Shown one piece after another: positions 1 through 64,000 of a stretch of DNA of 64,000 bases. Numbering within the stretch: the first letter of the stretch is position 1; each line of letters starts with the position of its first letter. Below the pieces are notes generated by a model that saw only the letters and a list, made by a program, of their open reading frames with translations, was not told where the DNA came from and did not search any database. Where the stretch lies: assembly GCA_002633005.1 (NCBI GenBank), contig NMRA01000116.1:404474-468473 (forward strand). The letters are read 5' to 3'. The DNA comes from Phoronis australis (Eukaryota; Animalia; Phoronida). Both the position numbers and the translations under genes were made by a program.

Positions 1-779
1 TGTTTACGGTACACGTGAATTATTCCACAAAACATAATTGAAAAGATATTAACTCACTCCATTCATGCCTTCTCAGCCGCAAAAACTCACCTGTTATAAA
101 ACTATTAAACAATGCTCAACATCAGACTGCAGAATCTGTGCATCTGAATGAATTTCAATCATATAGTTATGCCTGGCTGGCCATTTTTACTGTTAGGTTT
201 TTCTTTGTATTGTGCTTCTTCTCATAGTGTAATACAATGTATAACGTATTCATTCTTTTTTCTTTTTTGTGTTAAACATGTTAAAATTTAGGTTATATTA
301 TTCTTAATCTGTACTTTATTTTAGTTTCTCCCATTATTGCATCGGTAGTTTATATTGTAATACCTAAGTATTTGTCCCTTGTACATGTACACATTTTAAA
401 TAATTATACAATCATTTTTGTTGATACTGAAACAGGTTGGTGTTTCGCTCATGTTGAAATAAACACTTCGTTTATTTTTATCTATACACGTGGTTACATG
501 AATAGATAAAGGTGGCTTTCATGCAAGCGGCTCCTTAGCCTTTTGAAAGTCTCCTTGCCTTGTTTTGATATTTCTAAAATAATCAATAACTATTATACGT
601 ACATAATCTTTAGTACAACCTTGTTGTTTACCTTTGACTACTACGAGTCCCACTCTTGTCACTTTAAGTTGTGCTTAGTAAGTAGGAACAACTAGTATAG
701 ATGCATGACTATTTGTATTATGAATGGCTCAATAAACTATCTATCTATCTATTATACTTTTACCATAAGCAATTTACAA

Positions 780-1540
780 GATCCTGCCAGGACTTGCATT
801 ATACACAAGTGGTGCATAATATCTGAACAGATCCGTTCTGTTATTTAAACTAAAGCTACATGATATTTGAATACTGGTGTAGTATGATCTGGCTGCAGAA
901 CACGGGCATCAGTAAATACTCCCATAATTCCCCCATCACAACCCAATGTAAGCCGATGTTCTGATTGCTATAAGCACTGAATAACTAATTGTCCTGATTC
1001 TTCTGTTAATGAAAAATTTTTGATCTCCAAAAATACAACCCAGCCCTCATGCCCTGGGGACAGCAACAACTATTGCCTTAGACTCACACAATAACCAGAC
1101 AGTGTAGTAAATCATTCCATTCATATTAGAAAAACCATTGTGGTACCTTCCGATCCAATCAGAATGCATGCTGAAAACAATGCACGCAATGCATCTATCG
1201 AAATGCACTGCTGAATAGACTCATTTGAACTGATTGCCTACACACAAACAATCAGAAAATATGAACTGCTGAGTAGATTCCTTTACACTGGTCCCATGCA
1301 CAAGACCAAATAAAAACCGTTTTTACAAATTTCATGAAAATTCATCAGAGGCAAAAGTAAAAAATTGCCACTCAGAGACAGAGCAGTAGTCAGATCAGTT
1401 AGATATTGGTCATCATCTGTTGTCAGTTTCATAGGTACATATCTGACTAAGGGGTTTAGGAGATACAACAGCGGACGCTGGATGCCCAGGTAGAGATTCA
1501 CTACTTGCACGAATTCGCCATTATACTTGAAAACGAGGCA
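780..1540 (-). mobile_element. Possible highly decayed non-LTR retrotransposon (RT C-terminal region)
   Basis: Minus-strand translation gives FKYNGEFVQVVNLYLGI and later LFSACILIGSE, resembling the YKYLG and LF...L.YGSE motifs of LINE ORF2. Many stops; boundaries uncertain. Confidence 0.3.
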
Positions 1541-3007
1541 TTATGTCCCAGCTACAATAGCTCTGCAAGTTTGGAACCCGCATACTTTCACGTTTGCATT
1601 GTTAAAATTGATGCTAAAACAAGGTGTTGTGTCCTAAACAACAATAATTTTTGCAGTGCCACCAAAATGTGCAAGTAGTGAATGAGGGCAATAAACTCAT
1701 GTCTTCCATCAAAACTTTAACAAATGCTGTATGCGTGTCATGAGCGTACCATTTTGATATTGAAATTTGACTTTTTTGTTACACAAGCGAGACAGTAATG
1801 TCTGCAGTAAATGAAGACCACCAGAATGTGTTTCTTCTGTATCTGTAACGGACATGGTATGTGACATATGTCAAAGATGAACAAAATTAACATATGCAAG
1901 ATTTGCCATGCTACAGTCTGATGTTGTAAGTTTTGTTGTAAGCAGAACGCAAACCAAGTTTAAATAGACTGCAAATTTGTTTGAAATACCAGCTTTTGCC
2001 CACATAATTCCTAGCTGTGTTTTGACATTCAGCCATACAAAGGCTACAAGGCTACTAAAGCTAGTTGGCCACCAACTTGCTTCATTCATAACAGGGGTAG
2101 AGCAGCAGGAGTTGTCGGATCAACTTCTTGGTAAGTAGACCCAGGGCATCTTGTAATGCTCTTGGTCACCTGAGCATCCGGACAGCATACCTGCCCCTAC
2201 TGACAAATGAGTGCAATGATTAGAGGCTTGATTACTCATTCGTTTCATTAAGAGTTGGAGGTCAAGTCTCAAGACCTCAAAATTTTAGCTTAGTTGTAAC
2301 CAGACACCAGAGTCTACAATTATGAAGAGATTATTTTAGCTTACCACTCGTACTCCGTGACAGGAATCGCCTGTTGACCTTTGGGCACATGCTCCATCTC
2401 TTCCCTTTCTCAACTATCCCGCAGGAAATCACCACAAGACACCTCACGCACCGTCACCAATCGAGGTCTCGACAGAAGGCCTAGATGATGAAGTATAAAA
2501 CTGCCAGGTTGTGAAGACTGAAGTGAAGACTTGATACCAGGCAGAACGTAATATAATGCCGCCAAGGATATAATGGCGACACTAATGACAGTGCCAACAC
2601 TGTTCACGAGTTGACATGAGCGGTTCCACTTTAAAGCAACAAAGGAGACCCCTTGCAAACAAAGTATACTAGAGCTCCCGCACTGCGTTGTAAACACGAC
2701 ACATCACAGCCACATGAACAACTTTGCTCCGACGCAAATTTAGCAACAAGATGCTCTATTGATTTTCAATGCAACAAAAATTGATGTCAAAAATTGCACC
2801 ATTATTGCTGGCTTATTCAGTAATTTCACATTCACAGCATTATTGTGCCACTGCTGTGATATTTAATAGCTCTTATATCACGAACTATCTTGCTAGCGCA
2901 AGAATCTACCAAAACAGTGATCTTTAGTTTACGTTTTGACAAACAGATGTCGCACTTTCGCGGTACCGTAAAATCCCGCATACAAGCCATGGCTTCAAAG
3001 TTGGGAC

Positions 3008-3043
3008 AACAGACATTACATAGTATAGCATAAGATGTCTATG
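3008..3043. mobile_element. 36-bp miniature inverted-repeat element with 8-bp TSD
   Basis: AACAGACAT...ATGTCTATG flanked by a perfect GTTGGGAC duplication (3000-3007 and 3044-3051); related copy at 32803-32829. Confidence 0.55.
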
Positions 3044-4613
3044 GTTGGGACGTTTTTTTTTCTAAATGTTTCAATTATTTCTCGCAATGAGTCATCAGTT
3101 AAGTTTACAACACGCGATGTATAGCTTATTTCTTATCTTTTCTTTTATTATTAATTCAACTGTAAATTCTGAAATATATACTGAACTGGGAATAAGATAT
3201 ACAAATATTAAGTATTAAAACAAATTAAAACGAATAAATATTAGTTACAAAGTAAATTACCAACAACGTAATAAATGCAGGATTTTTATGGCACGCATTT
3301 TGGCGTGACAAAACGTGCCGATTCGGTGTATTCCTGGTAGCGACGTTTTTGCGCACTTTTCACGCATCATAATTTACACTCTGTTCGCGACAGAAATAGG
3401 TTGTAATGGTACGCTATGACACACCAAAGGTTACATGGGCCTACTGTGCACGTCTCCACCAAGGACAGCGCGTGAACATTGATACCATGGCACGCAATGA
3501 CGCGCGTTATCCACAGTCCTCACGCGTACTTCACGACTTATTTACGGTACCATTAACGTTCGCTTGCCCCGGCTAAATCAATGCAATTTTTTAAACACTT
3601 TAAAACTCTCTCTGCGACATGACATGAACTCCCGCACAGTTCACATACACTTTACTCTCATTCATTAGAAGTTTAATCATACATGTCACCCCAACTGCGC
3701 GCTAGTGTGTGCCTTAAAATCGTGCAGGTGTCTGACTACGTTTTAAAACGGGAGGCACAGGCAAGGTTGTATAGCTGTTTTTACACGGTTAACAGTTGTC
3801 TCGGTGCGAATTGTCACGGTGTGACTTGCTCCATTTAAAGTCGCGTTTACACGACATCATATCGCAAACTGGATCCGCATGAGTCATTTACGCAAAAAGA
3901 CTGTCAGTGCAGCAATAGCCCAGCAACTTCCGAACCATGTGGAATGCCAGCGGATCGCCCGTACGTACGCTATTGTATGCGCAAGCGTATTGAAAGATGA
4001 TCCCTTTCCACACAGCCCCAGTTGTGTTTAGACGTAGTAGTTGACACTGGAGCAACTGATCGAGTGCAACTTGCTCTACCACTCAAACCAGTGTCAAAAA
4101 TGGCAGCCGCGGTGTCAGTTTACTCCGTGTCAGTCGTGTTTACACGAATACATTTGCGCCCGCTCAGCTGTTCCGTGTTAGTTGCTCCGTTACAGCTGTC
4201 TCCCGTGCAAATGCGACTTTTGTTAAGCCCAATAGTGTTCTCATTATAGTTAAATGAACTTATTGAAATGAAAAAATAAGAGAGGAGTGGTACTGAAGTT
4301 TACCTCGCCAATGAAAATGTTATTAATTAATAATATTTATCGACTATGTTACTCTAGTTGGCGGCTCTGTTTTTGAGCTACAGATTCGGATTGGATGTGT
4401 TAACAAATTGTGTTTGTGAAGTGGAATATGTCTTTAAGCATCCAGGTCAAATATAGTAATGTTGTTTTTTAAACAGGTGGAAAATCGAAAAGAGCTCATA
4501 AATGGAATTTTAAAGGGGTCGAGTTAAAAATTTGCAGTTACTATAAATATTTAGGAATTGTATTTTCTAGTAGATTACGTTGGAGAACGTGCTGCAGGAC
4601 ACTCGCACAAAAG

Positions 4614-5200
4614 TATGGTCCCTCAAAGATGACACTGAAATTTTGTCGAAGTTTTTATGAAAAAAAATCACTTTTCTCCGTTTAACAAACTTTTATCCGT
4701 CCAAAAAAAATTTGTCGAGGAAAAACAAGTCTCTGCGGAAAAAAATTTTTTTCCGCCGAAACATATAATTTCTCCGCTAATAAACCTGGGGCCCGTTCCA
4801 ACAAAACTGACTTAGCTAATAGACAAATCTTAAATTTTAGTAAATTTTAAAATAAAAATTATATTTGTCTCAAAACCAATTCAAGAAAGAGGTCTTAAGT
4901 TTGACATAAGTGTATGACCTCACTTTTGTCTTAATTTTGACAAACTTTCCAAATGTGGAACTTAAGACAAATCTTAGACTTAAGTCAAAAATGAATTTAA
5001 GTAAGTTTCTTGGAACAGGCTCCAGTTCTCCACGGAACAAAACATTTCTTAGCGGAAAAAACTTTTCTTCGCTGACGGTGACTTTTTTACGTGGAAAAAA
5101 ATTTCTCCACGGAAAATATCCGTGGAGGAAAGCGACTTTTTCTTAAGAACTTCGAAAAAGTTAAATAATTTTTTGTTGTTGTCATCTTTGGGCCACCGTA
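4614..5200. mobile_element. MITE with about 21-bp imperfect TIRs
   Basis: Left TATGGTCCCTCAAAGATGACA versus right TGTCATCTTTGGGCCACCGTA; internal CGGAAAAA/TTTCTCCG subrepeats. Confidence 0.65.
4789..5022. mobile_element. PIF/Harbinger-like MITE nested in the previous MITE
   Basis: GGGCCCGTTCCA...TGGAACAGGCTC termini with CTG and CAG (CWG) flanks. Confidence 0.55.
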
Positions 5201-6070
5201 CAGGAGGCAAGCAAAGCAATGAATATGGTGAAACATTTCCTGTGTCAAAAGGGACCTAACAGAAACGCATTGTTACCCTTTAAATTGTTTGACACAAGAT
5301 AACACCCATTTTATTTTATGGAGAACTAGACACAGAGTAGAAATTGTAAATGTTCAAACAAAATTTTTGTAAGTGATTATTATCTACTGATTATAAGACG
5401 AGCAATGTCTCTGCAAAGGGATAGTGAGGCCGTCATTATTTATTTGTCTTTTAGGCCTGTGTAGCTTTTAAACATATTGAAAATACAAACTGGTAGATTT
5501 TGGAATTGCATGGTCAAAGCAATTGGTGTACCTGTATCAAAAATTCATTAGAAACTTGACCAGTACCTCGCGTGTATTTCGCCAATAGATTTGTACAGAC
5601 TGATCGCAGTAGACAGAATCCTTCGATATCACGAACATTAATCTATATTCCTTTGTGTAGAGCACGGCAGTTATCAATCTGTTTGACTTCTGAAATCGAA
5701 TTCCTCTTGAAAAGCTATGTTGTTGAATCGTTTTCCGAAGAAATACGATACATATTAGACAAAAACGATGTCAGTCGTTTCTCTTTTGTTGACTGAATTA
5801 CGTATCCGGGTATATAATTGTTTTATGACTCGTGAGCTCACGAGAATCAGACTCCACAATAGACGAGGTTGTCGAGTCGGTGAGTGTTCTCGGAACCCGA
5901 AGCGCTTGTTCTGCTGGAGGCAGGTAAACGGCTGCAAAGTGAAGTATGAAAAGTACGGCAACTGATTTTAGACATCAAAAAGTAAATAAAAACAATCGTC
6001 TGTGGGCCAAAATAAAAGACATGATTTGCCAAATGGCCAATCTCCTACTCCGACACGATGAGTATAGTAA

Positions 6071-6376
6071 AATAATTGCAGGCTGGTACACTTGTATGTC
6101 TATATACCAGACGTGCCAAGGCCCGTGTGGGCCCACTGCGCTGCGGATCACCTGGAACCATTTTTGTGCTTCATGTATATAGTTAATATATAGTTAAAAC
6201 CGGAGCTGTGGAGCTAGATACCGGACTCAAGAATCTAGCAGTGTGTCCCACTGGGACTCGAACCCACGACGTCGAGTAAAGAAAGCGGGCACCCATCACA
6301 CAAGTAGGTCACACTGGCTGCCTCCTCAATATAGCCTAAGTAGGCTACCGCATTGACTCATAAGTTCGGGCCGGAC
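6071..6376 (-). mobile_element. tRNA-derived SINE
   Basis: Minus-strand B box GTGGGTTCGAGTCCC (6253-6267) and an A-box-like AGTCAATGCGGTAG; the body is shared with 12471-12652. Confidence 0.7.
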
Positions 6377-8077
6377 CACTGCATAACCGACACGACTTCA
6401 CCCCCGAGCCAAAACTGCTTCATTTGGAGTCGTAACTGAAATGAGTTGGTATTTGTTTTTTTAGCATAAAACAGCCGACTGAAGATGTCGCGATACTACA
6501 TGCACAGTCATATTTTCGTATGCGCATGGGTGGTTCTGCGTTTCTTTTTCCATTCGTACTTTTCATTTAATATTTAAAATGATACTAAACCCTGTTTTGG
6601 TGATTTCAACCAAACCTCGTTACCTACTGATGCCCTACCTGGCGTCCCACTTGAGTATTGACAGCAGGGTTCAAGTAAAAATTCATGCTCTTGCGTCACA
6701 GATTGGATATATTACGGATCTAATTTGTGGTGGGTTATTCCCTACAGCCGTTTTGAATATTGCCTAAAGCGTAGGTCACGCTTACCCCTTCAGCAGACTT
6801 TGCAAGGAGTATTCAAATTTTGCTCCAAACTTTTGAGGGTTGTCAAGGGTTACAGAGCATATTTCGTTTCAGAGCGATGATAAACTACAGGAATAACAGC
6901 TAACAGCTAGCCCAGTTCTGTGTCCCGCTTCATGAAAGAATGCAAATATTAATTTAATGCTTCCATATTTGCAAAGGATGAATAAAACCAGTACATTACA
7001 TAAACATAAGTATAATAGACGAGATTTCTGCCTAGACGACCGGGAATTGACACAATATCCGGGCAACAGATTTATTTATACCTGCATGTATACACATGTT
7101 CACGTGCACAATTACACAAATAAATATAAATAAACAAGTAATTAATCGTCATTGAAATAAAGCATAAGCACTAGCGGTCGAGGAAATTTGGTACATGAAG
7201 ATACGATAATGATAAAATGAGTTACCATGAAGTGGTAAATTACAATGAAAAAAATGACAAAATAAGTGATTGATTGGCATTATTAGATAAGTGAAGAACC
7301 AAATATTATTAAATCAATCTGCCGAGGAATTTTAGTCGATGGTTGTTCTTTATATCGCCGACAACCCCGAAATTTGCGCGGAAAAAGCAAACCGCCGGCG
7401 GCAGACGACCATGAATTGATACAATCAAAAATATAAACACATTACGTGCGTGGAATCACAGTTGCGCAAAGGAAAAATGCCGAGAAATTTGAAGTCTGTG
7501 TCTACAACATGCACTCTTTAGGAAACGTTTGTGAAACGCGATTCGAAAACTGCAGTTTCAGCATGTTTTTGAACAGTTACACTGTTGGGACCTGAGTCTA
7601 CTACACTTTGGAAACAATTGGAAACTTTTTTCAGAAACATGTTTTACGAATATTTTTGGATTGGACCAATCAGAAGTGAACCTTGTGTCATATAGCAGTG
7701 AAAACAAGTACAAAATGGCAGCCTACCAGAGTTGTCCAGATTTCCAGTGGAACCTAAGACTCAAATGATCAGACAGCTAATAAATATGTGGGTACAATGT
7801 CATTGCTCATAATGTTGTATGCAACAACTTTATGAAGTGCGCGAAAACAAAATCACAAGGAAACAAGCAACAGAAAAAATTGCAGAAAATTTCTTTTTTC
7901 TCGGCAGCACCAGCAATGCACAGCCTCCAGTTCATGTTCAACTCCATGCTATTGCGTAACAGGGATAACCACCATCTTATTCTATCTCATTGCAGGCCCT
8001 TTTAGCATTTCCGAGTACCATTACATGTAACTGAAACGGAGTCTTTTGCCTGTGAAGCATATCAAGATTAAAAAACA

Positions 8078-11000
8078 CTACAACATTCCCAGCATCTTCA
8101 TCAACATTCTTTGAACATATTCAAACAGACATGTGTTTTCCTTAGAGTTAATAATGTCCAGAAAGCACTTCTCCCTCGTTGTCACAGGCATTTCACTACA
8201 GATTATAAATGATAAGCACTTTTCCACAAGATTATCACAGTTACACCTGACGGCACACTCCAACAGTTGTGTTACCGTTTCTTCATCTAGTAACAGCTCC
8301 GCTATCCTCTCACTCACTTCCTGTTGGAGGTCAGACAGCAAAAATCGATCAGTTAGTAACAAAATCTCGAGACAGACATCAAAATCAGGTTTTGATAAGA
8401 AAATTCCTTGGTAATCTGAATGTCTGCACTTATTCAAAGCACAGCCATGTAACCAGTGTAAGATGAATTTGAAAGCTGTGCTAGACACATTAGTTAGTTT
8501 AATACAAGACTGTTGGGATTCACTATAATGTCCTTCCAACATGGCTGAGAACAAGCTCGATCTACGCACCAACGAATTTCTCTTGGCAGATACTCTACAC
8601 CCACTATCTAAAACAAAGGTGACATCATGACCTGCTATCTTGCCCTCGTGGTGACAATATCTCTCACCAGATGTCACCTCAGCCAACTCCGTGTCTTCAC
8701 TATTCTCTACCGAAACCCTTCTTCTTTTGCTTACGCAAGGCTCATCATCAACTCGTACTCTTTTCACAGGTGAGCCATCATTCCTTTTCATGCTACGCAA
8801 TAAACTGACGGTACTGTAGTTAAATTGAATTGCTGGACGACGCTCGTTTAGTCTTTTCACCTTGAAACCAGTGGGCGCTCTGACCCTGAGACTTAAATAG
8901 TGCAGGGCTTGTACCGTCTCCCTGAAATAGTTGCCGTTTTGCTGTAAATTCTCCAGCAAAATGTTCAAGACTTTGTAATTAGACATCAGCTTTTTGCGTG
9001 GTTCCGGATCCCTGTAAAAATAACATTTCTTTCAGACATACCAGAGAGAAAACAGTGAGCACGACATTTCACTAGTCAGCAGCAAACACTACAGAACTTA
9101 GACCAGGAAAAGATTTGCATCACAATAGCACCTTGGATTTTGTCAGCATCAACTAACCAGGCATTGGAGCATTTGTCAAGTGGTGCATCTGTCACATACA
9201 CTAGAAAATCCACAAGCGATCACTAGGTAACTCAATGATGAGGCAAAACTGATCATAGTTAGAATCAGCATTCCTTGCAAAAGGTTTGTTGATGTGTGGC
9301 TACTTGAAGAGAATAGGAAGTGGGAAAAGGCTGCATCAGTTTTTCACTGGACTAGTTTCTTATGAACAAGCTGTGGATGGCAAAGAATAAAGCGAGTAGA
9401 CCACAGTCATTCAACAGCACACGTACATACTAACAAGAGCGACATGAACTGTTGATAAGCGCCCACAATGCATTGCAAACAGTATGTTTCTAGGGGTGCT
9501 TACCAGTATCATGTAAGGTATAAGGAGCCCAATATTATCTGGAAATGACCTTCCTCCAAGAAACACTGAAAAGCCTCTCCCTTGGCAGATTGAAAAGTGG
9601 TACCCACCGCCTAGTGATGCCCTACACCCTTGTGCCAAATTTCATCAAAGTCCGCTCAGAGTGTCTTGAGATAACATACAGACACCAGAACAGGATGATG
9701 ACAACATGAGACCACATATATATACGTGGTCACACAAAAACTTAACAGTACTAGAACGTTAACAATTACTCCATCTTACCTTGCACACACAAAACACAGG
9801 GATATAGACATGGCCAGTCTCTCCATGGGAGCTCCTTTCAAAAGCTTGCTGACCACTACACCATGTCCATACGATGTCAATGCCTGCATGGTCAGCTTGA
9901 ACAACAGAGCCTCTCCCTTCAGCTGATAATCATGCCAATTAATTTTAGAAGACTTAGCTGTCCCACACTCTTTAGAACCACTTAGGGTTGTACTTTCCTT
10001 GGTACAAAAGGCATGATCATTTGAATAACATACGAACAGCTTCTGATAAATGGTGCAAGGTGCCACGGATGTGAGAAGCGACTCAAGGCAGTGGGGATTA
10101 GTGCATATCCTACTCAAGACACGGTACCAGCGAGCACTGTCTGACTGGCAGCAACAGCGGACACCGTAGTCAAGCAATGTGTCCAGCAGCTGGTGAGTCA
10201 CAGACCTGGGTAAAAATGGACTGGGATCATCCATGTGGGAAATCAGAGACAGTAACGTGAGAACATTGCTCTCCATTGAATCTGTGTCAGAGACAGTGTG
10301 ATATTTCACGCATGAGTTGTCATGGCTACCAGTGCTGGTCATCACTTGATCTCTTTTCCTCCTAATTGGTGTAACACGTTCTTCAACTTCAATTTCATTA
10401 CAAAAGTCATCATCCTCACCACCCTGGTCTGTAGTCTTACTTGTAGTACTTAGTTGACAAGACTCTAAATCCTCAATATTTTTTGAAGAACGTGCCTCGT
10501 CTTTCAATGCTGCAGAATCAACAAACAGGTTTCCCGAACTTTGATCCTTATCACCCCTATTCAGCTTAGACTTGTCCACTTCAAGCTCTTCAAGACAAGC
10601 ACCAATCATAGCCTCACTGACAGTTGGCTCATCCCATGGCTGCTGTGAAGGGGTGCCAAAATTACCATGTGTATCATTGTCCTCTTCTGCAGATGAATAC
10701 TCTACATCAGGACTAGGCCCTTCACCTTTCCCCCAACAATACATTTTATTGCCTGGACTGAAGCCCATACTAGAGCTAGACGCTGGAGACCTACTAGGAC
10801 TGGAAGTTAGAAACTGACATGGGCTAACGGCTTCAGGTGAGTGTACTGGTGAATAATACGATATACAGCTTTCTGGGCTTACACCTGCATACATGGCTGA
10901 GTGGGACTGTGGGCAGAAGGTCTGCTTGCACTTTACACCTGACGAGTACTCCTCAAAGCTCCAATCGGACAATGTGGCGACATATGTCGGACTATGAATA

Positions 11001-14000
11001 CTATATCGGGTACTCTTTCTGCCAGATCCTTCCTCAGTAATAACTTCTGGACCAGACTTGTAGTCAACGTTCTGGTCAACGCTCACTGCATCCACTCTCT
11101 GCTCCTGCCTGTCATTATTGTGAGACACAACATTAACATTTGTATCGGTTTGTCCTTCCTCACAATCCAGATTACCACCCGTACCTCTACTCACAGAGAC
11201 CATGACCTGTGGGCTGCTCCTGCCAACTGGCAATTCATTGACATCATCTGTAGATTTCAAATCCTTCAAAACAATGCTGTCCACAGCTGTTGACTCTGGC
11301 GTATCACTGACAGACACACACAGCATGTGTGGGCTCTTCAACCTTTTACTCTCATCTACACAGTCACTGTTAAGCTCTGAAAATTTCTCACTTTCACTGT
11401 AGTCTTCACTCATATCCTTCTCATTAAGTTCCTCGCCTTCGACTACTGGCTGATCATCCTTTAATAGTGACGTTTCATCACTATCAATAACCTTCCTCAG
11501 CTGCGTCAGCAATGTGCCAACAAGCCCCTCCTTCAATAAGAGATGAATGCTAGGAGAATCATATAAAAAGCAAACAAATGAACCAACAATCCTCTCATGG
11601 ACAACAGTGAAATCCTCATCATTCAATAAATCCATCAGAAGCTTAAGGCCACCTTCTTCCCGAATGCGAACACGATTCACAGATTCACGGCACATTAAAC
11701 ACAAAGCGTGCACTGCATTGACCAAGTTTTGTGACTGAGGGTCTCTGTTAACCTGTATCATATGCATGAAGAGAGTTATGATGCCTGCGTTTCCAAGTGA
11801 AGGTCGGACATCAGAATGGACCACAAGGGTGTAGATAATCGACAGTGAATCTCGACTTCTGACTTGATCACGTGATTTTGCTTTGTCCACTACGACAGAA
11901 AGACATCCACTGGCTGCCAATTGCTTGGAGAATTCCAAACTCAGCTTCCTGAAACAATTAGGAATGATAATTAAGGTTAAAGCCAGAAACGGGTTAAAGC
12001 CAGAAACGATATTTTTGAAAAATGAAAACCACACAGTCCTTCATTTTAAACTCGCAATGACACAATCATTTCACAATGAAACAAATTTATGAAATTGAGT
12101 TTAAAAAAAGGTTGCCTTCACAGTCCAAAATGCAAAAAAAATGTCCAGAGGAAGTATAAAATCTATTACTTCAACAAATAAATGTAGAGCCTCCACTACG
12201 CCACCTAGTGGTTAGATGTCACAATAACAAAGTGCATTGATCTAGCCTGTAGCGAACAATAAATAAAGTAATTTTTAACTGAAACACACATGAAATTCCG
12301 GGCACTCAACCAAGAAAGCTCGATCCAATTCCTTACATGCCAAACAAATTGATTAAAATAAACACAATACGTTCAGAAAATGACCATTTAATTTCCACAT
12401 CCTAGATTTAACACTTTTCTTTTGCTGAAGTAGAAGAATACACATTGACCTAGTTTTCAAACGGTAAAAAAATAATTGCAGGCGGTCTGCTACACGATGT
12501 ACAAGATGGGCGCAGACTGCTCAGGTGGGCTCATTGCACAGATCACCTGAAACCATTTTTATGCTTTATTAAAAAATAGTTAAAACCGAGCTGAGGAGCT
12601 AGAGACCTGACTCAAGGGTCTAGAAATGTTACCCAGTGGGATTCAAACCACTTCCTTGAGTAAATTACAAACTCGACCTGTGTTAGTTAAACACAATCCT
12701 TACTTAAGCAAAATAATAACAAACAAGAAGTCTAGTGGTTAACCCTAATTAAGACTTGTTCCACTAGGTGACCTTGTTGTGTACACACACATTGCAGCAA
12801 ACCTACTTTGTGTTATAGTGCACCAGTGTCTTCCAGCAGCCCTCCAAAACCTTGCTGTGCTCAGACACCAATAGTTTACCAGCGGCAGTGATGGCCTCTG
12901 TCTTCAGAACAAGCTGTTGATGCTTGACTGTGTCACCTAGTATTCTGAAATCAAAAAATAAACCAAAATTATTTAGTACTTCAATAACAAAGTTTCCATG
13001 CAAAACTAGTTGTGCACAATAGTAGACCTAAAGCCTACCTATTTTAGATGTATTGGGCTAACTAGATAGTCCAAGCAAAGCCTAAGCAAAATAAGAAAAC
13101 GCAAGTTTAATAACTCAAAAGTAGGCCTGTCAAAAGATAGGTGAATTTACCTTTTCATGTCATATTGCATCATGCCAGAACCCAGCACAATCAACAAAAG
13201 ACCGATAGCAGTTATATTCAATAGGCATCTGAATAGAACATCATTGTGTGCTGGTACTGTTCGCAGCTGTTGGAATTAAAGGCGATTCTCGCAGCAGTGT
13301 AGCCAATAAGTCTGACATTTGGCAGCTTATGGCACTGGTAGGCTCATTAGTAAGCTTTTCAAGTAAATCTGGCCAAACATCTACTCAAGTTTAAGATTTA
13401 TATCGGTGAAACACTATAATTTCTTAAAATAGAAAGTGTATAGAATTTAATTTTAGACTGGGAAAAAATTGTCCTTTAGGGTTCTTTCATAAAACAGCAT
13501 ACAGACCCCGAATTTTGAAAAAACCATATGCAAACGTGAAACAGTTTAACTTAGAAATAATTTGTAATAGCAGTTAAGAGAGCACATCATAAATTCATAA
13601 TTTCATCAGAATCTGATCAGTGACTTTTGAGATACGATATTCTGCAGTTAGTCAAATTTTGACATTTTTTAGGTTAATTCGTTACCTTTGGCAAAAGCTT
13701 TCGCATAGTTTTACCATAAATGTTGTTGTTGGACAAAATTCACAAATATCCATTTGAGCATTTCATTCATTTGATTATTCATGGCGTGATGCCTCGCCTG
13801 TGGGGTGAGTTTCCTGATTTCGGTGATCAGGCACTCAGGTTACAGCCGTGTCGCTATCAGTTTGACAGCGATAGCAAACGGAGAAAGTTGGCACACCAAT
13901 GTTTACATAGTCCATCTCTCTCATTGTCTGCGTTCATCTGATGAGCTAAAGTAAACCAGCAATTACGTTGTAAACAGCAAGCCTGGCTCTAACCGATATT

Positions 14001-15817
14001 TACAACTTTCAACAAATGGTGTGAAGAAGTGTTTTTACAAGAAATGCTATCACCAAAAATATTAAAGGAGAACAACAGTTGACTTTCAGAGCAATTAGAC
14101 TCAATGTTCACCAGCCTGATTCATAAATAAGTGGCGTAGTGCCCCACATGCTGAACCACAGCATTGTGTACCAACACAATTGACTTGTTTACCAAGATTA
14201 ATCAACGCGAGCATGGTTTTTAGATCAGATCTGGGTACTGAAAATTTCTTAGTTTTAAAAGTCTAAAAGAATAGTACTGAAGTTATTAATGCAACACTAA
14301 AACTTCCATGTGGAGATAAGTTACCTAACGCATCTCAGCAAAGTCTGTTGGAAGTCAACGTCACTGGTTGATTTGAGGAGATGAACAACTCGAGGTATGA
14401 TGTCTTCATCTTCATGTAACTGCTCACAGATGTCAGCACTCAGACACATATTGGCAATAGCTCGACAAGCTCGGTTCTGGATACTTGGAACAGAAACATG
14501 CTTCAAAATGTCTCCTGGAAAAAACAATTATCTCACACGCTATTTTAAAAACCAGAAACACCCTAGACTTATAGACAGAAATTTCATAGTTTTTAAACTT
14601 TTCTAATTCAATCCACTAATTCTAAAAAAATCTTCGTGGTAAATATGAGCAGCAGTCGGAAGAACACTGAGGAAATAGGCCACAAAATACTAAATGGAGT
14701 GTTTATACCTTTGTTTGCGATGGCTTAATTTGAATAGATTCAAGCATTTGATGAAAAATATACCTCTAGTATGGGTTCTAGAACAATTACTGAAACCAAA
14801 AAGAAAATTAAGCTGTGAGCAATCCGTATACTATTATTAAATCATCTTCAAAATCATATGAATGACTTTAGAGCACAAATCACAGACTTCTTGTCTTAGG
14901 CTGTACACTTGTATGACATTTAAGCCCAGAATTTCAGAGGTGCCCGATTTCAGACATTCATATCAATCACAAATCTGTAAAAATCTCGAAGAAACAGGGG
15001 TACAACAAGCTAACAACGATTTTTTGTACCCTGATGTAACTGTGCAGAGTAATTGAATGACAGGTTTACCTATAACTTCCAGTCCTTTCAGCGAATGGAC
15101 CTAAAAATAAAACACAATAATAGATTAGGAGATGCACTTCATCCTGACACAAACCTTTTGACCATTGCTATATTATGCACAGAAATCCATCAGCAGAAAT
15201 ACAATGATTATAAACAATTTGCAAGGCAAATCGCACCGAACAACACAATGTCACAACCAAGTGAAGGATGGAAATCAATTGATGCCAGTAACAGCTGCAT
15301 ACACAGGCAATCATTTGATATCCTGATTGTCCAAAAAAATCTACCAGTAACTCAAATACAAGAACAGTATTATCCATTGTACATTGCTAATGTAGTCCAT
15401 CAATCATACTGCTAGGCCTATCTGGCATTGGCAAACGTGCAAAAGTCAAACCTTTTCCCGAATGTATTGCGTCATACATAAATTTCCGACAATGCTCAAT
15501 GCAATATCCAATGATTTTTTAAAGTCGGTTTTGCAGAGAGACTTGTTGTAAATTTCGTCACGTCCTGTCTGTTGCGATTTGGCACCTGGCGAGGCCAAAA
15601 GCATTTCATCATGTTCGCCGACTTCAGGGCTAGGTAAGCGAGAAAACACCGATTTAAATATCATGTTTAAGCCACCATTATCGACAAAAGTTTCCATAGC
15701 GCCCGGGCTAGTTATAATCTTTTTCCTCACAAACATTAGAGCATTAAGTGAGCTTGATTTGGAGCCGCTTTCCAATTTTTTGATGACATCTCTAATTTTT
15801 GCTTCGACGGAATCCAT
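8078..15817 (-). CDS. ARMC5: Armadillo-repeat and C-terminal BTB/POZ protein (ARMC5-like), 6 coding exons, about 1275 aa
   Basis: Exons on minus strand: 15817-15452, 15100-15070, 14514-14325, 12944-12807, 11948-9780, 9011-8078. All introns are GT-AG with consistent phases (0,1,2,2,2); total 3828 nt, divisible by 3. ARM-like helices (IQNRACRAIANMC, LCLMCRESVNRVRIREEGGL) and a C-terminal BTB (DVTFVLDSG...SSLFSAMLEGHYSESQQ) match the ARMC5 architecture. Confidence 0.88.
9432..9740. mobile_element. Helentron-associated (DINE-1/HINE-like) element in the last ARMC5 intron
   Basis: Starts AACAAGAG and ends in the hairpin GACCAC-N10-GTGGTC followed by ACACAAAAA. The classification is an inference from these termini. 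Confidence 0.45.
12471..12652 (-). mobile_element. Second, 5'-truncated copy of the SINE
   Basis: Aligns by eye with 6071-6267 (AATAATTGCAGGC, GATCACCTG.AACCATTTTT, AGTTAAAACCG.AGCTG.GGAGCTAGA, GGGA.TC.AACC). Confidence 0.7.
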
Positions 15818-16183
15818 TTTTCACTTGGAAGTCAATGCCCTCTATCGACAGAGTGTTGCACCCATCAGCTTTTACATTAACATGTGCTGACATCTATTGC
15901 AAAGATGCGTAACTATTCTTCTTGAAATCACGCCTTCCCATTGGTCAGAAAATCTTTATCATACTGTACTAATAACAACCAGGTTGCTATCAACGAGGTG
16001 AGAGACAGGTGCGAATTAAGTACACTCTATACGGAGCTCTCGGAAGGCATCGTCACTTTGGATCTGTGGCTTTTTGATAATCATTATATGGCAATTAACC
16101 GTGATTGCTATTAGTTAGTATCTATAATTATTGACTATCGATCAGACTTTGATTAATAGCCTGGAAAATAGCAATCATCAACT
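15818..16183. promoter_or_regulatory. Probable bidirectional promoter between the ARMC5-like gene and the 267-aa ORF
   Basis: Two start codons face away from each other with only 366 bp between them; a CCAAT element (cattgg) lies near 15940. Inferred from geometry only. Confidence 0.55.
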
Positions 16184-16987
16184 ATGCCTGGATCACTATA
16201 TGATTACGCTCGATCACCGTCGCCCGTGCGGAGGACTAAAACTCCGCGCGCTTATACAAGCATGGCATGTATGGACCAGCGAAATGTATGGTCACCAGAC
16301 TTAGTTGCTGACTCGAACATCGCGGCGGGCATGTACACAGACCATTACACGGCGGGAGATAGATGGCGAAACGTTGACGACATCAGAATGGAAGACGACG
16401 GGATGAATGGTTATCTACCAGCCGTGTCCCCGGGTCCGAGCCCTCGACCGCAGGCCCCGTCCCCGCACAGGGGGAGAACTCCAAGGAACCCATCGCCAAC
16501 ATACGAAGCGGAATTGGACAATTACAACAGCCTCAGTATGATGATGCCCTTTCAAGACCCGCGCGCTCGACTTCACAGTTCTTACACCCGTCGAATCCGC
16601 AATCACCGTGATGTTAGCCCTCCGCGTGTAAAATCTGGTCGTGCTGGGGGCTCCTGGAGGCACATTAGTCAAACGAATGGTCACCAAGGCAACAATATAT
16701 TGTTTATTGAGGGAACTGTGAAACAGGCGGACTCTAGTAACTTCCCACCATACGGATGGGTTGCTGAAGATCAAGGCGCATTCATGCATTACGTGTCTCC
16801 GCGGATGATACCCAGACAGAGGCCAGTTGAACAGAAGACGCGTGTCCCCAAGGCAACCAACTATACGTCCTACTATAACAACCACGCCCGTAAAGGATTC
16901 AAGTATTGGTATCAAGAAAAAAAGCCGAAAGGTAGCTCAGCCCCGCTTAACTCAATACAGTCTCGACTCTTGAGCCTGAGAACATGA
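16184..16987 (+). CDS. Uncharacterised intronless 267-aa Pro/Ser/Arg-rich protein
   Basis: Long ATG-to-TGA ORF, visibly GC-richer than its flanks, many SP/TP motifs, AATAAA downstream near 17584. No domain recognised. Confidence 0.7.
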   Translation: MPGSLYDYARSPSPVRRTKTPRAYTSMACMDQRNVWSPDLVADSNIAAGMYTDHYTAGDRWRNVDDIRMEDDGMNGYLPAVSPGPSPRPQAPSPHRGRTPRNPSPTYEAELDNYNSLSMMMPFQDPRARLHSSYTRRIRNHRDVSPPRVKSGRAGGSWRHISQTNGHQGNNILFIEGTVKQADSSNFPPYGWVAEDQGAFMHYVSPRMIPRQRPVEQKTRVPKATNYTSYYNNHARKGFKYWYQEKKPKGSSAPLNSIQSRLLSLRT

Positions 16988-19834
16988 TTTGCTCAATTAC
17001 TTAGGATATCTGAGAACTGCTATGTCTAGAGGACTCTTTTAAAATGCACATCTGCAATATTATCTACCTGATTTGCTCAACATTCTAGGCATGTGCTATT
17101 TTGTACAATTGCTATTGTAAAATTCTTAGTATTTTCTGTAAACCTATTCTATTTTTGTTTTGTTCTGTTTATCATCAATTAGCATGTACAGAGATAATTT
17201 TCTTGGCGCAAAACCTGTTCAAAAACCTAGACACGTTTATGACTGACAAGCTAGGGGAAGTTGTTGTATCAGAAAAGCTCTAGGTATTATGCATCACTGT
17301 TTTTCTCCCAGACTCTACTGGCGAGTGACAATCAGTCATCACGTAAGTTTGTTGATGGTTCGTGAGCTGCGAAATTCGGTTGAATGAATAACGCATTGTT
17401 AAACACAATGAACATTAACCTTGAATCGACCAAACAAGCGCTTGGATCAAAAGACCCTGGGGGCTTTTTATCGACTATAAACAGATTTGCGACTGATACC
17501 AATCCTTAGGCTTTCCAGCGGCCGGTGGAGCATTTATTAGTTTTGATGAAAAGGACATCAAACTCCATAGTCGATCAATGTTCAATAAATGATTATTTTA
17601 AATTTCTAGTTGCAGTGGCTTAACTGTTAGCTATGACGTCATATTCTATGATGAACGTATAAAAATCCAGTGGAGATTTAAATGCATTGTCCAGTGTTAC
17701 ATTTATTAATTTTAATTATGTTTATTTATTAATAACACGTCGTCTGATCAACAGAACATGTAGACACGTTAGAACGTTTATTCACTCCAGTTGAATTGTA
17801 GGTTCTTTTTAAGTCTAAAGTTGTTGTACTCTCTAATTACTTTGGAAATAGCGTTCTCTGTAATTGTTGTTGGGTTAGTGTTGAATTATGATTTCCAGTC
17901 GGATGGTCAATCTCCCGTGTCTGGTCGTATTGAGGAATTCTAATTCTCGTACTAAGTTGAATAACGTGCTACTTATAATTGTAATTGGAAACTAACCAAA
18001 CACGCCACTGTCAGCCTGGAAAACTATAGGAAAGGCTTTTGTTTGATTAGTGTCTGCACAAAACGTTGCAAATCGTATGAATAAATAGCATTGCTATAGA
18101 AAATATTTGTTCACAAATGACACGTGAATGAGATTTGCTTTCACCTTGAGTGATGAATATTAAATCAACCAAAATTCCCTTCGTGTATGGTTACTTGTTC
18201 TAACGACTCGGCCCTTATTGTGTTATTTTTGATAGTGGTTGATAAGATTCTATTTTCTCACTACATCGTCATGATATATAGATTTGTGTATATACGAGAT
18301 TGTTGGAGAAATATTATTCTGAAACTGGAAGTTTATGTAAATTTTCTTCGAACTTGGCTTATGAATTATAGATACTCGGGATGTTTTTGGCAGCAAAACT
18401 CTTTCCCTTGTTATCGCATCCTTCATATCCGATTGAGTTTTATTTGAAATTAAAGAAACGACATCTCTCGGCAAAAGTGATTGTCATTGAACTTCCAGAA
18501 ATCAGAAAATATTATTTTCCAGCTCCACAGTTTGCACAAGAGGTACGTTAATCCAGGCCAGTTTTGCTGTCAAGATTTATATATTCACAGGTTACGGTGC
18601 ACGGTGTAGGCTAATTTATCATCCATTTTATTTTTATACGCTCTCTTGTCAACCTTTGTATGATCGTGAACTGTGAAGTGCTCAATACTTTTATAAGTCT
18701 ATCTTCTTTGCTTTTTTATTTTTAAAATTAGGTTAAGGATTTTAAAAACTTGTGTATTTTTACACGAAATAAAGATTCTCGCTGTATTTGTTGTCGCTTT
18801 TTCTGTCTGAGAACAACGTCTGCTTGCCATGGGTCTTATTTCTACCAACACGTGCATATGTGTTTTAGTACACCTCTGGCTCTGTTTTGGCAAGCCAGCA
18901 CAAATCTCAATAAGCCGAATGTCAAATTGTATGTATACATGCGTGGAACTAACTCCTGTACGTAATTGACTATTTTGGTCATTATCTGCATGACTAAATC
19001 CGATTTTTCTTTTATTATAGAGAGCTCGCTTTATAAATATTGCACGTATAGCACAAGTTAATGGGTTCACATGACAAAAGGAGCCGGAAGTAGTCCATCA
19101 AGCATTTAATGCAAACGATCAATGTATACGCCTGCTTGCCGGGTTTGCTCATAAATTACCTTTTTCATTGAAACAAAATGCCATTTGCTTTGATCGACCA
19201 ACGTTTCATTAGCCATTTGCACAGTTGAAAAACATTCTCTGAATGATTGCAATCTGCAGTGTTTTTCTGTCAAGCTTCAAATGGCTCTGAGATGTGTTTA
19301 AAATTGGCTTATCTTGTGCGCCGAAAGCTAACTCGGAACATTTAAAGGTGACTACCATTGGCAATGTGATTTTCGTCGGTTTGTGCTCCCTGAAGGATAA
19401 CCATTAAGCCGTTGGGGAGCATGAACAAATAATGGCTGCCCGTTAGGGCTCACTGACAAGCCGAAGAAAACTCACAGTGTAATTATCCTCCATTATTTAA
19501 AAAAGTTGCCAGGATGGCGTAAGTTTTCTGCGAATTTTACAACACAGATGAAACCGCATGTTTGAAAACTGTACAGTTGCTTTTGTTCTAGCATTTGGAT
19601 GGAACTCTTTGTTTTGGTTTTTGAATACGATGAGATACCGTACACAATAAAAGGATACCGTGGAGCAAACAAAATGACAACAAAAATTTGCCATAGATTC
19701 ATCAAGAAGCAGGCCGCCATAGTCTCAATGGAACACTCAGCTGGCCGAGCTAAATCCTACAGTATTCAACAGATATAGACACCGGCCTTGACTTCGGCGA
19801 ATGTCTCGAAGACAACGGCGAGAATTGGCGATTT

Positions 19835-19954
19835 GTAATAAAATCCCAAAACACACCGGATTTTCTACACTGGTCAAAAGCAAGAACTTTATTCCAACCA
19901 GGAATAATTCCAAAAATCCGTTTCTCGGCCGTAAAAACAATACTGTCCCTTTAA
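19835..19954. repeat. Dispersed repeat end, shared with about 56755-56894; possibly a Kolobok-type terminus
   Basis: AATCCCAAA.CACA.CGGATTTT...CTGGTCAAA...GAATAAT.CC...CGG.CGTAAAA occurs in both places; this copy ends in CCCTTTAA. Confidence 0.45.
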
Positions 19955-22917
19955 AATTGTACTAAACCCGGTTTAGTTTACTCACAAATATTAACTACGA
20001 CAAAGGTTTGAAATAAAATAATGCCCTGTAAACCGCGTCAGTTCTTGGAAGTAAGAAAACTTCTCAGTTATAAAGTCAACTGAACCTTCAAGCGTGACTA
20101 ACTTTTCGGTCCAATAATTGTGTCCCAGGGTAAACTGATGAGGGAAACTGAACAACTGAAATCATAGGATTTATTTGTGAAACATAACTGTCTTGTACTT
20201 TTATCTCTCAATGGAAGTGCTACAGTTCAACAGAGGTAACAGAACCAGTTTTGATTTTTTTTTTCTTGAAATAAACCCGACCGACGGCTTAGAGCACCGA
20301 CTCAGATGGAAAGGCTGGCTGAACGAAATGGCCAACACGAGACCACATATTGATGTAGCAGTCGCAGTCGCAGCGTTTTCGGAGGTTTTTGTAGACGCTG
20401 TTGTAAGTATTGCTATTGCAGTTGTCGCCAACCGCTCCGTGCAGTTTTATCATACAAGGGCTGGGGAACCTGTAAAAAGGCTGCGACTACGTCTCGTACA
20501 CCATTATCAATTTATGACTTTGTTTTTTTTGTTGTGGTCTCCACTCTGGCTGTGATCCTTAGGAACCGTGGACAGGGGCCAAAACAGGCCGTCTAAAACG
20601 AACATAGGATAACCTGGTGGCTCTATACTAAATAACAGGCGCCAAAGCTTCGTTAAAACGTGAACGAGGTGTCTCGTATCGTAGGCCGCTGGCACGAAAA
20701 TGTCGCTCGTAAATTATGCTCGTAAATTACGCTCGTTAATCATGTCAACGACGTGCGTAAAATGACGAGTGTAAAAACGATTAGCGTAACGCTACGAACG
20801 TAAAATGACGAGCGTAAACTTCTCGAGCGGTAATGTTATGTAAGACCTTGTCGTTCAGCCAAATACCTACAAAACTGCAGAATTTAACACAGTGAAACTA
20901 TATATTTTCGGAAAGAAGAAATTTTTGTAGAATTCGAATTTCAACTTTACATAAAACAAAACAACGTGGGAAAGATAGCCAAGAGACGACATCAATATGA
21001 CCAAATTTAATTTAGTATAAGTATGATAGTGATAAAATCTCATGGACGCTGTTAGAGTTGTCTAAATTATCACTTCGTTTTCGTTTTATTCCGTTTGACT
21101 ATTTATTTTGAGTAAAAATCATAAAAGCCACATTTAACACTAGAAAAATTTAGTCATTCGTCGTTTGATGAGCGTACAATTACGAGCGTAGTTTTACTGT
21201 CGCTGTTATTCAAACCCGCCGTAAAAAGCCAATCAACATGAGAAAAGGAGTCGAACATCTGAAGCACATCGCAAAAGAAAACTCTCTAGAATAGGTATTT
21301 CGGAACGAATCGAAATGAGTTGAACATTTCCTGAGTACTGTTGAACTTGTTACACTGTCGAGTGGGTTTGCATTTTTCTCTGGTCTTTGAAAACCCGAAT
21401 GTTAATCCTTTACTTATGGTTACTTACCTGTGTACAGTAGGTGACTATTACCAGAGTGTTGTGATTTTGGATATGATGTACTCTAAAATTAAATGTGTGC
21501 GGGGCAAAGTGAGCTTGTGAAGTGGTACTTGAAGGGCATAGTTCTACACAGAGGTCCATGGCGATTGTTGTTTTTGCGCTCACAAAAGCAAAAGAAAAAC
21601 ACATTGAAGTAAGAAGTCAAAGTATTGTTATTAAAAAACGAAAAACTGATGAAGTGTTGTCTGAGATAAAATTAGAGCAATTCTTTTCAGCTTCGTGCGG
21701 TTTTTTCAAGCTTAATCATTGTTTATTATGTCACTTTTTAAATACTTTCCCGAACTTCTTTGGTTATAAGTGATAGGGATTTCTCCCTGTTTAAAGAGGC
21801 TAAAATATTAAAGTCGAATTAGACCTATTTCCTGTCTTGTACTATTTCTTACCGCGATGGGTTCTATTTCCGTCAGGGTTAACCAACCCATGCCACAAGT
21901 ACTGTATACTGCGCATGCGTCATTTTCCCATTCGTGGGGTTGTCCAACCCCACCAATGAACTATAGACCCTATTCACGCGGCGGCCATTAAGATCCAAAG
22001 CGAGGCTCACTGCGATAAACAAAGCGAAAGTAGACATTGCTTGAGTTAAATAGCCGGTCTTTCGAGTCCAACCTGGATATTGAATTTTAATGATGAGTCG
22101 ACAGTTAACCACAGAGACGTAGAAAATTACATTAGAGAACAAGTTAAGGCGCCAAAGAGTGGTGTCTGTCATGTGCAATTAGTTACATCTGGTTTAATTT
22201 GTTGATCAAGAATATTAACATCAAGCATAGCCTGATCCTATGCACTCACTGGGACTAACAGTTCATTTGTCATTGGTCTGAAAGAATAATTGATGTTATT
22301 AAATATATTTTTATTAAAATAAAAATCCAGGCTCATAATTGAAAATAAAAAAAATTTTGACCATCAATGCTTTCTTGGTTGTAATAATTCTTAGGTCTAT
22401 TTCATGTGTTAGATTTCAAATATCAATCTGGACCAAGTTGAATTTTAAAATTAAAACACCTAATTCGTTCGTCCAAAACATAACATCGTTTTAGAACTCA
22501 ATTTCAGTTAACTGGACAATGCAATCATAGTTATCATGTTTCTGCAGAAGCCTCTTTCATCCGAGGGGAACGGTGCCAGTGCCTACTGAGAGGCAATTTT
22601 TTCGCCGAGTGAGGGCGGGAACAATCTACCTCCAGATCACCATCAATAGCACCCCCGCCCTGTTGCAAGCTCTCATAGGCTCTGCCTCAATTTAAAGTAG
22701 CCTTTTGTGCTCTTAAAAATTGTCACCTGTGTGGTTACAGGTGATGTGAACTCAGAGAGATTTTTCACTAGGGGAATTTTTATGCCTGGTAGGGGGAATT
22801 TCGCGTGATATTTCAATATGTTTGAGAGGGGAATAGGGCCGATGTTGGGCCCCAAATTTGAGGGATTGAGGGCCCAGTCCTTTTTGTAAAGAAAAATTAT
22901 AATGTTTCAACCCGTAG

Positions 22918-23225
22918 CAGGGGCGGATCCAGGTTTTTCTGTTGGGGGGGGCAGGGCACAGGAATAAGCAGCATTTCGACAGATGCGCGCGCCCAGCTTA
23001 AACTCTGGGGATGCAGAGGTCTTGAAATCTTGGGTTTGCGGACCTGTTGACTAAAAAAAAAAACGGTAAACGGGGTTCATTCAGCGCCTATGCGTTGTTT
23101 ATTCACCCCCCAAGACCCGCCTTGGTTGCCGGCGCACGTGTGCTAGTCAGCAATTCGCACCCGAACTCAAAAATGGGATCTGATACAATTTTAGGGGGGG
23201 CCCATGCCCCCCTCCCCTAAATCCG
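22918..23225. mobile_element. CAG(G/T)GGCGGAT-TIR MITE, copy 1
   Basis: Begins CAGGGGCGGATCCAGG and ends CCCCTAAATCCG; internal similarity to copies 2-4. Confidence 0.6.
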
Positions 23226-24752
23226 TAGTCATGAAAACACAGCCTGGCTGGCCCATTCTCCGGTCGTTACTATCATGATGCGCTCAACTGACCGACATGC
23301 AACAAAATATGATCTAACTTTTCGAAAACATTTATAAATTTTACACGGACATATTTTGTTTCGTCGCGGCAACGACCCAACGCTTCCGAATCTCAACGTC
23401 TTTAGAGATTGTGAAGCAGACAGTTGCGTGTCCGTATTTTTTCTAGCCGTTCGCGGAACAACACGGTCTGAAACACAGAACTATGCTGATAAGCTAACAG
23501 AGCTATCGTAGCGAGCCTCGTTTTGGAACGCGCCTCCTGTCGGCGTGAATAGGGTCTATGAGAAGCGTTTCCTCGACTCACTGATGATTCCGATGTTCTT
23601 GGTGGTAACGGAAATTGATTTTTAACACCATACGAAATAAAAAAATTGCAGGCGGTCAGATGCCTGAATTGTATCGAACTTGCGGAACCACTGCACAAAA
23701 TACGAGATTTGAGATTCACCAGAACCCTGTTCCTGAGAGAGGTTGCAGAAGTCAGTAGTCATAAAGGCCTATCTAGGCCGCATTCACCTAGCTGTTACTG
23801 ATGATTGGCATTTGAACCAAGTCTCTGTCCACAGATAGTGGCACAGCCACAATTGTCTCCCCTTGCCGAGCCATCTTGCTTAACATTCTACCTCAGTGAT
23901 TCCCATAGCACGTCTGATTACCTCATTTTGCTTCTGACCTAAACAAACTAGTGATGAACCAGAACAAATGTCCACAGCGGAAGTTGCTTCCACACACCGT
24001 CATCGTGTAGCATCCATAAAATTATGGGACGACCAAACCTACAGACAAACACCGGTAGCCGAGTAAGTCACGTTCCTCTGATCTCGGTGCTTGGAATTTG
24101 ATCCAATTTATGACTTTCCACAAATAGTGTCCATGACTTTCCACAAATAGTGATCACAACCACCAATGGCAACCTTTTTCTGGTCATCTCAGTCACTTAT
24201 CCTTCTACCCAGATAAACCGGTGATTTCCCTAAGCAAGTGTGAATCATCTCGCTTTCACAGAAAATTTGCTCTCGTGGACTCATTAGAAGTTCATGGTTT
24301 ATTTACCCCATAAAACGTTCCCGGGGCACACAGACCATTATAGCTTCGCCCCTGATGGCGAGCCTCCATTTGTCAAGCTTCCCCCTGCAAGAAATGCAAA
24401 CGAGTAAAATTTTAACGATATGGTCACATTTTCACGCGATGGTGGGTTGTTATATCATATCACTGACCGGAAATCTTTACTTGTCTGTTCATGTCGGGAA
24501 ATTTTCTATAATACACATGTCAGATTTAGACCCCGTTAAGACCAACACGGACATATTTTTCAGCCTTGAAAAATCACCCATTGTCATGTTTCAACTTTGA
24601 AAAAGTTTCCTTGAAGATCATTTTTGAGGGTAAAATGAAATGCTACACCGGCACTCGTATAGCCGTTTGCTCATGGCGTAGTGCCCAGCCTCGACTGTGC
24701 ATCACTAACACAAGCTACCAGATTCACCGACACAAAGGGTTTACTGACTGAT

Positions 24753-24910
24753 CATGGGCGGATCCAGGATTTTGAGTTGGGGGGTGGCAGGGCAGAGTAT
24801 TAGCCAGGATTTTGCCTGTCAGACCATTGGCACTCCCGAACTGCCCAATGGAATCTTAGAATTTTAGGGGGGGCATGGCCCCCTTGGCCCCCCCTATAAA
24901 TCCGCCACTG
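24753..24910. mobile_element. CAG(G/T)GGCGGAT-TIR MITE, copy 2
   Basis: CATGGGCGGATCC...AATCCGCCACTG; flanks CTGAT and CTGAC. Confidence 0.7.
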
Positions 24911-26716
24911 CTGACAGCCTCATTTTGACATGACACCATTAGGGTATGTTGCTTAAAACTATGAATGATGTTGCTAATATGCCTAAAATTTCCGTTTAAA
25001 TGACAGCATTACCCAAAATATTGACATTTGTACGAGGAATAAACCTTGGTGGCATCTTGGATTTCATGCGCGAAAGACTGTGGTCCTGGTTGATAATAAT
25101 ACAATACCTGATCTAAGTTTGGTCGCCCAAAATAAGCCCCAAACTTTTCTATTTTCTCCAATAGAGGCAGGAACTTCAAACTTTACGGACTGTAAATTGT
25201 ATATTGAGCTTATACTGATGTTGAACGTTTTTAATGCTTGCGTTTTGGCGGCGTCCCTGAGGTTTTACCGACGCTTGCTACATTTAGTCGAATGAAGTAC
25301 GAAGAGCAGGGAATGCCTGTAGAGATAGTCTAGTTGAGCTGACAAGATAGTCAAATTGAAACAAAGCCATATAACATTGAATTTAAGCATTTTTACGTCA
25401 GGTACTCAAAATATCCCCCCTCAGCATAAAAGCACAACTCGAGGCGCCTTTCCAAATTGAAAAACGCGATGCTCTATGCATTCGTCGATCGCTATATTGA
25501 CACACTGAACAATCGTTTTTCAGCGCTTTCAGCACTGTTTGTAACAGAACTGTGCAGTTTCATCCAAAATAGAAAAGAAATTAATAGCCAAAGTTTGAGT
25601 TCTGGTGCGGGAGAATTTTATCCTCTACAACGCACTAGAAGTCTAGAGTATGATTCTTGCATTGGCTAATGAGTCATCACGTTTTATAAATGCCATAAGT
25701 AATGCACCAATAAGCGTATTTGAACTTACAAAGTTTAGATAGCCCTTTGTAAGTAATCAAAATTAAAGAGATATCGAATTAACTTTGTATTGAGCAATGT
25801 ATGAGCCGATATTGGCTATTCTAAACCTCTAGCTTACAAGTGTCTTACGTTAAAAGACACGAAAAGTGATAAAATACGATATGGTCGACAGCCTAGCTCC
25901 TGGTTCCTCGACTAAATTTCAATTTAACACCAAGATACATCTTTCTGAGCGACAAGTGTTCGGAACGTAATCTGATTTCCCATAAACTAACCAAATAACT
26001 GGCGATAAGTTCTAACAAAAGTTTTTATCGCCGCGGCTTAGAGATTATAATTTTTCATTGAATTTATCAGTGCCGAATTCTTACGAGACTCGATTTATAA
26101 AAGGAAATAGAATTTGTCAAAATAGGTCTTTGTTAAAGTTGTATATTATCATTTATTTAATAAAAGATCGTTTTACTGTTAATTATATATGGGGTGAGGT
26201 TTGATTGCGCACGATCAAATAGTCTTGAAAAATAGCGTGTTGTGAAAAGGGATTTTTATTAAAAGTTGGGATTACATTTACCGTACAATTGCGTAGAAAT
26301 TGTTTAATCAGGCAACATTAATATCTTCTTGGATTTGATGTTTGGCCGTGGCGGAAGGTGACTCAGAGAGATTAATGAATTTTGTACACGAACAAGCGAG
26401 ATGAATTACTTTCCATGGTACCTAAACTAATGGTCGCAGTACATGCCGTGTTGTGAACTTGTTCTGATTTGGACAAGCAGGTCATAGGAGTGCACATAAG
26501 CCTGCTCGAGGTTCAACGGGATCCTCCCAACTGATGTGATTAATACGCGGGTCGTCCGCGTGTCACAGGGACAAGATAACTCCACGTAGATATCTCTGCG
26601 AATATGATTAAACTTTTCGACCAAAGCTGGATTGCATTAGTTGAGTGGAATTATCGAACCTCTTCGAGATGTATCCACAGAGATCAAGGTTAGATGCATC
26701 TTGAGAAAATTTCAAC

Positions 26717-29700
26717 ATGAAAGTTCCTAAGAAAGTGAGATATTTGGATAAAGTTTTCATATTCGTGTTTGTTTTCTCGGTCGCGAAGGGTGACAGTAAC
26801 CAGACGAACTCTGTCCGAATTGGATTACTCATCCCATGGGAAAGAACAGAGTACGGTGTCGAAGGACGGGTTTCCGCTGGAGCCGTCTCTGTTGCAGTCG
26901 AAGACTTTAAGTCTTTGAATTTGTTGCCCGGATATAACGTGAGCATTGAATGGCGAGATACCGCTTGCAAATGGCGACAGGCCGCCAAGAATGCAATAGA
27001 TCTTCACCAGTTGGGTGCAGATGTCCTGATAGGACCGGTTTGTCCGGAAGGCAAGTATTAATTAAAACTTTGATGAAGCCTGTTATGCTGGATAATGCAT
27101 AATGCTCGTCAGCGTGCGTGTTTGGTCTCTAAGATTGTATTCAAATCCTTCGATTATTTCCTACACCAGAAAGCAAAATTTACCATAGGAAGGGGGTTGA
27201 TTTTGCAATTGGAATAAATATTGACCCTGTTTCGAATCAAATTAAATGTGAAACTGCATTTATAAGAGTAGGTGATTTGCGTTATAACTTGCATCCTAGA
27301 GAAAACATTTTGCTGTGCTATTCTATGTACAGTGTGTACGTCACACGGATAATCTTGCGTTATCAACATATACCAAAAAATGCAATGATTCAAGGATCAC
27401 ACTAAACAGCAGATAAAACACACTTAAAAGGAGAGTCAAACTTGGGAACTTGTGTCATAACAAATATGGAAATAACGTAGCCGTTACCCAATGGTCAAGA
27501 TCAAGATTTTGGTCCACGTTCAATCTCAAACTATTCTTCTGATGAATTTTTAGAAATGATTAGTGCAGGGTACAAAAACTGTGTCTCTCAAACTAATTCT
27601 TCCATTGAATTGTTATTGGATAAATATACGAGTTGGAAAACTAATAATTAAGGAGCTAAGGGAATTGAATACATCGATTGATTGGACAATATTAGACTTG
27701 CACGTGTGTGATTGGACAATATTAGACTTGCACGTGTGTGATTGGACAATATTAGACTTGCGTGTGTGATCACGGCGGTAGTTACTGCATGCTACAGAAC
27801 TACAGAGTATTTAATGACTTAAAGTCATGCAGTTAAGAATTTAAAGTTTATCATCGAATTAGGACATTCGGCAGTTTAGCAAGTCAAACTAAATTGTGTA
27901 CGGCGTTATCACCAATGAATTAGTTCCCGTCACCAGTTAGAAAAGAGACCCACCTTTAAATACCTTAAGTTATTAACTTCTCTATAACGACAGTGACAGG
28001 AATTTATTACTTGGAATTTTCTCGCTACTAGACTTACGCAAAGTTGATGATGTATGAGCTGGTCACTGTATCAACATGTTGATAAGGTTTTTAATGAACT
28101 GTGGTCACTGTGTACATTTGACTCCTCAGTGTTATCAACATTATCATTTGACCATTATTAATATTAGTTATTTCTAATTCGAATTTTCGTAATAACTAGT
28201 TGAACGAATTAAATGAATTGACCTCATCCTCAAGATCGTCATCATTATTGCGAGGAATTAGTATTTCACTGCTGATTTTCCATCTTTCTCGTTTACTGAT
28301 TTGCATACTGTCTTTGTTGTGGTGTAACACCACGCGGATCCGGGGGGGGAGAGGTCATGGCAGGATACGATCGAAACAAACGTCGCCGATATGCCTTTTT
28401 AGGGGTCAGGACATTTCCTTCGGAAATTGAGACAGACCCACCTCTTGAGGCATCCTAAATACACCAGAGGGGTACGAGAACTCAGGAAAAACGGGTTTCT
28501 GGATAAAATGGCCATTAAATATTTTTTCATAACATATATTTGTCGTAGGCAAAACGCAGTTTTAATTACACTGGTGCTTTTAATATAGTTTCTCGATTTT
28601 GACCTATTTCAATGACATTTGTGATGTTGGTGTACTAGCACTCATAAACAAAATTCGTTGAACAACATTTGTCAACTTGACAAGTTTGAAGCTGCTATAA
28701 GCTATTTTTTGTTTCAGACCACAAACAGTTATGAAATTGGTCTCAACGAGTTTCTTACTGAGTTTTCACCTGTTTATTTCACCTAGCAGACAATACATAA
28801 AATAATACATGCGCCTGATCGCAAACTGCAGACTTTAAAAGCAGACAGTGGCCAAGAACAGAAAGCTCATCATTGCTTCAACAGTTTAGTTTGTCACGGT
28901 GGCTCACTTTATGCGACGAGCGTGGTCTGGAGCAATAACGTTCTTTCCAAGCCTATACGTGACTTCCCACCTACTGTAAGTAAGGAACAGTGCGAGACCG
29001 GAACTGCGTTCCGTAGATGTAGGAATCTCGCGAAAACACAAAACTTCGCGAGATGCCGCCATGCATCACAACACAATCACACTAGCTTTTGTTGCGAGTG
29101 TCTTAGGTCTCGGAAGTGGCCTAATTGGAAAGTTCATTTCTCCGTGACGGAACGCGGGTTTCAGTCACAGCTTTAATGGCAGAACAATCTTCCAATCTCT
29201 AAAGGTGGCATGTTCTCGGTGATTACGGTCTTGAAAAGTTCACCAATTTTCATACCAGATGAGTACAACAGTTTGAAGTCAAGCATATCATGGATTGACT
29301 CATTGTTCCTCAAACGTTGTTGTTCAACGAAAACTGAATCAAAATGCCGAATATATTGGACAGGCCCTGCTGAACACTGCAACCCAATGGATAACAATAT
29401 AAGGCGGAGACAGTGCAGACAAGATGGACGCCTTTCGTGAAAGTAACGGAGAAAATTTAGTTGCCCAGGAGTAAAAATTGAAGTAGTACTGACGATAAAT
29501 GCTGAAATGATTTCAATTTCACCAGTACACGAACCAGCTCGTTACATTATAACGAAGTACCACAAAGTGCGAGCGAATAAACTTGCTGATTAATGGCCCA
29601 AAATATCTGTCTCGAGGAGATTAAAAAACCCACTATTCGTCTATAATATCCCTGCAGAAAAACGCGTACAAAACGTAGCCGGTGAGTGTTATGGTGAAAA

Positions 29701-32406
29701 CCTTTCTGTGCATACTGTATGCTAGTCTAGTCTGCACTCGACCCGCTCTTAAGCTTATCACTTTTTGGGTAAACAAAGGCGTTCTCAATATTTCTATCAG
29801 TCAATAATCTATGTAACAAATATGAGAAAATCGCTTCTTATCACTTTTGTGACTGAAAAGCGAGGTCTACGATTAAGATAAAGTGTATTGTCACACCAAC
29901 CGGTATGAGGAAGAATTATGAAATCGCTAACCTTGGATAGGAATCAGTAAAGTTCAAACACAACGTTCGTAAAGCACGAATCTTGTACAATAAGGTAACG
30001 TGAAGAATAGCAGGGCTATGGATGCAAATCGCAATTAATTAGCGTGCCGAAGACCTTCATTATTTCAATGAATAATAGATTCTGAGGTACGTAGTCATCA
30101 GCATGCATTTTTCAGGAGCTGAAGCTATTTCATAAATGAATTTAATTTTTTACGTTTTTCGACAAAACGTTTACAGTCTGCGTTTGATAGGTGACAATAT
30201 CAACTACACACGACTCAAGCAAGACATTACTGGCTTTATAACCATCACATGGTCTAGACCCGGGGTCACATGTCTGAGCTAGAACTCCAAATTATTTTTT
30301 GATGTTTTCTTGTCATCTGCACTTCTAACTTAAGATAAGCGCCTATGATAGTGTGCAGAAATACATTGTAGTTAACATGGGTGAATGCTTACCTCACAGC
30401 CACTTCATGGGCACACCCGGAGGGGGGGGGGTGGGGGGCTCGAATGAGCCCCCAAATTTGGTGAATTGAGCAAAAGGTCCGCCTCAGTGAAACAACAAGT
30501 CCGAGTAAACGAGAAAAAGTCCACAAAATCCACGGGAAGTCGGCGCGGATACACAATTCCTGGCCCCGCTTTTTTAGTCCTCGTTGATTTCTTTCAGTAA
30601 AAGGTCCGCATAGCGAAAAATTCGAGCCCCCTATATTTTAGGCTGGGTGCGCGCATGCAGTAGTAGGACGACAAGATTGTACATTTAGTCACACGTCTAC
30701 AAAACTATATATGTATCTGAAAGAGAAGAAATTACATAAAACTGGATTTTTGACTTTATATTATTCTGTCATTTATTAGATCACGACGATGCTTTTTAAT
30801 AAAATGTAGTGAAAAAGAAAGGTACGTTCATAGCAAAACAACAGAATCCATAACATGAGGAAATTTTTTATCATACGATAAAATCTCAAAACCGCTGTTA
30901 CAGATTTTTTTCATACAAAGTCCTATTTTTGATAGCCCTTCATGTTCGATGATTAGACTCTTGATAGCGCAAGTATTACTGTCATAAGGAAAACACCAAT
31001 CGAAGTGTCTTTTAACTGGAAAAATAAGAAACTATCTACTATTCATCACCGCGATTTGAGTTTCCATGTGCGAGACTCGTGTTTGGGGGCAGGGCTTTGT
31101 GTTTGAAGGTAGGAAACTTATTCGTATTCTAGGTACGAGATTTGTAGTTTTGGGGTTTATACTCGCTCCGAGTTTGAAGGTAACATATGTTTATTCGCAT
31201 CTAATGAGTTACAAACCCTGGCAGCAAACTACAACGTCGACATAGCCGACCTCCACGTCGACATCTTCAACCACCACGTGCCAGCAGTGAATTCTCCTTT
31301 TCACGTGCTGCGATATAAACAACTCATAGTCAGGGCCTCAGATAAGATCCACATCACAAATTGTACCCATGAGTTTGAAGTTCATCAACATAGCGCCTGT
31401 CGTAGTTAATTGGTAGGGTCTTGAGCATGCATTCACTCGAATGTTATCTTTGAGCTTGCCATTCATGGGAATCAAGACCTTGTTTTACGAAGATTATACA
31501 TTGAACTCATAGGTACCCAAGGAACATGAGAAGCTTCTAGGCTTCTACTGTGACTGTGCTTTAGGTTTTCTAGACACGCAGTCCAGATTGTAATTCTTTA
31601 AAGATTTATTTCACTTTAATTTATCATTCCTTGGTTTGGACATGCTGCGGAACTGGCAATGCCAAGAAGCTTGAAAGAGTTCCACACAGGGTTCTCAAAT
31701 TCGTTCAGTGATTGTAATTCTAGTTATGCTTGTTTACAAGTGAAAGCAGGGCTTCCAACACTTGATTTTATTGAACATACTTAGGCCACGCCCACCATAG
31801 TTACAGTTGCAATGTCCGACAAACTTAAAGCAAATATGATAGAAATCCTTTGCGTACGTACTACAACACTAGCGATTCTTTACGAAATGTATCGACGACA
31901 TATCATTGAAACTGCTAGTGAGTAGGAACCAGATATGGTCCAGGGGTAAAATTAAAAGGTTACAAATGTGTTTCCTGCCGAATAACGCAGGTTGATGGTT
32001 ATTTTTGGATAGGATTGTCATCTTGAAATTATTAACTTTGGCAGAGGTATTAAACAGCAAAAGTTGTTTTATTTTTGTGATTTTATTGTAAATCACCGAC
32101 CACTAACAAAGGCTTCCAGTCAAAGTTAACTCTGAAATTGATCGACGCCAGCTGATCAAAGCCGGTTTGAAAAGGCCAAGAGTTATATCTCCTGGGTGTG
32201 CGTGAGAAAAAGAAGCGACGAATCGAAGCACTTTGGAAAATTTACTTCTCTGGAATAAGTCTTTGGGAACAAGATCTCGCGCTGTGCTGGCGTGTGAGAC
32301 GAGATGAACATTTCCAGAAATGCCGAGCTTGCTCGTGTAGCCAGCCGTGTGGGTTTACACTCCTCTCCCGTCTTCCAGAAATAGATTTCCTTTAATTATA
32401 ATAATA

Positions 32407-32465
<59 letters not shown>

Positions 32466-35400
32466 ACAAATAGATAAAAACAGAGTAGGTGTCTTTCCAG
32501 ACGCGTTAGAAACCAACATATACTTATAAATACAACAATCACAATTACTATGGAATCCCTTACATCAACAGGAAGCACTATTAACACGTTTTTCTGGAAC
32601 AAACTAGCATGCGGTCTTGGCAATCAATCGCAAATCTCTCACACTGTTAACTGACATCAAGGAGAAAAACCTTTCCACGTCATTAAATGAAGTAAAGTTG
32701 ACATTCAGTCAATTAAACAAGTCTGATCTGATTCATGCTTACTTTTGATTGGTTTTAAACGTAAACCTAAAACTGTTTTTGAAAACCTTATAATGTTTCA
32801 ACCATAGACATCTAAAATAGATGTCTATGATTTCAAGTCTGAATCCTTCGTTGAGCCTCAAAAATTTTCGAGTGTTCTCGGTCAGTTGGCACCATAATTA
32901 TACAAAACCGGCTTTCCTAAATTACCAAATCCACTGTGAAAATCCTGAGCGCTTCTCTTTGTATTGACCATCTTTCGAAAGATTATTATTTTATGTTTAT
33001 TTTTTATTTTACACTCATATTTCTAAATCGTATCAGTCATAATAAATGACCTTTATCTCGCCTATATGCCGTCTCCTTTTTATCTCTGGAAACGGAGCTT
33101 GCGACGCACCTATCGTTTTCGGGACATACGTCGAACATAAATAACCCCATCAATTACAAATGCTTATGCAGATTGTTTGGAGTCACGTGTTCTTGGACAC
33201 CATGCCTGAACTCAAAAATTGCGAATAAGACGGTGCCTGAAAGTCACGTGGTTCAACAGTCAACAGTGTCGTGGGTCACTGGTGTCAGAGATTTTAAAAG
33301 AAATACACAAAGTACTTTTGACGAAAATGCTCTGAATAAGGTTCTGTTGTACTTAATTTATGCTTTTTATCCAAACTTTATCGTGGCCAACTGTAGCGCT
33401 CAAACTGTGTGGAAATACGGCATTTGTGTCGATTATCTTGTAATAGGCCTCTTCTCATTTAATGGATCCCAGCTCTATTTCTAGCCGTGAAAGCTGTGGC
33501 CATGTTGGCTTCAGTTTGGACCACCCCTATTGTCACGTGGTTTGGACCAGGAGAACCAATGCAGTACAACAGCTTTTCAACAATGGCGAGAATGTTCGGA
33601 TCGTCGAGCAAACTGACTTCAGCCTTCATGTTGCTTCTACAGTATTTTGACTGGAAAATAATTGGCAAGATTATTTTTATTTAATTCATTTAAAGGGTAA
33701 CGCGTCATAATAAATACAACACCAAAACAATAATTAACGCGAGTAAAAAGACTACTGGCTATTTCTAATGAGTGAAACTTTAGATCTTATTTTACTGAGA
33801 GACCATTGTCCTCATTCTAGACACAGTTCTTAAAACCGTAAAGTCATATTCAGCGCCTTCTTTAAAAACCTGAAGTTGTCTGACAACCCGTAGAAAATTT
33901 TGTAGTACGGGTCTGAATGTTGCTACACTCTGTAGCAAGTTAGGTTCCCTGTACGTTTCTAACTGTCAAGTTTTGTATTTATTTAAGTTTGTAGACGCAA
34001 TACAAAACACGTTCACAAGCTACTTTAGAACCATTAGGCACCTAATGTTAACGACCAATGTGGTCCACTGGTCTTCAGTTGGTGATAGCCGTGAGTTTGT
34101 TCCCCGTGCTTGCAAGAGAGAGGCGCCGAGTGAAGCCATAGGCTATGAAGCGTGCTTTTTACCATGAAACATAGTAGCACTCGCAGTAGTACTTAAATAG
34201 ACCAGAGAGATTATACTAATCTATTGTTTATTGACTACTTGTTATTGTGGCAACAGGTATTATCATGAAGCAGAACGATCCGTGCCAAGCTGTCGTGAAC
34301 GCCATCTTACGAGAGAATGGCACTGTTACAGTCGGTAGAGTAGAGAGGTATAACGACTTTTCGCCGCACGTAACGCACATGCTGACAAACATTCAGGATC
34401 ACTCAAGAGGTAGGGGTTTTTATAGTCAGATACTTTTTTGTGGAAAATGTGCCAAGCTAGATTTCTCTGAGGCATGTCATTTATTTTTTCAAAATCTTGC
34501 GTCTTTGCTGTCTTGTATTTTTACAATGTTGTATTTCTATGATAACGTCACATTGAAATTGGCCAATATCGCAAGTGACCGTATTTTCAACGAGTAGAAA
34601 GTTACTTTCTCAAAAAGGACGAATTTACTTGATACCATTAGGAGTATATCATCAACATGTTACATGATCACTGTCTGGCCGGGATTTTGCGAGATTATCA
34701 TGTTATAATTTTCGTACTTTTCAATACGTGATTACCCTAATTATACATGACGTAACTGAGGATGTGTTCACGTTTTACCCTGTAGTTGTGTTTCTGTGCA
34801 TGCCAAAGGAAGATGTGCGCACGCTTCTTTTGGAAGCCAAGGTTCAAGACATGACGTCAGAGGAATACATGTATATCGCTTACGAAATGCCACTGACAAA
34901 CCCAACTGACGGGTTAGTTGAATCTTCGGAGGACGTCGAGTCAACTTTACCTAATTTATTGACCATTGGAGAGATGAGTGACGTCAGCAATGGAGTGAAG
35001 GTTGAGTTTGAACGCAGAGTCAAAGATCAAGTAAAGAGAAACCCATTTAATACAAGGTTAACGCCCGAAGACAAGGTAATAAACGTGAACCATTTACACA
35101 TTCACATACAGATGACAAGCTTCACAGTATAAGTAAAACAGTAAAAGATAGTGATATTTCTTCACACTAACTGTCGGACTAGATCTATTTTATTTACAAA
35201 AGTGAATGTGCATTTTTGCGACAAGCAATATATATAAATTAAATTATACTCGACCATGTATTTCTTAGTCATTAAACTTTGTTTTTCTTTATACAGGAAA
35301 CTTGCCGATCCCGCTTTTCAAATTACAGAACTTTGCGTCTGTATCACGGTATTTGTGTAGAAAGTTTTAATTATTCTTTCACACATTTTTATTTCAGTCA

Positions 35401-38400
35401 TTTGTACTGTTTCTAGGTGGATGAATATGCCCATTACTTGTATAACGCCGTGCTTCTTTACGGATACGCCGCAAACAATTCCGTGGCACAAGGAAACCTG
35501 TCGTCCAAACTCACTTTGACTTCATTCAAAAGTATGTGGTAACTAAGTTATCATTAATATTTGATATATTAGATTAACTACTATTAATATTTAACATATT
35601 AGATTAATTAGCTATTTTATCTTATTAAGATAAAATAGCTAATTAAATATATCATGCATTACCTTGCATGGATCTTGGATAAAAATGCTTTGCAGATCTG
35701 TGTTAGGGATTGTCAAAGAAATTTTCGAAATTGAATGTCTCGTGAAAAAGATCAACGCTACGTAACAAGATAATGTATAGACTATTATTACGACTTTGCT
35801 TGACTTTTTAGCTTTGGTTGGCACGTCCATTCGCATCGACGAGAAAGGAGACCGCATTCCCAAATATGCCATAAAACATTTTCAAAAGGGCGCTTGGCAG
35901 ACTGTGGCTACCATTACTGACAATGTGTTCGTTAATAAACGCGACATCCTTTGGCCAGGAGGACAAGAAAGTGCACCTAAAGATATCCCTCCATGTGGTT
36001 TTAAAGGCGACAGGTGTCCTGGTATGTTTATAAGAATAAATTGATCTGTGCGTTCCAAGACCGACCTACCGATTTCACCTCAAATACTGAGCAACGGCTT
36101 GACTGACAGCAGACGTTTTTTTATTGTACCAAGTCGCACAGACTTGTACAAACGGCACTTAGTAGGCGTGACACACCAACCTCTACAAAGTTCTATTAGA
36201 AGGCGTGTCCCAAGAATTGTGGAGGATAGGGTTGGGCACCGGCTTCCGGGGCCGGTACTTTGCCCAAAAACGAACGAAAAATACCGCTACCGAAACGAAA
36301 AGTACTCGGTGCAAAAATCGATACCTTGAAAAATGAAAGAGTGGCGGATTTAGAGGGGGTCCAAGGGGGCCATGGCCCCTCTAAAATTTTCCCAGATTCC
36401 ATTTGGCATTTCGGCATGTTCGAATGTCTGTCCGGCAAAATCCTGGGTAATACCCTGACCTGCCCCCCCCCCTCCAACTCAAAATCCTGGACCCACCCCT
36501 GGAAAGTGTGGCTGATTTATTTCCATGTTTTATTTTCCAATGCAGTCAACTATAACGTGAAACAAACCCAGTGTGGAGAAAAACTCAAGTCAGTAAACAA
36601 ACCCTGAATCTCTTGCCGACTACGTTCCTCAATCACATAGTTATTTGGCGATGAGACAGTCAAAAACCATAGCTCCAGCCCAGTAAGTATCAAAAGTTGT
36701 ACCCGACATCATTCTCAATCCTCAGTCTGAAATTTGAGGCTATGACAAAAATATCCGAGGTCTTGAGACTGAGATAGGTCGTGACGGAGGCTGGATTGTC
36801 TTTATAAACAGTACTATACTAAAGTGTTAAGCATGGTAATGACAAACAGTGTCTTTTCATAATAGTTGGAAAATGTGGTTGGCCGGCACCGACAAGATAT
36901 GGGTGGCGTTATGTGGCGATCTATGAAACAATAATAGCCGTGGAAAAGAAAAACGTGTCAGTCACAAGTCAGGAACACTAATTAATGTAACAACGAGTTA
37001 GATTCTGAAGCCTTCCTCATGATGTTCACGTGGTCATATTTCGTTCCAGGAGCGATTATTGCCATTGTACTGTCTTCAATAATAACCGTGATCCTGCTGG
37101 CTATTGGTTTGGTTATATGCAGGTATGAAACTGTGTTGTACTTCGCCCTCTCTAGTTCTCTCTCGACGTATTTCGAGCTCTTAATGAAGATACCAAACCG
37201 GCAGCTGATCACGTACTCACAAAAATGATCATTGTTGTTTCACGAGACTGACTTATTTTTTAATGGAAGTCTGCCGTGCGCCATTTTCGAATTTCTGGGT
37301 TGGCAAACCGCAAAATACTGTCGACTTTCCGACCCATTTCTTGACCTGTTGAGGGTTTGTATGTTCTTCTTAGTAAAAATGTCCTATCATGGCAAGGAAA
37401 ATTTGGAAACCGACTTTATAAGAGTAAAAGGCCAAATGCGATTTTCGTTTTTAGCTATATGAGCTAATCAGGGCGAAATACAGCTTTAATATTTCACAAC
37501 TAAACTATTACGCAATAGCACGATTTGGATGAAAATTAAACGACATCTAGACAACGAAATTGTATTTATTGTATCTCTAAATATGTAAATATGTACATTT
37601 GTGATATTTTGACGCCCAGATATTATGCTTTCTGGGCTCAATTCTTATTATTGTACATTATATTCTTTGTAATAATCATTATGTAAAAAACATGTTAGAT
37701 GTGTATCAATATAAAAACAGTCTCAGTATTTGCCTTATATCGCTCGATGAATATCTTCGACATGATGCATTCTACCTGAACGTATCACCACTCATTGACG
37801 GTAGATCCCAATGCTTGAATGAATAAATATTTAGGCGTATGTTTATCACCTTAGACGAAAGCAGCAAAAAAGAAGTGCCAAAAAGAATGCCTGGCTCGTA
37901 GACTATAGTGAGATTAGATTTCGTAAGCAGCGTGTGACTAGTTCTGCTGATCGGCCCATCACTCCTGGATCCGCCACCGGGCCTCACCCAAGAAAGAAAT
38001 TAGTGAGAACTGTAAGTATCCCTCACGGTTATCTACTTTGACATTATACCCACCTATGTTAAGTTGCCATTTAGTTACTATGTATCGTTTCATCTAGATA
38101 GGTGCGTGCCGGCATTGCCGAATCTGTAATCTGGAATCTTGTAATTTTACACGTATGTTTTACCGTTTTCCCTAAACGCACAATGTTAAACTGTAATAGG
38201 ATATGAGAAATACAACAATTTTCAAATGTATGAAAACTGTTTTTCTCTTGGAATATACTGCAGAACGCTTTTACTGTCGCATGCAATTTTTTTGTAAAAA
38301 TACGTCACGGTAGTTATTACACCATAAAGAATGACGTAACAAATACTCATTCGTAAATTATTATACACGTGATTATTCATGACAGAACAAGATTGCTATT

Positions 38401-41400
38401 TTGGTTAGTGGAGGTGTAGGGCCTCACACAAATAGTTGGGATGATTACAAACAAAAAAGATATCCTGAAGAGGACGAATGAGAGACTCAAACTGTACATA
38501 GCCCAGGAGCGAGCGAAAAACAGAATTGAAGAATTACGAGAGGCACTTAGAGACGTCATTCCGGATGAGAATGAGTATGAATCGGCAGACGACCGTTACC
38601 AGATGGTATCCGCAAGAGACGAATTAACTCCGTCTGCATATTCTGAGGATGCCGAAAAACGGTCACAACAAAACAAAAATTCAAGTAACAACAATGCACA
38701 TTTGAGTGCCAGTCGAGAGCCACAAAGAGACATCATCCTGCACGAGGATGAGACGCATAACAGCAATACAAATTGTTCGAGTGGTCGTCAAGAGTCACAA
38801 AGTAATACCAACCCGGACGACATAAAGTTGGGAGGGGATTTTGACGGGGTGGAGACTAAAAGTAACGCCTCACCTCCTCCTGGTTGCTTTGGTGACGCCG
38901 AAAAAGGGATATTATGTAAGAGGGCAACATGTAAGAATAACAACCAGGAACCACATAGAGACATCCTGTTGAGAGGCAACAGTCACGAGGTCAAGAGTAA
39001 CGAGTCACCTCTACCTGGATGTTCTGTTGTTGGCAAAAAACGAACAAAACAAAAGCGACCTTTCCGTAACAACCGTGTCCATTGTTTGAACGTTAGTCAA
39101 GAGCCACATAGAATCACCACACCGCGAAACTTCGATAGTTTGGAATGTCACGAATACGAGGGCTTAGCTGAGGATGGCGAGTTATCACCGCCTGCATCCT
39201 CTGGACATTCCAATGGATGTGAAGATAATAGCAATCTGAACTCCGCGATGAGCCTGAGATCGCTTACAGACGGTACTCTACATATGTTCCCGGAAGAAGT
39301 TACAGAAACTCGATTCTTGCCAGTACCTGGTATGAGCGAGGACGCAGATGGCTTAGACCGACAAGGCGATATCCAAAAGTTATCAGTTTTTCAAAGAGCA
39401 TTTCGTAAAGTGAAATCAGTATTTACTATGAAAAAACGTAGCAGAAACAACATAAATTGGTATGGATATGAACCTGATTTTTCCTTTCCAACTTTCAAAA
39501 CGTCACCGCTACACAATCTGTCAGACTTTCCTATTAACGTTGGTGAGACTGTTGTTCACGACCCCATGAGTTACAATTACGTTTATCGTGACGGAAAGCC
39601 CGTCCTCATTGATCGAGGGAATTATGGCTGTATGTTTCTAGTTGAGCGACAGAAGATGTTTTACGCCCTAAAAGTATTTTGTAAAGAATCGTCATCTTTT
39701 TATGAGGTCAGGAGAGAGGTTGAAATGTTCCAATTTGTCAATGAGAAAGGAATCGGGCCTCAACTTCGAGGGGTTTTCCCGTTAGAGGAAAACGCGATTC
39801 ACTATTCGTGGGGAATTTTATTTGACATAGCAGGAAACAATAGCTGCAGAGGGAAAACACTTCGTGAACTTCTTAGCGAATACAAGAAGGAAAAGCCTGG
39901 ATTTACTCGGCTGAGGGATCAAGACTGGCTTGACATCTTGATCACAATATGTGAACAAATTAATGCTCTAAACAGAGCAGGCGTTGTGCTGAGAGCCATG
40001 AATCCGGACAGCATTGTAGTTATCAAAGTTAATGGTGTGTACAAGGCGCAGTTTTTGGACGTTCGAGACGCAACGCTGTTGAAGGAAAATCCTTGTACAA
40101 CTCACTACGGCGACTTTATTAAGGTGTGCGAGCTCATGGGTCTTATCAACTGGGAGACCCAATCTAACAAGAGATTCCACGATGCGTCCCAACTGATATC
40201 TCAGGGATCAGAGAAAGCTCATTGGGAACATGTCATCGAGGCCCTGAGGACGGAAAGGAGCGCCACCTGTTCTCTCTTTAAAAAGTGGTTTCTTTGTCGG
40301 AAACAGTAGTAACTCTCCCCTACAATGCAAGTTTGGCATGAATGTGTCGAAGCCTAGTCTTGGCATTATGTCTACCGCAAAACATCGGATCCGCGCACAC
40401 CGGACTTTTCGAAGCGCCTGATCGACCACAGCAACGGACGATAAACCTGAATTTCGAACGCACCGTAGTTTAGACATTTATGTGGCCAACTTGTAAAGTT
40501 GCTGATGTGGTGCCGATGGCATACATATGACTGTCTTCTGACTGGGCTGGAGTATTTACAGCCATTACCACAAATTTGATCTAATATTGATAAGACTTTC
40601 TTTGACTTGCTTTAATTTTTCGATATTAATAAAAGTCGGCCAATGGTACTTATCCAGTTGTAATTATTTATTTATGAAGTATTTATTCCTCTTTTAGCCC
40701 CTATACGGAAAGCAGTATTTTTGAAAAGAGAGTGTATTACAACGGTAATGGCAGTGCCATCAGTCGCCTCTTCATGGATTTTTCTCTTAATAAGTTTTAC
40801 GGGGTTTAAACTCCGCAATATGTTTTCTAAAGAATTGAATTTGAGGTAACGACTCCCTGGGTTCAACTTAATTATTATGTTGTAATAAACACCAAAAACT
40901 GTTGCATAACATTTTGTATAGTTCTCTATTCTTCAGCAAAACTGGTCCTCTTCCTAGCTCATGAAGTAGACACTTAGGAAGGTGTTTTCACTCATAGGGA
41001 TACATTTTCAGCTTATAATTCAGAGAAGTCACCCCCAAGTTAATAAGTCCATGCGATATGGCTGTGAAAAACACACATTTGAAGTGTAGGTCCCTTGCGT
41101 GCCTCTTAAATGAGTATCCACTTGTCGCCAGCAAAAATTTAGAAAATTCACTCCGCCACGCAGCGTACACGTACATGCCATAACGCGCATTGGAATACAA
41201 CTGGTTCAATCAGGTTGCGTTGCGATAGCACTCCAAAGCATTTAGGGCGATCGCATCAACGGTGATTTTCCGGGTTAAAGAACGTCAGTAAAACTGCCTG
41301 CCTCTGTGTTCAAACCGTATTTAAGATTTTTTTTGTTTGAGAAAACCTGCAAAAGGGGTGTAATGATATAAAATATGCATAGTTTCGACTCGCGTAGTTG

Positions 41401-44400
41401 AGAAGCACGCATAACAGTCAAAATTTATGTACATATTTTTTTTGTAATAAGAATAATCATCAGTGTGGCTTTGCGAGAAGGGTAATTAGTAGTGCTGTCT
41501 GCTTTTTATCTAAAATAAAAGCTTTTTACGTCGTTTTTGCAAGACAGTTACACGTTTTAAGAGGCCTCCTATTGGTGGTTGAGGCAACCGAGAACAGGCA
41601 AATAGGACGAAGTGCAGTTCGTATAATGCTTCGTAAGTTACCTAAAACTACTGGGAGGTAAGATTTTTTACTTTGGATTATGAAGTGGTTATGAATGACT
41701 AAACAAACTGTTACAAGGTCAGTTTTTGAAAAGGTGCAATATGGCTGCTAAAAAGTGCCAAAGTTGGCCGAAAATAGCTGCAGTGAAAACCTGCAAAATA
41801 GCCGTTTTTGCCACACAAAATCAAAACATACAAATTTTTAAAACAAATTTTGAAAGATATGACATTAAATTATTCAATCACAGTCCTTTAATACCGTATC
41901 ACTCATTTGTTATCAGCTTACTATACATGCTAGTAAAACGCATTAAAACATGTCTACTTCGGCGCCCAATTTCGTAGGTGCATGTCACAAAAAGAGAAAT
42001 ACTGGATGAAAATTCTTAAAAAGCAATTTTTTTTTACATCTCACCAAATCAAACTCATGTGCTAAGTCTTAAAAAAAATCTGCGATTTTGGGTATAGGTT
42101 CTACCTGTTGGTTTTTACATGGAGTCGCTCTTATCTTTTGATTTAGGCCACTTATAGTTACATCCCGACCCAAATTGAAGTGATTTCTGGACTTGGAAAA
42201 GACCTACAGTTCGTTTAGTGCTTGAGATTAGGCTCGAAATGTCGACGTGCCACGGGAATCATTTTAATAGCTAAGTAAAGTCTCAGGGAAAAACAAACTG
42301 CCAGCTCCTTCCAAGCCCAGTAGTCTACGTCCCATCTGAATAAGCCCAATGCTGAGACCAATGTTACATAGCAATAATATTGACTTGAATAAAATGTCCG
42401 TTTGTTGTCGGAACACGCGCTTAGGACATTTTTAATATCAATTTTTTTTTCTTCCAGTCAACTCGTGCAACGTTAGGCTTAGGTTCTTTGTGTAGTTTAG
42501 ACAAGACACAGCAAATTTTTGCCTCGATTGCGCATTATAGGGTAAGTACAGTTCTAAATCAAACAATTTCGTGAAGTAATTTGACCAGTGACAATTCCGC
42601 TAATCTATGTCGTTTTAACTGTTTGTGAAACTAAGAAAGTTAAGCACTAAACATTTGACCTAAGTTTGTTTTTATCAAAGTTACGAGATACGAAGGGTTG
42701 ACATATTTCATCATTATCGCCATGTTGCCATTCCCGCTTCCCCGATTTTTTGGCCGTTACCCGATTCCTGGCGTCAAATTCGTTTCGATCTCAGTACCAA
42801 TAAATCTCCATTCCCTAAATACGGCATTTTTGTCTATATTTCCGTTATCACGGCCACACAAAGGGCCCGACCACGATTCCCGAAAAAAGTGTTTTCCCTC
42901 TTAGACTATTGGTTTCTATAAGCCAACGCTCGCTGTACGTGTTTATTCTCCCTGGATCGTTTTCTAGGGAAATGTTCATTTTTCTATCTATGTTGTGTCA
43001 TTTTCTTCTTCGTTACTGTAGGCTAAAATTGTAGCGGTGAAGAAACTTAAACGGGGGTCATTAAAAATGACCCGACAAGCTGACAAGGACTTCCGTTGCT
43101 TACGAGAATTGCACCACGAGAACTTGAACCCATTCATAGGGGTCGCTGTCAACGAGAACAATCCATGTGTTCTCCTACTGTATTGCTCTAAAGGCAGCCT
43201 TCAGGACGTATTGGAGAATGATGATATTAACCTGGACTGGATGTTCAAGATGTCTTTTACAACAGACTTAGCAAAAGTAAGTCAAAGTACCCCCAAAATA
43301 CATGTAAAATGAGTGAAACGTACAAATAAAACAGTTCGTGGTTCACGGGTTGGACAGAATGTCACTGCAATTTTTATGATAATTCTATTTTATTAGCTGC
43401 GAATCGAAAGTAAATCGCTTATCCCATAAACGCTACAACAAAAACAATGCAGATCCCCCTTAATAACAGTGTTACACGAATGCTGCATATCTTTCAGGGA
43501 ATGGAGTATTTACATAAAAGCGCAATTCGTTCTCATGGCAATTTGAAGTCGACAAATTGCGTTATAGACAATAGATGGGTGCTTAAAGTTACTGACTACG
43601 GGTTATTAACGGAGTACATTGACAAGCGAGAAGATGAGATGGGCGACCACGCATATTATACCAGTGAGTTACTTTGAGTAAATTAATGGCTGACTCCAGA
43701 CCGATGAGAAAACATTTGGAAATTAAATGCCACATAGTGTGCAGAAGTAATAAAATTCTTTTCAAAATGTTGACAGCATGTCTTCTCAAAATTATGTTGA
43801 CACTCACAAACTTCCTTATTCCACAAAATAAATATCCTGTTGATCTTCTAGCAACTGAGTCACTTCTTGTTCGAACTTACAAAAAAATGTCGGAAGACCA
43901 GAAAGTTTACCGTATTAAACGCATATCGTAGAAATCGCAGCAGAGGTCCACTGTCTAACAAATGTCTGCAAAAAGTGAATGTTCTTATCACAGGCTTACT
44001 ATGGACAGCCCCTGAACTTTTGAGAGAGAAAAAGCCAGTCGAGCGTGGGACTCAAAAGGGTGATGTTTACAGTTTCGCTATCGTCTTTTATGAAATCATG
44101 CAACGTGCCAGTCCCTATCAGTATAACGACCGATCTCCAGACGGTAGGTTTCAACCCGCTGATAACAGAAAAAGACTAGAATGCTACAAATGGGAATTTT
44201 TATTTAACGTACTTCTTTGAAGAAAATTTTTTCTTAGATTAACTGTAATTCATTCTGATGCACTACCTTATGACAACACTTTTAAATATTTAAACTGCAT
44301 CGCAATAAGTACGATTCTAAAGTAATTTAGTTAAATTTTAGATAAATCAGTGCGTCAAGATTTATATAACGCTCAGAAATGTTCTACTGTGATCTCTAAT

Positions 44401-47400
44401 GAAATTATAGAATACATTAAACATTGACATTACGGAAAATTCGATATAGTAAATATATAAACGCTGATGTTGGTCAATGGTGAAATATATCAAATAAACA
44501 CAGAAAAATCAGGAACTACAGCCGGGGGTTCTTGGTTTTTCCGTAAAAATTATTTAAGTATTAAATTATTTTATGTAAGCTATACTGCCTCCTCCTCATT
44601 ATCATATTGTTTGGATTCTCTGGTCAGTGACCCTCTTTGTTTTACGATTATTGGTTTAATTGTACCACGTGATCTCTTTGTCTTGTTGCAACACTGGGCC
44701 ATCGTCCACAATTCTCTCCAACTTTCATTTTTCACTCAATTTCTCTTCAATTTCCCACCTTTACAGTGCAATATGTTATATAACTTTTGTAATTACTGAT
44801 ATCTGTAGTAGTTTAGTTTGTCATAATATATATGACCTTTTATCTCAACTACATGTGTTGTTTCACTGTAAACTAGCTTCGGTATCGCTTCGCAGTTAGC
44901 GCATATAAAATTCGATGACTAATAACCGGTATAGCATATTTGTGCGAAAATGCCCGAGTGCACACTGGTTTTGAATTTTCTCAGACGTCGTGGCGGAACT
45001 ATTAGACGGATGCCTACCCCACTGCCGTCCCGTCATCTTGCCAGACGCCGACACTACGCGCGATGACGTCAGACACTTGATGAGAATCTGCTGGGAAGAA
45101 GAACCTGAGGATAGGCCAGATTTCTCAGAAATCAGACGAAAACTGCGGTTTATTAACGGCGGAAAGTAAGCAATGTTTTTGATTACAGTCCATTTATCTT
45201 TATGTACTATTTTTAGGCAGAGACACACTGCCATACTGCGTTACCACCAATGATTGATAAAGCCATTTCGTATGATGTGAGACAAGATAGATAGTTTTTG
45301 AATTTTTGGAAAATAAATATTAAGGATGTCTAAAGTCTTATCATTTCGAAATCAAATCTGCGTACTATGCTCAAACTGTTTCTGATTTTGTGTAGTTCTG
45401 AATTTTATTTGTTTTTAAAAACACGTAGCAACACAATTTTAACCGTCATAGAATTTGATGATTTTTAGCATGTTAAAATATTTGCTCAAATTATCATCAT
45501 CATCATCATCTTCATCGTTATTATTAGTACCTTTATTTTTAATTTATTTTATTTTTAATTTATTTAATATCAGTGGCGTCTTTGGGGGGGGGGCAAGGGG
45601 GCCATGGCCCCCCTAAAATTCTCCCAGATGCCATTTGGCAGTTCCTGTGCCCTGCCCCCAACTCAAAATCCTGGATCCGCCCTTAAATATCATATAATTA
45701 TTGACTGAGGTCATTATCACATTTTTGGGGTCCGAAAATCAAAATATTAACGAGTGTGAAAGTGAATACAGGTTTTATTATATGATTACATCCGCTAGGT
45801 AATTCGTGGAAGGTGACTATGGTCGTATCTAGAGCACTTGGTCGGCCAATTAGCTTAGCCTACCCGTTTTCTATCCAAAACGTTGTGGAGAGGTTTTGAA
45901 AAACTTCCAGATGTTTGGAATTTACAAAGGAGCAATCGATTATATTTTGGGAATTATATCATGTTTTGGGGTCTTTCAAAGTTCGCTTTTAATGTAAAAC
46001 AATCGACAAAAGCCATTTGGTTACGCTATGAGATCGCAAGGGGGCGTCAACACGCTCATAGTGCAAGCGCTGAAATTCCCACAAATGACGTGTATTGAAA
46101 GACAGTGAAAAAGTTTAACCTTTGAAAACACACCTTCTGTAAAATGGCAGAATGGTGAGGACTGCGATGCCTTGATGCAGGTATGCATTCACCTGACGGT
46201 TAACATTTTACGGTAATTCAAAAACAAAAATAACCTCAGACTCCGAATAAAATAAAAAGGCTCAAAAGATTTTCGTGTTCGATGACGTTAGCTGGTGACA
46301 AAGTGGTTAGGTTGAGGTTTGAGAATTGAGAGGGACCGGGATCGAAAAAAGTCTTAAACAAAATGTGAAACGGTGTTACCATAGTAACGGTAAATATTAC
46401 GATTTATTGACTCCGCAATACTGATTTGTAATTCCATAATCTGTCCAATGTAGCTGAGATGGATAGTGATTCTAATAAATCAGTCTTAGATGGCCAAACG
46501 CACGTTTAATATCCCTGTTGCAGAAAAATGTAGGACAATCAGTGTTTAGGTTTATCAGATTCTAATACGTTTCGTATTTCTGTAACAGAAAAATTAACAT
46601 AGTTGACAACATGATCAAGATGATGGAGGCGTATACGGAGAACTTGGAGGAGCTGGTAGCAGAACGGACAGAAGAATTGGAGATGGAGAAGGAGAAGACG
46701 GACATGTTACTCTTCAGGTAAACAGTGGGCAAATAATGGCATTAGTTCGAGAAGAACGTCATTTAGCATTCCTTGAACTGCTGAGGAATGTGACCACAGT
46801 TGAGTATGAGCGACATTGTTAGAAATGGTAATTCATGCACTGTGCACTAAGATCATACTTCGTTCAGTGTATGTTAATAAGTTTTAAAAAGCGTAATTTT
46901 TGCCTCTCGGTGAGCAAATATGACATCTTTAGAAAAAAGTACCACCTTAAGTTTGTTTTGTCACGGCGGGTTTGTTTCTGTCGCCAAAGCAATGTGGCCA
47001 TGAAGAGAATCCCAGGCATTTTATTGCAATTGTTTTCAGTTCAAAGTAAGGATGATAACAAAACAGCATTGCTTTGGAAGCGCAAATACCCCTATGAAGA
47101 AAGATGTCACAAGAGCGTGGTTTAGTACACGCTTTAATGTAACAGTGTCAAATAGCAGATAAATTGACGTTGATGGTAACATGAAACAGTGAAAGCAAAT
47201 TAACTGATGTTGACAGAAAACAATATACTTCCGTTTCTCACTAGTCAGTGGAGTGATTCACAAAGCCCACCGAAACAAGTTTGCGATGGCATCACGGGTC
47301 AAGACTGGAACTGTATATCTAACCAGCTTTGTAAAAAAGATACGTGGCTTGCTGCAAATTATTTCTCTAAATGAACGAATCCAAAACACGTATTGCTGCT

Positions 47401-50400
47401 TTTCAGAATGTTACCCCCTTGTGTTGCCGAGCAGTTGAAGAGAGGTGAGCCAGTGATACCGGAGACCTACGATGCCGTCTCGATATTCTTCTCCGATATT
47501 GTTGGCTTCACATCAATCTCCGCCAAAAGCTCTCCCTTGCAGGTAAGTTTCGAAAGTGAACGAAGACAGGTAAAGAAAAGATAAAACCTGGGGAAACACC
47601 GATTCCTTTACAAATATCAGTTTGGATTCAGTCAGAACAGAAAGACCACAATATAGATTGTACAGCTACGACGTAGGCAGAATTTTAGCCTATGAAATAA
47701 AAAGAAAGAACTCTACAAAACCACGTATCACACTAACTAGACAATAACATCTTTGATTTTCAGGTAGTCGACCTACTGAATGACCTATATACCTGCTTTG
47801 ACGAAATAATAGCTCAACATGACGTTTATAAGGTAAGAAAATGTCCATAATGAAGAAGTGAGAAATGGTTTACCAGTCATTCAACTTCAAAATTGTTTCT
47901 GTAAAGAAAAAAATCCGATTTCTACAAATTAATGTACCCCTAATAATTCTCTTTAACTAGGTGGAAACAATTGGTGACGCGTACATGTGCGTGAGTGGTC
48001 TTCCTCAGCGAAACGGCGATCGCCATGCAGGTGAAATAGCCAACATGGCGTTGGATCTCCTCAGCGCTGTGACCAACTTCAAAATCAGACACATGTCAGA
48101 TCAGCACTTGCAGCTTAGGGTTGGCCTGCATACGGGACCCTGTGTGGCGGGCGTCGTCGGGGTAACCATGCCGCGATATTGTCTGTTTGGCGACACAGTC
48201 AACATGGCATCCAGAATGGAATCAACCGGCCTCGGTATGAATTTTTCAAATAATATGACTTTCGAATTGTCCAGATTGAGTTATGTATGAAAAAATAGGT
48301 GAAATGTTGGCCTACAGAGCTAGCGCACGGATGACATGTAATAGCCTATGACGTCATATCGGTTGCAGTTCAATAGTAAAAACTTTAAACTAGAATTATC
48401 CACGCTTATCTAAAAATCAGTTATTGAAAGATAATAATATTACAATGGCTTCGTACTTTTAATAAAAATTCGTTCGCAAAGGATTTATAAAAATTAAGTC
48501 AAAAAGATAGATTTCTGTAAGTTGAGACTTTGTTCATGTTTAAGTCCTCAGTAAAGCTAACATGCTCTCTGGAAGACAATACTTGTTCTTGTGTCAACAA
48601 AAGTGAACGACGGGAAAAATAGTGAAAATGGAAGTATGCGCTAAACATGTTTTTCATGATCAAATTTAGACTGATAATTATGAAGTTGGTTATCTCGACA
48701 TTCGATCATGTGAGTAGAAATGGTTCTTTAATGATATTAACAGTTAAAACTGGTCTGCGGAATTACCTTGTTGGTTTCCTAGATCTTCGGAAACCTCTCG
48801 TCTCCCGTGATGAGTCGCGGGAACGTTGGTCACGTTTTGAAGCAGCGTCGAGATCCCACGTGACCAGAGTTCCCGCAACTCATCACAGTCAACGTCCCAT
48901 CGAAAGAGACGAGAGGTCTCCGAAGATCTAGGAAATCAAAAAAGGTAATCCAACAGACCAGTTCGACTGTTAATATCATGAACATTCCTGGATGGTTCAA
49001 GGTCTACATTTTATTAATGGTTCTTTAAGTATTTCATAATAGAGACCATGTTGTTGGTGTATTTTCCAGCGCTTCATATCCACTTAAGTTCGTCTATTCA
49101 CACAGCTTTGATGAAACTTGATTGGGGTTTTAGGACAGCTATTAGAGGAGAGACAGAAATTAAGGTAATGTTTCAGAGGTGTTTTGTGTGCGTTCAGCTT
49201 GAATAAAAAGTGACATGTAATTACAAAATATATAACATGTTCGTTATGATTAAATTATCATGTTCGAAACATGTAAAATATTTCTGTGACAACAGATATT
49301 GTTGAATATTTTCCTTTTCCTTTAGTTATAAAAAGGGTTGTCTGGGAGCAACATTTATTCAACCGACGTGCCTGCGACAGGAATATCCAGCAACATGACA
49401 TACTTTTCAACTCTTAAGATATTTTTGTTGTGGAGGTACACTGGAAGATTAGGGAAGACAAATAAGGGCATTTCAGACTATTGATCTGGTTTCAGTTTGT
49501 GAAAAAAACCTGTTGAAAAAGAACACCGAACACCTAAAACCAAAATGACGCTGCAAAAATGTACGCAATTTGTAAAGCCATTGTTAAGCCTAAAGAGTGC
49601 CAACAGTCTTTAAACAAAAGCAAACCTCTTTTTAAAGTTAAACTTCAAGATAAACACATGTACGAGTTTATGTGAGCCTATATAGATCCTAAGATTCGTC
49701 ACAACACTCTACGAGCCAATTAATCTTCAAATATAAGTGCATGTGTTTAAATACGCTAATATATGGTAGGCGCGGAAGGAACATTTTTGGACAGAGACAG
49801 CAACTAGGAAAAATGAAAATGGTCACCTTTCTCTCACCAAATGACATTTTTGTAATTATTATAATGTAAGTTTGTTAACACTTTTAAACACTTCAATATT
49901 TCGAGACACTTGTATTTCAGAAAATGTTTAGTCATCTAGTATGTTCCAAGGTGTTTTGTATTGATCTGCCTGAATGGGGGAACTCCAGATAAAAAAGCGG
50001 TCGATACGAGCTTGCATGTTAAGTGTAGCAGGCCTACAAGTAACATGCATTAACGGGAATGTTTACTTACCTTTTTCTAGGAATTTGTGGTGTAAATTTA
50101 TGTTTTACTTACGCCGAAAGACATTTGAACCTTGTAATTCAATTTCAATGAAAATGAAATTATTATTAAATCTGAAGTGTGACGAACTTTGAACAAATGG
50201 CACTGTGTGTCGGAGCATCCTTGTGGTATGTTAGTTTTGTTACTAGTTTCTGGCCTCAGTGTTTAAGTTGTAATTTGTTACACACGTGGCCAGGGCTACG
50301 TTTCATGAACCTATTTTAGTCCTAACTTAGACCGAAATAACAATGCTGTCATTCCATCACTTGTCACGTTGCGCTTGTTGAACAATGCTGTTGACGTCAT

Positions 50401-52076
50401 GCCAACAATCAAACTTCATGAAAGGGAGCCCTGAAATTGAACATCGGCGGCCGGCTCGGCCATTGATCACATTTATCTGAACGTAAAAAAGAGATAACAC
50501 AGCTTATTCGGACAGAATGACGTTTTCGGAACTATACTTTTTCCCCAGAGATGTTGCTGAGAGCAAAGTTGGAAACTTGCTCATAGTGTCACACTTCCGG
50601 TTTGAGGAATTCTTATTTTATCAATATTACGGAAACTGAAAACTTCAAAATACATTTCGATGCCAGTAAAATTTGTAACACTGATTGGAATATCTCAGAA
50701 ATATAAATTAAACGTGTCCCTTTCATAGTTGACCTTTTCATCACTCTTACAGAAATTTACATTGTAGTCGGTACTTCTAAAGAACATGACATGACTTTCC
50801 TGATATCGTATACCGAAAATCCTTTTTTCTTATCAGGGTAAAGGAACCCAAGTGACTTACTGGTTACTGGGAAAGAAAGGCTTCCGAAAAGAATTGCCAA
50901 GAATTTCTGTCAGGTGAGAATGACAATTCTGTTATGGGAAACGTCAGATTTTATTAGCTGCCCTTGCTAGGGCAAAACAGTCGCCTGGTTTCCCGCAGCT
51001 AAGTTTCATAACCAGTGGAGTCTCCTACACGGCACAACATCATTCAGGCTACGGCTGCTAAAATTCGGGGATAAGGTAGACTTATTATCATTCAAAATAT
51101 TAAGAATATTTGGTGATTATTACCAACTGTTAAGCAACCGAAAACACACGAGTTGGCCATTAAGCGGATATTCTCAGATTTTCTGAACAATACCTAGGAA
51201 TTAGGGAACCAAGGGGTTTTGGCCCCCTGACAGATCTATGAATTATTCATGTCCTCTTTGACAGAACAATTGCGATGAGATGACGATCATGAGCTGAAAT
51301 AGGTTACTGCCCAAAGGCCATGTGCAAACAGTCAAAATATCAGATTTCCCGGAGAACACTACTTCCCGTTCTTGACAAAATCAAAATATGGGACATACAA
51401 CTGCCACTGACATTACGTGTAGGCCTACTGAAGTAGCTTCTTCCGTTTGCCATTTTTCAGTGGTGACAGTGCAGTCGGCAGCATGGAAAACCTTGGGGAG
51501 ACACCAAGCCCTGTTCCGTCTGCTTCACCGGCTCTTCTGCTCCCGAACAATTCTGGCGGGAAATGTAGCTCGGCCATGTCGTTGGTTGAGTCAGTCAACG
51601 ATATCGACGTCAGCATGGGGTCACAGAGTTCAGATGTTTCAGGAAATGTTTCTGGTACAGAATGTTCCACAAAAGATACTTTGCGGACACGTGATGCCAA
51701 CTCTCCTGAAAAAGATAACAACGTCACAGAAGAAAACAGTGGAAGCGTGAAGGATTCCAAAAACAATGCCAAGAAAGTATCGGATTTCGGACCGAATGAA
51801 TCTAATGTGAGTCCGAAGTCCAGAGACAAAATGTTGGGAACTAGGCGAAGTTCTGCTCCTTTAGAAGTAAGAGCATCGCCGCCGACAACTGCACGGACGC
51901 GTTGCTCTATTTCTTCTCCGTTTGATTTAACGAGGGAACCAAGCAAGTCGAGTTTAAAGAAAGTATCCATGAGTGATAGTTACGTGTTGCACAGACGTGA
52001 TGCAAAGCCCAAAGTAGACTTTGTCTTTCCAAGCATTCCAGAGATAAAAGTGACTCAAGGGTTTTGTGACACTTGA
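26717..52076 (+). CDS. Receptor-type (membrane) guanylyl cyclase, natriuretic-peptide-receptor-like; 20 exons, about 1247 aa
   Basis: Exons: 26717-27050, 33485-33664, 34257-34409, 34786-35075, 35417-35531, 35812-36021, 37050-37122 (TM), 37855-38011, 42458-42541, 43022-43276, 43498-43663, 43994-44143, 44985-45165, 46589-46717, 47407-47542, 47764-47832, 47961-48234, 49070-49164, 50837-50913, 51461-52076. Phases are consistent; total 3744 nt. Domains: signal peptide, ANF-receptor-like ectodomain ([10 protein letters not shown]; [13 protein letters not shown]), TM helix, kinase-homology domain ([17 protein letters not shown]), coiled coil ([10 protein letters not shown]), cyclase ([37 protein letters not shown]) with the GTP-specifying Glu and Cys. 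Confidence 0.93.
27680..27770. repeat. 30-bp tandem repeat, 3 copies
   Basis: Unit GATTGGACAATATTAGACTTGCACGTGTGT; the third copy is 2 nt shorter. Confidence 0.9.
30406..30657. mobile_element. MITE with CATG(C/G)GC(A/G)CACCC TIRs
   Basis: Left CATGGGCACACCCGG; the right end CTGGGTGCGCGCATG is its imperfect reverse complement. Confidence 0.5.
32407..32465. repeat. (ATG)n microsatellite
   Basis: Direct reading. Confidence 0.95.
32803..32829. mobile_element. 27-bp miniature palindromic element
   Basis: CATAGACATCT-AAAAT-AGATGTCTATG flanked by GTTTCAAC and ATTTCAAG (6/8 match). Confidence 0.55.
36340..36501. mobile_element. CAG(G/T)GGCGGAT-TIR MITE, copy 3 (opposite orientation to copy 2)
   Basis: AGTGGCGGATTT...CCTGGACCCACCCCTG with GAAAG on both sides. 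Confidence 0.7.
38441..40309 (+). CDS. Intronless 622-aa ORF with a C-terminal degenerate protein-kinase fold (pseudokinase-like), nested in intron 8 of the guanylyl cyclase gene
   Basis: Uninterrupted 1869-nt ORF. Kinase landmarks occur in order: DRGNYG (Gly loop, 39611), YALK (39662), VRREVEM (alphaC), [13 protein letters not shown] (HRD loop), FLDVRDA (DFG position). AATAAA at 40628 and 40884. Confidence 0.78.
   Translation: MITNKKDILKRTNERLKLYIAQERAKNRIEELREALRDVIPDENEYESADDRYQMVSARDELTPSAYSEDAEKRSQQNKNSSNNNAHLSASREPQRDIILHEDETHNSNTNCSSGRQESQSNTNPDDIKLGGDFDGVETKSNASPPPGCFGDAEKGILCKRATCKNNNQEPHRDILLRGNSHEVKSNESPLPGCSVVGKKRTKQKRPFRNNRVHCLNVSQEPHRITTPRNFDSLECHEYEGLAEDGELSPPASSGHSNGCEDNSNLNSAMSLRSLTDGTLHMFPEEVTETRFLPVPGMSEDADGLDRQGDIQKLSVFQRAFRKVKSVFTMKKRSRNNINWYGYEPDFSFPTFKTSPLHNLSDFPINVGETVVHDPMSYNYVYRDGKPVLIDRGNYGCMFLVERQKMFYALKVFCKESSSFYEVRREVEMFQFVNEKGIGPQLRGVFPLEENAIHYSWGILFDIAGNNSCRGKTLRELLSEYKKEKPGFTRLRDQDWLDILITICEQINALNRAGVVLRAMNPDSIVVIKVNGVYKAQFLDVRDATLLKENPCTTHYGDFIKVCELMGLINWETQSNKRFHDASQLISQGSEKAHWEHVIEALRTERSATCSLFKKWFLCRKQ
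45571..45685. mobile_element. CAG(G/T)GGCGGAT-TIR MITE, copy 4 (internally deleted)
   Basis: CAGTGGCGTC...CTGGATCCGCCCTTA with AATAT on both sides. Confidence 0.7.
48731..48979. repeat. About 250-bp foldback (long imperfect inverted repeat) in cyclase intron 17
   Basis: The outer arm ATGATATTAACAGT...CTAGATCTTCGGA.ACCTCTCGTCTC and the inner arm GTGATGAGT.GCGGGAAC..TGGTCACGT each have a reverse-complement partner. Confidence 0.85.
50294..50430. mobile_element. PIF/Harbinger-like MITE
   Basis: GGCTACGTTTCATGAA...TTCATGAAAGGGAGCC with CAG and CTG flanks. Confidence 0.6.
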
Positions 52077-52338
52077 CTTGCGTTACGAAATATTTTTGGA
52101 CATATTCATAAATTCGTGTTTTGAGGTATTATTCTGAACATATTCATAAACTGTTTCATTTTGTGCATTATCAACTTATTGGGAGGTTGTCATTAGAAGT
52201 GCCAAAAAGTTAGAATTGTTATTTTTTAGAGCTCAAGCAGCGAATCTTAGTTATTCAAACATTGGAACTGGATAATGAACATTCTAACGATAACACGTAC
52301 AATAACAAATAGTAATACATAGTGATACAAAATATGAA

Positions 52339-52681
52339 TGTGATGACAGTGGTGGTGATGATGACGATGATGGTGATAATGACGGTGATGATTATGATGG
52401 TGTTGATGATGATGATGATGATGACGATGGTGGTGATGATGGTGATGATGATGGTGATGATTATGATGGTGTTAATGATGATGATTATGGTGGTGTTAAT
52501 GATGATGATGATGATGATGATGGTGGTGATGATTATGATGGTGTTAATGATGATGATGATCATCATCATCATGGTGATGATGATGATGATGACGATGGTG
52601 ATGATTATGATGGTGTTGATGATGATGATGATCGTGATGATGATGGTGTTGATGATGATGATGATGACGATGGTGATGATT

Positions 52682-52722
<41 letters not shown>
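52339..52722. repeat. Compound (ATG/GTG)n microsatellite downstream of the cyclase stop codon
   Basis: Direct reading; it accounts for the poly-Met and poly-Ile pseudo-ORFs. Confidence 0.95.
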
Positions 52723-53467
52723 AGTAGAACGGAAAGATTAGATCCCGGCTCTAGAACGCAGCAGATCAGTTGATTATTTATCTTTGTCTAAAGATATATT
52801 GAGAATACGCGTAATCGCATACCGAGAGATGTGACAATGTGATCAAGAAAATGAACACCTCGGATGCAGTCAGAATACCTTGGTTATTTGTAGCCTAAAA
52901 TTGTCCTTCGAAGGTGTTTCATATCTGCTCGTGCGCGAACTACAGTCATTATATCAAAAACGGTTTGGTCGAGAGACGTCTAAAATCATGGCTTCAGGCA
53001 ACGTAGCAGATCTGGAAAGTCATACGCGACGGTCATTTTAACCCTTTAGTCTGTCTTCTGATGTTTGGTCAACTCGCAGGTTTATCCCGGCACATTCGAC
53101 GACATTCTCCATTTTGAAAGTGGCATGACTAGCTGAAATGATTGAATATCGCACATGCGCAGATATAAAGCACTTCCGAGGGATAACTTGAGGATACGAA
53201 AATACCCGAGGATAAGCAATCGGTGCCGCTTTAACCGCAAAAATTATTCGCGATTGAAATCCTCACAGCGATCGTAATGCAACAATAACTTAGGACCCGC
53301 ACACGATGCGACAAATGCTACAAGCCAAACATGCACGCCCAATGCAGCATCTTGTGTTGGTACCTTAAATTTAGTGAGGGCGCCTTTAATGTTCATATAA
53401 ATTCGATTTCTAATTCGCCCTCACCATTTGCTCAACAGAATTAGTGGACAAGTCATACAGACGTATA

Positions 53468-54007
53468 CAGGATGTCACAAAAATGTCCACAAAAATATTC
53501 TGAAATATGAATATCAGGATGTGGTTTTACTGGGCACTACTTGGGCGGCGCAGAACTGAAATAAGGGCTCTATGGTGCACCGCCCATGAACTAGTGTTTT
53601 TGTATTCCACGAACCCCAACATCTACTTGTTGTGGTCCAATTATTACCGATAGAATCCATAAATGAATAGTGACAAGTCAAACGAGGTTCAGTCAACCTT
53701 ACTTTTATCACGAGTTGTGAACGGAACACAGACGCTGCTTTGTTGGCTCTCTTAAAACATTCGCATGCTCCGAGCACTTCCCTTTCAATTCGTTGTTCTT
53801 CGATATCTGCGCTTAAGGTGCGCCATTGGTTCCTTTTTGTGATAAAAATTTAAAAAATGCTATCTTGAGTTAGACTCAAAAGTGGCACGTTTTCTAATTT
53901 TTACTCATTGGGCAAAACAAAATTGACGATGCCTGGAATAAGAAGAACATCATTAGTTGTTCCTGTACTCAGATAATTTAGAATACTTAACATTTTGGGA
54001 CACCCTG
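53468..54007. mobile_element. Non-autonomous Tc1/mariner element
   Basis: TA|CAGGATGTCACAAAAATGT ... ACATTTTGGGACACCCTG|TA, i.e. TIRs with a TA duplication. Minus-strand CWGSWN weakly recalls the transposase WGSENP motif. Confidence 0.7.
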
Positions 54008-54306
54008 TACTTTTGACTGGAAAATGAGTTTGACATCACCTAGTCTCAACGGCGTCGCACTTGATTAACACAGTATAAACGCTCATAAAATACATTCGCT
54101 TGAACCAGCGACATATTTCGTGTTCAATTAATAATGATTTGATTAATTACTTATTGCATAAGAATGAAATTAATAATGAATACAGACAATTTTAAAATGT
54201 GTTGTTGGCATTCACCAATAGGATTAATGCAGGTGCACCCCCGGAACTACGCGGGTACGGTTCAGCGATTCGCGATTCTTATTGGCAAACATGCCTATAA
54301 GAAGCG

Positions 54307-55917
54307 ATGGAAGAGTCATTTCGCTTTAGTCTCTGTAAAGATTCAGAAATGTTCACGTTTTGTGATGGGAACTCGTGTATAGCCGGAGTGGTCTTTTTCG
54401 TGTTCAAAGTTGGAGAAGCCATCTTGGATCCTAGTGTTAAACTTTATCTATACAAATCTGTATGTGTGGAGCGATTTCTGACCAACGAAACCATATGCGA
54501 CCATTTACATCACTACGAAACCGCTGAAGATTTGGTACAAATGTTATCCACAACCCAATTGATTATATACAAACTTCTTTTGAACATACCTTCGATAGTT
54601 CTCGGCTTAGTCTGTGGTGCTTGGAGTGACGTCGTAGGGCGAAAACTTCCAATGTTGTTGCCGTGTGTCGGTAGCCTGTTGGCGGTCCTTATCTACATGT
54701 TGAGCACAATCATTGACCAACCCGTCATACCGTTTGTTTTCGTAGGTACGACCATTCGTGGAATCGTCGGCAAAAGTTCGGTTATAACAATGGCGGTACA
54801 CAGTTATGTGTCGGATGTCAGTACGCAAGAAGCACGTACCAGTCGTTTCGGAAAATTATTGGCGATGAGTTTTTTTGGCCTCTTCTTGGGTTCGCTGATT
54901 GCGGGACTATTACTAGAGTATTCAAACTTTAACATCGTCTTCTGTTCAGTATTGCTATTGCATAGTGCAACGATCATTGTCATTCTTTTGTTCCTACGCG
55001 AAAGTTTGCCAGAAAAAAACACAGCAAGCAGCGAGGAAGATTCGCCACAATGCGGACTGTTCAATCTAGAGTATGTTCGAGATTCCATCAAAGTGTTGAA
55101 TAAACCCAGACAGAATAATGCCCGTTGTCACCTCTTGTTACTGCTTTGTGTGATTTTTGTACATCAGACGTGCAAAGCTGGTCGTAATGACGTAACAATG
55201 CTGTTCCTTCGTCGTCGTCCTCTAGGCTGGGACAACGCCATCTACGGGTACTTGCTTGCTGTTAACTACGCCAGTATGGGATTAACGTTATTCTTTGTTC
55301 TCCCGCTTTTGTCAGGCTACTTAAAGGTTAACGACCTAACCATAGTTATGATGAGCATGGGCTTTCGCGTTGTTCATCTCGTTTTGTTGTCCGTCAGCGC
55401 CGTTGTCGGCGAATCGTGGTTAGTTTTTGTAGCGACAGTAATTGGTTCTGTTTCCGTCATGCTTGCCTCCAGTATCAAATCTATTCTGAGTAAAATTATC
55501 ACTGAAGATGAGACCGGGAAACTATTTTCTTTTATTTCGTGCAGTGAGACATCATCGGCGCTAATTGGTGTGGTTATATTCACAAACATTTATGGAGCAA
55601 CGATAGAAATATTTTCCGGTTTTGTGTTCGACGTCGAAGCATTTCTCTACGTGCTGTTGATTTTTGTTGTCCTGTTCGTGTCGATCGATCAAAGATCTTC
55701 GTCACAGTATGCTCTCCTAAGCGATATAGCACCCAAATACTATGGATCAGAAGACAAAGACAAATCCGAGTCATCTGCTTTGAATCGGAGCCAAACTGAA
55801 AAGCTACTTGGCACGTGCTCAGAGAAAGACAAACGCTCTCGGTTTCTTGGTTGTGACGATTCTGTACCGGGAAGTAAACTGCTGACAGTGCCGCATGTAG
55901 GGAATAGTCCAGACTGA
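54307..55917 (+). CDS. MFS transporter, SLC46 family (proton-coupled folate transporter-like), intronless, 536 aa
   Basis: Multiple TM helices; motif GAWSDVVGRKLPMLLP; Cys-containing first loop (SVC...TICD); SYVSDVS...RTSRF; LSKIITEDETGKLFS. All typical of SLC46. Confidence 0.9.
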   Translation: MEESFRFSLCKDSEMFTFCDGNSCIAGVVFFVFKVGEAILDPSVKLYLYKSVCVERFLTNETICDHLHHYETAEDLVQMLSTTQLIIYKLLLNIPSIVLGLVCGAWSDVVGRKLPMLLPCVGSLLAVLIYMLSTIIDQPVIPFVFVGTTIRGIVGKSSVITMAVHSYVSDVSTQEARTSRFGKLLAMSFFGLFLGSLIAGLLLEYSNFNIVFCSVLLLHSATIIVILLFLRESLPEKNTASSEEDSPQCGLFNLEYVRDSIKVLNKPRQNNARCHLLLLLCVIFVHQTCKAGRNDVTMLFLRRRPLGWDNAIYGYLLAVNYASMGLTLFFVLPLLSGYLKVNDLTIVMMSMGFRVVHLVLLSVSAVVGESWLVFVATVIGSVSVMLASSIKSILSKIITEDETGKLFSFISCSETSSALIGVVIFTNIYGATIEIFSGFVFDVEAFLYVLLIFVVLFVSIDQRSSSQYALLSDIAPKYYGSEDKDKSESSALNRSQTEKLLGTCSEKDKRSRFLGCDDSVPGSKLLTVPHVGNSPD

Positions 55918-58900
55918 TGATAAATATATCCTTATTTCGATTTTAGGTGCTTTTGTATACACTTATTAGTAAGTTCGTTAGAAAATGTCAATTTGACGCG
56001 ATGCAGATTTTTGCAAAAAAAAATTTAAAAAGCCAATGTCACAACGATACAGTTGCGTTTGAAACTGCTGGGTGACAAAACAAGAGCATCAGGGTAGACT
56101 TCAGTAGCTGTCTTGCTGCTGGAAAAATCTAGCCAAAATCACGTGTTTTCGTTTAAAATACGCGGCAATATCTCGGGTAATCTCAAAGTCTTGCTTTTCT
56201 AGCGAGATCCTAACGAGGTCCTAACTTTATTGAACTCTACCGAGTACTCTAATGGCACGTGTCGCGTGAGTGTCTATGGCGATTGCGTCAACTAAAATAT
56301 TTCTGCGTCTGAAATAAGCGCCTAACAAATCACTTTGTTTCGTAGCTCCTATATTACTCAAGCATGATCAAAATATAAAATAATGAGGAATACGAATTCA
56401 GTTCTGAAATTGACTAGCAGAGATATCCAAACCCCAGTTTACCATGAATAACTCCTATTACCTGAGAGAACGTACTCTCAAAACTCGTAACAAAAGTGAA
56501 ATACGTTTTTATTTGCAAAATGATAACCTCAAAACCAGCCTTTAAAGTGACATTACATGCGACAAAAGTGAAAGTGACTTCCTAAGATCATCCGCGATGC
56601 CAAATCGAACTCACAAGCTCATCAGTAGCAGTCCAACACTTCACTTGAGGAGAACACCCCACTTGATAAATAACAGAATATTTTAACTGTGTGTAACCGC
56701 TTACGTCATTGGCCTTGATTTCAACGAATGGTTGTCAAACAACGGTGATTGGTGATTTTATAAAATCCCAAACACAACGGATTTTGTTGTTTAATAGCTC
56801 TGGTCAAACCTAATAACTTGGAAAAGACTACCCCAGTCAAGAATAATCCCCCAGTATGCGTTCGGTCGTAAAACCGACAATATTCCTGTAATTAAGACTT
56901 ACAAATTGAATTTTCCAGTCATTCATGATACTTGCTGTATCAAAGCGATAATGTCAGGAAGTAATGGTGTCTTGTAGCAAGAAATTATCACGAATTCAAA
57001 TTTTAATTTACTTCAAAGTAACAATTTTTATATTCATAACGAACCTTTTAAACAAATTATAGCAAATGATGCATAATAATCACAGAACTCTTTTGAATTA
57101 AAAATGGAGAACTTTATAGTTTTGATCGTGTTTTGTTTACGTAAAAGCTTTGATAATGTATTCTCGTTAAGGGAAATTCATTATCTATAAACATATTTGA
57201 ATTTTGAATAAATATCGTAGTGTCAATGAAGGTGGTCTCAGTTGGCCAAAATATGTAATAGTAATGGGCAACCAGCCCAGTCATCAAAAAACAGGAATAG
57301 GTACAGTAGTCTACAAAAGCACATTTAGAATGGAAAAATGCTTGACGTACGCACTTTTGATGCTACATGGAGCAACTTTGTTTGAAAGGATCAAATTTTA
57401 GGTAAAACAAATATTTTTTATATTTCAACCAAAGGTTATTTTATCGCGATTCATTATATGGTTATAAGTGAAACGTACACATTTCACATCCACGTACGTT
57501 TTCTAAATGGATAAAGCGCCGTAATCCGTAAGACTTTTTGTTTGAACCAACTATCATTAACCCCGAATCACTAAATAAACTACGTATTGGTAATCAGCTA
57601 TTACGCGACGAACTTGGTCCTTATAAGTTGTCAAATAATATACAGTACAGAAATAAAATACAAAAACATGATTCAAATTATGCAATACATAATACAAAAT
57701 GTTTCGAGAAGATATCAAGATCCAGTTGGTCTTGGGATCAATGTTAAGAATCATGAAGCTTTGATTACAGTCAACGCATGACCAAATGATATGTGACGTA
57801 ATGATGTGTATTCATCACAAGAGATCAACTGTATATTGGACGAATAGCGAATGAGACGTTTGCTTGAAGCGAAAGAGATCATCTTGTGTGAAGATGATCG
57901 TTGAGACAATATAAATTACAAGGCGTTCTAAATCTTCCTGTAGCACATATGTGAAGGTCATTTGAAGAAAGACAACGCTAAAAATACGTTTTTCAAGAGC
58001 GACAGTACATCTAAAGACGCAAACAACTAAGCTAAACATGACAAGCTAAAACAATCAAGCTATTGTTGATCAATGTTATATGAAAAAGCAAAAGAAACGA
58101 CTGAAATAAGTACTTGAGTTTTTGTGTCATCCAGCATTTTATAGTTCCGTGTAAGTACTTCTCCAACCACGTAAATGTGACTTTCATGTAACTGATGACT
58201 GTAGACGTGTTTTGACTACATCTGTTGTTATCGGTACATCTTTTTCGATGTTTTTTATAGTCGATTGCTAACAGGAAATTTTCACCATCACGAATAATCT
58301 TTTAACATTTATTATATTTCAAAATTTGTGAATAGCTAGAGTTTGAGACCAGAAAGAGAGTCCAATCGCAAACCTTTTTTGTAACAGCTCTTCTGGCAAA
58401 TTTGAAAAACTGGTATTTAAGGATTTGTGCTACTTTTTAGTGCAATTCAGCTGAGAAACGAATTGTGTGGCCTAAGTGTAGTCTGAACTGCTGTTGAAAG
58501 CATACTTCAACACCCTATTTGCAAAATGACTTGTATGATTATGTATTTACTTACAGGAAAATTAATCAATTTGACAGGAGCTCGTGGAAAATTTCTATCA
58601 AACTATAATTGTGTAGACTGTAAATTGGCATACAATCACGGGTATTCACCAAACTAAGGTCATCTGAACGGTGATAGAACATGACTATCTATTGTAGTTC
58701 TGACTTCTTCAGACACATCGTTTGTATTATAGCCTACTAAAATATTCTTATTCGATGACGAATACATGTAGAAACCAAAAATAACTTGCGAAATAATCAT
58801 CTCCTTTATGTGCAAATTATACGCGATTGACGTAAGGAAGACTGGAATTTGTCGAGCATTTATTTTGGCGGACTAATAAGAGAACGCAGTTGTCATTATC

Positions 58901-59177
58901 TGTTGAGTCGAGCAATTAGATTTTTGACAGCGTTTATTTAGATGAGCTTCTAATTTGTTTTCAATGGTCGATCGATAGATGCGTTGACGAGTTAGAGAAA
59001 GTCAATGAGACATTATTTAATCCATGGGCGAAGTGTCTAAAAAGAATGCACGCTTTTTGTTGTGTTCCGGTTTTTTAACGACTTTTGAATATGACCAACT
59101 CTCGCTCTAAATCTGACGTCTTGGACGAGTTCCGAGAACAGGATCTTTCATTTCAAGAACAAATGAAAGAAGCCGTA

Positions 59178-59224
59178 GTTGTTGTTGTTTCTGCTGCTGC
59201 TGCTACTGCTGCTGCTGCTGCTGC

Positions 59225-59255
<31 letters not shown>

Positions 59256-59272
59256 GCTGCTGCTGTTGTTGT
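59178..59272. repeat. Compound (GCT)n(GTT)n microsatellite
   Basis: Direct reading. Confidence 0.95.
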
Positions 59273-62200
59273 CGAAGACAAGCAATGCTAAATACCAATA
59301 ATGGTGTTGGTAAAACAGTGTTTAAATAACCTTAATCACGCTGACCACTTTTTTATTAGTGTATAAAAATGATCAAACGCTATATGTAAGGTGAATAATG
59401 ACAAAATTACGGTTGAATAAGAAATTAACTATTGAGTATTCATTAAATGAATGGTTGGATATTCATCAAATGAATGATGGATGACTTAATTCACGCAAAT
59501 GACAACTATAATTATTCTCAAAATCAAACATGGAAGCGTCATTCCGGTTCAGCGGATAGAATTATCATATAAAAGTATTTGCACCGAATCCAAAATTAAG
59601 CAAAAGCATATTAAAACTATAGATTGGCAAAAGGGACTTGCGGATAAAGGCGCTTTCTAAACAAGACAAAAATAAACTTATTTAATTCCTGTCATTCTAA
59701 CATTAAAAGCCAGTTATCTAAATAAAACTTCTCTTGAGCAGACTGTAAGGAGACAATGTGGGCAGTGACAATTGTGAATGCGTTTCAAGAATTTTAATAG
59801 GTATAGGTGCTTTATTAGATTACGCAAACGTGTCAGTATTCAATACATTCATTACTTGAAAGTCTCGCCGCATCACATGAAAGAAATCGTGTCCCTTTCA
59901 TTTCACAGCATTAGAAAATATATCGATTTTAAAGTTATTCTGGCTTTTAATAACCGCTAATTCGCAGGCAAATCAAAATCCGCAGTTTGTCTACAGTTAG
60001 TTAAATAAACCATTTTATGCTCCTGTGAAATGTAGTGGAGAGCATACTACTTGACGGCTATTAACCTTATACACAAAACACGAAAACGCTTTCGCAATCA
60101 CACACATTCGTGTTTATAGTCATTTGACTAACGACGAAAATGCAAAAGCAAAATCCCTCGGACATTTAAATAATATGACACTAATTACGCATGTGTAATG
60201 TACATGTGTTCACTTAGTGTTTATACGTCTTGCTCTCAGTAACTCCCGACGCAGTTTCTACTGCTCCAGCCGCTGCAGTGCGTCTGATGCCGACGCCAGT
60301 ACGCTACCTGAAGAGTACTATGCCATAACGGGGTGTGTCGCTGAAACATTTGGATATTCAGCCTATAAAAATACACCCCCTTGTTAAAAGAGACCGATTC
60401 ATATTGAAAACTTTTATGCAAAAGTTAAACTTTCCATTGAAATTTTTGTTCCGGCGTAGCATAACCTTTTATTGAATAAAATTAAACGAATAACCAATTG
60501 AATTGTAACATTTAATTCAATAGTAGCTAAAGATAAGATTGTTAACGTTTTTCATGAGGACTTTTGTCGAAAAAGGCACATTTATATACGTAGGGAAACT
60601 GGTGACGAAAACCCATCTGGGCAGAACGTCCCTTATACCCACGCGTGTAGGGCCCCCTGGTGATTTACTAACTGTTCTTCCTCTTGACGCAGTTGCTGTT
60701 GTTTCATTTGAAAAAAAAGAATAAGAAGGAACAGTTCCGTCAAACCAGTCGGACTGCACCCACCAGTTACCGTCACTGCGATTTCACTACAAGCGCAAAG
60801 TAGATATGGCGGAAGCACCCTGCAAAAATGTACGTTACATGGTTCCGTTCTGTAGACGTTAGAATCTCGCGAAAACGCAAGCCTTCGCGATATGTTGCCA
60901 TGCATTGCATGTGACCAAAGTAGCTTTTCGGTCTCAATGGTCGTGGGTCAACGAAACGCAGTCCAGATTCTTTTTTATGTTTTTCCGGTGTTATTTAACT
61001 GAAACTATCACCGCCACGGAACCACAGAATCGTAAGGTCTTTGGAGGAAAATTAGCTGTTGAAACAATGGATATCCACAATTACAAACATTTAAAGTTTT
61101 GTTGGTGACCACTCGAGTTCTCTGTGTTCGGGAATTAGAATACATGAGTCTTATCGGCGAACTCATGTTTCCATAGTAGATCAAAAGTGCTGTCACTGAC
61201 ATAGGTGCGACATATTTGATTAGCTTAATTCACATCAGATATTATCAAAGAAAAATGGACCTTGTTAATTATAACGTATATCCACATGGTTTTGTATCCC
61301 GTAAGCATTTTCTTGTTCATTTTTCATAAACCACTGATTTGCAGTAAGAATCGAAATTCATCGTAAAAACCATGTTTCTGCTTTCCGAAACGACAAATTT
61401 TCGTGGACCAATATGGAGGACAGCCGCTTTCTTAGCTCTGATTGGTTGTGACTAATAGCATGACGTTCGACATGTTGAAATTATCCCTTCATCGACATTT
61501 TGCTATAAAAATGTTAATGGCACATACGCAAATAAGAGTCATGTTACTATTTTACCAAAAATTCCTGCATTACATAGCCTATTCGTATGGTTCTAACAAA
61601 CTAAGTTATAAATTTCAAAGAAATATACAAGAACATCAATTAACTTAAATCATACACAGCACTTCATTTGTCGCAAATATCAGCATCTGAATTGTTCAAA
61701 AATCTCTCCTGTGTTCATCGGTAAGCCAGTCTATCAAGACTACGATCCCACAAGTAAAGCATGCGTCCGCGTAAGAATTTCCTGCAGTATTCGCACGCAG
61801 CGAGCCGTAAAATTGCCAGACGACGGTCAAGATATTAGTTTTTCGGACGATATCAGAAATCGATGAAGACGCTCAAAACTTAAGCGTTTCTATTACGATT
61901 GATTGAAGTGGTCTTATATTGGGCAGAGCGTCTTGCATGTGGTCAAATCGAATAGTTGGTATGTATTTTGAACTATCACGTTGGTTTTCACCCACCGTTA
62001 TATATTTCCTCTATTACCCGGTTGAAAAACTGTAACAAGTGACCTCAAACGATCGACCATTGATCTTCAATTTTTTAGCAATGCTGTAATAAAGCGCCGG
62101 AGTTGGTAGGAATAACCATCATAAAACAGAATAAAGATTGCCGATGAGTTTATGATCGGAGTCAATTCTTACGCAGTTCATGCAGTTGCTGTTAGCTGCT

Positions 62201-62289
62201 GAAACAGGGAGTAGTAATTCCGTAGCAGTATCGGAATATTGGATGTATTGAACCAATCGCTGAGTTGCTGACATAACTCCCAACTCTTC

Positions 62290-62353
62290 CCAACGTACCC
62301 TGGTCGTCACCAACGTACCCTGGTCGACGCCAGTGTACCCTGGTCGTCACCAA
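62290..62353. repeat. 20-bp tandem repeat, 3 copies
   Basis: Unit CCAACGTACCCTGGTCGTCA with small variations. Confidence 0.85.
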
Positions 62354-62917
62354 TTTAACGTTCCGTAGTCAATTTTAAATTCGACCGATAATCGTCAAAA
62401 TAGTGCTCATTTTTTAACTACGTCGTTAAGGTGGCTAACCTTTGAACTTAAATGTGTCGAGGCTTTCTCCAGTGCAAAGGCTATTACGAAGCAAGGTAAT
62501 TGGTGTCTGGCATACAAAACCGTCTAGTTAAATGTTGGCGTACCGATCGCATTGTTGTAATGCTAAGAGATGCGTATACATTTTCCCACCGAATCGACCA
62601 GAAACAAAACACACCTATAGGAAAGGTCTGCGAAAAGTAAGCGTTTGGTCGTTTCCATTTCCTGAAAATTTCCCCTTGAAATATGTAGTAATGCTGCGCA
62701 AAACACCGTTCGTACGCCAAAACGAAAACATCAACCGTCTTCTCAAATATTACTAACTGGAGGTAATAAACTCAATTAATTTTGCACGAAAAACCCTGTA
62801 TACGACATGACTACGGTCGCCCTTTCGTGCTTGCTAACAACAATAATGCAACGAAAGACATCCAATTTCCATATTATTTGCTTTTCATCAAACGCGTTAA
62901 GAAGTCTCTGCTCCAAG

Positions 62918-63894
62918 CCTGTAACGGTATTTACCGTCTCCCAGTATCTGAAATTGCACGCCTTATCGATTAACATTTTTCCTGCGATGTTAGACGATGG
63001 TCTTTTAACACAAACAATGCGTCGATTTTTTAATCAGAAACAAAGCAACGTAGATAAATGAGAAGCGGGTAGAACTAAGAATGGTTCTGGAACAGTTCAA
63101 CACTATCCCCGATCATTATGAATCACAATAGTCTATTCCCCATAGCGACAGATTTTGACTGCCACTGAACTAATGAGTTTTATCATTAACAAGTGCATTT
63201 CGGGTTTACGTATATTATGGAATCTTTGACAAGTGCTTCCATCGCGCATCAACCGACATTCCTACTTAAGTCACATGCGACAAATTTATAGAATTACGTA
63301 CTTTATAAACCAAAACCCCCAACATCCTGTGCTTTTCAGAAGTACCAGAGTATCATCGATACATTATTTACAGACAGATAAAGTTCGTGTCCATATTAAT
63401 ACCGANCCTGTAACGGTATTTACCGTCTCCCAGTATCTTAAATTGTACGCCTTATCGATTAGCATTTTTCCTGCGATGTTAGACGATGGTCTTTTAACAC
63501 AAACAATGCGTCGATTTTTTAATCAGAAACAAAGCAACGTAGATAAATGAGAAGCGGGTAGAACTAAGAATGGTTCTGGAACAGTTCAACACTATCCGCG
63601 ATCATTATGAATCACAATAGTCTATTCCCCATAGCGACAGATTTTGACTGCCACTGAACTAATGAGTTTTATCATTAACAAGTGCATTTCGGGTTTACGT
63701 ATATTATGGAATCTTTGACAAGTGCTTCCATCGCGCATCAACCGACATTCCTACTTAAGTCACATGCGACAAATTTATAGAATTACGTACTTTATAAACC
63801 AAAACCCCCAACATCCTGTGCTTTTCAGAAGTACCAGAGTATCATCGATACATTATTTACAGACAGATAAAGTTCGTGTCCATATTAATACCGA
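62918..63894. repeat. 488-bp direct duplication separated by a single N (likely assembly overlap)
   Basis: 62918-63405 is repeated at 63407-63894, with N at 63406; I saw four substitutions by eye. Confidence 0.9.
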
Positions 63895-64000
63895 CGCCAG
63901 ACACTAATCCTCAATTATGTTAAAACAGAGACATCGCGCTTACCCTTCAAGAGTTACATAAAATGCTAACGCCTTTTCTCGAAGCTATTAGTCAATTAAG

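What the first reader, a model, noticed from the sequence alone, without database searches (positions are those of the whole stretch)
38441..40309. Intact 622-aa pseudokinase-like ORF nested on the same strand inside a receptor guanylyl cyclase gene
Seen: an unbroken 1.87-kb ORF with downstream AATAAA signals (40628, 40884) sits in intron 8 (38012-42457). It lies between the juxtamembrane exon and the exons leading to the cyclase's own kinase-homology domain. It has no transposase, RT or terminal repeats that I can see, and its motifs differ from those of the host domain ([11 protein letters not shown]). Established: nested genes are more often antisense to their host, and a same-strand poly(A) site within an intron can terminate host transcripts. 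Inference: this is either a retroposed or captured gene using the host locus, or a module functionally coupled to the receptor.
Basis: partly seen in the sequence, partly recalled or inferred. Interest (0 to 1): 0.75.

Follow-up and report, generated by a model that had tools for sequence, protein, structure and literature searches.

The report
Multi-copy pseudokinase gene inside receptor intron
A real single-exon gene for a predicted catalytically dead kinase sits inside an intron of a receptor guanylyl cyclase gene, but it is one of several diverged copies in this animal's DNA, so it likely landed there by duplication and is likely not a dedicated partner of the receptor.

Summary
A 622-codon ORF lies sense-strand in intron 8 of a 20-exon receptor guanylyl cyclase; RNA reads confirm the intron. 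Residues ~376-622 have a predicted protein-kinase fold. The β3 Lys, αC Glu and DFG Asp are kept, but the catalytic Asp is Ala519, so it is a pseudokinase by sequence. It is unrelated to the host's kinase-homology domain and groups with an unnamed family of kinases with an 'NDxKxxN' loop.

DNA contigs show several 80-95% identical copies that share upstream and downstream non-coding DNA but not host exon 8. That points to DNA-level duplication, not retroposition. The family is transcribed sense-strand in 2 of 3 raw RNA runs, mostly from other copies; this copy likely gives 2-3x depth, like the host. A diverged expressed copy also has Ala at the catalytic position. No splice into the ORF and no read-through were seen at low depth. 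Coupling to the receptor is unsupported but not excluded. My look-ups found no earlier scan note or paper on it. A new variant of a known kind; moderate interest.

The parts
38441..40309 (+). Single-exon ORF, 622 aa. M1 is the first in-frame ATG; the frame is open from 38420.
   Evidence: sense RNA coverage in X5 and X6
38441..38580 (+). Charged, likely helical or coiled-coil N-terminal segment (aa 1-46), inferred from composition; not folded
   Evidence: 23 charged of the first 50 aa; homologous open frame in a diverged expressed paralog, table 7, read by eye
38701..39119 (+). Four degenerate in-frame repeats (spacing 75, 156, 153 nt) in a polar, likely disordered linker
   Evidence: family D1; a paralog carries a net +75 nt unit at 38753, table 5
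39566..40306 (+). Pseudokinase domain (aa ~376-622). Gly loop D391-R-G393-N-Y-G396, K411, E426; catalytic loop R518-A519-M-N521-P-D-S524 (Asp, Lys and Asn replaced); D540-V-R; C-terminal ~70 aa divergent and poorly modelled
38110..38440 (+). Upstream DNA shared with paralogs (promoter / 5' UTR). Sharing begins within bin 38057-38175 and rises in 38176-38294; RNA begins about 38280-38400. Includes a 9-codon uORF at 38379 and a 7-nt tandem repeat at 38121-38145.
   Evidence: the left coordinate is an estimate from bin depth
40310..41250 (+). 3' UTR (AATAAA 40628; RNA falls to 0 in bin 40675-40793; second AATAAA 40884) and downstream flank still shared with paralogs at about 86% identity. The right end of the shared unit was not reached.
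   Evidence: tables 2 and 8
38012..42457 (+). Host intron 8, phase 0, 4446 nt
26717..52076 (+). Host receptor guanylyl cyclase, 20 exons, 1263 aa (exon 8 = 37855-38011, exon 9 = 42458-42541)
   Evidence: three junctions seen in RNA; the other junctions are inferred from the open frame

Best explanation
It is an intact single-exon gene for a predicted catalytically dead kinase, one of several diverged copies in this genome, which likely reached this intron by DNA-level duplication together with its own promoter and poly(A) site and likely works as a non-enzymatic binding protein independent of the receptor. SHOWN: the ORF; its place in an intron that is spliced out; sense transcription of the family; several 80-95% identical copies sharing non-coding flanks but not host exon 8; Ala in place of the catalytic Asp here and in a diverged expressed copy. 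PREDICTED: kinase fold; origin from an unnamed 'NDxKxxN' kinase family. INFERRED: transcription of this very copy at about host level; nucleotide binding through K411, E426 and D540 without phosphotransfer; action as a scaffold or decoy, with the N-terminal helix and disordered linker binding partners, most plausibly the substrates or regulators of active kinases of the same family; an incidental nesting that is tolerated because the gene has no splice sites of its own.
For: Multi-copy: summed DNA contig depth over the ORF is a median 8.0x (X3) and 4.8x (X1) the depth of the single zero-difference contig covering 37700-38318, and about 3x over 40794-41250. 72 of 202 (X1) and 103 of 302 (X3) laid contigs are under 90% alike, and up to 13-14 contigs carry one alternative letter at a site. 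Own flanks assemble as zero-difference contigs at about single-copy depth (57.2 and 46.6 in X3). Expression: first-mate-minus depth 7-57x over the ORF in X5 and X6, the same orientation as host junction reads, and 0 in bins 38057-38175 and 40675-40793. 35 of 486 and 36 of 452 reads are at least 99% alike; non-paralog letters average 2.7 and 2.8 reads at 25 diagnostic sites, against 1.8-4.1x for host exons 8 and 10. Family: 11 proteins at E<=1e-3 among 1.84 billion, all Pkinase. The ORF scores 97.5 bits on a profile built without it, against 75 for the best viral kinase and 10 for the host. Quick tree: ORF plus the 11 family rows, SH-aLRT 99. Fold: pLDDT 64.6, Foldseek E 9e-9, VIA Z 13.7 / rmsd 2.8 / 157 aligned to BRAF. 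Constraint: 11 of 29 listed kinase-domain differences are synonymous (omega about 0.44-0.55, p 0.03-0.09), 0 stops in 48.
Against: Summed contig depth is, by the tool's own note, no copy number; X1 and X3 are one sample and may be the assembly's source. No genome was held, so paralog positions, dispersal and flanks were not seen. In X5 no window-letter read covers 40208 (0 of 30) or 40252-40373 fully, and 9 of 25 (X5) and 5 of 25 (X6) diagnostic sites have none, so full-length expression of this copy is not proven. The N-terminal half looks neutral (4 of 19 synonymous, omega about 1). The whole-ORF test is not significant (p 0.07-0.22), nor is the in-frame indel excess (6 of 10 against 2 of 8, p 0.16), and the variants are the tool's best-supported subset. 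Some paralogs carry frame-breaking indels. Family rows were picked by similarity to the ORF, the ORF has a long branch (2.61), the tree is the quick one, and it holds no canonical animal kinases. No protein-level or binding evidence. Active family members were not shown in this genome.
Confidence: 0.58

Rival explanations
1. The gene is cargo of a non-autonomous mobile element (Pack-TIR, Helitron/Helentron-like) or of an endogenous DNA virus fragment, spread by transposition, and it serves the element or nothing.
For: Several copies share about 300 nt upstream and at least 940 nt downstream of the ORF but not host exon 8. The ORF is intronless. A short tandem repeat lies at the left edge and a high-copy repeat follows at about 41550-42133. 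Multicopy transcribed Pack-TIRs exist in animals (PMC8277862, abstract and outline).
Against: No significant TIR or direct repeat and no Helitron hairpin. No transposase-sized ORF in intron 8. Viral kinases match only at generic level and fall outside the family branch. No relative in viral contigs with the ORF itself or alignment A4, nor in phages. Copies are 5-20% or more diverged yet largely open. The right end of the unit was not reached, so the test is incomplete.
Confidence: 0.2
2. The ORF is functionally coupled to the receptor: co-expressed from the shared locus, its pseudokinase binds the receptor's kinase-homology domain, or its transcription and poly(A) site cut host transcripts short to give a cyclase-less decoy receptor.
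For: Host exons and the family are both covered in X5 and X6 and both uncovered in X7. In-frame read-through of exon 8 stops after 9 codons, which would leave ectodomain plus membrane span. Nested-gene transcription drives host intronic polyadenylation at mouse H13/Mcts2 (PMC13309782, abstract).
Against: Zero depth at 38057-38175 in both runs, so no read-through was seen. Host depth does not fall after intron 8 (exon 8 1.8-1.9x, exon 10 2.6-4.1x; 3' bias could mask a fall). The on/off pattern is three runs of one study and covers the whole family, not this copy. Paralogs do not carry host exon 8.
Confidence: 0.08
3. The ORF is an alternative last exon: exon 8 (phase 0) splices to the AG at 38418-38419 and gives a receptor whose cyclase half is swapped for the pseudokinase.
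For: The phases match: intron 8 is phase 0 and the frame is open from 38420, right behind an AG. Its pyrimidine count (8 of 18) equals that of some real acceptors in this gene (6-15).
Against: No joint from 38011 into the ORF is listed in either lay, while 38011>42458 has 3+3 reads. The listing threshold is 3 reads and 4 joints were not shown, so a minor isoform is not excluded. RNA covers DNA upstream of 38420. The AG is simply the end of the upstream TAG stop.
Confidence: 0.05
4. This copy is a young, not yet decayed duplicate drifting towards a pseudogene, and function lies with other paralogs.
For: Most family RNA is from other copies (414 of 486 reads in X5 and 375 of 452 in X6 are under 95% alike). 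The window copy has V541 where most reads have F (9 of 12 and 15 of 19) and I463 where paralogs have the family's F. The N-half omega is about 1.
Against: No stop or frameshift in 622 codons despite 5-15% divergence from the nearest copies; a synonymous excess in the kinase domain; near-identical reads are present.
Confidence: 0.07
5. This copy is a retrocopy of a spliced parent mRNA.
For: It is intronless, has AATAAA signals and sits in an intron.
Against: Paralogs share DNA beyond both transcript ends; no poly(A) tract follows 40628 or 40884; no contig or read joint points to a spliced parent. A retroposed founder of the whole family long ago is not excluded.
Confidence: 0.02

Closest known systems
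Unnamed kinase family P0001-P0011 and cluster mates (ENA, JGI, Logan); nearest ESM Atlas cluster for P0010 is eukaryotic, commonest Cnidaria, score 0.99
   Same: Long polar N-terminus plus C-terminal kinase domain; shared G-x-G-x-Y-G, ALK, E, 'P.L.G', 'F[IV]G' and 'W L. I' features; coherent family (leave-one-cluster-out 84-260 bits); cluster mates with equal longest-contig lengths suggest local duplicates.
   Different: Most members keep the NDxKxxN catalytic loop and D[FLM]G (P0002's cluster has lost them in another way). The ORF has RAMNPDS and DVR, only 22-36% identity, and a shortened, divergent activation segment and C-lobe. Gene structure and neighbourhood of the relatives could not be seen.
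Pseudokinases lacking the HRD aspartate (PSKH2, HER3, JAK2 JH2, EphA10; PMC7586955, passages)
   Same: Kinase fold with loss of the catalytic base while ATP-positioning Lys, Glu and DFG Asp remain.
   Different: No orthology shown; it also loses the loop Lys and Asn and the first Gly-loop glycine; it is multi-copy and single-exon.
Kinase-homology domain of receptor guanylyl cyclases (the host's own)
   Same: Both are pseudokinases without the catalytic Asp, encoded at one locus.
   Different: No sequence relation: best blastp E 2.4; the host scores 10 bits on the family profile and lies outside the family branch.
Same-strand single-exon nested genes of Drosophila (PMC3814207) and mouse H13/Mcts2 (PMC13309782)
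   Same: A single-exon gene lying sense in a host intron, with its own transcript ends.
   Different: No host truncation is seen here; tissue is unknown; DNA-level rather than RNA-level origin is inferred.
Toxoplasma ROP5 pseudokinase cluster (recalled, from no call)
   Same: Works-like analogy only: an expanded, polymorphic pseudokinase derived from a lineage-specific active kinase family.
   Different: No homology tested, no signal peptide or membrane span here (maximum hydropathy 1.3), and no partner is known.

Membership tests
Protein kinase fold (ePK-like) | Bilobal fold with β1-β5, αC, catalytic-loop and DFG strands | tested here: met
   AF2 with 24 rows, pLDDT mostly 70-85 over ORF aa ~373-543; Foldseek at least 500 kinase hits at E<=1e-3; VIA Z 14.3/rmsd 4.7/214 aligned and Z 13.7/2.8/157. 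The model leans on kinase rows in the alignment; the single-sequence model failed. Independent support: phmmer STK16 E 0.003, Atlas 0.97.
Active protein kinase | β3 Lys and αC Glu | tested here: met
   K411 and E426 are invariant columns in A1
Active protein kinase | Catalytic-loop Asp (HRDxxxxN) | tested here: not met
   A519 for Asp, N521 for Lys, S524 for Asn; a diverged paralog also has Ala (15 reads, table 7, read by eye)
Active protein kinase | DFG Asp | tested here: met
   D540-V-R; most laid reads encode D-F (40061 G>T)
Active protein kinase | APE motif and F-helix Asp | tested here: inconclusive
   Region aligns poorly and has pLDDT under 50
Pseudokinase (sequence definition) | Kinase fold lacking at least one of the three catalytic residues | tested here: met
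   Rows above; canonical motifs from PMC7586955 Table 1 (passages)
Pseudokinase (biochemical) | No phosphotransfer; nucleotide binding class | not testable with these tools
   Needs recombinant protein
Unnamed NDxKxxN kinase family | Scores above generic kinases on the family profile and groups with it | tested here: met
   97.5 bits against at most 75; SH-aLRT 99 in a quick tree with selection bias and a long branch
Unnamed NDxKxxN kinase family | NDxKxxN loop itself | tested here: not met
   RAMNPDS: a derived offshoot, not a typical member
Receptor guanylyl cyclase KHD duplicate | Similarity to the host KHD | tested here: not met
Processed retrocopy | Similarity limited to the mRNA, poly(A) tail, target-site duplication | tested here: not met
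   Shared DNA beyond both RNA ends; no A-tail
Pack-TIR / Helitron cargo | Shared termini (TIR plus TSD, or 5' TC and 3' hairpin-CTRR) | tested here: inconclusive
   None found in one copy; paralog ends and the right boundary were not seen
Endogenous viral element | Closest relatives viral; viral neighbours | tested here: inconclusive
   Only generic viral kinase matches; no other long ORF in the intron; neighbours of paralogs and relatives not seen
Nested gene with its own transcript | Transcript wholly inside a spliced host intron | tested here: met
   Family RNA about 38280-40650 with empty bins on both sides; host junction spans it; assignment of reads to this copy is likely, not proven

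The most novel reading that the evidence does not exclude
An undescribed, mobile, intronless kinase family of marine invertebrates has spawned an expressed pseudokinase clade, and one copy was recruited inside a receptor guanylyl cyclase gene, where it is co-expressed and tunes the receptor, either as a trans-acting stand-in for its kinase-homology domain or as a swap-in last exon at the in-frame acceptor 38420 that turns a cGMP receptor into a receptor pseudokinase.
Probability: 0.1. Interest if true: 0.75.

Novelty: new variant of a known kind. Interest (0 to 1): 0.36.

Why it matters
The nesting itself is ordinary. The better lead is the family: a coherent, unnamed group of kinases with long polar N-termini, from which this animal derived several expressed pseudokinases that keep Ala at the catalytic base over more than 20% DNA divergence. 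Multi-copy, fast-evolving, sample-restricted pseudokinases are candidates for germline or immune conflict, and the set gives a natural kinase-to-pseudokinase series. If the receptor coupling were true, it would be a new way of regulating or re-wiring a receptor guanylyl cyclase.

Tried and rejected
No whole genome held, so no genome-wide count. Word-seeded protein searches found nothing with the ORF (0 of 1587 and 0 of 655 candidates at E<=0.01); the alignment search gave only 2 generic kinases of 7997 scored; longer and shorter length classes were not searched. Single-sequence AF2 gave pLDDT 43 and no Foldseek match. Pfam gave only Choline_kinase below cut-off. The search for related loci: ORF against viral and metagenome contigs, none confirmed of 3 and of 28 stretches; A1 had no conserved stretch; A4 none of 600; A3 gave 49 viral and 2 metagenome loci, and the best-scoring ones were generic kinases. 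Phages none. Rfam none at E<=0.1. No indexed holder run was on record as RNA, and X8 contigs covered only repeats: no evidence either way. The first host model had exon 8 in the wrong frame, so its protein and blastp are void; one search had exon 20 off by 2; one search is the corrected model. The careful tree did not finish; the quick one is quoted. A bHLH reading of aa 10-46 was considered by eye and dropped (no Pfam hit). No complex prediction was run. Paper searches listed nothing on this family or on a gene nested in a receptor guanylyl cyclase (four returned 0 papers; listings only were seen for the rest). No supplements were read.
Full report
OBSERVATION. The ORF runs from ATG 38441 to TAG 40307-40309 (622 aa) and is open from 38420; chance expectation is about 1e-18. 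A 20-exon host model, 26717-52076, reads 1263 aa with one terminal stop. It has ANF_receptor, kinase-homology and cyclase exons and HGNLKSTN / DYG at 646 / 666. Exon 8 is 37855-38011. Intron 8 (38012-42457, phase 0) is spliced out in 3 reads each of X5 and X6. AATAAA lies at 40628 and 40884.

THE PROTEIN. Residues 1-46 are charged and probably helical, and about 50-300 are polar and poor in hydrophobic residues. The linker holds four in-frame degenerate repeats. There is no membrane span. The C-terminal domain is below Pfam cut-offs but hits STK16 weakly (E 0.003) and kinase clusters in the ESM Atlas (0.97). HMMER over 1.84 billion representatives returned 11 proteins at E<=1e-3 (22-36% identity), all Pfam kinases. 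One carries a generic name; the 10 looked up come from ENA (8), Logan (1) and JGI (1). Several share the layout of a long polar N-terminus and a C-terminal kinase, and most have an NDxKxxN catalytic loop. They form a coherent family (84-260 bits when their own cluster is left out). The Atlas neighbour of one member is a eukaryotic, mostly cnidarian cluster. On a profile built without it the ORF scores 97.5 bits, the best of the fetched viral kinases 75 and the host protein 10. A quick tree of 37 rows joins the ORF to the 11 family rows at SH-aLRT 99, apart from 22 viral rows, 2 JGI rows and the host domain. Caveats: the family rows were chosen by likeness to the ORF, its branch is long, and no canonical animal kinase was included. 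AF2 on the 24-row alignment gives pLDDT 64.6 overall, high over the N-lobe and catalytic core and under 50 after about aa 548. Foldseek and VIA-align return only protein kinases, with no family standing out. Motifs: first Gly-loop Gly replaced by D391, G393 and G396 kept; K411 and E426 kept; catalytic Asp, Lys and Asn replaced by A519, N521 and S524; D540 kept, followed by V-R. By the usual sequence criteria (PMC7586955, passages incl. Table 1) this is a pseudokinase that may still hold nucleotide (inference).

IT IS MULTI-COPY. Laying contigs of two DNA runs (one sample) at 80% likeness on 37700-41250 shows one zero-difference contig over 37700-38318 (depth 12.5 in X1, 57.2 in X3), with nothing else over exon 8. 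Extra contigs start in bin 38057-38175 and pile up from 38176. Median summed depth over the ORF is 4.8x and 8.0x the flank, and about 3x over 40794-41250. 72 of 202 and 103 of 302 contigs are under 90% alike, and up to 13-14 contigs carry one alternative letter at a site. Summed depth is not a copy number, but two alleles cannot give this. I estimate several loci, roughly 3-8. The copies share about 300 nt upstream of the ATG and, at about 86% identity, DNA to at least 41200-41240, some 550 nt past the main RNA end and about 300 nt past the second AATAAA. No A-tail follows either signal. So the unit was copied as DNA with its promoter and terminator, independently of the host gene (inference). 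No terminal repeats, Helitron hairpin or transposase ORF were found, but the right end of the unit lies at or beyond the laid stretch, and no genome was held.

EXPRESSION. In X5 and X6 (about 18-19% of each run read) the ORF is covered in the same orientation as the host junction reads, from about 38280-38400 to about 40650, with empty bins on both sides. This is a discrete transcript, not host pre-mRNA. X7 covers neither the ORF nor host exons, only repeats; I did not lay a housekeeping control for X7. Most reads come from other copies: X5 has 35 / 37 / 101 / 313 and X6 36 / 41 / 94 / 281 reads at 99+ / 95-99 / 90-95 / under 90%; a few of the best reads belong to exon 8. I tallied 29 of the 40 printed variant rows (28 in the ORF, one in the 3' UTR); 11 were left out, mostly neighbours of included sites. 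25 were diagnostic in DNA. Reads without the paralog letter average 2.7 and 2.8 (an upper bound, since third letters count), with none at 9 and 5 of the 25 sites; host exons 8 and 10 run at 1.8-4.1x. This copy is therefore likely expressed at about host level, but in X5 all 30 reads at 40208 differ from it, so full-length expression is unproven.

SELECTION. Of 48 listed coding differences (over 1000 more were not shown), none makes a stop. In aa 376-622, 11 of 29 are synonymous (omega about 0.44-0.55, p 0.03-0.09); in aa 1-375, 4 of 19 (omega about 1). In-frame indels are 6 of 10 in coding against 2 of 8 in non-coding DNA (p 0.16). Loose ends of more distant expressed copies, read by eye table 7, stay in open homologous frames. 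One (15 reads) has Ala at the catalytic-Asp position while keeping the loop Asn, and most laid reads encode Phe at 541. Loss of the catalytic base is therefore shared within the clade and not a lesion of this copy. The evidence for constraint is suggestive, not strong.

RELATION TO THE HOST. A fusion is possible on paper: intron 8 is phase 0 and an AG at 38418-38419 is in frame. But no such joint is listed in either lay (threshold 3 reads, against 3+3 for the normal junction; 4 joints not shown). There is no read-through into 38057-38175, and host depth does not drop after intron 8. The shared on/off pattern in three runs of one study is the only pointer to coupling. Same-strand single-exon nested genes are a common class: 71.27% of Drosophila nested genes are opposite-strand, 72.53% of same-strand ones are single-exon, and 58.46% of those same-strand genes peak in testis (PMC3814207, passages). 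Host truncation by nested transcription is a known mechanism (PMC13309782, abstract and outline) that these data do not show here. Tissue is unknown; a germline role is only a guess from that paper and from recalled sperm receptor cyclases.

MECHANISM, COMMITTED. A lineage-specific offshoot of an unnamed kinase family lost its catalytic base and multiplied by DNA-level duplication. One copy settled in intron 8, where a splice-site-free gene does little harm. It is likely transcribed from its own promoter and likely acts, as its paralogs would, as a nucleotide-binding scaffold or decoy (confidence 0.58). Rivals: mobile-element or viral cargo 0.20; coupling to the receptor in trans or by truncation 0.08; decaying duplicate 0.07; alternative last exon 0.05; retrocopy 0.02.

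KNOWN VERSUS NEW. It works like other pseudokinases that lack the catalytic Asp, and it sits like other same-strand nested genes. It is not a duplicate of the host domain and not a member of a named kinase family that I could identify. Paper searches (listings only; four were empty) and scan look-ups showed nothing on the family or the locus; the library lacks most subscription papers and no supplements were read. PMC8277862 was seen as abstract and outline. Verdict: real, a new variant of a known kind, interest 0.36.

Noticed in passing
window 27051 and 33665: The first two introns of the host cyclase gene both appear to use GC-AG donors (open frame in the model); not tested with RNA.
   Followed up: partly
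window 39485-39722 and 39128-39365: Opposite-orientation RNA reads (up to 36x) on short segments, with loose ends: a diverged paralog seems to be transcribed antisense or sits inside another transcript.
   Followed up: no
window 38441-38443: A diverged expressed paralog (31+15 reads) has ACG in place of this ATG within an otherwise homologous frame, so the family's start codon may differ between copies (table 7, read by eye).
   Followed up: no
window 38379-38408: A 9-codon upstream ORF just before the main ATG, inside or at the edge of the 5' UTR.
   Followed up: no
window 36340-36502 and about 41550-42133: High-copy repeats present in RNA of X5, X6 and X7 on both strands and in X8 contigs; the second may bound the duplicated unit on the right.
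   Followed up: partly
window 54301-55917 (+): Single-exon MFS_1 transporter ORF of about 535 aa just downstream of the host gene.
   Followed up: partly
window 16184-16987 (+): 267-aa single ORF with no Pfam hit at E<=0.001, close to a minus-strand gene (8078-15820) whose last large exon has a BTB domain.
   Followed up: partly
window 52306-52720: Long degenerate GAT/GGT trinucleotide tract after the host stop codon.
   Followed up: no
P0002, P0016, P0017: A second, independent catalytically altered branch in the same unnamed family (NGLNLxN loop, no DFG Asp).
   Followed up: no
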